Below are positions 1-64,000 of a stretch of 64,000 nucleotides of DNA, in pieces. The stretch covers positions 434,001-498,000 of the forward strand of contig JASTWF010000321.1 of NCBI GenBank assembly GCA_030390025.1, in the 5' to 3' direction. The position numbers were made by a program, and so were the translations under genes. Origin of the DNA: Squalus acanthias. Lineage: Eukaryota. The notes under the pieces are model-generated. The model ran no database searches, was not told the origin of the DNA, and saw only the letters and a list, made by a program, of their open reading frames with translations. Positions within the stretch are counted from its first letter, which is position 1, and each line of letters opens with the position of its first letter.

Positions 1-268
1 CTATACAACCACATGCTGTACCTGCTCTGGGAGTGTTTGATGGGATAGTGTAGATGGAGCTTTCCTCTGTATCTAACTCATGCTGCACCTGCCCCTGGGA
101 GTGTTTGATGGGATAGTGTAGATCAAGCTTTACTCTGTATCTAACCCATGCTCTGCCTGCCCAGGGAGTGTTTGATCAGACAGTGTAGAGGGAGCTATAC
201 TCTGTACCTAAACTGTGCTTTACCTGGCCTGGGAGTGTCTTATGGGATAGTACAGAGGGAGCTTTACC
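1..268. repeat. Degenerate tandem repeat, about 65 bp unit (gggagtgtttgatgggacagtgtagagggagctttactctgtatctaacccatgctgtacctgccct)
   Basis: About four imperfect head-to-tail copies visible. Confidence 0.8.
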
Positions 269-1344
269 CCATTATTGTCCATGATGCACCCTCCAAGTAA
301 TCCTTTGATGATCCCACCACTTGATACCCCTGAAGATCCCTCCACTTATTGCCTATGACGCCCTTCCTGTTACAGGGAATAGACTTGTTTCAGAGCACAA
401 AGGAGGTTGTAATATCATTGCCCCATCCCAAACACCATTCCCACAAACTGCCTCACTCTGCCAAAGCAGGAGGGAGACACACTGGCTGATATAAAGAGAA
501 GGGATACTTTCTGGTGTACAAAGCAAGAGGTAGACATGGGGGCCATTGAATAGTGGGACCTCACATTTGGAAGATGGGAGGGATAATTTATCAGTGGTAA
601 TTTTGGGAGTCTGTGCTCCCTGCTTGGAGTCTTTGTACATGGGATTGGGTTGGAGACGGGACTGTTTGTACAACCTGCGTTCATGCCCAGTGAGACTGCA
701 CACCAGGAGCACAGCCTGGTCATGTGACCCTGTAATACCTTGAGTGGGAGGGGCTTGGGCTGCTTTTTGACATGTTTCCTGGCTCCTTCGGGTTTACGCC
801 CCTGGTTACACAGCATCAGTGGGAGTCACTGTGAGAGGAGCTGGACTTGGCAGCTGACACTGCCAGTGAGTTTAGTCCTTATAAATAGGGGAAATAATAG
901 AACAATTTAATATTAAGGTAAGTAATTCAACCAAATGTCATTAATTACAAACATATTCAAAGTAAATATAATCATAGTCACAAAAATAGACCGAATGTAT
1001 TCCAATTACAGATTCTAGAATTAATATTAATTTTTATATTAAATGTTTCATGTAGTGAAGAGTATCTCAGGAGGGTGGGAGAGAGTGGAGCCGAACCATC
1101 ATCACACTAACTGGGACTGGAGAAATGTCGCTGGATTCACAGAGCAGATCTGGTGGGACCAAGACCCTCAATGTCAAAGACGGGATGAAACAAGAAGCCC
1201 CAAGAATGATTGTAAAGGTGAGGAACTTTACTGAGGATCCCATCAGTCCAGGATTTTGCCAAGGTGAGAGTCTAACCATCTACTGGGTGCTTCTTCGACA
1301 AATGCCATAAGGGACTGCCTTTGATGCGACTAGTACAACAGAGC

Positions 1345-1692
1345 TCAACTTGTCTGTAAAGCTAGCCCATACCTGGGACTGCTTGACACTTACATGTAGT
1401 GGGATTTTTATTCTAAGTTCATCCCATGCTGTACCTGAGCTGTTGTGCTTCATTGGGTAGTGTCAGAGGAGCTGTACGCTGAATTTAAAACATGCTGGAT
1501 CTGAGTTGGCTGTGTGTGATCAACCAATTTAGAGAGAGCTTTACACTTCATCTAAGTTGTACTGTACCTGGCCTGGGAGTGTTAGATGGTAATGTAAAGT
1601 GGGAGGCTTTACTCTGTATCTAAGCAGCGCTATACCAGGCCTGGGAGTGTTTAATGGGACACTGTAGAAGGAACTTTACTCTATATCTAACT
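1345..1692. repeat. Second, more degenerate cluster of the same ~65 bp repeat
   Basis: Recurrent ctgggagtgt...gctttactctgtatcta motifs. Confidence 0.65.
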
Positions 1693-3427
1693 GAGACTGA
1701 CTGATTGACTTTCTTTCATATACCCAGCATGGGCTTGAACTCAGATACTTTCCGCATACTCACAGAGATCAGCGCGAGAGCACAAAACATCCCAAACACA
1801 GGAGCTGACCCTGAGATGGTGCGACACTATCTCTGCAGCTACATTAGCAACCTTTAGAGATGAACCCCTGTCCGCGCCCATCCTACTTTATCATTTTCTT
1901 GTGGTTACAGTTGGAATATTGCAGGTGTGTGACGTCAAGCCTAAGGAATTTCCCACCTTTGACCTCTTCAATTATTTTATTTCAGCTCAGCTTTGAAGAC
2001 CAGGACTGTCCTTCAGATGTCCTGCATTTCCTGACAGCGCATTTCCAGTACTGGACATGTGACAAGAGAGTGACACCAAAGAGGTAGGACATGTGCAGCC
2101 ACACTCATCAACATCCATCTTGCCCACACCTGTTGCTGTGCTGTGACAGATCGAGAAATGCTGGAGTTCCCCTGTGGAGGGAGGCAACGGCAGCTCTGCT
2201 GCAAAAGACAGTCAGTCACTCGACACAAGAGATGGTGAAGGAAAGAATCAGAAAATGTAAAGCTTTGAGGAACTGGATTCTGAACAAAATGAGGTTCCTC
2301 AGATCATGGCGTATTCACCCCAGATACATGTGTCAGAAATGTTTGTTGTCCACAATTAATCCTGAGTGCCTGCCGCTCAAGAGGAGTAACAGTCAATTCC
2401 AGATTAACACATATTGAGGCCTGTTACAAAGGTATTGGAAACCAAACAGGACAAAGACAAATAGCACTGAAGTATTGATCAATGGGAAGATCTGAATTAT
2501 AGACAGATTCAATTTAATCCTGCAGGAAGGAAGGAAAAAAAAAAGGAAGGAAGGTTCTAATCTGTAATAACCGGGACATTGAAGCACTAATGTGCTGTGC
2601 CATGGACTGAATAGGATCAACATTTCCCACTTTCAGACACTTTCCCACTGCTGATTATGGAGTGGGTTGGCCCCATTAGCTGGGCTTACAGTGAATCTCA
2701 CCATTTGTTTCTAACGTCCAATGTGTTTAAATTCAGTTTATTGTTATGTTTCCTCTCCAGAGGCTGATGGTACAGAGCTGACCAACGTACAGACACTGGC
2801 CAACGCTGAATCAGAGGGGAAATTTATAGAGATTATTTTCTCCTCTTTTACCTCACCCATAACTCTTGGGAGACACAAGTGGTAACTTCTGGCTCCCTTA
2901 GTCACCATTCCTGTTAATGTTGGGCCAGATTGGGGACACAAGGCCCTGTCCCTCTGAAGTACTTAGATGACATCTCCATAGCCATGGAAAGCTTCATCTG
3001 ACTGATGTAGAATCCAGTCTCTGGCACTTCATGAGTGGGAGGAGGATCCGCTCTAATGGCACCAACACTGTCCTTGGGTCTTTTTCTCCCATCAGCAGCA
3101 GAGCATCCCTTTACCATCTCCTGCATCAAAAACTCGGGTTGACCTTACTGGTCTTCCTTTGATTCCTTTCCTTAGTTGGCAGACGTTCCTGCAGTCTATT
3201 TTTTGTAATTGTGAACCCAGGTGTAGGGCCCAGACCCAGTAGCAGCAGAGTATGATTGAGGCCAAAGGCAAATTTGTTGGAACAAATCTCTGGGACTTAG
3301 GAATAGAATGACTGTGGAGGCTAAAAAAGTAAATAGAAAAAGAGGACACGAGAACAGGAAAAGGTTAAAGCAAAATTAAGTTACAATTAAGAAAAACAAG
3401 AAACACAATATATAAAACACAAGTTTT

Positions 3428-5711
3428 TAATTTTAATTTATTCATTGTCGGGATGTGGGCATCACTCGCAAGGCCAGCACTTATTGCCCATCCCTAGTTG
3501 CCCTTGAGAAGGTGGTGGTGAGCCGCCTTCTTGAACCGCTGCAGTCCATGTTGTGAAGGGACTCCCATAGTGCTGTTAGGTAGGGAGTTCCAGAATTCTG
3601 TGAGACTTGGAGGGGAACTTGGTGGTAGTGGTGTTCCCATGCGCCTGCCGCCCTTGTCTTTTGAGGTGGTAGAGGTCGCAGATTTGGGAGGTGCTATCGT
3701 GGAAGCCTTGGCGAGTTGCTGCAGTGCATCTTGTAGATTGAACACACTGCAACCATGGTGTGCCATGGTGGAGGCAGTAAATGTTTAAGGTGGTGGATGG
3801 GATGCCAATCAAGCAGGCTGCTTTGTCCTGGATGGTGTTGAGGTTTTTGAGTGTTGTTGGAGCTGCACTCATCCAGGGACATGGAGAATATTCCATCACA
3901 CTCCTGACTTGTGCTTTGTAGATGGTGGAAGGTTTGGGGAGTCAGGAGGTGAGTCACTCGCCGCTAAGTACCCAGCGTCCGTCTAGTTCTTGCAGCCACA
4001 GCATTTATGTGGAGAGTCTAGTTAAGTTTCTGGTCAATGGTGAACCCCAGGATTTTGATGGTGGGGGATTCAACGATGGTTATGCCATTGAACGTCATGG
4101 GGAGGTGGTTAGACTCTCTCTTGTTGGAGATGGTCATTGTCTGGCACTTGTGTGGCACAAATGTTACTTGCCACTTATCATCCCCAACCTGCATGCTATC
4201 CAGGTCTTGCTGCATGTGGACACAGACTGCCTCATTATCTGATGAATTGCGAATGTAACTTGACAATGTGCAATCAGCAGCGAACATCCCCACTTCTGAA
4301 GGTCATTAATAAAGCAGTTGAAGATGTTGGGCCTAGGACAAGGTCCTGAGTAACTGCTGCAGCGATGACCTGGGGCTGAGATGATTGGCCTCCAATAACC
4401 ATAACCATCTTCCTTGTGCTAGATATGACACTATCCAGTGGAGAGTTTTCCCCCGATCCCCATTGACTTCAGTTTTGCTAGGGCTCCTTGGTGCCACACT
4501 CGGTCAAATGCTGCCTTGATGTCGAGGACGGTCACTCTCACCTCACCTCTGGAATTCAGCTCTTTTGTTCATGTTTGGACCAAGGCTGTAATGAGGTCAG
4601 GAGCCAAGTGTTGGCCTTCATTGCAAGAGGATTTGAGTACAGGAGCAAGGATGTCTTACTACAGTTGTACAGGGCCTTGGTGAGACCACACCTGGAGTAC
4701 TGTGTGCAGTTTTGGTCTCCTTACCTAAGAAAGGATATACTTGCCATAGCGGGAGTGCAGCGAAGGTTCACCAGACTGATTCCTGGGATGACAGGATTGT
4801 CATATGAGGAGAGATTGGGTCGACTAGGCCTGTATTCACTAGAGTTTAGAAGAATGAGAGGGGATCTCATTGAAACGTATAAAATTCTGACAGGGCTAGA
4901 CAGACTGGATGCAGGGAGGATGTTTCCCCTGGCTGGGGGGTCTAGAACGAGGGGTCACAGTCTCAGGATACGGGGTAGTACATTTAGGACTGAGATGAAG
5001 AGAAATTTCTTCACTCAGAGGGTGGTGAACCTGTGGAATACTCTACCACAGAAGGCTGTGAAGGCCAAGTCACTGAATAAATTTAAGAAGGTGATAGATA
5101 GATTTCTAGACACAAAAGGCATCAAGGGGTATGGGGAGAGAGCGGTAATATGGTATTGAGATAGAGGATCAGCCATGATCATATTGAATGGCGGAGCAGG
5201 CTCGAAGGACCGAATGGCCTACTCCTGCTGCTATTTTTCTTTGTTTCTTTCTATGTTTCAAGTGGTCCTGGCGGAAACCAAACTGGGCAGCGGTGAGCAG
5301 GTTATTTGAGCGTAAGTGCCGCTTGATAGCATTGTCAATGACAGTTTCCATCACTTTGCTAATGATGGAGAGATGGCTGATGGGGTGGTAACTGGCTGTT
5401 GGATTAGTCCAGCTTTTTCCGGACTGTACATACCTGGCCAATTTACCACTTTGTCGGGTAGATGCCAGTACTGGAGCAGCTTGGCTAGAGGTGCAGCTAG
5501 TTCTGGAGCACAGGTCTTCAGTTCTGCAGCCGGGATGTTGCCGGGGCCCATAGCCTTTGCTGTATCCAGTGCGCTCTACCATTCTTGATATCACGTGGAG
5601 TGAAGCAAATTGGCTGAAGACTGGCTTCTGTGATGGTGGTGACCTCAGGAGCAGGCCGAGATGCATCATCCACTTGGCACTTGTTGCTGAAGATGGTTGT
5701 GAAGGAATCAG
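3428..5711 (-). mobile_element. CR1-clade LINE 'family B', 3' part with internal deletions, interrupted at 4611-5258
   Basis: Minus-strand RT fragments (MFAADCT, WQVTFVPHKCQ, MEYSP, MGPGNIP...APELAAPLAKL). 3' tail and A-rich end near 3428-3490 match the plus-strand copy at 42480-42555. Confidence 0.85.
4611..5258 (+). mobile_element. 5'-truncated CR1 LINE 'family A', 3' end
   Basis: ORF2 C-terminus (LVRPHLEYCVQFWSP, RGDLIETYKIL, RVVNLWN), ctatgttt tail, TSD caagtg at 4605-4610 and 5259-5264. Confidence 0.92.
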
Positions 5712-8700
5712 ACTAGAGTCCTGAATTTAAATAAAGGAAACTACGATGGTATGAGGCGCAAATTGGATAGGATGGATTAGGGAACGTTACTTAAAGGGTT
5801 GTCGGTGGATAGGCAATGGCAAACATTTAAAGATCGCATGGATAAACTACAGAATTTGTTCATCCCTGTTTGGCATAAAAATAAAACAAAAAAGGTGACT
5901 CAACCGTGGCTAACAAGGGAAATTAGGGATAGCATAAGATCCAAGGAGAGGACATATAAATTGGCCAGAAAAAGCAGCAAACCTGAGGATTGGGAGCAGT
6001 TTAGGATTCAGCAAAGGAGGACAAAGGGATTAATTAAGAGGGGGAAAATAGAGTATGAGAGTAAGCTTTCAGGGAACATAAAAACTGACTGTAAAAGCTT
6101 CTATAGATATGTGAAGAGAAAAACATTGGTGAAGTCAAGCGTAGGTCCCTTGCAGTCAGAATCAGGGGAATTTATAATGGGGAACAAAGAAATGGCAAAC
6201 CAATTAAATGCATACTTTGGTTCTGTCTTCACAAAGGAGGACACAAATAACCTCCCATACATGTTGGGGAACATAGGGTCCAATGAGAGGGAAGAACTGA
6301 ATGAAATCAGTATTTGTAGGGAAATGGTGTTAGGGAAATTGACGGGATTGAAGGCCGATAAATCCCCAGGGCCTGATAATCTACATCCTAGGGTACTTAA
6401 GGAAGTGGCCCTAGAAATAGTAGATGCATTGCTGGTCATCTTCCAAAATTCTATAGACTCTGGAACAGTTCCCATGGATTGGAGGGTAGCTAATGTAACC
6501 CCACTATTTAAAAAAGGTGGCAGAGAGAAAACGGGGAATTATAGACCGGTAAGCCTGACATCAGTAGTGGGGAAAATGCCAGTGTCCATTCTCAAAGATG
6601 TAACAGCAGAGCACTTGGAAAACAGTGACAGGATCGGACAAAGTCAACATGGATTTACAAAAGGTAAATCATGCTTGACTAATCTACTGGAATTTTTTGA
6701 GGATGTAACTGGTAGAATAGATAAGGGAGAACCAGTGGATGTGGTGTATTTGGACTTTCAGAAGGCTTTCGATAAGGTCCCGCATAAGAGATTGGCGTGC
6801 AAAGTTAAAGCACATGGGATTGTGGGGGTAAGGTACTGACTTGGATAGAGAACTGGTTGGCAGACAGGGAGCAAAGAGTTGGAATAAACGGGTCTTTTTC
6901 CGAGTGGCAGGCAGTGACTAGTGGGGTACCGCAGGGATCGGTGCTAGGACCCCAGTTATTCACAATATATATTAATGATCTAGACGAGGGTGTAGGGGGT
7001 GGTGTGGTAGGGGTCAGCCTCACCTCTAACTCAGCGAGCGGTTCGAATCGCTCCCATGCCCCTGGTTCTGGACCTTGGACTTATTTGGGGGTTGTGAACA
7101 AAGATGCAGTAGACAACAGGTTCCGATGAAAGAATTTTGACTTTTATTAAAAGAAAAGGTAACAAACTTAAAACACACTTAACACTTAAACAGGTTGGGG
7201 AACACACGGTACAGGCGAGGGAGAAATACAATATACAAAAACCCTTATCCCTCCCAAAAGTTCCACTATCTAGCTAGGTCTTGGTTTCAGGAGATCAGGG
7301 ATAATGCTCACCAAACAGGGGTTTTGACAGTGCGAAATCCAGCCAGGTAAGTTGATTGCGATTTTGAGGTACTCTCTTTTTGTCCTTTGGGGCCTGCCGT
7401 CCCCACGTGGTACCAGTCTGTGAAATCTGCGATGGTGGTCTGGTCGTCGAGTTTTGTTGCGTTGGAGGCTTGTCGGGGCGGTACCTTCTGGGGCTGGACC
7501 GTGGGTTGAGCGATGCCGACTCGCTCCCAGCCTCCAGTGACCTTGGCTAGTGGCTGCTAGTGCTAGACCGTGTGCTGAGCGATGCCGACTCGCTCCCAGT
7601 GGCCTCAGCTCTAGCCCTTGCCTGGCCTAGTCTGTCCTTGCCTCCGATCTTGCCCCGGGTCTGCCCCGGGGCCTTGCTGCTTCTCTCCACCTCCTGCTCG
7701 TGTCGTGTGGCTGGTAGTGTCTTGCTGGAACTTGCTGCAACTGGAACAGAGCTGAGAGAGACTTTCTTGGGGGATTAGGCCCTCAATTATACTGTTCAGA
7801 CCCTTTGTCTTTTTCGCGCCAAAATCCCTTTCCTAAATCGGTTTCGTGTTGAAGTGATTTAGGTTTCAGTTGAGGCCTGTTCATTCCATTGTCTTAGTTT
7901 TGCGGGCTTGTTAAGTTTTGATGGTTTTAACTTGGTGTTAAATTGTCCTGATGGCTTCCGATGTCTCCCATTTAGGCAGGGCCTTTATCTACATGCCAAA
8001 TCTTGTCCCTATAGATACCTGGCTGATTGGATTTTGATGAAGTAATGGCTGTACTAGATGTTTTATTGTTTACAGGCTTCTGGCATCCTGTTTGGGCCTG
8101 GGGATATTCAAAAGGTGTCTTGAATTATTCAATTTTGGGTGTGTTGTGAGGTTTTGGGTGAGGTTCTTCCTCCTGCCTGGATTGCAGTGCAAACAAATTC
8201 CAGACAGCTTGACACCAAAAGTTGTCCACTGCCTCGCCACACCACTTCACAAAGGTGTTTTTTTTCCCATAGTGATTTTCAAAAGTCATTTTTCCTCAGG
8301 TTTTTTTCTTCCCTGATCTTTTTAATGTCCAAAACTGAGGTTTTTACCTCAAATCACTTCACTTATGTCCCATCATCCCAAATTCGTAGGAACAGTACAA
8401 AAATCACCCCTTTTAGGGTTCTATACGAGTTTCTGGGGAATTTTGCGAAGCTTACAGGGAACTAGATGTAAATATGTCCAAGTTTGCAGACGACACAAAG
8501 TTGGGTGGGTGTGTGTGTTGTGAGGAGGATGCAGAGAAACTCCAGTATGATTTGGACAGGTTGGGTGATTGGGGAGGTGCATGGCAGATGCAGTATAATG
8601 TGGATAAATGCGAGGTTATCCACTTTGGTGGCAAAAACAGGAAGGCAGATTATTATTTGAACGGCAATAGATTGGGAAAAGGGGAAGTTCAACGAGACCT

Positions 8701-9420
8701 GGGGGTCCTTGTGCACCAGTCGTTGAAGCTAAGTATGCAGGTGCAACAGGCGGTTAAGAAGGCAAATGGTATATTGGCCTTCATAGCGAGAGGATTCGAT
8801 TACAGGGGCAAGGATGTCTTGCTGCAGTTGTACAGGGCCTTGGTGAGACCACACCTTGAGTATTGTGTGCAGTTTTGGTCACCTTATCTGAGGAAGGATG
8901 TTCTTGCCATGGAGGGAGTGCAGCGAAGATTCACCAGACTGATACCTGGGATGGCAGGAATGACGTATGAAGAGAGATTGGGACGATTGGGCTTGTCTTC
9001 GCTAGAGTTTAGAAGAATGAGAGGGGATCTCATTGAAACTTATAAAATTCTAACAGGACTAGACAGACTAGATGCAGGAAGGATGTTCCCGATGGCGGGG
9101 GAGTCCAGAACCAGGGGTCACAGTCTAAGGATAAGGGGTAAGCCATTTAGCACTGAGAGGAGGAGGAGGAATTTCTTCACCCAGAGAGTGGTGAACCTGT
9201 GGAATTCTCTACCACAGAAGGCAGTTGAGGCCAATTCATTAAATATATTCAAGAATGAGTTAGATATATTTCTTAAGGCTAAAGGGATCAAGGGATATGG
9301 GGAGAAAGCAGGGACAGGGTACTGAATTTGGATGATCAGCCATGATCTCATTAAATGGCGGAGCAGGCTCGAGGGCCGAATGGCCTACTCCTGCTCCTAT
9401 ATTCTATGTTTCTATGTGTC
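5711..9420 (+). mobile_element. CR1 LINE family A, copy 1 (ORF2 RT region), interrupted by a solo LTR at 6991-8456
   Basis: ORFs 5799-6839 and 8474-9325 carry [36 protein letters not shown] and KFADD; tail ttctatgtttctatgtgtc. Confidence 0.95.
6991..8456 (-). mobile_element. Solo LTR (about 1.47 kb) related to the ERV LTR at 17102-18569
   Basis: TG...CA ends. It interrupts CR1 at gacgaggg|gggaac, and the intact site is seen in copy 2 near 21035. Flanking ggg duplication. Clear homology of 7012-7310 to 17103-17395 and of the 8440-8456 end to 18550-18569. Confidence 0.88.
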
Positions 9421-10947
9421 TATCCCTATGATAGAGTGATTGGAACGCCCACAATCTACTGGGACTGGGTAGGCTTCAGAGGCTAGGCGGAGCTGACACG
9501 GGCTCAGTGAATTGCTGAACGGGTGGAGGGCTGCGAGGTGTTTGTTGCTAATCCAGGAGGGGACTAAACCTTGTTTTAAATCCTCCAGGTTGCTGCAGCC
9601 CTCGCCCAGCAACCATGCCCCGTATAGCACACACACCTCATTCTGTGCAGCCTGATCCGAAGCATTCCTATCCTCCCGTATGAATGCATTTACTGTTTTA
9701 GCGTGTCTCTCTAGCTCAGCAATGATCTCCTTTAAATGGACCATCATAGCTTGGTCCTCGTGTAGCTCTGAGCCTACCGCTTTGTTTTCTTCCGTTAGTA
9801 TCTTTCGTAGTTGGGTTTTTAGACCATTTATCTGTGTTTGTAGTTCTATATCGTCCAGGCTGTTTATTACAGAGGATCCTGTATTGTAGATAGTGAAAAT
9901 ATTGTTCCAGGTCCCCCTTCTTTGTCTCCCTGCGCCCATAGTGTGCTCTGCGTGTAGTTTGTACAGCTCTGCTTTGTCTATGTTGGCAAAGTCAAATTCG
10001 TAGAATTTCCTAAACATTTCTTTCAGCAGGGCCTGGTATAGCTGTTCTGTCTCCTTAGGACACCATTCAGGTAAGTATACCTCGGTAAGATTTAAGATAA
10101 CTGAAGCTACTGCCTAGTGTACCCCCTGGTAGAGTACCTTTTCGGTCGGCACTAGCACTAGCCCATTCTCTGGTCCCTTGGTGGTGGTAGGACACCTCTC
10201 CATTACTGTCCGTGATGTTGGGGTCGTGGGCAGGGGCTTTCGGGGTCGTGCTACTAGTTCGGTGGCGTTGACTGGGATCGGGGAGTGTGGGAGCGCGCAC
10301 GCATGCAGGCTAGAGTCCCACCCCATCCCCTTCCCGGTGTCTTGCCATTGTCTGGAGAAGATGATGGATATGCCTGTGGGGCAGGCCTTCTCTGATCCCC
10401 ACATACAGACATAGATTCCCTGTTCCGACTCCCACCACTTATCCCAACACACACTCATACCCCCTTGGGTCCCTGTGATCGTCCGGTAGGTGTCGTTCCC
10501 CAGTCGTTCCCAGTCAGCTGTACGGTCCCCTATGTCCCTGCTCAGCTTCCTGAGCCACCACCACCTATCCAGGGGAATCCGTGCCTTGCAGGTGAGACAC
10601 ACACGTTTCCCCTCAGTGACGCTGACCCTTGTAGCAACGACCTGTACCCTGGGGCACGGGATGGAGGCCTCCCCGTAGGTGAACCCGGTCTGGCTGGAGT
10701 ATTTTGTGGAGTTAGACCCCAGCCACCTTGGCCAGCTTCCCTCATGGAAGTAAATAGCGAGCTCCTCCACACCCGGTTTGCCACCCCCAGCGGTAACGAT
10801 CGGCGCTCTCTCTCCCGAGCACCCATAAATGTGGGAGTCCTCCACGTCACCTCGGTCACCGATGCTCACCCCTACCAGGGCGAGCAGGAGCAGAACCCTT
10901 GTCAAGCCGATTTCCTCTCTGTAGGGACACACAAAACAGATAGCCAT
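9420..10947 (-). pseudogene. env: env, 5' half: signal peptide, Ig-like domain, Pro/Thr stalk, furin site RQRR, candidate fusion peptide and heptad repeat
   Basis: ORFs 10114-10947 and 9412-10017 are in one frame, separated only by a TAG at 10114-10116. Hydrophobic VLLLLALVGVSIG; RQRR at 9916-9927 followed by GTWNNIFTIYNTGSSVINSL and a long helical segment. Confidence 0.85.
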
Positions 10948-11107
10948 GTCCCGAGAAGGTTCTCTGGCCTGACAGGTGACCGAGTCTCGAAAATGTACTT
11001 ACTTAAGTAAAAATAATTCACTAAAACTAAAACTACCAAAAACTGTAAAACACACCTAAAATACCTAAAAACTCTGTACATCTGCCGCCCGTCTCCGGAC
11101 GGCCAGG

Positions 11108-14100
11108 CTAATTCCTGTATGGCCTCTGCCTTGGGCAGCCTCTGAGCAGCCTGTACGCCTGGGCGTAAGGTGGCCTGTACCGCAGGACCCGGAGAGTCCT
11201 TCTTAAAACGGCTGAGGGTTTCCCTGAATCCCTGATAATCCGGTGAGTGTCCCCTCCTGTGCTACAGCACACTACCCCCTTTGGTGTGGCTGCTGAGTCC
11301 CTGTCCTGTCCTTTGGGTTCCCCGCAGCCTGAGGCCGCAGGCTGGGGATCCCTCTTCTTAGAATGACCACTGACTTTGGGTATTCTCTTTCGGGTTGTGG
11401 CCCTTGCTGGGCTGAACCATTGAAACTCTGGTGACCACGGTCGTTTTGGCTGTGGTGTGCGAGGAGACCTTCTCAGGACTCTGGCTACCGGGGGTGCGTC
11501 CAAGTCCCACATAATTGGTGGGGTAGCCCCTCCGGTGACACAAGCCACTGCCCCTACCGGTGCGGTCTGTGAGTCTGCCACAGCTGCTGGCTGAGGCTCT
11601 CTAACTTTAGGGTGGTTTGCCCTTGCTGGCTGTTCCCCTTTGGATTTAAACAGCTTACACTGGTTAATGTGGAACCACTTGGTGCGGCGGGGCATCTTTA
11701 TGGCGTAGACCATGGGGCTTGCCTTGTCGACAATGCTGTACGGCCCCATGTACAGTGGTTCGAAACTCCCTACCCGGGCAAAATTCCTAACCATGACCTG
11801 ATCCTCTATCTCCCACTCGTGGTGCTTGCGGGGTTCTAGCAGCAGTCGGATACTCCGATGCTGTTTTCCCATGTTGCTAGCAGCCTGCCAGTGAACCTGT
11901 TTAAGGTGTTCAAACAGATTCCTGACAAAGCTGTCCCAGTTGACCTCACTGAGCTTGACCCTCTGTGAGCACCGGGTCTAGCACATGGGTGGGGATCCAC
12001 ATAATCCTACCAGTCATGAGCTGGTGTGGGGAATACCCCGTGCTTTTTGACTGGCTGGCTCGGATCCCCATTAGGACCAACGGTAAGACTTCTACCCACT
12101 TCTTGGGTGAGTCTCCCGTTTCCTTCCGTAGCCTTTCCTTAATGGTACGGTTTAAACGCTCCACAGGACCCGATGACTGCGGGTTGTGGGCGACGTGCCA
12201 TTTCCCTTCAATGCCGAGTACCCTGAGGGTCTCTTGCATGACCTGCCCGGTAAAATGACTCCCCTGGTCGGACTCCACATACTGCGGTAGGCCCCATCGT
12301 GAGAACACTTCCCTGACCAGGATCCTAGCCGTACCCAATGCAGTAGCAGTACGGCATGGGAACGCTTCCACCCACTTCGAGAACACATCCACCAGGACTA
12401 GGCAGTACTTAAAGCCTCCCTGGGCGGTGGGTAGGGGCCCAATGTAATCGACCTGGATCGACTGCCATGGTCCCTCTACCCTCCTGATGTGTCCCATAGA
12501 TACCTTCCTTTTCTGGGGGTCTGGGTTGTTAGCAGCACACACCAAACAGCCGGCACAAAACTCGCGGACCTCTTCCCTGAGTCCTGGCCACCATCCTGTC
12601 TGTTCCACCCGTTGCCAGGTGGTCTCAGGTCCGGGATGTCCCGCTCCTGGACCCTCATGGGCCAGTTGGAGGAATTCCCTTCGGTGCTGCTGCGGCACCA
12701 CCCACTGCTCCCCCCTGAACAGCATGCCTTCCTTAATGGTGATGGCTGCTGTGCCGTACGGGCCCTCTATCTTTTCCCCTTTTTCCAGGGCGTTCAGGAC
12801 GGCCTTGAGGACGGTATCCTGGGCTTGGGCCTGCTTTAAGTCCGGGGCCAAGGCTACCCCCTGGGTGCCTCCCTTGCTCCGGATTGCGGCTACTGGACCT
12901 GTTTGGTACAGATCCCAGAATACCCTTTCCCTGGCCCCCTGTTTGGCCAGCTCGTCTGCCTTACAGTTACTCTCCCACCTGGGCTCTGTCTTTGAATGGG
13001 CCTTGACCTTATGGATATAGACCTTCCCTTCCTCCCCCACGGCCGCCATGATTTTCTCCAACAGGGGCTTTATGGTGAGGGGTCTCCCATCAGCGGAGGT
13101 ATAGCCGCGACGGGACCAGATGGCCAGGTACTCCGTACACGAATTGCATGTGAACATGCTGTCCGAGCAAATCGTGTATGGGGTAGGGAACTTCTCGGGG
13201 TGTGTAACCACGTACACTACCGCAGACAGTTCAGCCTGCTGGGCGCTCATGGTGCTGGGGAGTTTAATTGCCAGGGCAATGCCTGCCTCCTGGTCATAAA
13301 CTCCACACCCGGTGAGTCGCGCGCCAGCAGATACTGTGCTCGAACCGTCCACATAGATTTCGCGGCCTGTGGGGTGTATCCCGGCCTGAAAACCTATGTT
13401 GACTTCCCATACCCCTTCAATGGAACACCGGTGGGCAGTCCCTGGGTAGATCATGTTGGCTGCGAGCTTCAGCTCGCAGAGACCTTTCACCCTTAGGTCC
13501 ATCTGTGAGAGAAGCAGGGTCCAGCGAGCAATACGGGCACTGCTCACTGTCCCATCTTTGATTCTCCCATCTAGGAGCATCTGGGTGGGCGTGTGATGGG
13601 TGAGCAGGGTGATGGGAGATGTTCCTGTGAAGATCAATGATCTTTTCACAGCGCAGTGAGTGGCGAGGAGGTGCCTCTCACAGTTGGAATAGCCCTTCTC
13701 CACATCGGTGAGTATCCTGGAGGAGTAAACCACTGGTCTCAGCCGGTCGTGCCTCTCTTGGAGCAGCACGGCACTGAGACTGTCCCCACTGGCTGCCACC
13801 TCCAGGAAAAACTCCCTCTCCCCATCAATGGCCCCTAGAGCCGGCGCGGTCTGCAGATCTTTCTTTAACTTGAGAAATGCTGCCTCGCAACCCTCGTCCC
13901 AGGCCCACTCTACACCCTTGTGTAGGAGTCGGAGCAGAGGGGCTGCGGTGGCTGCGTAATCCTCAATGAAATCTCTGCAGTACCCGGTTAACCCTAGAAA
14001 GGATCTCACTCCTGTGACTGTGTTGGGGGCTGGTAACTCCTGCACTGCTTCCCTCCTAGCTTTGTCGATGGCCCTTTCCCCAGCGCACACAGTTAGTCCG

Positions 14101-15308
14101 AGGAATTTTACTTCCTGTTGGCCGATCTGTACCTTCTTTGGGTTCACTTTGAAGCCTTCTTGCCGGAGCAGCTCCAGCAGTTCAGCCAGTAGTGGACCGT
14201 GTTCCTCTCCCTCATCGGTGAACAGGAGTAGGTCATCCACATACTGTACCAACTGCCGGGGCCGGCTGAAGCCCTTCAAACAATTCGCCATGCATTGGTG
14301 AAAAATGCTAGGGCTGTTGTGGAAGCCCTGAGGTAGGCAGTTCCAGGTGTACTGTTGGCCTTTAAAAGTGAAGGCGAACTTGTACTGGTCCTCTCTTCGT
14401 AAAGGGATGGACCAAAACCCGTTGGAAAGGTCCAGCACTGTGAAAGTGGTCGCAGATGCTGGGATACTTCCGATGAGGTCGGTGATGGCTGCTACCGTGG
14501 GTGCACAGGCGGGGATGTTACGGTTGAGTACCCGATAGTCCACTGTGGCCCTCCAGGAGTTGTCCGGTTTTCTAACCGGCCACAGTGGAGAGTTTACGTG
14601 GGTGGCTATCGGTCTCAATACCCCCTGTGTTACTAAAGAAGCCATGGCCGTTTCCATGTCTGCTTCCGCCTCCCTGGGGAAATTGTATTGCTTCTGTGGT
14701 CGGGTCATGGGATCCCCGCTGACACTAACCTCAACCCCGTTTACCCTCCCACAATCGTGCTTGTGAGTGGCAAATGCTGCGAGATGTGCTCGCACAAATG
14801 CCTGGTATGCCATCGGAGTGTTACTGACCATTTGTTCGAGGTCATAACCTTCCTTTGGTTTCAGGGTGCACAAGGTCCTCTTGCCCTGTTTCCCTGGGAT
14901 GACTGCCACTTCACTTTCTCTGCCAGTACGTGCTCCCCACAGACAGTGGTTCCTAAGATCCACTAGAATCCTGTGGCCTGTGATAAAGTCGGCCCCCAGG
15001 ATCCCCATCCCTTCCCGCTCCCATTTCATCAGGACACAGGTCCACTTGGTGTGGAGTGCTCCTAAATGAATGGACAGCGGGATGGAGAACGAGCCAGCCT
15101 GCTTGTTACCTGTAAACCCCACTAAGCTGTACGGGACCCCATTAGACAGAGGTGAGGCGGCGGGGTTGGCTGAATAGACTATGGTGCTGGAAGCTCCAGT
15201 ATCTAACAGATAAGTCCCTTTCACCTTCTCCACCTCCATCCTAACGAGTGTTCTCTTCCATGCGTCGTACTCCAGGGGACACAGGTAGACAGGCTGCGCT
15301 GGCTCGAG
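11108..15308 (-). pseudogene. pol: pol: protease, RT, degenerate RNase H (tether), second RNase H, integrase with GPY/F motif; one frameshift near 11946
   Basis: LLDTGAS; LPQGFHNSP and QYVDD; FFLEVAAS...PVVYSSR; IYVDGS, SAQQAELSA, SDS, KVKAHS, NCKADELAK; HHCC; QVDY, SDQG, VERLN; YMGPY. Confidence 0.95.
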
Positions 15309-17050
15309 TCATAAGTCTGCGTTAGGGGGGGCAGATGGGGTTAAAGCACCAGTGGCGGTGGCTACTTTCCCCGGGCCGTTTACTAGAGCTCGGATCGCAG
15401 CCATGACCGAGTCTAACGTGGGGGGAGAGGTCGGTGCTTCGGTGCTCGGGGCAGGAGCTGGAGAGTTCTTCCCTATGTTATCCTTCCACGGATTCCTGCA
15501 GTCTTTTCTCCAATGCCAACTCTTCCCGCACCCGAAGCAGTTACGCTTCGTGTCGGAAAGGTTACCCCCTTCCTGGTGCCACTCTTTCTTTTTGCTAGGC
15601 CTTATTTCATGTACCTTTCCCTTAGGTGGGTGCTCTTCTGTCCCTCTACCGTTCCGGTAAGCCAGGGTCAGTTGTCTGACCACTGTCTCCTCGGTGACCT
15701 GGGGGTCTTTCGGGTCAAACAACAGCTCAGCCTTGGCCCTGATCCGTGGCAAGCTGTTTGCCACTAGGCTTCGGAGCCAGTGGGCCAGCTCATCCTGATT
15801 CAGGTGAGCCTGGTCGAGAACTCCATTACAGGCACTCCTGTACACAGGCCACAGTCGGTCTGCGAAAGCCTGTGGGGTCTCCCCTACTAGCTGGGTTGTC
15901 TTCTCCACCCGGGAGAAGGGACTACCATCATTCATTCCCATGGCCTCCAGAACTCCCTCTCGGATAGCGGCGTATCCACCCTGCCCTCTTTTACTCTCTG
16001 CGGAGAGGGACTGGTAGATTTTACTATCTAGGAAGAACAGGAGCATCTTTGCCATCTCGGCATCATCACAATCGTTGATGCCCCCGCTGCCTGTTCCACT
16101 TCCATGAAGTGGACCGAGGGGTGAGCTTGCCCAGGTGGCTTATCATAGCCCTAAGCTGTTGGGTGCCGTGCGGAGCCACGAATTGGCTTTCAAGGGGTCC
16201 TTGACCCCCACCACCGCCGGGCGGGCCGAACATTTGCTGCCGGACCGGGCACATCGGCCCCGGCTCCAACCTTTCCTGCATTGGTTCGCCCTCCCCTCCC
16301 TGCTGCCAAACCGAGTTAAAACCCGGCGCCACAGGTGGTGGTGGTGTGCTCTCCCTGCCAGCCTCACAAATCGCCCGTCCCTCCTGCTGCCCAACCGGGT
16401 CGTTCCCAAGGCGTCACAGGTGGCGTCCGAACAGTTTCCCCCTGCCCCTCCAGATCCACCCGGGCCGCACCCGGGCTTAGTAGGCATACCATGCCTTTCG
16501 CCCTGGACAGAGCAAGGTTCAAATTCTCTATTTGTTTCTGGCAGGGGCCGTGATCTCCCGCCTCATACACCCTAATTCTTGCTATCTTGTAAGCTGCCTG
16601 GACGTCTCTCAACCTCTCCTCCTGCTCTCTTACTTGTTTGGCCAAGCGGGCGTTCTCTTCCCGTAACACCAGCTCACTGGTTTTAGCTTCGGTGACCTGA
16701 CACTGAAAATATTCCTGCCTGTTCCTATGTGTTTCCACTAACTGCATTTTTTCCTGATTTCGGGTGGTTAGTTCATTCAGTAATGTTTCCCCTGCTAGGG
16801 CCCTTGCTTGAGACAGCTGAGCAGACTCCTGCAGCTCTGCCTTAAGTCCCTCAACATGTTTGTCTAACAGCTGGATCTGTCGCTGGGAGCAGATCAACCA
16901 GATGGCTTTCTCCACAGATTTCTTGTGGTCTTTGCTCTCAGTCCATTTAGCTGCAGCGTCTATTGGACGCTCAGCACGCAACAGACTGAGTACCCATTTC
17001 TTGGTTATGTTCACTTTCTCGAACACATAAGAGGAAATCCTCTCTTCCAT
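15309..17050 (-). pseudogene. gag: gag with N-terminal coiled coil and CCHC zinc knuckle, frameshifted
   Basis: ATG in good Kozak context at 17050 (aagATGG). Coiled-coil-like ORF to about 16500; CFGCGKSWHWRKDC knuckle in ORF 15309-16055. Pieces lie in different frames. Confidence 0.85.
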
Positions 17051-17101
17051 CTTGGTTCTCTCCTCAAAAACAGTGTCCACTGCATCACATCCCTTTTGCC
17101 A

Positions 17102-18569
17102 AGGTCAGCTTCACCTCTGACTTCTGAGCGGTTCGAATCGTTCCCACTCCCTTGGTTCTAGACCTTGGACTTATTTGGGGGTTGTGACAAAAAGTGCAGC
17201 AGACAACTGGTTTTGATGCAAGAACTTTGATCTTTATTGAAGAAAGTAAAACACAACACAAATACTCTTAACACTCTAAAAGTGGGGAACACTTCGGTAC
17301 AAGCGAGGGAAATAACATTAGAAGAATACTTCACCCCTCCCAATCCCACTTCGCTAGCTAGGTTGGACTCCAGAGGATCAGGGATGATACTCACCAGAAT
17401 CCTTGACAGTTAGGTTAGTTCGCGGTTTTGGAGTTCACTCTATATGTCGGTTGGTGTCTGCCGTACCCCGTAGGCGGTAGAGGACTTCAACTGCGTATCT
17501 GGTCAGTCTTCGCGAGTCCGCTGATGCGGTAGGGTGCGTATTGGATTTATCAGGTGAGTACCACTTTTCTTTGGTTAGAAGTAGGGTTTAGAGTTTTTTT
17601 AAGGGAAATTCTTACCCAGGGGTAAGTCAGGAGTAGATTGTAGAGTGGAAACTTTGCGGATCTTCGGTTTTTCTTCGAGTTGGTTTTCATTGGTCGCGGT
17701 GGCCCAAATATTGGTACTTGGTGTACGGTTGGTTGTTTCGTGAGGGCCTTGTTGCCGCGAGGTGTCCGATGGTCACTGAGGCGGTCGTTCTGGTTTCTTC
17801 TCGTGTCAGCCTACTTTGTTGGATGGTCTGGCCTTCGAGCTGTCGACCTCCTGGCTGGACACGGAATGCTGAACGGTGGTGTTGCAGAACTGTGTTGCGG
17901 AGAATGCCTCCGTCGATGTCTTCTTGTTCTTCCTTCCTCTTCTTCTTTTTCAGGTTGAGAACGGGCCTTCAATTATACCCATTGAAGCTCCCTTATCTGC
18001 GCGCCAAATCAGGTCTCGGTCTTTGTTAGATTTTGGCGGGCTCGATAACGGTAACTGGTTTGTTAAGGTGTGAAGTGGTTCCGGGATTGCCCCATCCTGT
18101 CGATTTACCACTTAATCGGAGTTTGTTTATTCTTATGTTTTGGGTTTTTCTTGGCTGGGCCTAGGATTTCTATAGAGTAGGCCGAAGTAATCTGTTTTAT
18201 GCATGTCTTAATGGGCTCTGTAACTTGGGGTGGAGACTGGTTTTCCTCGGGTTTATTGTTAGGATGCTAATGTCTGATAGGGGCCGATTTAAACTCCCAG
18301 TGAGATCATGTGGTTCCCCAGACAGTTTCCATTAGCTCCAATACCCAAACTGTTTTTACAGAGGTTGATCTCACCTTCCTTCACAGCCTTTTCTCCCTTA
18401 CAAGCCCAGACATGTTTTAAAAATACCAAATCTTGGTTTTTGCTCAAAATGTCCTTCGGTTAGGCCCAATGCACTTCACCACCCTGTAATAGCTAGAAAA
18501 GAGTCCAAAGTCTTTTTCCTTAGGGTTTTTCTTAGTGTTAGGGGATCTGTGAATTTTGAGAATCTTACA
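17102..18569 (-). mobile_element. LTR of the ERV (about 1.47 kb)
   Basis: Begins TGTAAG immediately after the PPT. TATAAT at 17972-17977, AATAAA near 17233, homologous to the solo LTR. Confidence 0.85.
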
Positions 18570-18580
18570 GTCCCCCCTCT
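18570..18580 (-). promoter_or_regulatory. Polypurine tract (agaggggggac) preceding the LTR
   Basis: Plus strand gtcccccctct directly abuts the LTR end cttaca. Confidence 0.85.
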
Positions 18581-18863
18581 GATACTTTACTCGCTAGAGT
18601 ATCATACTGGGTGAGCAAAATTCCTGATCTCCGAGAGCCAACCTTCCCCTGTAGTTTACCTATCTAAGACCCAAAACACACATTTCCCTTTAGGTGTAGT
18701 GTTCAGATGCAGACACAGGTAAGAATTCAGTTACTTTCACATCCAAGCACAGAGGGGGTCCAGCACCCCTGCACCACTTGGAAAAACACAGTACATACAT
18801 AGTAAAAAATAATACACGGTCACAAAAACTTTATATATTTTAATAAAACAACTAAGGCTTGCC

Positions 18864-19716
18864 CTAAACCTGGCCATAGGCTTTATTGTAATGCTGGTCC
18901 CATGCTTTCTCATGTCGGGATCGGAGCACTCTGTCCTTTCCCTTGCATTTTGTGCACAGTAAGTAGACAACTATACCAAGCTGGCAGACCACTAAAATGT
19001 GGGAAGCCATTCTGATCCAGGAAGGGACCTCTGTATTTTTGAAAATATCCCACCAGGGTGGAATTATGATGCCCGAAATCTCAGCCCCTATCTCGACTGT
19101 CTTTTGTTCCAGAGTGTAGAAATGTTTTTGTGATACTTCTACTGCTTTGAGTAGGGCAGTAAGATGTTCGGGTAGAGGGGGAATCTTATAGCTGAAGAAT
19201 GTGACATCGTTTTGCAGGTTGGTGATGTTTTCCCTGACAGTGAGGTGAACAGTGGAAGGTTCAGGAATGGGGACAATCCGTTCCTGGGCCACTTGAACTT
19301 CTGCCTCGGGTTTAAAGCAGAAACTGCTGTCACTCACCGGACACCAAATGTGCTGTCCATGCTGGTGGGGCTTGTGTCAATATGTCCCACCCGCTATGAA
19401 TGCTGCCTGTGGGGGAACATGGCCTTGTGCCATTACCTCCATGGTACAGTTGATAGGCCGTGCACCTGCAGCTTTAAAGCTGCACTGTGGTCTAGAATAG
19501 GCATTCAAGTGCTGGGGACACAATATTATGTGTGCACCCCGGCTCCGGCACCCGGAGAGGTCAGTACCTGTCATAGCGTGCTCCCACTTTATGACATAAG
19601 GTGGGACTGCTGCGAAATGGACGTGTGCACCCCCTTGAATGATCTCAATGTTCTCCACCCTGTATACCGGTGCGGGTCGGGCTGTCCCACCCATGACCGG
19701 CATCCTCACTACTATC
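18864..19716 (-). pseudogene. env: env, 3' half: Cys-rich region, heptad, transmembrane helix and cytoplasmic tail
   Basis: ORFs 19377-19718 and 18864-19337 are in one frame with a single TGA. TM-like ILVVCQLGIVVYLLC followed by a basic tail; joins the env 5' half in frame. Confidence 0.85.
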
Positions 19717-21984
19717 ATAATATGATAGAATTCTTCATTAAGATGGAGAGTGAAGTAGTTGACTCAGAGACTAGGGTCCTGAATTTAAATAAAGGAAACT
19801 ACGATGGTATGAGGCGCGAATTGGCTAGGATGGACTGGGGAACATTACTTAAAGGGTTGACGGTGGATAGGCAATGGCAAACATTTAAAGATCGTATGGA
19901 TGAACTACAGAATTTGTTCATCCCTGTTTGGCATAAAAATAAAACAAAAAAGGTGACTCAACCGTGGCTAACAAGGGAAATTAGGGATAGCATAAGATCC
20001 AAGGAGAGGACATATAAATTGGCCAGAAAAAGCAGCAAACCTAAGGATTGGGAGCAGTTTAGGATTCAGCAAAGGAGGACAAAGGGATTAATTAAGAGGG
20101 GGAAAATAGAGTATGAGAGTAAGCTGGCAGGGAACATAAAAACTGACTGTAAAAGCTTCTGTAGATATGTGAAGAGAAAAAGATTGGTGAAGTCAAGCGT
20201 AGGTCCCTTGCAGTCAGAATCAGGGGAATTTATAATGGGGAACAAAGAAATGGCAAACCAATTAAATACATACTTTGGTTCTGTCTTCACAAAGGAGGAC
20301 ACAAATAACCTCCCAGAGATGTCGGGGAACATCGGGTCTAATGAGAGGGAGGAACTGAATGAAATCAGTATTTGTAGGGAAATGGTATAAGGGAAATTGA
20401 CGGGATTGAAGGCCGATAAATCCCCAGGGCCTGATAATCTACATCCTAGTGTACTTAAGGAAGTGGCCCTAGAAATAGTAGATGCATTGCTGGTCATCTT
20501 CCAAAATTCTATAGACTCTGGAACAGTTCCCATGGATTGGAGGGTAGCTAATGTAACCCCATTATTTAAAAAGGGTGGTAGAGAGAAAACGGGAAATTAC
20601 AGACCGGTAAGCCTGACATCGGTAGTGGGGAAAATGCTAGAGTCCATTATAAAAGATGTAATAGCAGAGCACTTGGAAAACAGTGACAGGATCGGACAAA
20701 GTCAACATGGATTTACAAAAGGTAAATCATGCTTGACTAATCTACAAGGTGTAACTGGTAGAATAGATAAGGGAGAACCAGTAGATGTGGTGTATTTGGA
20801 CTTTCAGAAGGCTTTCGATAAGGTCCCGCATAAGAGATTAGAGTGCAAAGTTAAAGCACATGGGATTGGTGGGGGTAAGGTACTGACTTGGATAGAAAAC
20901 TGGTTGGCAGACAGAAAGCAAAGAGTTGGAATAAACGGGTCTTTTTCCGAGTGGCAGGCAGTGACTAGTGGGTTACTGCAGGGATCGGTGCTAGGACCCC
21001 AGCTATTCACAATATATATTAATGATCTAGACGAGGGAAGTAGCTGTAATATCTCCAAGTTTGCAGACGACACAAAGCTGGGTGGGCGTGTGTGCTGTGA
21101 GGAGGTTGCAGAGAAACTGCAGTATGATTTGGACAGGTTGGGGGATTGGGCAGATGCATGGCAGATGCATGGATAAATGCGAGGATATCCACTTTGGTGG
21201 CAAAAACAGGAAGGCACATTATCTGAACGGCAATAGATTGGGAAAAGGGGAAGAGTAACGAGACCTGGGTGTCCTTGTGCACCAGTCGCTGAAGGTACGC
21301 ATGCAGGTGCAGCAGGCGGTTAAGAAGGCAAATGGTATGTTGGCCTTCATAGCGATTCGAGTACAGGAGCAAGGATGTCTTGCTGCAGTTGTACAGGGCC
21401 TTGGTGAGACCACACCTTGAGTATTGTGTGCAGTTTTGGTCGCCTTATCTGAGGAAGGATGCTTTTGCCATGGAGGGAGTGCAGCGAAGATTCACCAGAC
21501 TGATACCTGGGATGGCAGGAATGACGTATGAAGAGAGATTGGGTCGATTAGGCTTATATTCGCCAGAGTTTAGAAGAATGAGAGGGGATCTCATTGAAAC
21601 TTATAAATTTCTAACAGGACTAGACAGACTAGATGCAGGAAGGATGTTCCCGATGGTGGGGGAGTCCAGAACCAAGGGTCACAGTCTAAGGATAAGGGGT
21701 AAGCCATTTAGGACTGAGAGGAGGAGGAATTTCTTCACCCAGAGAGTGGTGAACCTGTGGAATTCTCTACCACAGAAGGCAGTTGAAGCCAATTCATTAA
21801 ATATCTTCAAGAAGGAGTTAGATATATTTCTTAAAGCTAAAGGGGATCGAGGGATATGGGGAGAAAGCAGGGACAGGGTACTGAGTTTGGATGATCAGCC
21901 AGGATCTCATTGAATGGCGGAGCAGGCTCGAGGCGCCCAATGGCCTACTCCTGCTCCTATTTTCTATGTTTCTATGTTTCTATG
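19716..21984 (+). mobile_element. CR1 LINE family A, copy 2
   Basis: Near-identical to copy 1 over long stretches; RT motifs; (ttctatgt)n tail at 21960-21984. Confidence 0.95.
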
Positions 21985-23527
21985 ACAGTCACTCTCACCT
22001 CACCTCTGGAATTCAGCTCTTTTGTCCATGTTTGGCCCAATGCTGTAATGAGGTCAGGAGTCAAGTGGCCCTGGCGGAAAGCAAACTGGGCATCGGGGAG
22101 CAGGTTATTTGTGCTTTGTTAGTGCCTCGTGATAGCATTGTCGATGGCAGCTTCCATCACTTTGCTGATAATGGAGAGATGGCTGATGGGGTGGTAACTG
22201 GCTGTTGGATTAGTCCCGCTTTTTGCGGACTGGCCATACCTGACCAATTTACCATTTTGTCGGGTAGATGCCAGTACTGGAACAGTGTGACTAGAGGTGC
22301 AGCTAGTTCTGGAGCACAGGTCTTCAGCACTGCAGCCGGGATGTTGTCGAGGCCCATAGCCTTTGCTGTATCCAGTGCGCTCTACCGTTCTTGATATCAC
22401 GTGGAGTGAAGTGAATTGGCTGGAAACTGGCTTCTGTGCTGGTTGGACCTCAGGAGGAGGCCGAGATGCATCATCCACTTGGCACTTGTGACTGAAGATG
22501 GTTGCGAAGGCTTCAGCCTTGTCTTTTGCAGCCACGTGCTGTGCTCCGCCATCATTGAGGATGTGGATGTTCAAGGAGCCTCCTACTCCCGTCAGTTGTT
22601 AATTGTCCATCACCATTCCCGACTGGATGTGGCAGGACTACAGAGCTTTGATCTGATTCATTGGGTGTGGGATCGCTTAGCTCTGTCTATAACATGCTGC
22701 CTCCGCTGTTTAACATGCATATAGTCCTGTGTTGTAGCTTCACCAAGTTGGTTTCTGATTTTCAGGTACACCTGGTGCAGCTCCTGGCATGCTCTTCAAC
22801 ACTCCTTATTGAACCAGGTGTGGTTTGATGGTAATGGTAGAATGAGGGATATGCCAGGCCATGAGGTTACAGATTATGGTGGAATACAATTCTGTTGCTG
22901 CTGATGGTCCACAGCACCTCATGGATGCCCAGTTTTGAGCTGCTAGATGTGTTCTTAATCTATCCCATTTAGCACGGTGGTAGTGTACAGAACATGATGA
23001 AGGGGTGTCCTCAGTGACTCGGTAGTACCATAATTAACCAATCTGGCTGAGTCCTGAAGGACATAGCAGCCAGATTGGTTCACGGCAGGTGGTGAGAGAA
23101 TAAACACGAGCCACTACCAAGCCACACTTGGTGATGGACATTGAAGTCCCCCACCCACAGTACATTCTGTGCCCCAGCAGCCACAGTGCGCCTGGTGAGG
23201 AGGGAGTAAATGTTTAAGATGGTGGATGGGGAGCTGATTAAGCGGCCTGCTTTCCCTTGGATTGTCTCGAGCTTCGTGTGTGTTGTTGGAGCTGTAACCT
23301 TCCAGGCAAGTGGAGAATATTCCATCGCACTCCTGACTTGTGCCTTGTAGAGGGTGGAAAGGCTTTGGGGAGTCAGGAGGTGCTGAGGCACTTGCGCAGA
23401 CTACCTAGCATCTGACTAGCTCTTGTAGCCACAGTATATATTGGGCCGATCTAGTTAATGTTCTGGTCAATGGTGACCCCCAGGATGTTGATGTTGGGGA
23501 ATTCAACAATGGTAATGTCATTGAATG

Positions 23528-23799
23528 TGATGCGGAGATGCCGGTGTTGGAGTGGGGTGGACACAATTGAGAGGTCGCACAACACCAGGTTATAGTCCAA
23601 CAGTTTTATTTTAAATCACAAGCTTTCGGAGTTAAAACTCCTTCGTCGGGTGAAGTGAGGAGATACAGAATCGTCAAAGCATACGCTTTGACGATTCTGT
23701 ATCTCCTCACTTCACCCGACGAAGGAGTTTTAACTCCGAAAGCTTGTGATTTAAAATAAAACTGTTGGACTATAACCTGGTGTTGTGCGACCTCTCAAT
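23528..23799. mobile_element. Penelope-like element 3' end in inverted (palindromic) configuration
   Basis: 115 bp perfect arms 23566-23680 and 23685-23799; TSD (t)aatgtcattgaatg; PLE-type tail gaaagcttgtgatttaaaataaaactgttggactataacctggtg. Confidence 0.85.
23712..23749 (+). ncRNA. Minimal hammerhead-ribozyme-like motif (variant core) within the PLE tail
   Basis: tcac-CCGACGA-aggag/ctcc stem-GAAA-gctt-gtga; the canonical core is CUGANGA...GAAA. Confidence 0.55.
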
Positions 23800-26700
23800 A
23801 ATGTCATTGAATGCCATGGGGAGGTGGTTGGACTCTCTCTTGTTAGAGATGGTCATTGTCTGGCACTTGTGTGGCACAAATGTTACTTGCCACTTATCAT
23901 CCCCAACCTGAATGTTGTCCAGGTCTTGCTGCATGTGGACACAGACTGCCTCATTATCTGACAAATTGTGAATGTAACTTAACACTGTATAATCAGCAGT
24001 GAACATCCCCACTTCTGAAGGTCATTAATAAAGCAATTGAAGATGTTGGGCCGAGGACACTGTCCTGAGTAACTGCTGCAGCGATGACCTGGGGCTGAGA
24101 TGATTGGCCTCCAATAACCACAGGCATCTTCCTTGTGCTAGATATGACACCATCCAGTGTAGAGTTTTCCCCCGATCCCCATTGACTTCAGTTTTACTGG
24201 GGCCCATTGGTGCCACACTCGGTCAAATGCTGCCTTGATGTCGAGTACAGTCACTCTCACCTCACCTCTGGAATTCAGCCCTTTTGTCAATGTTTGGACC
24301 AAGGCTGTAATGAGGTCAGCAGCCAAGTGGTCCTGGCGGAAACCAAACTAGTCATTGGTGAGCAGGTTACTTGTGCATTAGTGACGCTTGATAGCATTGT
24401 GGATGACAGCTTCCATCACTTTGCTGATGTTGGAGAGATGGCTGATGGGGTGGTAACTGGCTGTTGGATTAGTCCAGCTGTTTGCGGACTGGACATACAT
24501 GTCCAATTTACCACTTTGTCGGGTAGATGCCAGTACTGGATCAGCTTGGCTAGAGGTGCAGCTAGTTCTGGAGCACAGGTCTTCAGCTATGCAGCCGGGA
24601 TGTTGCCGGGGCCCATAGCCTTTGCTGTATCCAGTGCGCTCTACCGTTCTTGATATCACGTGGAGTGAAGCAAATTGGTTGAAGACTGGCTTCTGTGATG
24701 GTGGTGACCTCAGGAGCAAGCCGAGATGCATCGTCCACTTGGCACTTGTGGCTGAAGATGGTTGTGAAGGCATCAGCCTTGTCTTTTGCACTCACATGCT
24801 GTGCTTCACCATCATCCTGTGTTGTAGCTTCACCAAGAAGGTTTCTGATTTTCAGATACACTTGGTGCAGCTCCTGGAATGCTCTTCAACACTCCTTATT
24901 GAACCAGGGCTGGTTTGATGGTAATGGTAGAATGAGGGATATGCCAGGCCATGAGGTTACAGATTATGGTGGAATACAATTCTGTTGCTGCTGATGGCCC
25001 ACAGCGCCTCATGGATGCCAAGATTTGAGCTGCTAGATGTGTTCTTAATCGATCCCATTTAGCACGGTGGTAGGGCCACACAACACGATGAAGGGGTGTC
25101 TTCAGTGGCTCGGTAGTACCATGATTGACGAAGCTGGCTGAGTCCTGAAGGACATAGCTGCCAGGCTGACTCACGGCAGGTGGTGAGAGAACAAACACGA
25201 GCCACTACTGAGCCACACTTGGTGATGGACATTGAAGTCCCCCAGCCAGGGTACATTCTGTGCCCCAGCAGCCACAGTGCGCCTGGTGAGGAGGGAGTAA
25301 ATGTTTAAGATGGTGGATGGGGAGCTGATTAAGCGGCCTGCTTTCCCCTGGATTGTGTCGAGCTTCTTGAGTGTTGTTGGAGCTGCAACCGTCCAGGCAA
25401 GTGGAGAATATTCCATCGCACTCCTGACTTGTGCCTTGTAGGGGGTGGAAAGGCCTTGGGGAGTCAGGAGGTGGTGAGTCACTTGCGCAGAATACCCAGC
25501 GTCTGACTAGCTCTTGTAGCCACAGTATTTATTTGGCTGATCTAGTTAAGTTTCTGGTCAATGGTGACCCCCAGGATGTTGATGGTGGGGAATTCAATGA
25601 TGGTAATGCCATTGAATGTCATGGGGAGGTGGTTAGACTCTCTCCTGTTGGAGATGGTCATTGTCTGGCACTTGTGTGGCACAAATGTTACTTGCCACTT
25701 ATCATCCCCAACCTGAATGTTGTCCAGGTCTTGCTGCACGTGGACACAGACTGCCTCATTATCTGACGAATTGTGAATGTAACTTGACACTGTGCAATCA
25801 GCAGCGAACATCCCCACTTCTGGAGGTCATTAATAAAGCAGTTGAAGATGTTGGGCCTAGGACACTGTCCTGAGTAACTGCTGCAGTGATGACCTGGGGC
25901 TGAGATGATTGGCCTCCAATAACCACAACCATCTTCCTTGTGCTAGATATGACACCATCCAGTGGAGAGTTTTCCCCCGATGCCCATTGACTTCAGTTTT
26001 ACTGGGGCCCCTTGGTGCCACACTCGGTCAAATGCTGCCTTGATGTCGAGGACAGTCACTCTCACCTCACCTCTGGAACTCAGCCCTTTTACATGTGTGG
26101 CCCAAGGCTGTAATGAGGTCAGGAGCCAAGTGGTCCTGGCGGAAAGTAAACTGGGCATCGGGGAGCAGGTTATTTGTGCTTTGTTAGTGCCTCTTGATAG
26201 CATTGTCGATGACAGCTTCCATCACTTTGCTGATGATGGAGAGATGGCTGATGGGGTGGTAATTGGCTGTTGGATTAGTCCAGCTTTATGCGGACTGGAC
26301 ATACCTGGCCAATTTACCACTTTGTCGGGTAGATTAACCAGTACTGGAACATCTTGGCTTGAGGTGCAGCTAGTTCTGGAGCACAGGTCTTCATCTCTCT
26401 AGTCGGGATGTTGTCGGTGCCCATAGCCTTTGCTGTATCCAGTGCGCTCTACCGTTCTTGATATCATGTGGAGTGAAGTGAATTGGCTGAAGACTGGCTT
26501 CTGTGATGGTGGGGACCTCAGGAGGAGGCCGAGATGCATCATCCACTTGGCACTTGTGACTGAAGATGGTTGCAAAGACTTCAGCCTTGTCTTTTGCACT
26601 CACGTGCTGTGCTCCGTCATCGTTGAGGATGGGTATGTTCATGGAGCCTCCTCCTCTCGTTAGTTGTTTAATTGTCCATCACCATTCACGACTGGATGTG

Positions 26701-27902
26701 GCAGGACTGCAGAGCTTTGATCTGATCCATTGGGTGTGGGATCGCTTAGCTCGGTCTATAGCAATGTTCCTGCTGTTTAACATGAATATAGTCCTGTGTT
26801 GTAGCTTCACCAAGTTGGTATCTGATTTTCATGTACACCTGGCATGCTCTTCAACACTCTTCATTGAACCAGGGTTGGTTTGATGGGAATGGTAGAGGGA
26901 GGGATATATCAGCTCATGAAGTTACAGAGTGTGGTGGAATACAATTCCATTGCTGCTGATGGCCCACAGCGCCTCCTTGGTGCCCAGTTTTGAGCTGCTA
27001 GATCTCTTCTGATTCTATCCCATTTAGTACGGTGGTAGTGCCACACAACACAATGAAGGGTTGTCCTCAGTGTGAAGACGGGACTTCATCACCACAAGGA
27101 CTGTGCGGTGGTCACTGCGACCAATACTGTCATGGACAGATGCATCTGCGACAGGTAGATTGTTGAGGACGAGATCAAGTAGCTTTTTTCCTCGTGTTTG
27201 TTCTCTCACCACCTGCTATGAGCCCAGTCTGGCAGCTATCTCCTTGAGGACTTTGCCAGCTTGGTGAATAGTGGTACTACTGAGCCACTCTTGGTGATGC
27301 CTGAGCAGCCACAGTGCGCCGGATGAGGAGGGAGTAAATGTTTATGATGGTGGACGGGGGGCTGATTAAGCGGACTGCTTTCTCCTGGACTGTGTCGCGC
27401 TTCTTGAGTGTTGTTGGATCTGCAACCATCCAGGCAAGTGGAGAATATTCAATCACACTCCTGACTTGTGCCTTGTAGGTGCTAGAATGGTTTTGGGGAG
27501 TCAGGAGGTGAGTCACTTACCGGCGAATACCCAGCCTCTGACCTGCTCTTGTATTTACGTGGCCTGGCTAGTTACTTTGCTGATGATTGAGAGTAGATTG
27601 ATGGGGCAGTAATTGGCCGGATTGGATTTTTCCTGCCTTTTGCGGAAAGGACATACCTGCCCAATTTTCCACTTTATCAGGTAGAGGCCAGTACAGGAAC
27701 AGCTTGGCTAGAGGTGCTGCTAGTTCTGGAGTGCAGGTCTTCAGCTCTACAGCTGTGATGTTGTTGGGGCCCCACAGCCTTTGCAGTATCCAGTGCGCTC
27801 TGACGTTTTCTGATATCAAGTGGAGTGAAGTGAATTGGCTGAGGACTGGCATCTATGAGAGTGGGGACCTCAGGAGGAGGCGGCGATGGATCCACTTGGC
27901 AC

Positions 27903-28495
27903 TTGTACAGGGCCTTTGTGAGACCATACCTGGAGTACTGGGCACAGTTTTGGTCTCCTTATCTAAGGAGGAATATACTTGCCTTGGAGGCGATGCAACG
28001 AAGGTTCACTAGATTGATTCCTGGGATGAGGGGGCTGTCCTATGATGAGAGATTGTGTAGAATGGGCCTATACTCTCTGGAGTTTAGAAGAATGAGAGGT
28101 GATCTCATTGAAACATACAAGATTCTGAGGGGGATTGACAGGGTAGATGCTGAGAGGTTGTTTCCCCCTGGCTGGAGTGTCTAGAACTAGGGGGCATAGT
28201 CTCAGGATAAGGGATAGGCCATTTAAGACTGAGATGAGGAGGAATTCCTTCACTCAGAGGGTTGTGAATCTTTGGAATTCTCTGGCCCCAGAGGGCTGTG
28301 GATGCTGAGTCTTTGAGTATATTCAAGGCTGAGATAGATAGATTTTTTAGACTCTAGGGGAATCAAGGGATATGGAGATCGGGCGGGAAAGTGGAGTTAA
28401 GGTCGATGATCAGCCATGATCTTATTGAATGGAGGAGCAGGCTCGAGGGGCCGTATGGCCTACACCTGCTCTTATGATCTTACGTTCTTATGTTC
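27903..28495 (+). mobile_element. CR1 family A-type 3' fragment
   Basis: LYRAFVRPYLEYWAQFWSP...RGDLIETYKIL; cttatg-repeat tail. Confidence 0.9.
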
Positions 28496-29109
28496 TGCCT
28501 GGAGGTAGTTGCGAAAGAAGGAGATGAGGAGAGAGAAAACACAATACAAAAGCTAGAGCTGATTTTAATCATTTATAAAAATGGACCAAATATAACACTA
28601 ACCGTTTGTATATTTTTGTCCATGGACGAACAAAATGCTGCCAATTAATTCTCCCCTGAGGCTAACGGAACAGACTGCTGCTGATTGGAGACAAAGAGCT
28701 AGTGACACTTTCAGAATGAGACCTGTATGGGAGGGGAAGGCGATGCCATGTGACCCAGGCAACTCCTGGAGGGCACTGAGTTCAAAGGGACGGTGAACCC
28801 AAGGTCTCTTCCTCCTCCCGCGTTCCCTCCGCCCCGTCCTCTCCCCATTTTAGATGCTGTCTTATTTCAGATGTTAAAATATGAGGACATTCACTGTATT
28901 TCCCACTCCATGAGAAAAAACCAACAACGTGGGATTTTAAACATCTTTCGGTGTTACATTTCATACTTCATGTACAGATTGTGGACTTTGAGAAATACTT
29001 CACTGTAAAAATCTGTTTCATGTAACAATTAAAAAATTGTATTTACCTACTTGTTGGTCAATGTTTTCATTTCATACAATCATCTCATCAACTTATGTAA
29101 ATATTCAAT

Positions 29110-32100
29110 ATTTATCAACACAGATAAATGTGAGGTATTACATTTTGGTAAGAAAAATATGGAGGTCACATATTACTTGGAAATAACGAATCTAAATGGG
29201 GTAGAAGAGCAAAGGGATCTCGGAGTACAAATACACAAATCACTGAAAGTAGCGACACAGGTTAACAAGGCCATAAAAAACGCAAGCACTGGGGTTTATT
29301 TCTAGAGGGATTGAATTGAAAAGTAGTGAAGTTATGCTAAACTTGAATCGAACCTTGGTTGGACCACACTTGGAGTACTGCATACAATTCTGGACACCAT
29401 ATTATAAAAAGGAATTAGAGGCACTGGAGAGGGTGCAAAAAATGATGAGTAAAACATTAGAGCTGAAGGACAGGCTAGGGGGTGTGGCCCAAATAAGGGT
29501 TCTTTACACAAATGCACAGAGTATAAGGAATAAATTGAATGAACTGCAGGCATGAATTCAAATAGGAGGGTATGACATTGTAGCTATTACTGAGACATGG
29601 CTACAAGACAGTCAGGACTGGGAACTAAATATACCAGGTTATAAGGTCTACAGGGAAGATAGGGGAAATGGCAGAGGGGGAGGAGTAGCCTTAGTGATTA
29701 AGGATGAAATCACTTCAATGATAAGAGAGGATTTAAGGAGAGGTAAGCAGGCAGTGGAGACGTTATGGGTTGAATTATGAAATAAAGGATCTAAGACTGT
29801 AGTGGGAGTTGTGTATAGGCCCCCTGGTAGCAGCTGTGAAGTGCTACATTGTACAAATGAAGAGATTAGACAATCGTGTAGCAAAGGTGGAGTGTTTTTA
29901 ATGGGGGATTTTAACTTTCATAGATTGGGAAAAGCAGACTAGCACCTGTCAGAAAGGTAGTGAATTTCTTGAGTGTGTCCGGGATAGTTTTCTACAACAA
30001 TATGTCCTAGAGGCAACAAGGGGGCAAGTCATATTAGATTTAGTAATGAGTAATGAACCAGATTTAGTTAACAGCCTAACTGTGCGTGAACATTTATCCA
30101 ATCGCGATCATAACATGATCGAGTTCAACATAGTGTTTGAATGGGAGAAACGCAAAACAGCTACTAAGATTCTAGATTTAGGTAAGGCCGACTTCAACAG
30201 GATGTCCACAGTAAAGTGGGCAAATCTGTCACTGGGTAAAATGACAGAAGATCAGTGGGAGATGTTTAAAAAATAATTTAAGGTGTTACAGAAACAGTTT
30301 ATACCCCTGAGGGGCAAGAGCTCTACTTGCCAAAAAAAAACCATCCATGGACAACTAAAGAGGTAAAGGCCAGCATAAAACTAGAAAGGAAAGGGCATAC
30401 AAAAAATGCAAAAAATAGCACCGATCCTGGCGAATGGGAAAGATACAAAGAACAGCAACAGTTAGTAAGAGCTACAAAAAGGGAGTATGAAAAGAAACTT
30501 GCAAGGGATATCAAAATCAATGTGAAGAATTTTTACAATTATATTAGGAAAAAGAGGGTGGTCAGGAGCAAAGTTGGCCCCTTAAAAACAAAGTGGTGAT
30601 ATTGTCAATGACAATGGGGAAATGGTGGCCATGTTGAATAATTACTTTGCATCAGTATTTACAGTAGAGAAAGAGGACAGCATGCCGGAAATCCTAAAGA
30701 AACTAATATTGAATCGGGGACAGGGGCTCAATAAAATTAACGTAAGTAAAGCAACAGTAATGAAGAAAATAACGGCACTAAAGAGTGATAAATCCCCAGG
30801 ACCAGATGGTTTCCATCCCAGGGTTTTAAAGGAAGTAGGAGCACATTGCAGATGCCCTAATTATAATCTTCCAAAGTTCTCTAGATTCAGGAACCGTCCT
30901 TTCATTTGGAAAATTGTACATGTTACTCCGCATTTTAAGAATGGCGAGAGAGGGAAACCAGTGAATTATAAACCAGTTAGCCTAACATCTGTTGTCGGGA
31001 AATGACTAGAGTCTATAATTAAGGATAGGGTGACTGAACAGCTCGAAAATTTTCAGCTGATCAGAGAGAGCCAGCATGGATTTGTGAAAGGTACCATTAA
31101 TTGGAGGGAAACTAAAATAAATCAAGGGAATGCACTTATTGTATTCAATATTAGTAATAAAATGGTAATGGAGAAAATAATGAGACTAGGTTAGATAAAT
31201 CACCAGGACCTGATGGTTTCCATCCCAGGGTATTAAAAGAAGTGGGGAAATTGCAGAAGCATTAGCTATAATCATTCAAACTCTTGATTTGGGAACTATG
31301 CTGTTAAACTCAAAAATTGCAAATGTCAGTCCATTATTTAAGAAGGGTGGGAGAGAGAAAGCAGGTAACTACAGGCCTGTGAATTTAAAATCAATTGTGG
31401 GGACGCTACTAGAATCTCTCATTAGGGATAGAGTGACTGAGCACTTGTCCAAATATGAGCTGATCAGAGAGAGCCAGCATGGTAAGACTTGGGTTGGAAA
31501 TTGGTTGGGAGGTAGGAGACAATGATTGGGGATAAAGGGTTTGTACTCAGATTGGCAGAATGTGACAAGTGGATCTGTTCTGGAGCCTCAACTTTTTCCC
31601 ATATTTATTACTCACTTGGATCAAGGAATAGAGCTGTATATCCAAGTTTCCAGAGGACACTAAAGTCAGAGACACAGTAAGTAGTGCAGCTGGGAGCAGG
31701 AAGTTGCAAAACTATGTCAGATGGACAAGTGTGAGGTCGTCCACTTTGGACCTAAGAAAACTACATTTTCCAAATGTTGGGAAACTAGGAACTGTAGAGG
31801 AGCAAAGAGATTTGGGAGTCTAACTCCACAAATCATTTAAAACTAGTCGACAGGTACAAAAAGTAATAAATAAGGCCAATGGAAATTTGGCCTTTATCTT
31901 AAAATGGCTGGATTACAAATAGGAAGAGTTGTAATCTTAACATTTGAACCATTTAGGATGAAAATCATGAAGTACCTTTTCACACAAGGTATTAGAAACC
32001 TGGAATTCTCTCCCCAAAGGGCTGTGGATTCTCGGACAAGTGGAGCTTCTAAGACTGAGATTGATAGATTTTAGTTGGGAAAGGCTAACAAGGGACATGG

Positions 32101-32200
32101 AGCAAAGGTGGGTAAATAGATTTGAGGCACAGATCAGCAATGATCTAATTGATTCGCATTGGAGGCTCGAGGGGCTGAATGGCCGACTCCTGTTCCTATC
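29110..32200 (+). mobile_element. Cluster of degenerate CR1 fragments including an endonuclease domain
   Basis: NTDKCEVLHFG; VLYTNAQSIRNK (AP endonuclease start); KSPGPDGFHPRVLKE; NYRPV; 3' tail near 32130-32200. Confidence 0.8.
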
Positions 32201-32277
32201 TTCCTTTCAATCTGCTTGGTTTCCAGTCAGGTTTTGTCAGGAGCCATAAAAATTCTTCATTCTTAATTCTGTTGCAG

Positions 32278-32420
32278 GGATTTCAAAAACATCGGTCATT
32301 TTCACGAAGGACTCGTCGCAGAATTCATTAAGATCTTGGAGCAAGACAATTGATCCTTCGATAAGAGTTCCTTTTACATCTATTTTTCCAGCTTACGTGG
32401 GTTAGTTGCCATTTTAAATA
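32278..32420 (+). pseudogene. SOUL/heme-binding-protein-like terminal exon with an in-frame TGA
   Basis: Acceptor ctgttgcag|G, then DFKNIGHFHEGLVAEFIKILEQDN*SFDKSSFYIYFSS. Paralogous to the exon at 59155-59311; resemblance to the HEBP2 C-terminus is by eye. Confidence 0.5.
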
Positions 32421-34050
32421 TTGGATTTAACCCTGTGCATGTGGCAGTGTTGGGATTTGGAACGATTCCCCCCAGGCCCCATCTCCAGAGCCCTGTGCAT
32501 GGTGACCCTGTTTATAAATACTGCCCTCTACTGGCAGTTGGCAGTTTTTGTCTCCCACCCACACTGCTGCACTGTGAGGTGGAGCTTCTTCATTCACAAT
32601 TATTCAGCTCCGTTAACTCCAACACTGAGGTTTTCTTTCCCATTTTCTGGTTTTTATTTTACATTATTTGGTTTTGTGCGATGAGTCTAAACAACGGCTC
32701 TTTCCAGGTGCCCAGTTCAATGTATCACCTCTTATCGTCCTGTGGCAGATAGTCCCTGGTTTTCACCAGGGGGTGGATCTCCTTCTCATTCCCCAGATGA
32801 AATATGTTGGGGAGCCACGTGGTCTTCCACCCACACGTTAACCAGACATTCGGCTCCGGCCCTGGCAGATCGGACTGCCCCGGCAGAGGAGTCCTGGCTG
32901 CTGTTGCTCCTTTTAATATTGTTTAGAATTAGGTGCCCCCTTCAATTCCAAGTTATTTGCCAATGTCCCAGATTCATTGCTGACCGACCACCTCTGAGGG
33001 GCAGCTTTGGTGATCTACCAGTTGTGTAAGTGCGGAGAAACCACACTGAAGGATAAAGGAGAATTACTCAGCCAGTAATAGGAAGCTCCGCATTTAACCA
33101 TTTCTGTTTAGAAATCTGGGAGTTTTGAAAAAAGAGCCATCAAGTCACAGATATTTGTTTAAAGTCTCCATACTGCACATACACAGGGCTAAACTCAGTT
33201 GTACACGGGTGGTCGGCCCTCCTTTAGGCAACAGGGATTAATCACTGCAGTAATTTCCCTTTTCTGTAACCTTGCTTTAAATGAATCGTGCACAGACTGA
33301 GATTGAGATGGTTCTGTTAGAAACATAGAAACATAGAAACTAGGAGCAGGAGTAGGCCATTCGGCCCGTCGAGCCTGCTCCACCATTCAATACGATCATG
33401 GCTGATCATCCAAATCCAGTACCCTGTCCCTGCTTTCTCACACAGAATCCCCATCGAGCCTGCACCGACACATATCCCACCCTATCCCCGTAACCCCACG
33501 TATTTAATTCCCCCTAACATATCCCATCCTATCCCCGTAACCCCACATATTTAATCCCCCCCTAACACTAAGGGTCAATTTATCATAGCCAAATCAACCT
33601 AACCCGCACATTTTTGTTGTCAGATATAGTTCCAGGATGTTCTACCTTCAGACAGCAATGGCTTATGTTTATGTTTATCACAGTCAGGCTGACCAGAACT
33701 TTTAAAGGTGATGTGAAAAGGGCCAATAGAAAATGGAAAGTGTTGCCGAGCACAGAGTATTGAAGTTGTGAAATGTGAAATCATGGAGTGGTCAGACATG
33801 GGATCGTACCAGGCTCTCTCACTCTGAGTTAGTTCCAGATTGAATTATTTAATTACAAGAGAATGTTTGAACTATAAAGACACAGTGTGTTCATCTTTTG
33901 TAAAACTTCGAGGCTTTCATCACATCACCTTGAAAAATGTCCTGCCGTGTTTAAATTGTTCTCTCTCCTGTACTCTGAAATATAATGGGAATAGACTGTA
34001 TAACAGACTGTGTCGACTGCACGCTGTGCACTGCAGGAAAAGCAACACAT
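32420..34050 (+). repeat. Left arm of an inverted duplication (pairs with 57735-59003)
   Basis: 32420-33316 is the reverse complement of 58107-59003 with few substitutions. More diverged homology continues at 33615-34050. Confidence 0.93.
33317..33612 (-). mobile_element. CR1-tail/SINE composite insertion in the left arm
   Basis: Reverse complement of the CR1 family A tail (tagaaacatagaaac...ggagcaggagtaggccattcggccc); absent from the right arm. Confidence 0.75.
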
Positions 34051-35346
34051 TCACTGGTGATACCTGCTTATGGGGACACCCTGTGTGTGGAGTAAAGTAT
34101 TCCCTTTTCCTTGCATTCCTGATAATCAAACACTGGACATTGTGATGGGGATGAGTAGAAAGGTTGTTTCTCAATCCAGTTTGGTTTTATGGAGAATGGA
34201 TCCCATTGACAGACACAAATATTCACAGAGTGAGAGAGCTCAGGTACGATCCCACATCAATGCTCTGTGCTCGGCAACACTTCCCATTTTCTATTGGCTC
34301 TTTTCATATCATCTTTAATTGTTATGATCAGCATGATCCATATCTGCCTCCTCCTGAGGTCCCCACCATCACAGAAGCCAGTCTTCAGTCAATTGATTCA
34401 ATCTACGTGATATCAAGAAATGGCTGAGCGCACTGGATACAGCAAAGGCTATGGGCCCCGACAACATCCCATCTGTCGTGCTTAAGACTTGTGCTCCAGA
34501 ACTAGCCGCGCCTCTAGCCAAGCTGTTCCAGCACAGCTACAACACTGGCATCTGCCTGATAAAGTGTAAAATTTCCAAGGTGTGTACTGTCCGCAAAAAG
34601 CAGGACAAATCCAATCCGACCAATTACCGCCCCATCAGTTTACTCTCAATCATCAGCAAAGTGACGGAAGGTGTCGTTAACAGTGCTATCAAGCGGCAAT
34701 TACTCACCAATAACCTGCTCACAAATGCTCAGTTTGGGTTCCGCCAGGACCACTCAGCTCCAGGTCTCATTACAGCCTTGGTCCAAAATGGACAAAAGAG
34801 CTGAATTCCAGAGGTGAGGTGAGAGTGAGTGCCCTCGACACCAAAGCAGAATTTGACTGGTTGTGGCATCAATGAGCCCTAGTAAAATTGAAGTCATTGG
34901 GAATCACGGGTAAAACTTTTCATTGGCTGGAGTCATACCTAGCACAAAGGAAGATGGTTGTGGTTGTTGGAGGCCAATCATTTCAGCCCCAGCACATCAC
35001 TGCTGGAGCTCCTCAGGGCAGTGTCCTAGGCCCAACCATCTTCAGCTGCTTCATCAATGACCTTCCCTCCATCATAAGTTCAGAAATGGGGATTGACGTA
35101 ATAAAGACTCACTACGCACTTGAACATAAAGCAAGGCTTTAATCAACTTGTAACAAAACATGGAGGTCTAGTTAGCAGTCACTAGCTTCCTGTTTCCAGA
35201 TTGTCTCTGCCCAAGGTGGGCCCATGCCTGAGTATTTATACTCCCTGGACGGCGCCCCAGCTGGCCGCCCAGTAGTACTTCCTGAGTTGTTACTTGCGAT
35301 TTATGACATTCTTCCTCCCTAAAAGGTTTGGAAGTCCAGTCTTCCT

Positions 35347-38313
35347 TTAACGGACTAGGCGGACCAGAAATAGCCGTAGACGTTTAGCTCTCTGCTTGTG
35401 ACCGGAAGGCACGTCTCCCCGGACCGTGTCCTGGTCCCTGGGTCGCTTGGCCCGTACCGGTAAGTCAGTAGAGTCCGCGTCATCTTGATCATCCTGTGGA
35501 GGACTGGGAATATCATGACTCCGGGTGCGGGTCCCCACAGGTGCTGAGCTGGCCTCATCCCGGGTCGTGGCTGGAGATTGTCCGGCGTCCTGGTTTCGGG
35601 TGGCCATCCTACGGGGAGCGTCCAGCTCCCTGAGTTGATCCGGTAGCGTTGCCGGCAGATCCCCCGATGTCCCAAGCGGGGCATCATTTTCATAGGGGTG
35701 CGGAGTGTTGATATCATTGTCGGGGGATCCTTCATCATTCGGGCCCGTATGACCGGTTGGGCAGGGAGCCAGATCTCGGAGCGAGACGGTGGTCTCCCGG
35801 CCATCAGGGTACCGTACGTGCGCATACGTGGGGTTTACCTCCGTTAACTCCACCTCGTCAACGAGAGGGTCGTTTTTGGCAGACCAGACGAACCTCCGGA
35901 GTAGCACCGGGCCTGGAGCCACCACCCATGACGGTAGAGACGTCCCACGTGTAGAGCGACGCCGGAATTTGAAGAATCGCTCATGAGGCGTGACATTAGT
36001 AGACGTGGAGAGAAGAGACCTGATAGAGTGTAACACGTCGGGGAGCACCGTTTCCCACTGCTGGTCCGGTAGGTTGCGTGACCTTAGTGCCAGACGGACA
36101 GCGTTCCAGATGATGGCATTGTATCGTTCAACCTGTCCGTTACCGATTGGGTGATATGGTGTCGTCCTACTTGAGGCGATTCCCCGTTGGGAGAGATAAC
36201 TTTTAAGTTCACTCGACATAAAGGAGGGACCCCGATCAGTGTGGATAAAATTGGCCGTCCCGCAAAGGGAAAAGACCTGATCGAGGCATTTAATTACCGT
36301 AGAGGTAAGCATATTAGGGCAGGGGAAGGCGAAGGGAAAGCGTGAATACTCGTCCACCATCGTAAGTAGGTAGGTGTTCCTTGTCGACGAAGGCAATGGC
36401 CCTTTAAAGTCTATGCTGAGCCTCTGCATAGGCTGCATTGCATGTATGAGTAAGCCATCTGATGGGCGAAAGAATTGTGGTTTCAATTCTGCACAAATCC
36501 TACAGGAGGAGCATGTTTTCTTTACGTCCTCGGTTGAAAATGGTAGATTTTTGGAGCGCACAAAGTGCAACATGCGGGTCACACCAGGATGGCATAAGTC
36601 CATATGCAAATCCGCCAGAGTCGACGTTGACATTGAGGAGCAAAATGCCCGTGTGAAGGTATCTGGGGCCACGTTCTGTTTGCCGGGTCGGTAACAGATA
36701 GTATATCCAAAGGCAGCCAGCTCCATCCTCCAGAGTTGAATTTTATTATTTTTGATTTTCGTGCGCCTCCGGTTATCCAACATGAAGGCCACAGAGCGCT
36801 GGTCAGTTATAAGCGTAAAATGACGCCGAGCAAGAAAATGACCCCATTGGCGTACAGCCTCGATGATGGCCGTAGCCTCCTTCTCGACGGGGGGGTAATG
36901 GAGCTCGCTACCCTGCAAGGTTCTGGATAGGAATGCCACGGGTCGGCCACCTTGATTCAAGGTAGCGGAGATCGCCACCTCCGATGCATCGCATTCGACC
37001 ACAAAAGGAAGATTTTCGTCAATGGAGCGAAGCGTGGCTTTCTCCAGCTGTCGTTTGAGGAGGTTGAAGGCAGAAATAGCCGTAGCTTCCAATGGAAAAG
37101 ACTTCGCATGGAGCAGGGGCTGTATTTTATCGGAGAAGTGTGGTATCCATTTTGCGTAATAAGCAAACATGCCAAGTGCCCGACGAAGAGAGCCGAGGTT
37201 CGTCGGGGGAGGGAGCTCCTGAAGTGGACGAAGTCGCTCTGGGTCCGGTTTAATAACACTGTTGCCCACCCAGTAGCCAAGAATGTTCACCGATGGCACC
37301 GACTTCACCGATTTGGATTCGTTTAACGTTAAGTGGCGACGGTGGAGTACGTCAAAAAATCTCTGAAGATTGGCGTCATGCTCCTTTTGATCATGGCCGG
37401 CAATAGTGATATTGTCTAAATACGGAAAGGTATCCGTCAAGTTCTCTTGCCGGACTAGGCCATCCATGGCCCGTTGGAAGACGGCCACCCCATTGGTGAC
37501 CCCGAATGGAAGGCGGCGAAACTGGAAAAGCCGACCATTGGCCTCAAAGGCCGTATACTTCTTGTCGGAGTCTTGCAGTGGCACCTGATGGTACGCGCTT
37601 TTTAAATCGAAGGTCGAGAATACCTTGTATTTGGCAAGGTTGTTGACCATGTCATCTATGCGTGGCAGCGGGTAGGCATCCAGATCGGTATATAGATTAA
37701 TAGTCTGCGAATAATCGATACACAGACGTTTTTTATGTTGTTTTAAGGGATTCCTCACGATGACGACCTGAGCCCGCCAGGGAGATGAACATGGCTCGAT
37801 AATATCGTCGACTAAAAGGCGAGAGATTTCCGCCTCAATAAACGCTCGATCGTCTTGGCTAAAGCGCCGCGATTTGGTGGCTATGGGTTTACAGCGGGGG
37901 GGAAGATTGGCAAACAGGGAGGGTTCACCGAGTAAGGCCGCCGAGAGTGCACAAAACGGCACCTTAGAAATGGTAAGCTCCGGCCTTGACCCTCCAAACT
38001 CAAAAGTGATCTTCTTGTGCTGCTTCTGGAAGTCCTGTCCCAGAAGCACATCGCTGCATAAGTTTGCGAGTACTCCGAGCCGGGTGGAGAGATACGTGCG
38101 GCCGTTGAGGATGAGGTTGACCAGACAGAAGCCAGAAGAATTGGTGGTCAGAGTCGTCAGAGCCATTGCAATCTCCCTGTCCGAGGGATAAATGTGCAGT
38201 TTTAACCTGTTGACAGCCCGCTTACTAATGAAGCTGTCAGAGCTGCAGGAGTCGATTAGCGCGCTTAGAGTGTGCCCATTTACTGAAACCTTCGTGGCTG
38301 CATGGGACAAACT
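35347..38313 (-). CDS. pol: Gypsy pol (PR-RT-RH-IN)
   Basis: LIDSCSS; LPFGVTNG and YLDN; ECDAS and EKEA; HHCC; SIDFKGP, HTDRG, VERYN; uninterrupted 987 aa ORF. Confidence 0.93.
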   Translation of the reverse strand, partial: SLSHAATKVSVNGHTLSALIDSCSSDSFISKRAVNRLKLHIYPSDREIAMALTTLTTNSSGFCLVNLILNGRTYLSTRLGVLANLCSDVLLGQDFQKQHKKITFEFGGSRPELTISKVPFCALSAALLGEPSLFANLPPRCKPIATKSRRFSQDDRAFIEAEISRLLVDDIIEPCSSPWRAQVVIVRNPLKQHKKRLCIDYSQTINLYTDLDAYPLPRIDDMVNNLAKYKVFSTFDLKSAYHQVPLQDSDKKYTAFEANGRLFQFRRLPFGVTNGVAVFQRAMDGLVRQENLTDTFPYLDNITIAGHDQKEHDANLQRFFDVLHRRHLTLNESKSVKSVPSVNILGYWVGNSVIKPDPERLRPLQELPPPTNLGSLRRALGMFAYYAKWIPHFSDKIQPLLHAKSFPLEATAISAFNLLKRQLEKATLRSIDENLPFVVECDASEVAISATLNQGGRPVAFLSRTLQGSELHYPPVEKEATAIIEAVRQWGHFLARRHFTLITDQRSVAFMLDNRRRTKIKNNKIQLWRMELAAFGYTICYRPGKQNVAPDTFTRAFCSSMSTSTLADLHMDLCHPGVTRMLHFVRSKNLPFSTEDVKKTCSSCRICAELKPQFFRPSDGLLIHAMQPMQRLSIDFKGPLPSSTRNTYLLTMVDEYSRFPFAFPCPNMLTSTVIKCLDQVFSLCGTANFIHTDRGPSFMSSELKSYLSQRGIASSRTTPYHPIGNGQVERYNAIIWNAVRLALRSRNLPDQQWETVLPDVLHSIRSLLSTSTNVTPHERFFKFRRRSTRGTSLPSWVVAPGPVLLRRFVWSAKNDPLVDEVELTEVNPTYAHVRYPDGRETTVSLRDLAPCPTGHTGPNDEGSPDNDINTPHPYENDAPLGTSGDLPATLPDQLRELDAPRRMATRNQDAGQSPATTRDEASSAPVGTRTRSHDIPSPPQDDQDDADSTDLPVRAKRPRDQDTVRGDVPSGHKQRAKRLRLFLVRLVR

Positions 38314-39288
38314 TTAGGGAAAAACAGCCGTGATGGGAGGAGGGGCAATTTTCCCTTCGGCAACTGTAGCCTTAACAGTAGTTCTTGGGGGAGGAGCAGC
38401 TCCATAGATAGCAGCTGTGAAGCTAACAGGAGCTCTCGACCGGTATACTTTAGAGGAGCGGCCTTTCTTGTTAGCAAAGGCCCGTGACTGGCATACCTTG
38501 GAAAAGTGTCCTTTCTTGCTGCAATGATTGCAGGTCACATTACGAGCCGGGCAAAATTTTCTGTGATGGCACGCCCCTCCACAAAAGAAACACTTTCTTC
38601 CTGATTGCCAGGATGCTGCTAGGGCGGGGTCGTCATCAGCGAAGGCCTCTAGGGTAGGGTCGTCGTCCGTTAGAGTAGAGTCAACATCAGTGGGGGCATC
38701 CGCCCGAGACCTACCGAAAGACTCATTAAAGGAGATAGCCGCCGCCCGTGCACGTGGTGGGAGATAAGTGTCTGCACTTTTCTTGGCCAAGTCCAAGGAA
38801 CACGCCTGGTCATAAGCAGCCCGTAAATTGAGGGTTTTATTTTCCAGCAGGCGCTGACGTATAAAAGGGGACGCGATTCCATTGATAAAGGAATCGCGGA
38901 TTAGTTCCTCTTGATACTGTTCAGCTGTAACTGCTTTAAGGTTACAATCCTTGCTGAGCCTGCGAAGTTTCTGGAGAAATTCATCGAGTGATTCCCCAGG
39001 CTGCTGCCGAGTTGTGGCCAGTAGGTGTCGAGCAAATATTTCATTTGGGGACTTGACATATAGCTGCTGTAAGATTTCGATAGCCGTGTCATAGACTATA
39101 CAGTCCTCAATATAATCATACACATGAGGAGACACGTAGTTGATAAGCATTCGTAACTTATTAGGGACATCCGCCCCACATTCTTCAAGAAAGTTGCTAA
39201 AGGTACGAAACCAATGCTTCCATACCTTCGCTGCCGCAGGTGCATTCGGGTCCAGGTCGAGACGAGCGGGTCTAAGGAGTTTCTCCAT
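38314..39288 (-). CDS. gag: Gypsy gag with two zinc knuckles
   Basis: QQPGESLDEF motif; CFFCGGACHHRKFC and CNHCSKKGHFSKVC. Confidence 0.92.
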   Translation of the reverse strand: MEKLLRPARLDLDPNAPAAAKVWKHWFRTFSNFLEECGADVPNKLRMLINYVSPHVYDYIEDCIVYDTAIEILQQLYVKSPNEIFARHLLATTRQQPGESLDEFLQKLRRLSKDCNLKAVTAEQYQEELIRDSFINGIASPFIRQRLLENKTLNLRAAYDQACSLDLAKKSADTYLPPRARAAAISFNESFGRSRADAPTDVDSTLTDDDPTLEAFADDDPALAASWQSGRKCFFCGGACHHRKFCPARNVTCNHCSKKGHFSKVCQSRAFANKKGRSSKVYRSRAPVSFTAAIYGAAPPPRTTVKATVAEGKIAPPPITAVFP

Positions 39289-40156
39289 GATGGATCAGTT
39301 TCTTGCCCTAGTTCCCTTCTGTGGTTCGAGTTGCAGCTGGTTGTTCCGAATCACCCAAAGCGTGGAGACGATATCAAGTTGATTAAATTGACGTAATAAA
39401 GACTCACTACGCACTTGAACATAAAGCAAGGCTTTAATCAACTTGTAACAAAACATGGAGGTCTAGTTAGCAGTCACTAGCTTCCTGTTTCCAGATTGTC
39501 TCTGCCCAAGGTGGGCCCATGCCTGAGTATTTATACTCCCTGGACGGCGCCCCAGCTGGCCGCCCAGTAGTACTTCCTGAGTTGTTACTTGCGATTTATG
39601 ACAGGGATGTTCGCTGATGATTGCACAGTGTTCAGTTCCATTCGCAACTTAAGTGGCAAGTAACATTCACGCCACACAAGTGCCAGGCAATGACCATCCC
39701 CAACAAGAGAAAGTCTAACCACCTCCCCTTGACATTCAATGGCATTACCATCGTCAAATCCCCCACCAACAACATCCTGGGGGTCACCATTGACCAGAAA
39801 CTTAACTGGACCAGCCACATAAATACTGTGGCAACAAGAGCAGGTCAGAGGCTGGGTATTCTGTGGCGAGTGTCTCATCTCCTGACTCCCCAAAGACTTT
39901 CCACCATCTACAAGGCACAAGTCAGGAGTGTGATGGAATACTTTCCACTTGTCTGGATGAGTGCAGCTCCAGTAACACTCAAAAAGCTCAACACCATCCA
40001 AGACAAAGCAGCCCGCTTGATTGGCACCTCATCCACCACCTTAAACATTCACTCCCTCCACCACCTTAAACATTCACTCTCTCCACCACCGGCGCACCGT
40101 GGCTGAAGTGTGTACCATCTACAAGATGCACTGCAGCAACTCGACAAGGCTTCTTT

Positions 40157-42236
40157 AGAACATAGAACATAGAACAGTACAGCACAGTACAGGCCCTTCG
40201 GCCCTCGATGTTGTGCCGAGCATTGTCCGAGACCAAGATCAAGCTATCACACTCCCTATCACTCTGGTGTGCTCCATGTGCTTATCCAATAACCGCTTGA
40301 AAGTTCCTAAAGTGTCCGACTCCACTATCACAGCAGGCAGTCCATTCCACACCCCAACCACTCTCTGAGTAAAGAATCTACCTCGGACATCCCTTCTATA
40401 TCTCCCCCCATGCACCTTATAGTTATGCCCCCTTGTAACAGCTGCCTCTACCCGAGGAAATAGTCTCTGAACATCCACTCTATCTATCCCCCTCATCATC
40501 TTATAAACCTCTATTAAGTCGCCTCTCATCCTCCTCCGCTCTAAAGAGAAAAGCCCCAACTCCCTCAATCTTTCCTCATAAGACCTCCCCCCCAAACCAG
40601 GCAGCATCCTGGTAAATCTCCTTTGCACTCTTTCCAATGCTTCCACGTCCTTCCTATAGTGAGGTGACCAGAACTGCACACAATATTCCAAATGTGGTCT
40701 CACCAAGGTCCTGTACAGTTGCAGCATAACCTCACGGTTCTTAAACTCAAACCCTCTGTTAATAAACGCCAACACACCATAGGCCTTCTTTACTGCTCTA
40801 TCCACTTGAGTGGCAACCTTCAGAGATCTGTGGATATGAACCCCCAGATCCCTCTGTTCCTCCACGTTCCTCAGAACCCTGCCGTTGACCCTGTAATCCT
40901 TATTCAAATTTGCCCTACCAAAATGAATCACCTCGCACTTATCAGGGTTAAATTCCATCTGCCATTTTTCGGCCCAGCTCTGCATCCTATCAATGTCTCT
41001 TTGCAGCCTACAACAGCCCTCCACCTCATCCACTGCTCCACCAATCTTGGTGTCATCAGCAAATTTACTGATCCACCCTTCAGTCCCCTCCTCCAAGTCA
41101 TTGATAAAAATCACAAACAGCAGAGGACCCAGCACCGACCCCTGTGGCACACCGCTGGTAACTGGTCTCCAGTCCGAAAATGTTCCATCCACCACCACCC
41201 TCTGCCTTCTATGAGATAGCCAGTTACTTATCCAATCGGCCAAATTTCCCTCTATCCCACAACTCCTTACTTTCTTCATGAGCCGACCATGGGGAACCTT
41301 ATCAAACGCCTTACTAAAATCCATGTATACGACATCAACTGCTCTACCTTCATCTACACACTTAGTTACCTCCTCAAAGAATTCAATCAAATTTGTTAGG
41401 CAAGACTTACCCTTCACGAATCCGTGTTGACTATCCCTGATTAAGTTGCCCCTTTCCAAATGGTCATAAATCCTATCCCTCAGGACCTTTTCCATTATCT
41501 TACCAACCACCGAAGTAAGACTAACCGGCCTATAATTACCAGGGTCATTCCTATTTCCTTTCTTGAAGAGAGGAACAACATTCGCCACTCTCCAGTCCTC
41601 TGGCACCATTCCCGTGGACAGTGAGGACCCAAAGATCAAAGCCAGAGGCTCTGCAATCTCCTCCCTTGCCTCCCAAAGAATCCTAGGATATATCCCATCT
41701 GGCCCAAGGGACTTATCGACCCTCAGGTTCTTCAAAATTGCTAAAACATCTTCCCTCAGAACATCTACCACCTCCAGCCTATCCACCTTTATCACACTCT
41801 CATCCTCAAGAACATGGCCCCTCTCCTCGGTGAACACTGACGAAAAGTATTCATTCATCACCTCTCCTATCTCTTCTGACTCCATGCACAAGTTCCCACT
41901 ACTGTCCTTGACCGGCCCTACCCTCACCCTGGTCATTCTTTTATTTCTCACATAAGAGTAAAAGCCTTGGGGTTTTTCTTGATCCGACCCGCCAAGGACT
42001 TCTCATGCCCCCTCCTAGCTCTCCTAAGCTCTTTTTTTAGCTCATTCCTTGCTACCTTGTACCCCTCAATCGACCCAACTGAACCTTGTTTTCTCATCCT
42101 TACATACGCTTCCTTTTTCCTCTTGACTAGACATTCAACCTCTTTTGTGAACCATGGTTCTCTCACTCGGCCATTTCCTCCCTGCCTGACAGTGACATAC
42201 CTATCAAGGACACGCAGTAATTGCTCCATGAAAAAG
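40157..42236 (-). mobile_element. 5'-truncated CR1 (family A-related) with an uninterrupted 570 aa RT ORF
   Basis: ORF 40239-41951 has all RT motifs; agaacat-repeat tail; cttt duplication at the flanks. Confidence 0.93.
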
Positions 42237-42556
42237 CTTTGACAGCACCTTCCAAACCCGCGACCTCTACCAGCTAGAAGGACAAGTGCAGGAGACGCAT
42301 GGGAACACCATCACCTTCAAGTTCCCCTCCAAGTTACACACCATCCTGATTTGGAGATATATCACTGTTCCTTCATCGTCGTTGGGTCAAAATCCTGGAT
42401 CTCCATCCCTAACAGCACTGTGGGAGTACCTTCACCACAAGGACTGCAGCGGTTCAAGAAGGCGGCTCACCACCACCTTCTCAAGGGCAATTAGGGATGG
42501 GCAATAAATGCTGGCCTTGCCAGCGATGCCCACATCCCAGGAACAAATAAAAAAAA

Positions 42557-43800
42557 CCTCTTCTCTGGGTTGAATTTTATCTGTCATGTGTCCGCCCATT
42601 CCATTAGCCTGTCAATGTCTTCTTAAAGTCTATTGCTGTCTTCCTCGCTGTTTACTATATTTCCAAGTTTCGTGTCATCTGCCAATTTCGAAATTGTGCA
42701 CTGTACCCCCAAGTCCAAATCATTAATGTATATCAAAAACAGCAGTAGTCCCAGTATTAAACCTTGGGGAAAGCCACTGTATACCTCCCTCCAGTCCGAA
42801 CAACAGCCATTCACCACAACTCTGCTTTCTATCCTTTAGCCAATTTTGTATCCATGTTGCTACTGCCCCTTTTATCCCATGGGCTTCAATTTTGATAAAA
42901 AGCCGAATATGTGGTACTTTATCAATCACCTTTTGAAAGTCCATGTACACAACATCAACTGCACTGCCCTCATCCAAACTCTCTGTTACCTCATCAAAAA
43001 ATTCAATCAAGATAGCCAAACACAATTTGCCCTTAACTAATCTGTGCTGGCTCTCCTTTATTAGCCCACGCTTGCCCATTTTCTCCCGAATTATTATTTC
43101 TAAAAGCTTCCCCACCACCGACGTTAAACTGACTGGCCTATAATTGCCAGGTTTATCCTTCTCCCCTTTTTGAACAAGGGTGTAACATTTGCAATCCTCC
43201 AGCCCTCTGGCACCACCCCTGTATCTAAGGAGGATTGGAAGGTTGTGGCCAGTACCTTTGCAAAATCTACCCTTACTTCCCTCAGCTACCTAGGATGCAT
43301 CCCATCGTTCCGGGTGACTTATCCACTTTAATTACCGCCAGCCTTTCTAGTAGCTCCTCTTTATCTATTTTTATCTCATCCAGTATCACAGCATCCTCCT
43401 CGTTTACCATAGCTTTGGCAAAGTCCTCTTCCTTGGTAAACTCTGATGCAAAGTACTCAGTTCGTACCTCCTGCCTCCACCAATAGTTCTCCATTTTGGT
43501 CCCTAATCGGCCTCACTGCTCCTCTGACAACCCTTTTACTGTTAATATCCCTATAGAAGACCTTTGGATTCCCTCTTATGTTAGCTGCCTATCTATTCTC
43601 GTACTCTCTTGGCCACTCTTATTTACTTTATCACTTGTCCTCTGTACTTTTTCTTCTCAGCCTGATTCTCCCTTGTTATTATCAAGCTGACATCTGTCAT
43701 GTGCCCCCTTTATCTGCTCCATCCTACTCTCTAACTCCCCAGTCATCCAGGGAGCTCTGGCTTTGGTTGCCCTCCCTTTCCCACTTGTGGGAACGTATCT
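42557..43800 (-). mobile_element. Degenerate CR1 RT fragment
   Basis: VDVVYMDFQK, YINDLDLG, KLADDTKLG. Confidence 0.82.
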
Positions 43801-43894
43801 AGGGAGGGAAAATGCTAGAATCTATTATTAAGGACGTAGTAATGCAGGGCACTTAGAAAATAGTAATATGATTGGGCAGAGTCAACATGGTTTT

Positions 43895-44040
43895 TGAGAT
43901 GCTCCTTAAAACCTACATCATCTGTCCTTATATCTCCTCATGTGACTCGGTGCCACATTTTGTTTGATAACACTCCTGTGAAGCAAATTGGGTCATTTTA
44001 CTATGTTAAAGGCACTATATAAATGCAAGTTGTTGTTGCT
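43895..44040 (+). mobile_element. L2 LINE 3' tail
   Basis: Matches the tail at 47255-47420 (ttaaaggcactatataaatgcaagttgttgttg). Confidence 0.65.
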
Positions 44041-44044
44041 TTAG

Positions 44045-44325
44045 TGGTGTTGGTTGAGAGATTAACATTGGGCGGGATACCGTGAGAGCTCCCCTGCTCT
44101 TTTTCGAATAGTGCCATGGGATCTTTTATATCCACCTGAGAGGGGAGATGAGGAGTTGGTTTAATGTCTCATCTGAAAGACGGCACCTTTAACAGTGTAG
44201 CACTCCCTCAGTACTGCACTGGAGTGTCAGCCTGAATTACATGCTCAACTCTCTGGAAGGGAATGTGGACCCACGATCTTCTGACTCAGAGGTGAGAGTG
44301 TTACCAACTGAGCTACAGCTGACAC
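44045..44325 (-). mobile_element. Deu-domain SINE (SacSINE1/AmnSINE1-like)
   Basis: Reverse complement contains ggtgccgtctttcagatgagacattaaacc...aaaagatcccatggcactattcgaa...agagcaggggag preceded by a tRNA-like head. Confidence 0.75.
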
Positions 44326-44375
44326 ATGATCCTGGAGTTAGGTTCTGGAATACCACACTTGCCCTTGGTTTAATG

Positions 44376-44510
44376 TGTAATATATGTGGGCAGAACAAAC
44401 GAAGACAGAGACAGGATGAGTTGTTAGTCAAGGTGCTTGTTTACTAGGCCAGAATGAACTGAGCATGCTCATACTAAACCATGTGACAAACCATGTGATA
44501 ATACATTACA
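44376..44510. mobile_element. Short solo LTR (135 bp)
   Basis: tgtaat...attaca termini flanked by a 5 bp TSD taatg (44371-44375 and 44511-44515). Confidence 0.7.
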
Positions 44511-44794
44511 TAATGCAAACATCGACTCCTTCCTATCGCCCAAAGAGTGTCCCAAGGAATTAGGGAGTAAATTTCACGTAAATTCAAAGGTCACAGCACC
44601 ACATGGTGTGTGAGGAAGAGACACAGGCAGAAGAAGGAAAAAAAACAACAGGGTTAGCAAAGTAGTCTGTGTGATTGTCTATGGTTTGGGGTTTACGGGT
44701 GTCAGCTTAGCTCGGATCAGAGCGCACAATGTAGGCCATGTAAGAATATCGATATGTTTTTGCATTACTTGTGTTTTTAACAAAGACAAAAAAG

Positions 44795-46305
44795 AAATCA
44801 AGAAACGGCTGAGTGCACTAGATCCAGCAAAGGCTATGGGCCCCGACAACATCCTGGCTGTCGTGCTGAAGACTTGTGCTCCAGGACTAGCCGCCCTTCT
44901 AGCCAAGCTTTTTCCAGTACAGCTACAACACTGGCATCTACCCGACAATGTGGAAAATTGCCCAGCTATGTCCTGTCCACAAAAAAAAGGACAAATCCAA
45001 CCCAGCCAACTTTTTCTTTTATTCATTCATGGGATGTGGGCGTCGCTGGCAAGGCCAGCATTTATTGCCCATCCCTTACTCACCAATAACCTGCTCATCA
45101 ATGCTCAGTTTAGGTTCTGCCAGGACCACTTGGTTACAGACCTCATTACAACCTTAGTCCAAACACGGAAAAAAAAACGGATTCCAGAGGTGAGGTGAGA
45201 GTGACTGCCCTTGACATCAAGGCAGCATTTGACGGAGTGTGGTATCAAGGAGTCCTAGTAAAATTGAAGTCAATGGGAATCAGGGGGAAAACTCTCCACT
45301 GGCTGGAGTCATACCTAGTACAAGGGAAAATGTCAGGCATGACCTACCTTTCACAAATCCATGCGGGCTCTCTCTGATCAACTAAAAATGTTCAAGGTGT
45401 TCAGTCACCCTATCCTTAATTATAGACTCTAGCAATTTCCCGACAACAGATATTAGGCTAACTGGTCTATAATTCCCTGGTTTCCCTCTCTTGCCATTCT
45501 TAAATAGCGGAGTGACATGCTTAATTTTCCAATCTAAAGGGACGGTTCCTGAATCGAGAGAACTTTGGAAGATTATAGTTAGGGCATCTGCAATGTGCTC
45601 ACCTACTTCCTTTAAAACCCTGGGATGGAAACCATCTGGTCCTGGGGATTTGTCACTCTTTAGTGCCATTATTTTCTTCATTACTGTTAATTTTATCGAG
45701 TCCCTGTCCCCGATTCAATATTAGTTTCTTTGGGATTTCCAGCATGCTATCCTCTTCTTCTACTGTAAATACTGTAGAATGGAACATGGTTGTGGTTGTT
45801 GGAGGTCAATCATCTCAGCCCCAGGACATCGCTGCAGGAGTTCCGCAGGACAGTGTCCGAGGCCCAACCATCTTCAGTTGCTTCATCAATGACCTTCCCT
45901 CCATCATAAGTTCAGAAGTGGGGATGTTCACTGATGACTGCGCAGTGTTCAGTTCCATTCGCAACTCCTCAGATAATGAAGCAGTCCATGCCTGCATGCA
46001 GCAAGACCTGGAAAACTTTCAGGCTTGGGCTGATAAGTGGCAAGTAACAGTTGCGCCACACAAGTGCCAGGCAATGAATATCTTCAAAAAGCGAATGTCT
46101 AACCAACTCCCCATGACATTCAATGGGATTACCATCGCCAAATCCCCCACCATCAACATCCTGGGGGTCACCATTGACTAGAAACTTAACTGGACCAGCC
46201 ACATAAATACTGTGGCTACAAGAGCAGGTCAGAGGCTGGGTATTTTGTGGCGTGTGTCTCACCTCATGACTCCCCAAAGCTTTTCCACCATCTACAAGAC
46301 ACAAG
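44795..46305 (+). mobile_element. CR1 family B fragment interrupted by a minus-strand CR1 piece (about 45331-45775)
   Basis: MGPDNI...LAKLF, ALDIKAAFD, GVPQDS, MFTDD; the internal minus-strand piece reads KSPGPDGFHPRVLKE. Confidence 0.82.
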
Positions 46306-46680
46306 TAAGGAGGATAGCATGCTGGAAATCCCAAAGACACATTAACCAACTTTTTTATCATGGCAATCGCTCGATTGGGCTGAATGCTTCTTCATGTGTA
46401 CAAACAATGATCCAATCAGATTCATAAATCACTAAAAGTAGTGACGCAGCATAACAAAGCCATAAAACATGCAAACAAAGCATTGGGGCTGAATTCTAGA
46501 GGGATAGAATTGAACAGGGGAGTTTTCAACTTGTATGGATCCCTGGTTAGATCACACTTGGAGGATTTTGCACAGATCTGGTCTCCAGAAACCCCGATAT
46601 ACAGCCAGTCTATTCGTGTGTTAACCATGAATCAGGTCAGAGCACATTCCTGAGATGTTTTATGGTGGTCCTCCCCAGCA

Positions 46681-47421
46681 TCTGTCTGAGGCTGAACCAG
46701 ACTGTTCACAACCTGGGTGTCATATTTGACCCTGAAATGAGCTTCTGACCACCTATCCACGCCATCACTCAGACCGCCTATTTCCACCTCCGTAACATCG
46801 CCCAACTCCGCCCCACCTCAGCTCATCTGCTGCTGAAACCCTCAGCCATGCCTTTGTTAACTCAAGACTTGACTATTCCAACGCAATCCTATCTGGCCTC
46901 ACACATTCTCCCCTCCGTAAACTTGAGGTCAGACAAAACTCAGCCGCCCGTGTCCTAACTCGCACCAAGTCCCGTTCACCCATCGCCCCAGTGCTCGCTG
47001 ACTTACATTGGCTCCCGGTTATGCAAAGACTCAATTTTCAAATTCTCATTCTTGTTTTCAAATCCTTCCATGGCCTCGCCCCTCCCGAATCTCCTCCAGC
47101 CCCCAATCCTCCTGCGCTCCTCAAATTCTGGCTTCTTGAGCATCTCTGATTATAATCGCTCAATCATCGGTGTCCGTGAATTCAGCTGCCAATGCCCTAA
47201 GCTCTGGAATTCCCCCCCTAACCCTCTCCGCCTCTCTATCTCTCTCCTCCTTTAAGACGCTCCTTAGAACCTACCTCTTTGACCAAGCTTTTGGTCATCT
47301 GCCCTAATATCTACTTGTGTGGCTCATTGTCAAATTTTGTTTTATAACGTTCCTGTGAAGTGCCTTGGGATGATTTACTACGTTAAAGGCACAATATAAA
47401 TACAAATTTTTGTTGTTGTTG
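46681..47421 (+). mobile_element. L2 LINE 3' fragment
   Basis: Translates to LGVIFDPEMSF, HLRNIA, SRLDYSNA, QNSAAR, LHWLP; (ttg)n tail. Confidence 0.85.
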
Positions 47422-47765
47422 CATTTCTCCTAACCAATAAAAACAGTGATAATAATAATTGAAATATTCCTAAAAAGTGCGTCTTGTCATTTGGGCCTGC
47501 AAGCCCCGGCCATATTACTTTCTCAAAACATTCCCACATGACAGGGTCGATGGTAAATGTTATTGTCAACAGGTCATCTCACACATGTAGAATGCTGAAC
47601 TATTTAGCCTAAACAATACAGTAAATCGGAGGATGTGACGCTACGCTGTGGCCATGCCGTACCTTGAGCACTGGGCCCTGTTCTGGTCATGAAGACATCA
47701 AGGGAGTTTTTCAATACCAGGATGCACTGGATGAGACTGATCCTTGGGGGAAAAGGACTGAATTT

Positions 47766-50700
47766 CTCCCCAGAGCCCCCATTCCCCAGTCTCCCTCTCT
47801 CCCCGAGTCCCCAGTCTCCCTCTCTCCCCGAGCCCCCATTCCCCCTCTATCCCCGAGCCCCCATTTCCCAGTCTCCATCTCTCCCCGAGCCCACATTCCC
47901 CAGTCTCCCTCTCTCCCCGAGCCCCCATTCCCCAGTCTCCCTCTCTCCCCGAGCCCCCATTCCCCAGTCTCTCTCTCTCCCCGGATCCCCATTCCCCAGT
48001 CTCCCTCTCTCCCCGAGCCCCCATTCCCCAGTCTCTCTCTCTCTCCCCGAGCCCCCATTCCCCAGTCTCCCTCTCTCCCCGAGCCCCCATTCCCCAGTCT
48101 CCCTCTCTCCCCGGACCCCCATTCCCCAGTCTCCCTCTCTCCCCGAGCCCCCATTCCCCAGTCTCCCTCTCTCCCCGAGCCCCCATTCCCCCTCTATCCC
48201 CGAGCCCCCATTTCCCATGCTCCATTTCTCCCCAGAGCCCCCATTCCCCAGTCTCCCTCTCTCCCCGAGCCCACATTCCCCAGTCTCCCTCTCTCCCCGA
48301 GCCCCCATTCCCCCTCTATCCCCGAGCCCCCATTTCCCATGCTCCATTTCTCCCCGAGCCCCCATTCCCCAGTCTCCCTCTCTCCCCGAGCTCCCATTCC
48401 CCAGTCTCTCTCTCTCTCCCCGAGCCCCCATTCCCCAGTCTCCCTCTCTCCCCGAGCCCCCATTCCCCATTCTCCCTCTCTCCCCAAGCCCCCATTCCCC
48501 AGTCTCCCTCTCTCCCCGAGCCCCATTCCCCAGTCTCTCTCTCTCCCCGAGCCCCCATTCCCCAGTCTCTCTCTTTCCCCGAGCCCCCATTCCCCGGTCT
48601 CCCTCTCTCCCCGAGCCCCCATTCCCCAGTCTCCCACTCTCCCCGAGCCCCCATTCTCCCTCTCTCCCCGAGCCCCCATTCCCCAGTCGCCCTCTCTCCC
48701 CGAGCCCCCATTCCCCAGTCTCCCTCTCTCCCCGAGCCCCCATTCCCCAGTCTCTCTCCCCGAGCCCCCATTCCCCGGTCTCCCTCTCACCCCGAGTCCC
48801 CATTCCCCAGTCTCCCTCTCTCCCCGAGTCCCCATTCCCCAGTCTCTCTCTCTCTCCCCGAGCCCCCATTCCCCAGTCTCCCTCTCTCCCCGAGCCCCCA
48901 TTCCCCAGTCTCCCTCTCTCCCCGAGTCCCCATTCCCCAGTCTCTCCCTCTCTCCCCGAGTCCCCATTCCCAGTCTCCCTCTCTCCCCGAGCCCCCATTC
49001 CCCAGTCTCCCTCTCTCCCCGAGTCCCCATTCCCCAGTCTCCCTCTCTCCCCGAGTCCCCATTCCCCAGTCTCTCTCTCTATCCCCGAGCCCCCATTCCC
49101 TAGTCTCCCTCTCTCCCCGAGTCCCCATTCCCCTGTCTCCCTCTCTCCCCGAGTCCCCATTCCCCTGTCTCCCTCTCTCCCCGAGCCCCCATTCCCCAGT
49201 CTCCCTCTCTCCCCGAGCCCCCATTCCCCAGTCTCCCTCTCTCCCCGAGTACCCATTCCCCAGTCTCTCTCTCTATCCCCGAGCCCCCATTCCCCAGTCT
49301 CCCTCTCTCCCCGAGCTCCCATTCCCCTGTCTCCCTCTCTCCCCGAGCCCCCATTCCCCAGTCTCTCTCTCTATCCCCGAGCCCCCATTCCCCAGTCTCC
49401 CTCTCTCCCCGAGCCCCCATTCCCCAGTCTCCCTCTCTCCCCGAACCCCCATTCCCCAGTCTCTCTCTCTATCCCCGAGCCCCCATTCTCCAGTCTCTCT
49501 CTCTCCCCGAGCCCCCATTCCCCGGTCTCTCTCTCTCTCCCCGAGCCCCCATTCCCCAGGCTCTCTCTAGATCCCCGAGCCCCCATTCCCCAGTCTCCCT
49601 CTCTCCCCGAGCCCCCAATTCCCCAGTCTCCCTCTCTCCCCGAGCCCCCATTCCCCAGTCTCCCTCTCTCCCCGAACCCCCATTCCCCAGTCTCTCTCTC
49701 TCCCCGAGCCCCCATTCCCCAGTCTCTCCCTCTCTCCCCGAGCCCCCATTCCCCAGTCTCCCTCTCTCCCCGAGCCCCCATTCCCCAGTCTCCCTCTCTC
49801 CCCGAGCCCCCATTCCCCAGTCTCCCTCTCTCCCCGAACCCCCATTCCCCAGTCTCTCTCTCTCCCCGAGCCCCCATTCCCCAGTCTCTCCCTCTCTCCC
49901 CGAGCTCCCAATTCCCCAGTCTCCCTCTCTCCCCGAACCCCCATTCCCCAGTCTCTCTCTCTCCCCGAGCCCCCATTCCCCAGTCTCTCCCTCTCTCCCC
50001 GATCCCCCATTCCCCAGTCTCTCTCTCTCCCCGAGCCCCCATTCCCCAGTCTCCCTCTCTCCCCGAGCCCCCATTCCACGGTTTCTCTCTCTCCCCGAGC
50101 CCCCAATTCCCCAGTCTCCCTCTCTCCCCGAGCCCCCATTCCCCAGTCTCCCTCTCTCCCCGAGTCCCCATTCCCCAGTCTCTCTCTCTATCCCCGAGCC
50201 CCTATTCCCCAGTCTCCCTCTCTCCCCGAGCCCCCATTCCCCAGTCTCCCTCTCTCCCCGAGTCCCCATTCCCCAGTCTCCCTCTCTCCCCGAGCCCCCA
50301 TTCCCCAGTCTCCCTCTATCCCCGAGCCCCCATTCCCCAGTCTCCCTCACTTCCCGAGTCCCCATTCCCCAGTCTCTCTCTCTCCCCGAGCCCCCATTCC
50401 CCAGTCTCACTCTCTCCCCGAGCCCCCATTCCCCAGTCTCTCCCTCTATCCCCGAGCCCCCATTCCCCAGTCTCTCTCTTTCCCCGAGCCCCCATTCCCC
50501 AGTCTCACTCTCTCCCCGAGCCCCCATTCCCCAGTCTCTCCCTCTATCCCCGAGCCCCCATTCCCCAGTCTCCCTCTCTCCCCGAACCCCCATTCCCCAG
50601 TCTCACTCCCTATCCCCGAGCCCCCATTCCCCAGTCTCTCTCTCTCCCCGAGCCCCCATTCCCCAGTCTCCCTCTCTCCCCGAGTCCCCATTCCCCAGTC

Positions 50701-53700
50701 TCTCTCTCTCCCCGAGCCCCCATTCCCCAATCTCCCTCTATCCCCGAGCCCCCGTTCCCCAGTCTCTCTCTCTCCCCGAGCCCCCATTCCCCACTCTCCC
50801 TCTCTCCCCGAACCCCCATTCCCCAGCCTCACTCTCTCCCCGAGCCCCCATTCCCCAGTCTCCCTCTCTCCCCGAGCCCCCATTCCCCAGTCTCTCTCTC
50901 TCCCCGAGCCCCCATTCCCCAGTCTCCCTCTCTCCCCGAACCCCCATTCCCCAGTCTCCCTCTCTCCCCGAGCCCCCATTCCCCAGTCTCACTCCCTATC
51001 CCCGAGCCCCCATTCCCTAGTCTCTCTCTCTCCCCGAGCTCCCATTCCCCAGTCTCTCTCTCTCTCCCCGAGCTCCCATTCCCCAGTCTCCCTCTCTCCC
51101 CAAGCCCTCATTCCCCAGTCTATCTCTCCCCGAGCCCCCATTCCCCAGTCTCACTCCCTATCCCCGAGCCCCCATTCCCCAGTCTCCCTCCCTATCCCCG
51201 AGCCCCCATTCCCCAGTCTCTCTCTCTCCCCGAGCCCCCATTCCCCAGTCTCTCTCTCTCCCCGAGCCCCCATTCCCCATTCTCTCTCTCTCCCCGAGCC
51301 CCCATTCCCCAGTCTCTCTCTTTCCCCGAGCCCCCATTCCCCGGTCTCTCTCTCTCTCCCCGAGCCCCCATTCCCCAGTCTCTCTCTCTCCCCGAGCCCC
51401 CATTCCCCAGTCTCCCTCTCTCCCCGAGCTCCCATTCCCCAGTCTCCCTCTCTCCCCGAGCCGCCATTCCCCAGTCTCCCTCTCTCCCCGAGCCCCCATT
51501 CCCCAGTCTCTCTTTCCCCCCGAGCCCCCATTCCCCAGTCTCCCTCTCTCCCCGAGCCCCCATTCCCCAGTCTCTCTCTCTCCCCGAGCCCCCATTCCCC
51601 AGTCTCTCTCTTCCCCGAGCCCCCATTCCCCGGTCTCTCCCTCTATCCCCGAGCCCCCATTCCGCAGTCTCCCTCTCTCCCCGAGCCCCCATTCCCCAGT
51701 CTCTCTCTCTCTCCCCGAGCCCCCATTCCCCAGGCTCTCTCTAGATCCCCGAGCCCCCAATTCCCCAGTCTCCCTCTCTCCCCGAGCCCCCATTCCCCAG
51801 TCTCCCACTCTCCCCGAGCCCCCATTCTCCCTCTCTCCCCGAGCCCCCATTCCCCAGTCGCCCTCTCTCCCCGAGCCCCCATTCCCCAGTCTCCCTCTCT
51901 CCCCGAGCCCCCATTCCCCAGTCTCTCTCCCCGAGCCCCCATTCCCCGGTCTCCCTCTCACCCCGAGTCCCCATTCCCCAGTCTCCCTCTCTCCCCGAGT
52001 CCCCATTCCCCAGTCTCTCTCTCTCTCCCCGAGCCCCCATTCCCCAGTCTCCCTCTCTCCCCGAGCCCCCATTCCCCAGTCTCCCTCTCTCCCCGAGCCC
52101 CCATTCCCCAGTCTCTCCCTCTCTCCCCGAGTCCCCATTCCCCAGTCTCCCTCTCTCCCCGAGCCCCCATTCCCCAGTCTCCCTCTCTCCCCGAGTCCCC
52201 ATTCCCCAGTCTCCCTCTCTCCCCGAGTCCCCATTCCCCAGTCTCTCTCTCTACCCCGAAGCCCCCATTCCCTAGTCTCCCTCTCTCCCCGAGTCCCCAT
52301 TCCCCTGTCTCCCTCTCTCCCCGAGTCCCCATTCCCCACTCTCCCTCTCTCCCCGAGCCCCCATTCCCCAGTCTCCCTCTCTCCCCGAGCCCCCATTCCC
52401 CAGTCTCCCTCTCTCCCCGTGTACCCATTCCCCAGTCACTCTCTCTCTCCCGGAGCCCCCATTCCCCAGTCTCTCTCTCTATCCCCGAGCCCCCATTCCC
52501 CAGTCTCCCTCTCTCCCCGAGCTCCCATTCCCCTGTCTCACTCTCTCCCCGAGCCCCCATTCCCCAGTCTCTCTCTCTATCCCCGAGCCCCCATTCCCCA
52601 GTCTCCCTCTCTCCCCGAGCCCCCATTCCCCAGTCTCCCTCTCTCCCCGAACCCCCATTCCCCAGTCTCTCTCTCTATCCCCGAGCCCCCATTCTCCAGT
52701 CTCTCTCTCTCCCCGAGCCCCCATTCCCCGGTCTCTCTCTCTCTCCCCGAGCCCCCATTCCCCAGGCTCTCTCTAGATCCCCGAGCCCCCATTCCCCAGT
52801 CTCCCTCTCTCCCCGAGCCCCCAATTCCCCAGTCTCCCTCTCTCCCCGAGCCCCCATTCCCCAGTCTCCCTCTCTCCCCGAACCCCCATTCCCCAGTCTC
52901 TCTCTCTCCCCGAGCCCCCATTCCCCAGTCTCTCCCTCTCTCCCCGAGCCCCCATTCCCCAGTCTCCCTCTCTCCCCGAGCCCCCATTCCCCAGTCTCCC
53001 TCTCTCCCCGAGCCCCCATTCCCCAGTCTCCCTCTCTCCCCGAACCCCCATTCCCCAGTCTCTCTCTCTCCCCGAGCCCCCATTCCCCAGTCTCTCCCTC
53101 TCTCCCCGAGCCCCCAATTCCCCAGTCTCCCTCTCTCCCCGAACCCCCATTCCCCAGTCTCTCTCTCTCCCCGAGCCCCCATTCCCCAGTCTCTCCCTCT
53201 CTCCCCGAGCCCCCATTCCCCAGTCTCTCTCTCTCCCCGAGCCCCCATTCCCCAGTCTCCCTCTCTCCCCGAGCCCCCATTCCCCAGTCTCTCTCTCTCC
53301 CCGAGCCCCCATTCCCCAGTCTCCCTCTCTCCCCGAGCCCCCATTCCCCAGTCTCCCTCTCTCCCCGAGCCCCCATTCCCCAGTCTCTCTCTCTCCCCGA
53401 GCCCCCATTCCCCAGTCTCCCTCTCTCCCCGAGCCCCCATTCCCCAGTCTCCCTCTCTCCCCGAGCCCCCATTCCCCAGTCTCCCTCTCTCCCCGAGCCC
53501 CCATTCCCCAGTCTCCTCTCTCCCCGAGCCCCCATTCCCCAGTCTCCCTCTCTCCCGAGCCCCCATTCCCCAGTCTCTCTCTCTCCCCGAGCCCCCATTC
53601 CCCAGTCTCACTCTCTCCCCGAGCCCCCATTCCCCAGTCTCTCTCTCTCCCCGAGCCCCCATTCCCCAGTCTCCCTCTCTCCCCGAGCCCCCATTCCCCA

Positions 53701-55146
53701 GTCTCCCTCTCTCCCCGAGTCCCCATTCCCCAGTCTCACTCTCTCCCCGAGCCCCCATTCCCCAGTCTCTCCCTCTATCCCCGAGCCCCCATTCCCCAGT
53801 CTCCCTCTCTCCCCGAGCCCCCATTCCCCAGTCTCACTCTCTCCCCGAGCCCCCATTCCCCAGTCTCTCTCTCTCCCCGAGCCCCCATTCCCCAGTCTCC
53901 CTCTCTCCCCGAGCCCCCATTCCCCAGTCTCTCTCTCTCCCCGAGCCCCCATTCCCCAGTCTCCCTCTCTCCCCGAGCCCCCATTCCCCAGTCTCTCTCT
54001 CTCCCCGAGCCCCCATTCCCCAGTCTCCCTCTCTCCCCGAGCCCCCATTCCCCAGTCTCACTCTCTCCCCGAGCCCCCATTCCCCAGTCTCCCTCTCTCC
54101 CCGAGCCCCCATTCCCCAGTCTCTCTCTCTCCCCGAGCCCCCATTCCCCAGTCTCCCTCTCTCCCCGAGCCCCCATTCCCCAGTCTCCCTCTCTCCCCGA
54201 GCCCCCATTCCCCAGTCTCACTCCTATCCCCGAGCCCCCATTCCCTCAGTCTCTCTCTCTCCCCGAGCCCCCATTCCCCAGTCTCTCTCTCTCTCCCCGA
54301 GCTCCCATTCCCCAGTCTCCCTCTCTCCCCAAGCCCTCATTCCCCAGTCTCTCTCTCCCCGAGCCCCCATTCCCCAGTCTCACTCTCTCCCCGAGCCCCC
54401 ATTCCCCAGTCTCCCTCCTATCCCCGAGCCCCCATTCCCCAGTCTCTCTCTCTCCCCGAGCCCCCATTCCCCAGTCTCTCTCTCTCCCCGAGCCCCCATT
54501 CCCCATTCTCTCTCTCTCCCCGAGCCCCCATTCCCCAGTCTCTCTCTCTCCCCGAGCCCCCATTCCCCATTCTCTCTCTCTCCCCGAGCCCCCATTCCCC
54601 AGTCTCTCCCTCTCTCCCCGAGCCCCCATTCCCCAGTCTCTCTCTCTCTCCCCGAGCCCCCATTCCCCAGTCTCTCTCTCTCCCCGAGCCCCCATTCCCC
54701 AGTCTCTCTCTCTCCCCCGAGCCCCCATTCCCCAGTCTCCCTCTCTCCCCGAGCCGCCATTCCCCAGTCTCCCTCTCTCCCCGAGCCCCCATTCCCCAGT
54801 CTCCCTCTCTCCCCCGAGCCCCCATTCCCCAGTCTCTCCTCTCTCCCCGAGCCCCCATTCCCCAGTCTCTCTCTCTATCCCCGAGCCCCCATTCCCCAGT
54901 CTCCTCTCTCTCCCCGAGCCCCCATTCCCCAGTCTCTCTCTCTCCCCGAGCCCCCATTCCCCAGTCTCCCTCTGTCCCCGAGCCCCCATTCCCCAGTCTC
55001 TCTCTCTCCCCTGAGCCCCCATTCCCCAGTCTCTCTCTCTCCCCGAGCCCCCATTCCCCAGTCTCCCTCTCTCCCCGAGCCCCCATTCCCCAGTCTCTCT
55101 CTCTCCCCCTGAGCCCCCATTCCCCAGTCTCTCTCTCTCCCCCGAG
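47766..55146. repeat. Minisatellite, about 32 bp unit ccccgagcccccattccccagtctccctctct
   Basis: Over 200 tandem units with extreme pyrimidine/purine strand asymmetry. Confidence 0.98.
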
Positions 55147-55407
55147 ACTCCACTTCAAATGTACTTCATTGGCTGTAAAGCTCTTTGGGACGTCCTGAGG
55201 TGGTGAAAGGCACTGTATAAATGCAAGATCTTTCTTTCTACCTATTTTAGATCAATGGCCCAGAAATCGCAGCAAAATAGACTGGCATTATTTAGAACTT
55301 TACTCAGCAAATGCGATTCTCTGTTGCTTCATTGACACAAGTGAAATTTAGCAAAATAAACCAATGCAACTGACAAGTGACTGAATGTAAAGAGTTAATA
55401 GAGTCAT

Positions 55408-56288
55408 GGGGGAGGAATTTGGTATCGCCCTGTTTGGGGCGCAATTATTGGTCGGGCGCAAAGTTTAGTGCCTGCCGCTAATTATCGTCTCTGACTGCAA
55501 ACTTGGCTTCTATCGCCCCTGGAGGTGATTGGAGCGCTAAATCAGGCGCTACACACCTCTCTTAAGGCGCAAAGGCCGAGGAGCGAGGCGCTAACTCAGA
55601 GCGCTGGCAAAGCTCATGTGATGTCAGTCAGCGATGAAACACAGACACAATGGCCCCGGCCAGTTCTTAAAGGGGAGGGTCGATCTTGCTTTCCATCCAC
55701 ATCCTGCTCATTGCAGCCTTGAATCTCGGCCTGGAGAGACCTGTACATCAAATCTGCTGGAAAAAACAATGGAGAGGCCCAGGGAAAGAACTCAGAGTGC
55801 AGCCCCCGTAGTCTCTTCTAAATCGATGCAACGAAGGTCAAATCAAAATGAACCTCCAAAGTGCTGCTCAGTACCCAAAACTCCTTCATACAGCATTGAA
55901 TCTCTCCAGAAGTCTCTCTCTCTCTCTCTTAGAATGCGTGGTGCAAAAATGTCGCCGACAAAAAAAGGCAGGAAGAGGCCGCCTTTAAATAGCGCTCCCC
56001 CAGTCCCTTCCCGACTGCAAAACTATCCCCTCAACCTGTCGTTGCTAGCAGCAGGCGGAAAGGCAGGGGGCGCCACTCAATATCCGGTCCGGGCGCTACC
56101 GGGGCATTGCACGCTCGACTGACGTCATGATTTGCGTGCGCAGGAGATCGTGGCGGTAGTGTTTAGCACTGCCGCAAAATGTCTGGTCAATTACACGAGC
56201 GACACAAACATCGCCGCGCCCGGGCGCTAGTTGCTTTGCGCCCCATTAGCGTGATAACAGGAGGCGCAAAGCAACTGAATTTTTCCCC
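55408..56288. mobile_element. Non-autonomous Harbinger-like DNA transposon
   Basis: Imperfect TIRs gggggaggaattt / aatttttcccc, possible cat duplication, CpG-rich subterminal regions. Confidence 0.5.
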
Positions 56289-56291
56289 CAT

Positions 56292-56491
56292 ATGCTTTGT
56301 TAACCACTCTCTCAATATATCCTGCCACTTTCAGGGACCTCTGCACATTAACTCCCAGGTCCCTTTATCCCTGCACACTCTTTAAAACTGCACCATTAAG
56401 TGTATATTGCCTTTCCCTGTTCCCTCTGCCAAAATGCATCACCTCACACTTCTCTGCATTAAATTCCAGCTGCCACTTGTCTGCCCATTCT
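56292..56491 (-). mobile_element. Short CR1 RT fragment
   Basis: Reverse complement encodes WADKWQLEFNAEKCEVMHFG...RDLGV. Confidence 0.75.
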
Positions 56492-56559
56492 TAACAATAA
56501 CTTGACAATAACGTGTTAATAGCAAGCGGCAGCAGGGGGTGGGACACAACTGTGTCCAC

Positions 56560-56730
56560 CTGATTGACAATCAAACGGGCCAATGAGAATCGGCAGGCAG
56601 TCTCCGGCAAGGTTCCGATACAGTGTTCCGGCCAATCAGGGTGTGGTGTGGGCGGGGCCTCGGGCCTGGGCCGCGCGCTGTGTTGCTGAGTGTCAGAAAG
56701 TGGGCGGGGCTGAGCTGCTGCAGTGGCCGC
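56560..56730 (+). promoter_or_regulatory. CpG-rich TATA-less promoter-like segment
   Basis: Two CCAAT boxes (near 56581 and 56631) and two GGGCGGGG GC boxes (near 56650 and 56702) in non-repeat sequence. Confidence 0.5.
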
Positions 56731-57734
56731 GGACAAGCAGAGAGTCGCTGCTCTTCACCATCGGCTCCAATCACACTCACTGCATCGCCCACTTCCTCAC
56801 TGCTCCCCACCGCTTCCCCAAGTGGCAGCGGCTGTGCTGCAAAGAAACTGCAGCAGGATCAAATGGATCAGCAATTGGAATGGGGGCCGTTGAGCGTTTT
56901 ACCGGGGCTTTTGATCCCCAGTAAAAGTGATGTTACCCACAGCCCTTATACCAGGGAGTCCAACACACGGATCCGGCCCGGGGAACAGTTTAATCCGGAC
57001 CGCAGACTTCCCCTCAGAGGCGGACTGACTATCGGGATATTTTCCCCAGTGGCCCCTGAATTTGACATCATGGAGCCAGTTCAACCTCTCCCTGTGAGCC
57101 CTGCAATGGAAAGTGTGGAGGGAAGGAGCGCCCGACCCTGCTTCGGTGGAAATTTGAACGAGTGAAGGAAAGGGGTGGAGACCCGGAATAACCAGGTCCC
57201 ACCCCAGATTCCTCCCCTGCCCGCCCAGATTGCGGGATTTTCTAATAAAGGAATTTCACAACAACAGGTCCGTGATTGATCCATGAATTGTTGTCTGTTG
57301 GTCTCTGTCTATCCTGTGATTTCAGTAGTGAAATCCCATTGCCAGAGTTAGAAACACTCTTCAGAGTGGAGTTTGACAGATTCAAGTGTCAGGCTGCACG
57401 GGGATGTGAGCTGTCACCTGAAGAATATGGAGCCCACTCTCCAAGTGCTGCGACTCTCAATAAATTACTCTCTGTCTCTTCATTCTTTCTCATTCTTTAC
57501 TTTTACACTTCAATATTTTGAAAGAATCATTTCACTGAAATGTGAAAAATTTATCTAATATGAAACTAGTGATTTGATCAGTGATCAGTTTTGTTTCTGA
57601 GTAAGAATCTAACATGAGACCAAGTGTTGTGATGCATCACCCTCTTTATTTCACAGTGAGAATACATTCCCAGCAGTTTGAAAAACAAAAGACAATCAAA
57701 GGCTAGAAGACAATGGCTTATTTACTCCACCAGA

Positions 57735-59003
57735 GAAGCTCTTCCTACAGTGCACAGCGTGCAGTCGACACAGTCTGTTTTAAAGTCCATTCCCATTATA
57801 TTTCAGAGTACAGGAGACACAACAATTTAAACACGGAAGGACATTCTTTAAGGTGATGTGATGAAAGCCTCAACATTTTACAAATGGTGAACACACTGCG
57901 TCTTTTACACTTTAAACATTCCCGTGTAATTAAATGATTCAGTGTTGAACTAACTTGTGGTTAAAAATGCACATTTTTTTATACATTCATGGGATGTGGG
58001 CTCTTTTCACATCACCTTTAAATCTTCTGATCAGCATGACTGTGATAAGCATAAACATAATCCATCGCTGTCTGAAAATAGAACATCCTGGAACTATATC
58101 TGGCAGCAGAACCATCTCAATCTCAGTCTGTGCACGATTCATTTAAAGCAAGGTTACAGAAAAGGGAAATTACTGCGGTGATTAATCCCTGTTGCCTAAA
58201 GGAGGGCCGACCACCCATGTACAACTGAGTTTAGCCCTGTGTATGTGCAATATGGAGACTTTAAACAAATATCTGTGACTTGATGGCTCTTTTTTCAAAA
58301 CCCCCAGATTTCTAAACAGAAATGGTTAAATGCGGAGCTTCCTATTACTGGCTGAGTAATTCTCCTTTATCCTTCAGTGTGGTTTCTCCGCACTTACACA
58401 ACTGGTAGATCACCAAAGCTGCCCCTCAGAGGTGGTCGGTCAGCAATGAATCTGGGACATTGGCAAATAACTTGGAATTGAAGGGGGCACCTAATTCTAA
58501 ACAATATTAAAAGGAGCAACAGCAGCCAGGACTCCTCTGCCGGGGCAGTCCGATCTGCCAGGGCCGGAGCCGAATGTCTGGTTAACGTGTGGGTGGAAGA
58601 CCACGTGGCTCCCCAACATATTTCATCTGGGGAATGACAAGGAGATCCACCCCCTGGTGAAAACCAGGGACTATCTGCCACAGGACGATAAGAGGTGATA
58701 CATTGAACTGGGCACCTGGAAAGAGCCGTTGTTTAGACTCATCGCACAAAACCAAATAATGTAAAATAAAAACCAGAAAATGGGAAAGAAAACCTCAGTG
58801 TTGGAGTTAACGGAGCTGAATAATTGTGAATGAAGAAGTTCCACCTCACAGTGCAGCAGTGTGGGTGGGAGAGAAAAACTGCCAACTGCCAGTAGAGGGC
58901 AGTATTTATAAACAGGGTCACCATGCACAGGGCTCTGGAGATGGGGCCTGGGGGGAATCGTTCCAAATCCCAACACTGCCACATGCACAGGGTTAAATCC
59001 AAT
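57735..59003 (-). repeat. Right arm of the inverted duplication
   Basis: Reverse complement of 32420-34050, minus the left-arm insertion. Confidence 0.93.
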
Positions 59004-59154
59004 GTGTACCTAAGTGCCTTACGTTTAAGGCGCTATATAAATGCAAGTTGTTTTGTCATTGTACTAAGCGGGAGGCCCAAATTGAAGTTAAGAATAGAGT
59101 TAAGCACATCTCACTGTTTGAAAGCTGGAACAGAAGCTTTCAGAAATAAGTTCT

Positions 59155-59311
59155 GTTTCATTTCTTCAGAAAGCTAATTTACATCATCCCATGTGTGTTA
59201 TACCAACCGATGAAAAATACATTTTTGTCAAAGGTACGATTGTCTTGGTCCAAGTCCTTTATGAATTCATTGAGGAGGCTGCCATACTCTTGGTTATCTT
59301 GCGTGAAAGTC
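59155..59311 (-). pseudogene. SOUL/heme-binding-protein-like terminal exon
   Basis: Acceptor tcttgttttgcag|G, then TFTQDNQEYGSLLNEFIKDLDQDNRTFDKNVFFIGWYNTHGMM*ISFLKK*. By eye it resembles the HEBP2 C-terminus (L..D...FD..VYY.AGYN). Confidence 0.55.
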
Positions 59312-59350
59312 CTGCAAAACAAGACATTGAAAGGGAATAAAGAGACTTTA

Positions 59351-62104
59351 TGGCCTAGAAATTCGATAAGGCCTGGAAACGGGCGATGGCACCGCGGGAC
59401 GAGATTTGCTCGCGCCCGTTTAAAAAGCACAGGCAGCATGTTATTTTGGTGCTGCCTGCTGATTTGAATGGTTTTAGCGCACAGCCCAGCCACGAACGCG
59501 CTGCTTCAGGATGTGCGCGCAGCAGGAAGCCCAACGTCACATCACTGTAGCGTCCCAGGAGCGAGGCTGCATTCTATTAAAAAAGGCTGTCATTTTAGAA
59601 AGCAGTCTCTACCCCCTTCAAGCTCAACAGGCCAGGGAAAGGGCACTCAGGGTCTCGCACACAGCATTCGAGCTTTGTGCAGGAGGTCAACAGCAGAAGA
59701 GAGGTTCTTGCACCAGGGACGCTACAGCGAGCCAAAGGGGACCAGGAGGCCCTCCAGAAAATAAGATGTGGGACCAGATCACCGAGGCCCTCACTGTCAG
59801 CAGTGTTGCCCCCAGGACCTGGCTCCAGTGCCCAAAGAAGTTTCATGACCTCAGACCAGTGGTCAAGGTCAGTGAATGCATCTTCAAAAGCCATCTCCTA
59901 CCAACTGCACCACTAGCCTCACACACTGCTCAGTGCACGATGCCCCCCCATCACTTACCTACCAACAATCTCAACCAAACACGAGGCACACCTCACATGT
60001 CAGTTGGCATGCAGCGCCCACTTAACGTCACGTTCTGTGAACTTCAACCTTAGCGCTGAGTTTAGCGCTGGGTCCCAAGCTTGCTCTGAAAGTGAGTGTG
60101 CAGCAGACTGACAGAGATGCTGTCAGCACTTCTTAAAAGGGCGCACACATCTTTCAGATAAGTTTGCATTTAAGCTTCTGGACTGGATTTTTTAAAATTT
60201 TATTGAAGTCGTGGCTTGGTGCAATACATGCTAAAAGTTTTTAAGCGTGCAGGGAGTTCTGCTGGATGTTTACAAGGCCTCGGATGGTGAAGGAAGGTCT
60301 CTGAGAAGACAGAACATGCTGGAAATACTCAGCAGGTCAGGCAGCATCCAAGTTCACGTCTCAGGTCGAGATGCTGCCTGACCTGGTGAGTATTTCCAGC
60401 ATTTTATGCTTTTATTTTAGATTTACAGCATGCGCTCACAGAAGGAAGAGGAAGACACAGAAGAGGAATACGCAGAAGAGGAGGAAGCAGAAGAGTAGGA
60501 AGGAGAAGGAAAGATGCATCCCAGACAGTCCCTTTCTGGCCGGGATATCCGAGTTGGAATCATCCGTTGCGGTACCAGTGACCACAACCCCAATTCCCTT
60601 TTCAACATTTGTCCCACACCTTACCTTACCTCCAACACAAAGCAAATTTTCCAATCCAACTTTATACATCTATCCATTCAATATGACATCAAGAAATCAA
60701 CTCGTCTTCTATTTGTGACTGTCTTGTGTGTGCCTTTGCCTATCCTACTGATGTCACGCCGTGCTACCCCAGTGGCTGCAGCATGGCTGGTGGAAGGCTG
60801 CTGACTTTCAGTGGGGGACACTGCAAATGGCCTTGCTGGTCGACCTTGAGGAGCTGGTGGCTGGGAGTGTGAAATCGAGTGATGGTGTTTCTTCTTCTTC
60901 TTCTTCTTCTTCACTCTCCTCTCCCTCTTCTTAGTCAACCACTGGCTGGGCAGGCAGCATTTTTTGGATGTGTGAAATGAGGAAGGCACAAGGGTGGAGT
61001 TGTGGTGAGGGGAGGGCAGGAAAGCAAGAGGTGCATGCCAGAAGGAGGATAACGTATGAGGATACCAGCATCTTGTATCCTTTCAGCCGCACCACCCCCC
61101 CCCCCATCCCCCCCATACCCCCCACCAACGCTGGCCAAGGGCTCAGCCATGCCCCTGCCAAGAATGGCCTGCGCCATCTCCTCCAAGGGGGTGAGGTGAA
61201 GCTAGGAATAGGAGGTGTGCCTCGTGTATGGTACAGATTGTTGGTAGGTGAATGATTGGCGGGGGGAGACGTGCACTGAGCAGTGTGTGAGGCTAGTGGT
61301 GCAGTTGGTAGGAGACGGCTTTTGAAGACGCATTCACTGACCTTGGCTAGTGGTCTGAGGTCATGAAACTTCTTTTGGACACTGGAGCCAGGTGGTGGGG
61401 GGCGACACTGTTGGCAGTGACGACCTCGGTGATGTGGTCCCACATTCTTCTTTCTGGAGGGCCTCCTTGCCCCTGTGGGTAGAGGACCTCTCTTGCAGTA
61501 TTGACCCCCTGCACAAAGCTGGAGTGCTGCATGTGAGACCCTGGGTGCCCCTTCCCTGGCCTGCTGAGCCATTTGTATTTTTTCCATTTTTCCTTAGGTG
61601 CGGAAGGCAATTTAGCTTTAGGAGCTGAAGACTCCCATTTGGGAACACTTTTTAACATTAAATTTTTTTTTCAGAAGGCAGTTGAGCTCTAAGGGCTAAA
61701 AACGACCTATTTTTACATGATTTACTTGGGTTAGTCCATTAAAAGAAAGACTTTGTACAGTCCCACCAGTGACGTCGCATTGCCTCATTCATTGGCTCCT
61801 CAGAGTTTCATAGTAACTGTATTCTAATTCAGAAGTCCCTTTCAGGGTCCGAACTGCTTTTTGAAATGACAGCCTTGCTTTAAGAGAAGGTTGTACTTGC
61901 TGCAATGACACTATGGACATGCTAACTCCTGCTGGGACTAACGCCACCAGAACGGTGTTGCTCGATACATTTAACGCTGGGCTAATGTTAATTAGTCACT
62001 AGCGCCAATTTACCGGTCCTGCCAGCGCTATCATTTTCGGCAGCCGGTAACACCAGCCCACGCTGGCACCGGCAGGTTTTTACTGATATCGGATTTTGAG
62101 GCCA
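59351..62104. mobile_element. PIF/Harbinger-derived element(s) with two inverted Myb/SANT-like remnants
   Basis: TIR-like tggcctagaaattcg / cggattttgaggcca. RERA.R.S...WDQITE...RTWLQCPKKFHDL at 59620-59870 (+) and a matching copy at about 61340-61575 (-). Confidence 0.65.
60316..60402. repeat. Short palindromic interspersed element
   Basis: atgctggaaatactcagcaggtcaggcagcatc / gatgctgcctgacctggtgagtatttccagcat; another half-copy at 63965-64000. Confidence 0.7.
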
Positions 62105-62616
62105 TTGTATTTTGGGTGTGACACTGATCAAAGAAAGTAAAGTGTTTTTCCAAAAATACAGAATGTGGTGTATGTGAGAATGTCTGATAAACAGGAGCCA
62201 GCCCTATTATTGTTACAACAGGGGAGTCTAATACTAATGGGACATGCCAGCAGAGAAAAGCCCAACTACTTTAGTTACAAGGTGTCGAATTCACATCCTG
62301 GGATCGCGTCCCGAGGAATTGTGGGTCTGCCATGTCCAGTGCTCGATCTGAACCTGAGTGATGTGAGTGTGGAGGTCCGGCCGTGGCCTCAGAGGAAGGG
62401 ACTGAAGGTTGTGAGACACGAACCAACTCATTAGACGATTGATGTTGGCCAACGTCCCCACCTGACTGGTTGCAGTCTCACTACAGGTTGAGTGATGTTG
62501 GGAAGGCAGCCAATGTAAAGCAGTATTCGTCACGATAAACCACCAACTCATCTCACCTGATGTAAAAAGAATGAGGCAGGTTAGCTTGGGGGCTGGGGGG
62601 AAGCACACTTGCTCCT

Positions 62617-63650
62617 ATAAGAGCAGGGAGGTTATGATGGAGCTGTACAAAACGCTAGTTAGGCCACAGCTGGAATACTGTGTGCAGTTCTGGTCGCCAC
62701 ACTATAGGAAGGATGTGATTGCATTGGAGAGGGTGCAGAGGAGATTCACCAGGATGTTACCTGGGCTGGAGCGCTTCAGCTATGAAGAGAGACTGGACAG
62801 GCTGGGGTTGTTTTCCTCAGAGCAGAGAAGGCTGAGGGGGGACCTGATTGAGGTGTACAAAATTATGAGGGGCATAGATAGGGTAGATAGAAAGGAACTT
62901 TTCCCCTTAGTAGAGGGGTCAATAACCAGGGGGCATAGTTTCAAGGTAAGGGGCAGGAGGTTTAGAGGGGATTTGAGGAAAAACTTTTTCATCCAGAGGG
63001 TGGTTGGAATCTGGAACTCACTGCCTGAAAGGGTGGTAGAGGCAGGAACCCTCACAACATTCAAGAAGCATTTAGATGAGCACTTGAAACGCCATAGCAT
63101 ACAAGGCTACGGACCAAGTGCTGGAAAATGGGAATAAAATAGACAGGGCTTGATGGCCGGCGCGGACACGATGGGCCGAAGGGCCTCTTTCTGTGCTGTA
63201 CAGGAAACTTTCGTTTATCCGGCACCCAAATATCCGGAATTCTCGCTTAACCGGCAAAAATCATCCTCCGAAAACTCCTCTCAAATAACCGGCAATGTTG
63301 CCGAGTCGCAGTCGAGTCTCCGCGAACGCCGAGTGCTCCGAAAAATCCTCTCAAATAACTGGCAATGTTGCCGATCCCGAGTCCGAGTCTGAGTCCGCGA
63401 ACGCCGATTTAGTCAGTAGGGGTACTTTTCAAAAGTGCCACTACTCGGCCTCCTGGCGCTGTCGCAAGTCCGAAACATTGCAGTCGCATGAGTAGATTCT
63501 CCCGTGCTGCTTGGAGTCTCTTTGTTAAAAATAGCCTCGGTAGATATAACTCTCTGTTATCCGGTACTTTCGATAAACCGGCACCACGCCGGTCCCGTCG
63601 ATGCCGGATAAACGAAAGTTTCCTGTATAACTCTATGACTCTATGACTAT
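62617..63650 (+). mobile_element. CR1 3' fragment with a MITE inserted in its tail
   Basis: LYKTLVRPQLEYCVQFWSP...RVVGIWN; actctatg-repeat tail at 63628-63650. Confidence 0.9.
63201..63625. mobile_element. Tc1/mariner (Tigger/pogo-like) MITE
   Basis: 24 bp perfect TIR caggaaactttcgtttatccggca with TA duplication. Confidence 0.88.
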
Positions 63651-64000
63651 GACTCCTACTGGCCCACAAGCTGGAAAGGCACTTCCAGCCTGTTCCTGTT
63701 CCATGCAGCACCATCCCTTTAGCACCCGGGGAAACCCGGCCAGCCAGCGTTAAAGCTGGACGAGAGATAATATCTGAGGCACACATCCTCATTAAAATAT
63801 TTAAATCAGCAACCTGCCTCCTGGGAGCGGGTTGGTTGCCCGTCCCCCGTCCCACCACCGTTAACACTGGAAGTGGGCGGGCTCGAGGCGGGTTTGACAA
63901 TTTTTAAATTTTCACATCCCACCCGAAACCCACCCATTTTGCGGGGTTAGAATTACCCCCCAAAGATGCTGCCTGACCTGCTGAGTGTTACCAGCCTTTT

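Follow-up and report, generated by a model that had tools for sequence, protein, structure and literature searches.

Retroviral circles are usually regarded as dead ends, and integrase-independent insertion has been documented mainly in yeast assays. LINE insertions onto the tails of earlier LINEs are known from target-primed reverse transcription, as is 5' transduction, and K111, an endogenous retrovirus (ERV) that has been multiplied together with its surroundings, is a colinear provirus. The Tf1 element of fission yeast is described as inserting without integrase by a homology-directed route through Rad52 single-strand annealing (Li et al. 2022, PMC11042837; review PMC12786077), and circles with one LTR are described as by-products in the accounts of Yang et al. 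(bioRxiv 10.1101/2022.09.25.509424) and of Ty circles (PMC4751563). Our literature searches found no report of a permuted germline provirus or of a re-integrated LTR circle. Here we describe an ERV of Squalus acanthias whose arrangement bears on each of these systems.

The DNA analysed, a stretch of 64,000 nucleotides that we call the window, carries on its minus strand retroviral elements in the order env3'-PPT-LTR-gag-pol-env5', with one LTR, flanked by two direct plus-strand copies of a CR1 LINE (CR1-A and CR1-B). Self-BLAST and Pfam searches agree on this order, including the mid-placed LTR, as the original prediction had read it, and by self-BLAST the interval from CR1-A to CR1-B amounts to one retroviral genome. 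The pol region (11946..15308) is an open frame of 1120 amino acids in which Pfam identifies protease, RVT_1, RNase H and integrase domains; its matches among PDB sequences are to gammaretroviral RT-RNase H and to foamy-virus PR-RT and integrase. The gag region, which consists of several ORFs and a leader, occupies 15309..17101, and a PBS-like sequence, TGGCAAAAGGG, adjoins the LTR. The LTR itself (17104..18569) has the PPT, AGAGGGGGGAC, on its env side and the leader and gag on the other. Beyond it, the PPT and the 3' part of env (18570..19716; two ORFs with a stop between them) end in a break at 19712-19716 on the 5' end of CR1-B (junction J3). The 5' part of env, on the surface-subunit side, lies at 9424..10998, again as two ORFs separated by a stop, and breaks at 9424 on the tail of CR1-A (junction J2). 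Apart from a weak Ig_3 match in this 5' part, the env and gag ORFs matched no Pfam family, and comparison of the env5' ORF with PDB sequences gave nothing meaningful. The gag-pol-env order, with protease, RT, RNase H and integrase domains, is that of a provirus. Because the sole LTR is internal and both ends of the copy lie within env, however, the permuted copy is not the product of an integrase, and the integrase-independent entry that had been proposed is upheld. Solo LTRs of the same ERV family bear 4-bp duplications; the permuted copy is without terminal LTRs.

The sequence CTATC is present at both env breaks (9420-9424 and 19712-19716), and from codon positions the reading frames of the two env ORFs agree across the break (...SNHSIIG/IVVRM...), in line with the open frame that the original prediction had read on joining the two ends. 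We searched the genome for joined ends with a gapped pattern, with N at the break, and observed that they are contiguous in 124 other copies (70 + 54), against 0 for a reversed-pattern control. Among the matches listed, the 5-nt gap is CTATC or a close variant, and at twelve joined-env loci the alignment with the window stops at 9420 and resumes at 19716. A single env gene is thus divided between the two ends of the copy.

CR1-A (5711..9423, plus strand) is a 5'-truncated LINE with an RVT_1 domain, and its octamer tail, (TTCTATGT)n, lies directly on env5'. CR1-B (19717..21983, plus strand; start at approximately 19714/19717) is uninterrupted, also encodes RVT_1, and has its octamer tail on the repeat array to the right (junction J4). 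The placement of env5' on a CR1 3' tail and of env3' on a CR1 5' end is therefore as originally stated, CR1-A ending and CR1-B starting at these points. LINE reverse transcriptase, 5' truncation and an octamer 3' microsatellite of the form (TTCTATGT)2-3 mark both elements as CR1-type LINEs, probably of the CR1 clade itself and not of a related one. The octamer tail resembles what we take to be the avian CR1 motif. In self-BLAST comparisons, 5710-6990 aligns with 19768-21037 (95.6%) and 8456-9423 with 21034-21983 (92.7%). What separates the two parts of CR1-A is an insert of 1466 bp, a minus-strand solo LTR of a related ERV family (6991..8455), which starts TGTAGGGGG, ends CTTAC(A), has AGGG on each side, and over 7012-7313 is 78% like the LTR of the ERV. 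This solo LTR is present in CR1-A and in the S-type units described below, and is absent from CR1-B. CR1-B begins at an ...HNMIEF motif, about 50 bp further 5' in the CR1 sequence than the start of CR1-A, and at the junction of the CR1-A 5' end with the array (J1) there is a TCAG microhomology. The solo LTR and the longer 5' end of CR1-B go beyond what had been predicted for this DNA, as does the multicopy structure reported below. In our read-derived sample (Logan contigs of 4 of 20 runs; 8 studies, organism labels A-I), the contigs of the four runs were short unitigs stacked on the very abundant CR1, and the loose ends of matches to these contigs show longer CR1s that extend beyond position 19714 on the 5' side.

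Both sides of the structure consist of a tandem macro-satellite with units of about 1.8-2.3 kb. By self-BLAST it resumes on the right at 21984..28500; the unit on the left (3749..5710), where an older CR1 3' fragment is found at 4609-5248, ends at an array position equivalent to 24776. The outer junctions, 5711 and 21984, correspond to array-unit positions about 530 bp apart, in accord with the claim that they fall in different units of the array. CR1-free target sites (GTCGAGG/ACAGTCAC) occur in the window at 24247 and 26051, and the array unit adjoining CR1-B is atypical, being about 93% identical to the equivalent flank of other copies. In two neighbouring sister units of the array, which we denote O/N/R, a 5'-truncated CR1 sits directly on the tail of an older CR1, beside the same flank; the array thus already offers an example of insertion at the tail of a CR1.

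Contrary to what the original prediction had implied, the permuted arrangement is not private to this locus. J2 was found in 50 genome copies and J3 in 46, always in the permuted order, and 37 of the 50 J2 copies have a J3 partner on their own contig and strand, with a modal spacing of 10.29 kb. In all of these pairs but one, J3 lies 4.6-23 kb downstream of J2; the exception is a stray, 13.2 kb upstream. The longest spacings, 23 kb in contigs C3214 and C3594, were considered as tandem duplications of the unit, a reading we rejected because in C3214 the middle 10 kb of the interval is without a second copy of the unit; the extra length is read as a probable nested, distantly related ERV, the pol of the element held there being 78% identical to that of the window ERV. 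The J1 and J4 patterns occur in 131 and 268 genome copies, respectively. Each of three junction probes gave at least 40 full-length or near-full-length matches, and among the best 30 LTR loci, 27 are colinear at 98-99% across gag-LTR-env3'-CR1; dispersed colinear copies of the ERV are only 82-92% identical to the window. Many copies thus share flanks and junctions and are closer than dispersed family members, as is characteristic of a passenger of amplification. We conclude that the permuted arrangement is one ancestral event, now present in some 46-50 copies inside an amplified repeat block.

ERV-free units also exist, with a single CR1 (S) and with outer junctions identical to those of filled units. 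Our base-by-base analysis covered two such S-type units, on contigs C742 and C9, and two filled copies. On C742, a filled unit and an ERV-free one, Q'-S-R', are 12.28 kb apart; they are colinear on both sides, at about 99% identity on the left and 96.5-98% on the right. The filled unit is longer by 12,577 bp, which is the ERV plus one CR1; in the window, the added material is about 12.56 kb, and comprises one LTR, the internal region and one CR1. The insert is accordingly one circle length with a single LTR, and it has direct copies of a shared repeat on either side, as expected of a one-LTR circle integrated by homologous recombination with a resident repeat.

Comparisons of S with the 2 flanking CR1s suggest which of them is the resident. 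At sites that distinguish CR1-A from CR1-B, S matches A at 34/36 in the 5' part and at 48/51 in the 3' part. We polarized the 3' part with an older CR1 copy, O, as outgroup. The 15 A-derived states are shared by S at 13 and by S55 at 9, and by array copies N56/X56 at 0; the 17 B-derived states are shared by N56/X56 at 9 and by S55 at 3, and by S at 0. These counts, which come from few copies and one outgroup, suggest that CR1-A is of the resident type along its 3' part, and CR1-B appears to have arrived with the ERV; the solo LTR, shared by A and the S-type units and absent from B, points the same way. The likeness of S to A could also stem from gene conversion between neighbouring units, whose left sides (99%) resemble each other more closely than their right sides (97%). 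A maximum-likelihood tree of the CR1 3' part supports only the pairing of wB with cB and the group N55/O55/O56, support for A with S and for B with N56 being below 80. The last informative sites are 71 nt from the end of CR1-A and 46 nt from the end of CR1-B, and the change from A-type to B-type sequence falls within the final ~50-70 nt, where the octamer tail is, and outside the body of the CR1. Since A is S-type up to 71 nt from its end and B is of its own type up to 46 nt from its end, any exchange was confined to the octamer tail.

In our preferred reading, to which we give a probability of roughly 60%, one ancient integrase-independent event added exactly one ERV-plus-CR1 unit at the 3' tail of a resident CR1 in the macro-satellite. 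The steps that we envisage are as follows. A younger CR1 would have retrotransposed at CTATC into the env of the ERV, either as a provirus or while its DNA was episomal. The octamer tail of the resident CR1 would then have been broken or nicked, and repair or priming would have used a circularly continuous ERV template, which may have been a circle with one LTR, a tandem provirus, or a pair of LTRs bridged by a template switch. A single complete turn would have been copied or recombined in, stopping at the tail of the incoming CR1, to give CR1-A (resident), env5'-pol-gag-LTR-env3', CR1-B (incoming) and then the array. Finally, the block would have been multiplied to about 50 copies through segmental or tandem duplication. 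What the sequences show is the anatomy, the division of one env gene, the multicopy state, the ERV-free single-CR1 units and the place of the A-type to B-type switch near the tail; the roles of CR1-A as resident and CR1-B as newcomer, the order of these steps, the kind of template and the enzymes are what we infer. A narrower version is put forward tentatively, as a suggestion well short of an even chance: an episomal one-LTR circle with a LINE in its env would have re-entered a vertebrate germline and become fixed, entering by copying or recombination at the microsatellite tail of a LINE already in place, with the LINE endonuclease or reverse transcriptase as a possible initiator.

Taken in its strict form, the original prediction has LTR-LTR recombination release a circle from a provirus that carried a CR1 in its env; the circle would then have crossed over reciprocally with a resident CR1, inside the CR1 body, and both flanking CR1s would be mosaic. 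The circle-length insert and the ERV-free single-CR1 paralogues sustain the part of this proposal that concerns entry at a resident CR1; the circle itself is one of several possible templates for a permuted product, and neither a circle nor a tandem template was observed. The single complete LTR also fits the stricter scheme, as do two permuted copies that retain a longer LTR-leader junction, and one-LTR circles are described as an abundant fate of retroelement DNA (bioRxiv 10.1101/2022.09.25.509424). Moreover, array copies N56/X56 match CR1-B at 97-98% over its 3' part, which could be resident sequence, as after a crossover in mid-CR1 followed by homogenisation. The reciprocal crossover point, however, was sought in the CR1 copies and none is visible in the body; site counts give no mosaic, S agreeing with A through the 3' part, and the tree adds no support for one. 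Simple homologous recombination would not be expected to confine the switch to roughly the final 2-3% of a 2.2-kb homology. Nor did we find the expected donor solo LTR, near-identical to 17102-18569: among the 40 LTR candidates scored out of 4522, the closest ones beyond the repeat block reach 94-96% identity, and the five outside LTRs examined are four solo LTRs and one with some env3' retained. A colinear provirus with a CR1 at the same env base was likewise looked for, and there is no J3 2-4 kb upstream of J2. A donor could have been missed or lost. On balance, we consider the crossover within the CR1 body improbable.

One further feature was tried as a footprint of circle closure. About 21 bp are absent at the boundary between the U5 end and the leader in the window sub-lineage, by comparison with solo LTRs and three colinear copies, and this loss is present in 31/34 pattern matches. 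We rejected it as a footprint; because the 2 permuted copies with the longer junction lack it, the loss is secondary.

Equally doubtful, in our estimation, is a retro-insertion driven by CR1, in which CR1 reverse transcriptase would be primed at the boundary between tail and array on an RNA ending in CR1-B and would continue through the antisense ERV, the latter supplied by read-through RNA from a circle or tandem or by an LTR-LTR template jump, with the 5' end sealed on the resident tail by CTAT microhomology. The insert does end in a CR1 tail at the exact base where other array CR1s end (the 268 copies of J4), the O/N/R units exhibit a tail-on-tail build with microhomology, and CTAT is common to the CR1 tail and the env break. 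Furthermore, the site that CR1 reverse transcriptase recognises is, according to PMC4316615, the hairpin and octamer at the CR1 3' end, a point in favour of our preferred reading as well. But some 12.5 kb of processive copying would be needed from an enzyme that the same source describes as poorly processive, and the antisense ERV template would have to be circularly continuous. The expected pre-capture state, a CR1 tail followed directly by the 5' end of CR1-B, gave ten pattern matches, of which 0 fall in array or repeat-block contigs, as assessed from contig and position only, and the CTATC duplication is more simply explained if a CR1 inserted into env in the ordinary way and duplicated its target site.

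Very unlikely are the remaining proposals, namely tandem proviruses, each with a CR1 in env, trimmed on both sides, and an assembly artefact: tandem retroelements are known from unequal exchange and integrase-independent insertion (PMC11042837; PMC12786077), but both outer ends here are CR1 ends and are the junctions of ERV-free units, as two random deletions would not give, none of the 37 junction pairs has a tandem LTR-int-LTR-int-LTR arrangement or a CR1 in a colinear env, and self-BLAST finds no outer LTRs in the window, while misassembly is made very unlikely by the recurrence of all four junctions on many contigs with 1-6% divergence, the two env/CR1 junctions in 46-50 copies.

We therefore return to the reading of a single addition at a resident CR1 tail, and compare it with the systems described at the outset. 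The entry of the shark ERV resembles the Tf1 route, as described in the sources cited, in that it took place without integrase at a pre-existing homologous repeat, and left a repeat-flanked, tandem-like product with no ordinary target-site duplication at LTR ends. In Tf1, however, the element's own PBS/PPT or a related LTR element provides the homology, and a colinear tandem results, whereas in the shark the homology lies in a foreign LINE, the CR1 in env, and a permuted product is joined at a LINE microsatellite tail. Also, the Tf1 insertions described are assay results, and the shark ERV is a fixed event of a vertebrate germline. In the permuted entry, we thus have a variant on an already known kind of integrase-independent insertion, one that is real and unusual: a natural, fixed, multicopy vertebrate case in which all four junctions are kept and ERV-free single-CR1 units survive. 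It indicates that a complete retroviral genome can enter a chromosome through homology to an unrelated LINE and be joined at the LINE tail, and it supplies a signature that can be searched for, namely an LTR in the interior, one gene divided between the two ends, and LINE copies on the outside.

The likeness to LINE insertion onto LINE tails is that new material is set on an old CR1 tail and finishes in a CR1 tail of its own beside the same flank, a pattern that the O/N/R units also have. It differs from 5' transduction in that an entire antisense retroviral genome, circularly permuted, would have been "transduced", and to our knowledge there is no known case of a LINE transducing such a genome. 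With K111/HERV-K, as described in bioRxiv 10.64898/2026.09.11.751073, the shark copy has in common that an ERV was multiplied as the passenger of a repeat block, with shared flanks and junctions; unlike K111, the amplified shark copy is permuted and has LINE copies on either side, so that a permuted copy, too, can multiply in this manner. Finally, the shark ERV agrees with the one-LTR circles of Yang et al. and of Ty (bioRxiv 10.1101/2022.09.25.509424; PMC4751563), so far as these are described, in content and in continuity, the LTR lying between env3' and gag. If re-entry of a circle were the true course of events, LINE tails would be landing pads through which dead-end retroviral circles return to chromosomes without integrase.

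The window (G000:C2462:434001-498000, from an assembly of 3.7 Gb in 3882 contigs) was resolved by self-BLAST and junction read-outs into the following parts, in plus-strand order. Macro-satellite units at 3749-5710 form the left flank; a plus-strand CR1 copy, CR1-A (5711-9423), follows, into which a solo-LTR-like sequence of 1466 bp is inserted at 6991-8455. Next are a minus-strand retroviral genome (9424-19716) and a second plus-strand CR1 copy, CR1-B (~19717-21983), and the macro-satellite resumes from 21984 as the right flank. The single LTR (17104-18569, minus strand) lies between the polypurine tract, towards env3', and the leader and gag, so that the order read from the sequence alone in the original prediction, env3'-PPT-LTR-gag-pol-env5' on the minus strand with one internal LTR, is borne out. 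Pol is an open frame of 1120 aa (11946-15308, minus strand) in which Pfam detected protease, RVT_1, two RNase H families and integrase domains; by PDB sequence matches this frame resembles gammaretroviral RT-RNase H, as well as foamy-virus PR-RT and integrase. The gag and env regions each comprise several ORFs with stops between them. Pfam detected RVT_1 in CR1-A and CR1-B alike, and the LINE copies are probably of the CR1 clade. Identity between the two copies is 95.6% over the 5' part and falls to 92.7% over the 3' part (self-BLAST).

Other features of the window were as follows. The insert in CR1-A, which belongs to a related ERV family, has the orientation of the ERV, is bounded by AGGG on both sides, and over 300 bp matches the ERV LTR at 78% identity. 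The ERV-free single-CR1 units have it too, and, as judged by hand from junction spacing, it appears to be absent from CR1-A of contig C3214. At the boundary of the U5 end and leader (17083-17117), 31 of 34 pattern matches lack about 21 bp between two GAC triplets; a longer junction is retained by three colinear copies (C7) and by two permuted ones (C9). On the right of CR1-B, the array unit at 21984-23500 is atypical, with only ~93% identity to the same flank elsewhere, other such flanks being 96.5-99.5% identical mutually. This deviation, which a junction probe suggests is shared by contig C898, points to a subsequent exchange with a different unit of the array. The window also contains a 7.3-kb satellite (47801-55142; about 228 copies of a C-rich 32-bp unit, 90% matches, GC 66%, strong strand skew), an inverted repeat inside the array (23560-23805; 121 nt, 98% complementary, 4-nt spacer), and a 67-68-bp tandem repeat that forms two short arrays (27-296 and 1373-1708).

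The prediction that the two outer ends of the retroviral genome are halves of one split env gene was likewise confirmed. CTATC is present at both env breaks, and codon phases agree between the two ORFs that flank them. A pattern that joined the env edges, with N at the break, matched 124 genome copies versus 0 for the reversed control, and among the copies listed the 5-nt gap is CTATC or a close variant. Twelve retrieved examples align to the window up to 9420 and then from 19716; they are only 82-92% identical to its ERV and therefore represent older or sister lineages. CR1-B starts with a ...HNMIEF motif, and contigs from other sequencing runs extend 5' of position 19714 with sequence that reads as CR1; CR1-B is thus a 5'-truncated or short-form CR1 inserted in env, with CTATC as its target duplication or microhomology. 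The 9-mer TATGATAGA occurs both just inside env, beside the break (9427-9435), and at the start of CR1-B (19721-19729), and may be a microhomology used in joining the CR1 5' end. Several CR1s with unrelated upstream flanks (e.g. G000:C1:78133255) start at the ATAATATG position of CR1-B, so there may be a short form of CR1, about 2.27 kb long, whose 5' end is preferentially placed there.

The single-CR1, ERV-free form of the locus was found as paralogues on contigs C742 and C9. C742 carries a filled unit (one with the ERV and two CR1s) and, at a distance of 12.28 kb, an ERV-free unit that has the same junctions of array to CR1-A 5' end (J1) and CR1 tail to array (J4), with a single CR1, S, that carries the same solo LTR. 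The two units are colinear on both sides (left about 99% identical, right 96.5-98%), and the filled one exceeds the empty one by 12,577 bp, equal to the ERV plus one CR1. A second such unit (C9, 5.73 Mb), whose CR1 we call S55, is 96.5% identical to the window's left flank and CR1-A, and on C1 four of six J1 have J4 next, at 3.7-4.5 kb (coordinates compared by hand). CR1-free target sites, GTCGAGG/ACAGTCAC, occur within the window at 4522, 24247 and 26051.

S agrees with CR1-A at 34/36 sites of the 5' part and 48/51 of the 3' part that separate A from B in two filled copies. We polarised 33 A/B-distinguishing sites of the 3' part with O, an older CR1 copy of the array, as outgroup: 13 of 15 A-derived states are also in S, nine in S55 and none in the array copies N56/X56, and of 17 B-derived states nine are also in N56/X56, three in S55 and none in S. 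The solo LTR is in A and S-type units and not in B. On this evidence, which draws on few copies, A would be resident over its whole length and B would have arrived whole, so that any exchange would be confined to the octamer tail; the last informative sites fall 71 nt short of the end in A and 46 nt short of it in B. A maximum-likelihood tree of the same alignment supports only the B-copy pair and a group of O with another array copy, N55, leaving A+S and B+N56 unsupported. Over its 3' part, B shares 97-98% identity with N56/X56, which can reflect either a shared young master copy or resident sequence in that part; also, since the empty and filled units are more alike on the left than on the right, gene conversion may have blurred the record. 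The original prediction, a provirus with a CR1 in env that looped out as a circle and re-entered by reciprocal crossover within the CR1 body, calls for mosaic CR1s; none were seen, A- and B-specific states running to near the tail, and we consider this strict form unlikely.

Exactly one circularly continuous unit, a one-LTR ERV plus a CR1, was added beside a CR1 tail, without integrase. There is precedent for the position: units on C9 at 5.74 Mb carry a 5'-truncated CR1 directly on the tail of the older copy O (L055 8225-8325, L056 4165-4265), in 5.0-kb tandem units of which C9 has dozens. The truncated copy ends at the flank used by filled units and has microhomology at its 5' join; two neighbouring array units thus show new CR1-borne material landing on a CR1 tail that was already there. 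The route of insertion is inferred; we favour one in which a break or nick at the resident CR1 tail would be followed by repair or priming there on a circularly continuous template. Candidates for this template are a one-LTR circle, a tandem, and a pair of LTRs joined through template switching. Such a break and template would explain why the join lies at the tail, why the resident copy is intact and why the incoming one is complete. CR1 reverse transcriptase is described as binding its RNA at the CR1 3' hairpin and octamer, its recognition site (PMC4316615), and action of that enzyme alone would fit the tail-on-tail architecture; however, it would have had to copy about 12.5 kb from an antisense, circularly continuous template, which makes this route improbable.

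The arrangement is present in many copies. An LTR search (40 of 4522 candidates scored) returned 30 loci, of which 27, the window included, are colinear with it from gag through LTR and env3' to CR1-B at ~98-100% identity, and probes over three junctions each gave at least 40 full-length or near-full-length matches (all of those scored). Exact-pattern counts were 131 for J1, 50 for J2 (CR1 tail/env5'), 46 for J3 (env3'/CR1 5' end) and 268 for J4, the last often in tandem with periods of 3.3, 4.5 or 5.0 kb. Thirty-seven J2 can be paired with a J3 that shares their contig and strand. In every pair except one J3 is downstream, mostly at 10.29 kb, with deletions and nested insertions accounting for shorter and longer spacings; the exception, with J3 13.2 kb upstream, is a stray pairing within a cluster. 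Within pattern tolerance, 13 J2 and eight J3 are without a partner. A 23-kb J2-J3 spacing on two contigs, considered as a second unit, is better explained by a nested ERV of distant relationship, judging from the middle 10 kb on one of the two. No J3 lies 2-4 kb upstream of any J2, as a colinear provirus with CR1 in env, one of the forms looked for, or a tandem sharing one CR1 would have it. The copies are on many small contigs, in clusters on C9 and C1, and inside the first ~1.1 Mb or so of seven large contigs, which by contig coordinates only would suggest enrichment at chromosome ends. The copy on C898 (L002, G000:C898:28879-33346), 99.6-100% identical to the window across the ERV with ~745 bp extra at position ~18833, may be either a very young duplicate or the same locus in another haplotype. 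Most simply, a single ancestral event took place and its product was then amplified along with the surrounding repeat block. Tandem proviruses later trimmed, or an assembly artefact, are very improbable, as the former needs two deletions each ending exactly at a CR1 end, and misassembly, also raised originally, cannot explain four junctions that recur, at 1-6% divergence, across dozens of contigs.

The near-identical donor solo LTR that had been anticipated was not found, the best LTRs outside the repeat block being 94-96% identical (best 40 of 4522 candidates). Five of these were inspected: four proved to be solo LTRs bounded by 4-bp duplications, and the fifth has some env3'.

K111 is reportedly an ERV that multiplies with its flanking repeats. 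A literature search of limited coverage returned no report of a circularly permuted germline provirus bracketed by LINE copies. One-LTR circles are a major fate of retroelement DNA (bioRxiv 10.1101/2022.09.25.509424), and for Tf1, integrase-independent insertion through annealing to homologous sequence, with tandem products, is established (PMC11042837; review PMC12786077).

Follow-up and report, generated by a model that had tools for sequence, protein, structure and literature searches.

The window analyzed here, a stretch of 64,000 nucleotides from Squalus acanthias, contains an endogenous retrovirus (ERV) that we regard, with a probability of roughly 0.7, as a dead and rearranged provirus of an abundant family that is 'SnRV-like' in the broad sense and carries an envelope (Env) of predicted F-type fold, and as neither a lokiretrovirus nor a foamy, epsilon or Gypsy element. 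The family is represented by 150 scored env matches among 7621 candidates and by 41 scored pol matches among 27235, at 87-100% identity. Elements of this kind are already known; what is modestly new is the envelope finding.

Organization and lesions of the provirus

The ERV lies on the minus strand and is a real retrovirus, with open reading frames and Pfam matches in the order protease (PR), reverse transcriptase (RT), tether, RNase H and integrase (IN). On that strand the order of the parts is env C-terminal part, LTR, gag, pol and env N-terminal part, with a single LTR. Since the C-terminal part of env (19728 to 18864) is upstream of the sole LTR (18569 to 17081) and of gag, the element is circularly permuted. 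The sequence-only reading had treated 9420-19716 as a colinear provirus; instead, env is cut by a LINE and the permuted order is enclosed between two LINE copies.

The LTR (17081-18569, minus strand) is 1489 bp long with TG...CA ends and has the greatest contig depth in the contigs from sequencing runs. It is adjoined by a polypurine tract (18570-18580), and the primer-binding-site position (17062-17079, beginning TGG) was assigned from the letters alone. The gag gene (15309-17050) encodes an N-terminal coiled coil, a capsid-like part and one CCHC knuckle; its frame is broken at 16364-16139 and is unbroken, at 423 amino acids, in paralogue L014. It ends in a UGA (15309-15311) that is in the same frame as pol, a read-through arrangement in which Pol would be produced by read-through of the stop codon. 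The pol open frame (11946-15308, 1120 codons, read from 15308 to 11946) has Pfam and PDB matches and contains, all on the minus strand, PR (14982-15242), RT (14088-14576), the tether (13503-13901, matching RT_RNaseH_2 and RT_RNaseH), a second RNase H (12933-13361, PF00075), the IN zinc domain (12522-12698, Integrase_H2C2) and the IN core (12180-12470, rve). The C-terminal SH3/GPY domain of integrase (11108-11977, weak matches to SH3_Tf2-1 and Integrase_p58_C) is in another frame, separated from the core by a frameshift near 11946-11977, where paralogue L012 is contiguous.

The N-terminal part of env (9412-10947) encodes the signal peptide, the N-terminal domain, F2-like strands, the RQRR site, the fusion peptide, HRA and the start of domain III; the C-terminal part (18864-19728) encodes domains I/II, HRB, the transmembrane (TM) helix and a short tail. 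The N-terminal part is 88% identical to the intact paralogue L012, and in-frame stops occur at 10114-10116 in the N-terminal and 19377-19379 in the C-terminal part. The lesions of this copy are thus the LINE insertion, two env stops, the IN frameshift, the gag frame breaks and the single LTR. The 295 bp between the env stop and the LTR have no space for accessory ORFs of the SnRV type, and the family has the layout of a simple retrovirus, which runs LTR, gag, in-frame UGA, pol, env and LTR.

LINE insertion, permutation and segmental duplication

The two flanking LINE copies, which we take to be CR1/L2-like, are both on the plus strand. The 5' part of copy A (5710-6990) holds an ORF2 fragment and is 95% identical to 19768-21037; its 3' part (8456-9411) is 93% identical to 21034-21983 and has a (TTCTATG)n tail that ends at the env junction. 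Between these parts lies a minus-strand solo LTR of a related ERV family (6991-8455), with TG..CA ends and a 3-4 bp target duplication. This solo LTR is missing from copy B (at 21034-21037), and its positions 7012-7313 are 77% identical to 17103-17396 of the ERV. Copy B (19729-21983) has its 5' end at the env junction and is followed by a tandem array of units of about 1.8-2.3 kb (21984-28500), a related unit of which is found to the left of copy A (3749-5714). Comparison with the uninterrupted env of L012, L013 and L016 identifies two copies of a target-site duplication of about 16 bp in minus-strand env sequence, one at 9412-9427 and the other at 19711-19728 within the C-terminal part. The env break is spanned without interruption in intact paralogues, and the target duplication is seen at both LINE junctions. 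Contigs from two of four sequencing runs, whose RNA origin is only a guess, join 19711 to 9420.

Contigs C898 and C3416 contain, at 99.1-99.6% identity, the ERV permuted in the same way together with LINE B and the array of tandem units. The left flank is matched by six loci (97-98.7% over 2-8 kb), and the same 233-codon frame occurs in 19 of the 150 scored env matches. Because the entire block, 26 kb or more, is repeated at 99% identity on other contigs, it has spread by segmental duplication.

We propose the following history. A 5'-truncated LINE would have entered env by target-primed reverse transcription, leaving the duplication of about 16 bp. Two LINE copies would next have come to enclose the provirus in permuted order and with a single LTR; this would be explained most economically by a circle with one LTR, or a comparable product of LTR-LTR recombination, whose LINE recombined with a similar LINE in the genome. 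Finally, the block of at least 26 kb would have been multiplied by segmental duplication. The 5' ends of copies A and B are only about 39 bp apart, an awkward coincidence if the insertions were independent, and no switch point was found in the divergence between the two copies. A rolling-circle concatemer or tandem provirus as the source of the permutation was judged less economical, because LINE B stops at a natural LINE 3' end, beyond which the sequence is not that of the ERV. The copy is in itself a clear case of a circularly permuted provirus with one LTR that segmental duplication, and not reinfection, has multiplied.

Three further joints (18962 to 10855, present in all four runs; 18924 to 10906; and 18785 to 10910) were considered as env-internal splices. 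This reading was set aside, since there is no AG ahead of 18962 and the end points are variable; the joints may represent env-deleted DNA variants.

Pol motifs and phylogenetic placement

Most of what had been described for pol stands. The YVDD box (14232-14243) is found in the translated frame, the Gypsy-like RNase H with a degenerate first motif reads EVAAS in the tether, where Ty3/Gypsy RNase H has DAS, and all the motifs listed for the second RNase H are present (YVDGS, AELSA, SDS, KAHS and ADELAK). The Pfam domains, including RVT_1 with an E value of 1.4e-35, agree with a retroviral tether plus RNase H. A degenerate tether followed by a second RNase H is common to all retroviruses. The RT motifs, LPQGFHNSP and LVQYVDDLLL, are of the canonical kind, and the RNase H shares the motif C.xYLAxWxRRG...ADG with SnRV.

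In BLAST comparisons with SnRV (L074), RT scored 222 bits (44% identity over 262 amino acids), RNase H scored 71 bits and IN was 37% identical. The corresponding scores were 164-176 bits (RT) and 46-52 bits (RNase H) for gammaretroviruses and 156-174 and 34-52 bits for four foamy viruses; RNase H scored 64-69 bits against class I ERVs. The env profile aligns with SnRV Env by hhalign with a probability of 86.5% (E 4.6e-6, 271 columns), over columns that cover the F2-like strands, the cleavage site, HRA and domain I, and by this alignment the two Envs are homologous. For Gag, the comparison with SnRV falls short of significance (E 0.036, confined to the zinc knuckle). Among exogenous viruses SnRV comes nearest in RT and RNase H, and it has a homologous Env; the element is therefore filed with the broad 'SnRV-like' assemblage (Hayward 2015, via PMC4977317), which in the accessible parts of these papers also takes in CmiERV lineage I of the elephant shark (PMC4422223).

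An RT-RNase H tree was computed from 44 rows of pre-cut regions (10 of 54 were left out) and rooted on seven Gypsy rows, using 'quick' searches with SH-aLRT as the only support value; the rows did not include lokiretrovirus, Odin, exogenous epsilonretrovirus or published SnRV-like ERV sequences. All retroviral rows group together (100). The window clade comprises eight rows (94) and is sister (88) to a group of SnRV plus class I (100), with foamy viruses outside. Four exogenous foamy viruses and the foamy-like ERV of this same genome form a clade (100), and class I groups are supported at 99-100; the window clade is in none of these. On these sequences pol appears to group with ERVs of coelacanth and frogs, in a clade that is sister to SnRV and the gamma/epsilon-type retroviruses. 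A clade exclusive to SnRV and the window group, the latter named post hoc from the tree, was rejected (AU p 0.0024, delta lnL 29), so that 'SnRV-like' holds only in a broad, paraphyletic sense; a tree in which the window clade branches off before every other retrovirus sampled was not rejected (AU p 0.121).

A cartilaginous-fish host had been suggested, and it agrees with the relatives: of ten env homologues, seven are from sharks, skates or sawsharks and two from frogs. Env relatives occur in six shark or ray genera, Chiloscyllium punctatum and Scyliorhinus torazame being among the carriers, and in two frog genera; pol relatives occur in Latimeria and four frog genera. A protein search with the env profile gave 11 matches, with neither a new lineage nor a viral name among them. 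Separate foamy-like env loci are present in the same genome (11 matches).

Predicted structure of the envelope

Env is about 800 residues long. The furin-type RQRR (9916-9927) and the TM helix (18954-19019) noticed earlier are both there. The furin site had been placed early in the ectodomain; it is actually about 345 residues in, preceded by an N-terminal domain of about 250 residues and F2-like strands. The predicted order is signal peptide, N-terminal domain, F2-like strands, RQRR, fusion peptide, long HRA helix, beta-rich domains I-II, HRB, TM anchor and short tail. The N-terminal domain is presumably receptor binding.

The fold was modelled with AlphaFold on a naturally intact paralogous env, L016 (mean pLDDT 55; core blocks 65-92). 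Foldseek gave 211 PDB matches with E values of at most 1e-3, the best being 1ztm (1.2e-9), and the best 40 of the 211 are all paramyxo- or pneumovirus F proteins. VIA-align superposed residues 256-669 of the model on 28-434 of henipavirus F with a Z score of 12.1 and an rmsd of 6.2 A over 322 residues, and 104 chains reached a Z of at least 8. Against BFVD there were 54 matches with E values of at most 1e-3, which include mononegaviral glycoproteins, baculovirus F and the Envs of WEHV-1 (1.2e-10), WDSV (8e-8) and feline foamy virus (1e-4). In the model RQRR is followed by G-rich and hydrophobic residues and a 60-residue helix (395-456), and a helix at 741-786 corresponds to HRB-TM. Env is thus predicted to have the class I fold of paramyxovirus F and foamy Env ('class Ib'), with a domain I-II-III core, and the proposal of an F-type env is borne out at the level of fold by the model of this intact paralogue. 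By analogy with F, furin cleavage would prime Env, and HRA and HRB would refold into a six-helix bundle that drives fusion.

At the sequence level, none of four intact paralogous envs matches PF00523 at E values up to 10, and one window env fragment does so with an E value of 0.17, its 10.6 bits falling under the cut-off of 29.8. A whole-genome scan with PF00523 at reduced sensitivity gave no match and is uninformative, since its controls gave none either. Neither the env protein nor its profile found anything beyond chance matches among PDB sequences, and no F protein was among them. The case for F thus depends on a predicted model whose confidence is moderate. Env is covered by no Pfam family, and its relatives number only 41 among 1.84 billion cluster representatives.

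The N-terminal 250 residues modelled alone gave a mean pLDDT of 35, too low for a fold to be assigned. Weak matches to Ig_3 (E 0.0013-0.085) and one to V-set (E 0.045) are no more than a lead. A distant env homologue, P0061, matches Baculo_F at E 0.0011, under the cut-off, and a search of the ESM Atlas gave one uninformative chordate cluster at 0.83.

Alternative placements

The sequence-only reading had proposed a lokiretrovirus-like element, which would extend lokiretroviruses to chondrichthyans and derive the F-type env from a loki ancestor. The dual RNase H with degenerate tether, the F-like fold, the marginal PF00523 match of the one fragment and the basal placement allowed at AU p 0.121 are all consistent with it; so are the order of hydrophobic strands and an ..LCP.. 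motif that the loki Env consensus and the window Env share by eye, and a coiled coil at the Gag N terminus that recalls the smc gene of some lokiretroviruses. This coiled coil, however, is encoded within gag, which is also the case in SnRV, and not by a gene of its own. The loki consensus RTs (Wang and Han 2020 supplement, PMC7947760) have CPFGY.NSP and (L/I)IYVDDIL, which differ from the window motifs, and by hand count over 259 amino acids the window RT is about 34% identical to the Loki-Lch consensus, against 44% to SnRV; over the first 141 RT positions, Loki-Lch is about 40% identical to SnRV and about 35% to the window, again by hand count. The window RNase H belongs with those of SnRV and class I, while that of lokiretroviruses groups with foamy viruses, and the window Env can be aligned with that of SnRV. 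Nor does an F-like fold identify a lokiretrovirus, since it is also found in foamy Env (PMC11468914) and in the models of WEHV-1 and WDSV Env. Lastly, none of six chondrichthyan genomes was loki-positive (PMC7947760), and among these are C. punctatum and S. torazame, which do carry homologues of the window env. Assignment to the lokiretroviruses is thus not supported, on comparisons of sequences rather than a joint phylogeny, and we consider it very improbable.

A more serious competitor, if still clearly the weaker one, is a separate deep-branching lineage of cartilaginous fish, coelacanth and frogs, near the base of the Retroviridae and belonging to neither the SnRV clade nor the lokiretroviruses. 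The exclusion of the window clade from SnRV plus class I (SH-aLRT 100), the rejected exclusive grouping with SnRV, the admissible basal position and the rarity of Env relatives, with no Pfam family, all argue for it. Against it, the free tree nests the window clade as sister to SnRV plus class I with foamy viruses outside, Env is homologous to that of SnRV, and abundant ERVs of coelacanth, amphibians and elephant shark are already termed 'SnRV-like' in the accessible parts of PMC4977317 and PMC4422223; these published ERVs are probably the same elements as the window clade. A foamy-like (class III) or epsilon/gamma-like (class I) ERV is the least likely of all. PFV integrase is the best solved-structure match for IN (119 bits), the RTs of MLV and foamy viruses reach similar scores in the PDB sequence search (229 and 213 bits), foamy Env is F-like, and gag-pol read-through also occurs in gamma and epsilon retroviruses. 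These points are outweighed by the well-supported foamy and class I groups that leave the window clade out, by the lack of PF03408, TLV_coat, MLVIN_C and Gag_p30 matches in the window pol and intact envs, and by the genome's having foamy-like env loci of its own. Assignment to Ty3/Gypsy (Metaviridae) is contradicted by the second RNase H and by the retroviral clade set apart from the seven Gypsy rows.

Implications

Under the favoured broad SnRV-like placement, the claim of lokiretroviruses in cartilaginous fish is removed. In its place stands an SnRV-related lineage with canonical enzymes and an Env predicted, on good statistics, to have the paramyxovirus-F/foamy fold. A possibility, though less likely than not, is that the F-type ('class Ib') Env is not a special acquisition of lokiretroviruses and is instead shared by, and possibly ancestral to, early-branching retroviral lineages of lower vertebrates: the shark, coelacanth and frog clade, SnRV (by alignment), the walleye epsilonretroviruses (by models), foamy viruses (by solved structure) and lokiretroviruses. 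A search of the accessible literature found no paper describing an F-type fold for SnRV-like or epsilon Envs. If confirmed, a 'Mononegavirales-like' Env would be widespread in retroviruses of fish and amphibians, which bears on how often envelopes are swapped and on whether lokiretroviruses and canonical retroviruses obtained env independently of each other, as PMC9040795 prefers. Should the window clade itself prove to be a deep branch close to the base of the Retroviridae, which is possible, gamma-type Env would be a later replacement.

Comparison with known retroviruses and fusion proteins

SnRV is the nearest known system, with the best exogenous RT and RNase H matches and a homologous Env. 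In both, gag and pol form one frame across a stop codon, UAG in SnRV according to the accessible part of PMC13517186 and UGA in the window; both Gags have an N-terminal coiled coil and one CCHC knuckle, although their sequences show no detectable similarity. SnRV-like ERVs are known from elephant shark, coelacanth and amphibians (PMC4422223, PMC4977317 and PMC12193657, in the accessible parts), the same kinds of host as those of the window family. Unlike SnRV, to which it is not the exclusive sister, the window family has no accessory ORFs, and its Env has about 800 amino acids and a short tail, compared with more than 970 in SnRV and a tail of 136 residues in the accessible part of PMC12193657.

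Foamy Env and the F proteins of paramyxo- and pneumoviruses ('class Ib', PMC11468914) resemble the predicted window Env in the domain I-II-III core, the furin site before the fusion peptide and the long HRA and HRB. The extra domain is N-terminal in the window Env, where it is presumed to bind the receptor, and is inserted within SU in foamy Env. The window Env also differs from foamy Env in having no leader peptide, second membrane span or PF03408 match, and from F proteins in having no PF00523 match in sequence. The Envs of the epsilonretroviruses WDSV and WEHV, whose hosts are fish, are matched through their BFVD models and are much larger (1159-1317 amino acids); class I pol groups apart from the window clade, in a tree without exogenous epsilonretrovirus pol. 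Lokiretroviruses share with the window element the tether plus RNase H, an Env of the Mononegavirales-F type and aquatic lower-vertebrate hosts, and differ from it in RT motifs and identity, in RNase H type and in the sequence-level PF00523 match that the window Env lacks.

Gag and pol of the window copy

The endogenous retrovirus (ERV) is encoded on the minus strand, as are all of its features described here. Its gag (17050 to 15309) lies upstream of pol, encodes a protein with an N-terminal coiled coil and a single CCHC knuckle, and terminates in a UGA directly in frame with pol. The pol open frame (15308 to 11946) is uninterrupted for 1120 codons and matches the Pfam domains RVT_1 (E = 1.4e-35), RNase_H (PF00075, E = 2e-19), RT_RNaseH_2, RT_RNaseH, Integrase_H2C2 and rve; the match to an aspartic protease is weak. 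Active Ty3/Gypsy RNase H has the motif DAS where the RT_RNaseH match (13503-13901) reads EVAAS, and this stretch is therefore the degenerate tether. The PF00075 match (12933-13361) contains all the motifs listed in the sequence-only reading. That reading had described a retrovirus with a dual RNase H, a tether plus an RNase H, and the open frame and Pfam domains bear this out at the coordinates given there. The gag frame breaks between 16364 and 16139, and a frameshift at 11946-11977 separates the integrase core from the integrase C-terminal domain.

A rearranged and amplified copy

The order of segments in the window is LINE A (5710-9411, plus strand), the N-terminal part of env, pol, gag, the LTR, the C-terminal part of env, and LINE B (19729-21983, plus strand). 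The N-terminal part of env starts at 10947, after pol, and runs for about 510 codons to 9412, where it meets the 3' tail of the plus-strand LINE. The C-terminal part (19728 to a stop at 18864) encodes domains I/II, HRB and a TM helix (18954-19019), and is situated upstream of gag and of the single LTR (18569 to 17081; 1489 bp, TG..CA, with an adjoining polypurine tract). The provirus proposed at 9420-19716 is thus a retrovirus, but it is not colinear, since env is split by a LINE and its C-terminal part precedes the only LTR. Besides the LINE in env and the missing second LTR, the copy has in-frame stops in env at 10114-10116 and 19377-19379.

Intact paralogous env genes read straight across the break. 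Both junctions share 16 bp of env (9412-9427 and, slightly altered, 19711-19728), and this repeat together with the uninterrupted paralogues indicates a single LINE insertion by target-primed reverse transcription, with no loss of env. Contigs from two of four sequencing runs join 19711 to 9420. LINE A and LINE B are 93-95% alike. The LINE-bearing element may have been a one-LTR circle, or an equivalent recombinant, and have recombined with a similar genomic LINE; this would put the env junction at the 3' end of LINE A and at the 5' end of LINE B. Such recombination leaves unexplained the near coincidence of the two 5' ends, 39 bp apart, and the divergence between the LINEs, which shows no switch point.

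A single misassembly is unlikely to account for the permuted block. The permuted ERV, LINE B and the adjoining tandem array also occur on contigs C898 and C3416 of the same genome at 99.1-99.6% identity, the left flank is matched at six further loci (97-98.7% over 2-8 kb), and of the 150 env matches scored, 19 share an identical 233-codon frame. Together these argue that segmental duplication multiplied a block at least 26 kb long. The window copy is a rearranged, amplified fossil.

Tandem units of 1.8-2.3 kb, 88-96% alike, lie on both sides of the LINE-ERV-LINE block (3749-5714 and 21984-28500), one of them (4611-5255) with a short LINE 3' fragment. LINE A harbours a solo LTR (6991-8455) that has TG..CA ends and a target duplication of 3-4 bp. 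It comes from another, related ERV family, and its resemblance to the main LTR is confined to the 300 bp on the U5 side (77%). A paralogous copy on C898 (L037) has a 744-bp insertion (its positions 5370-6115) by the env stop or 3' untranslated region; this maps to about 18833 in the window, where it is absent. In contigs of all four runs 18962 is joined to 10855, which brings the first ~30 env codons next to the last ~30. Two more joint variants have end points nearby; these joints may mark env-deleted copies or transcripts.

The ERV family in the genome

Copies of the family in the Squalus genome are very many. Searching the 3.71-Gb assembly with a piece of env gave 7621 candidates, of which 150 were scored; these are 87-100% identical, and open frames of 800-960 codons occur in some of them. 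The pol search gave 27235 candidates, 41 of them scored, with some open frames of up to 1424 codons. Pol-deleted gag-env derivatives are found on contigs C8, C20 and C3020 (loci L013, L014 and L015); in these, both structural genes are open and env follows almost directly after gag or a short pol remnant. Pol words that are nearly identical (share 0.21-0.65) are present in sequencing runs under eight different coded organism labels, which suggests that the family is common to several related species.

Phylogenetic placement

In the protein collection, pol is related to ERV proteins of Latimeria and the frogs Rhinophrynus, Aquarana, Pyxicephalus and Xenopus (39-45%), and to one further protein at 77-81%. 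A tree of the RT-tether-RNase H region was built for 44 rows by a quick IQ-TREE search (LG+C20, SH-aLRT) and rooted on seven Gypsy rows; the other 10 of the 54, being long or fragmentary, were excluded (rows P0143, P0023, P0022, P0081, P0006, P0073, P0082, P0080, L071 and L073). All retroviral rows group together (support 100). The window ERV forms a clade of eight rows with coelacanth and frog elements (94), sister (88) to a group of snakehead retrovirus (SnRV) and class I elements (100) in which gammaretrovirus-type genomes are nested. Foamy viruses group with the Squalus genome's own foamy-like ERV (100). The window clade is separate from the foamy, epsilon/gamma and Gypsy groups, so these three identities are rejected; by this tree the window ERV belongs to a lineage adjoining SnRV. 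An exclusive clade of the window group and SnRV, a grouping named after the tree had been seen, is rejected (AU p = 0.0024). When the window group is made to branch outside all the other retroviruses, the likelihood falls by 5 lnL units, and this placement is not rejected (AU p = 0.121). Published accounts give an 'SnRV-like' clade as the main ERV category of the coelacanth and report it from amphibians and the elephant shark too (PMC4977317, PMC12193657, PMC4422223); the window clade is very probably the same assemblage.

Separate foamy-like ERVs reside in the same genome, at C20:14482918-14490040 and five other loci (L019-L030). The pol of the C20 element (L025) groups with exogenous foamy viruses, and the genome has 11 matches to Pfam Foamy_virus_ENV (best E = 3e-22).

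The envelope

Sequence relatives of env are few, only 41 among 1.84 billion cluster representatives. Of ten such relatives traced to their hosts, seven belong to sharks, a skate and a sawshark and two to frogs; the cartilaginous-fish host proposed earlier holds. None of four intact paralogous Envs matched PF00523 in Pfam, one window env fragment matched it at E = 0.17, and sequence and profile searches of the PDB with env gave chance matches only.

A naturally open paralogue was modelled with AlphaFold, using env homologues as the alignment. Mean pLDDT is 55, with blocks 250-320 and 430-660 at 65-92. Foldseek found 211 PDB matches at E <= 1e-3 (best 1.2e-9), and all 40 of those listed are paramyxo- or pneumovirus F. 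In VIA-align, 104 chains scored Z >= 8, and residues 256-669 aligned with 28-434 of henipavirus F (Z = 12.1, rmsd 6.2 A, 322 residues), which puts the start of the F2 equivalent near residue 250. There follow in the model RQRR, a fusion peptide, a 60-residue HRA helix, beta-rich domains, HRB and the anchor. Predicted viral structures matching the model include mononegaviral glycoproteins, baculovirus F, the Envs of walleye epidermal hyperplasia virus 1 (E = 1.2e-10) and walleye dermal sarcoma virus (8e-8), and that of feline foamy virus (1e-4). The model therefore supports an F-type fold for the family's Env, and the earlier claim of an F-type env holds at the level of predicted fold, with no PF00523 match in the intact sequences.

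An F-fold envelope would then be carried by a lineage whose enzymes are canonically retroviral and, by homology, by SnRV itself; our literature search, which covered sources other than bioRxiv supplements, found no statement of this. Taken with lokiretroviruses, foamy viruses and the Env models of epsilonretroviruses, the window clade and SnRV suggest that the F-type Env may occur widely in lower-vertebrate retroviruses or be their ancestral type, a reading that we consider less likely than not.

Other elements in the window

An LTR retrotransposon at 35347-39294 (minus strand) has an open 988-codon pol, in PR-RT-RH-IN order by eye, which directly follows an open gag of 326 codons that encodes two CCHC-like knuckles. 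The element looks young. A C-rich satellite of ~7.6 kb (47600-55250; GC 0.62-0.66, GC skew -0.6 to -0.7) reads through without stops in several frames, as SPSLPEPPFPSL-type repeats.

Comparison with known retroviruses

The element had been called lokiretrovirus-like. Lokiretroviruses are defined by RT phylogeny, a PF00523-like Env and dual RNase H, and their RNase H groups with foamy viruses (Wang & Han, PMC7947760). The consensus sequences examined have the RT motifs CPFGY.NSP and I/LIYVDDIL (PMC7947760 supplement), whereas the window ERV has LPQGFHNSP and LVQYVDDLLL. RT identity is ~34% to Loki-Lch, one lokiretrovirus consensus, versus 44% to SnRV (hand count, 259 aligned positions), and the window RNase H scores 71 bits to SnRV versus 34-52 to foamy viruses. 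None of six chondrichthyan genomes screened (Callorhinchus, Rhincodon, two Chiloscyllium species, Scyliorhinus torazame and Leucoraja) was positive for lokiretroviruses (PMC7947760 and its supplement), and homologues of the window env are present in two of these species. The F-like fold of foamy Env and of the walleye epsilon Env models means that an F-type Env is not diagnostic of lokiretroviruses. RT motifs and identity, the SnRV-type RNase H, the alignment to SnRV Env and the negative screen are all contrary to a lokiretrovirus identity, which is not supported; the sequence-only reading is confirmed in part as observation and supported in part as interpretation.

SnRV was represented by a 10,688-nt IMG/VR contig (L074) with an RT identical to the SnRV sequence given in the Wang & Han supplement. 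By BLAST the window RT matches it at 44% over 262 aa (222 bits); in the same comparison three gammaretrovirus-type genomes score 164-176 bits and four foamy viruses 156-174. The family's env profile also aligns with SnRV Env in hhalign (probability 86.5%, E = 4.6e-6); the 271 aligned columns extend from the F2-like strands as far as domain I. The gag-UGA-pol arrangement is like that of gamma-, epsilon- and snakehead retroviruses, for which PMC13517186 describes read-through of an in-frame stop. Foamy Env shares the F core with paramyxo- and pneumovirus F (PMC11468914), as is predicted here for the Env of the window family.
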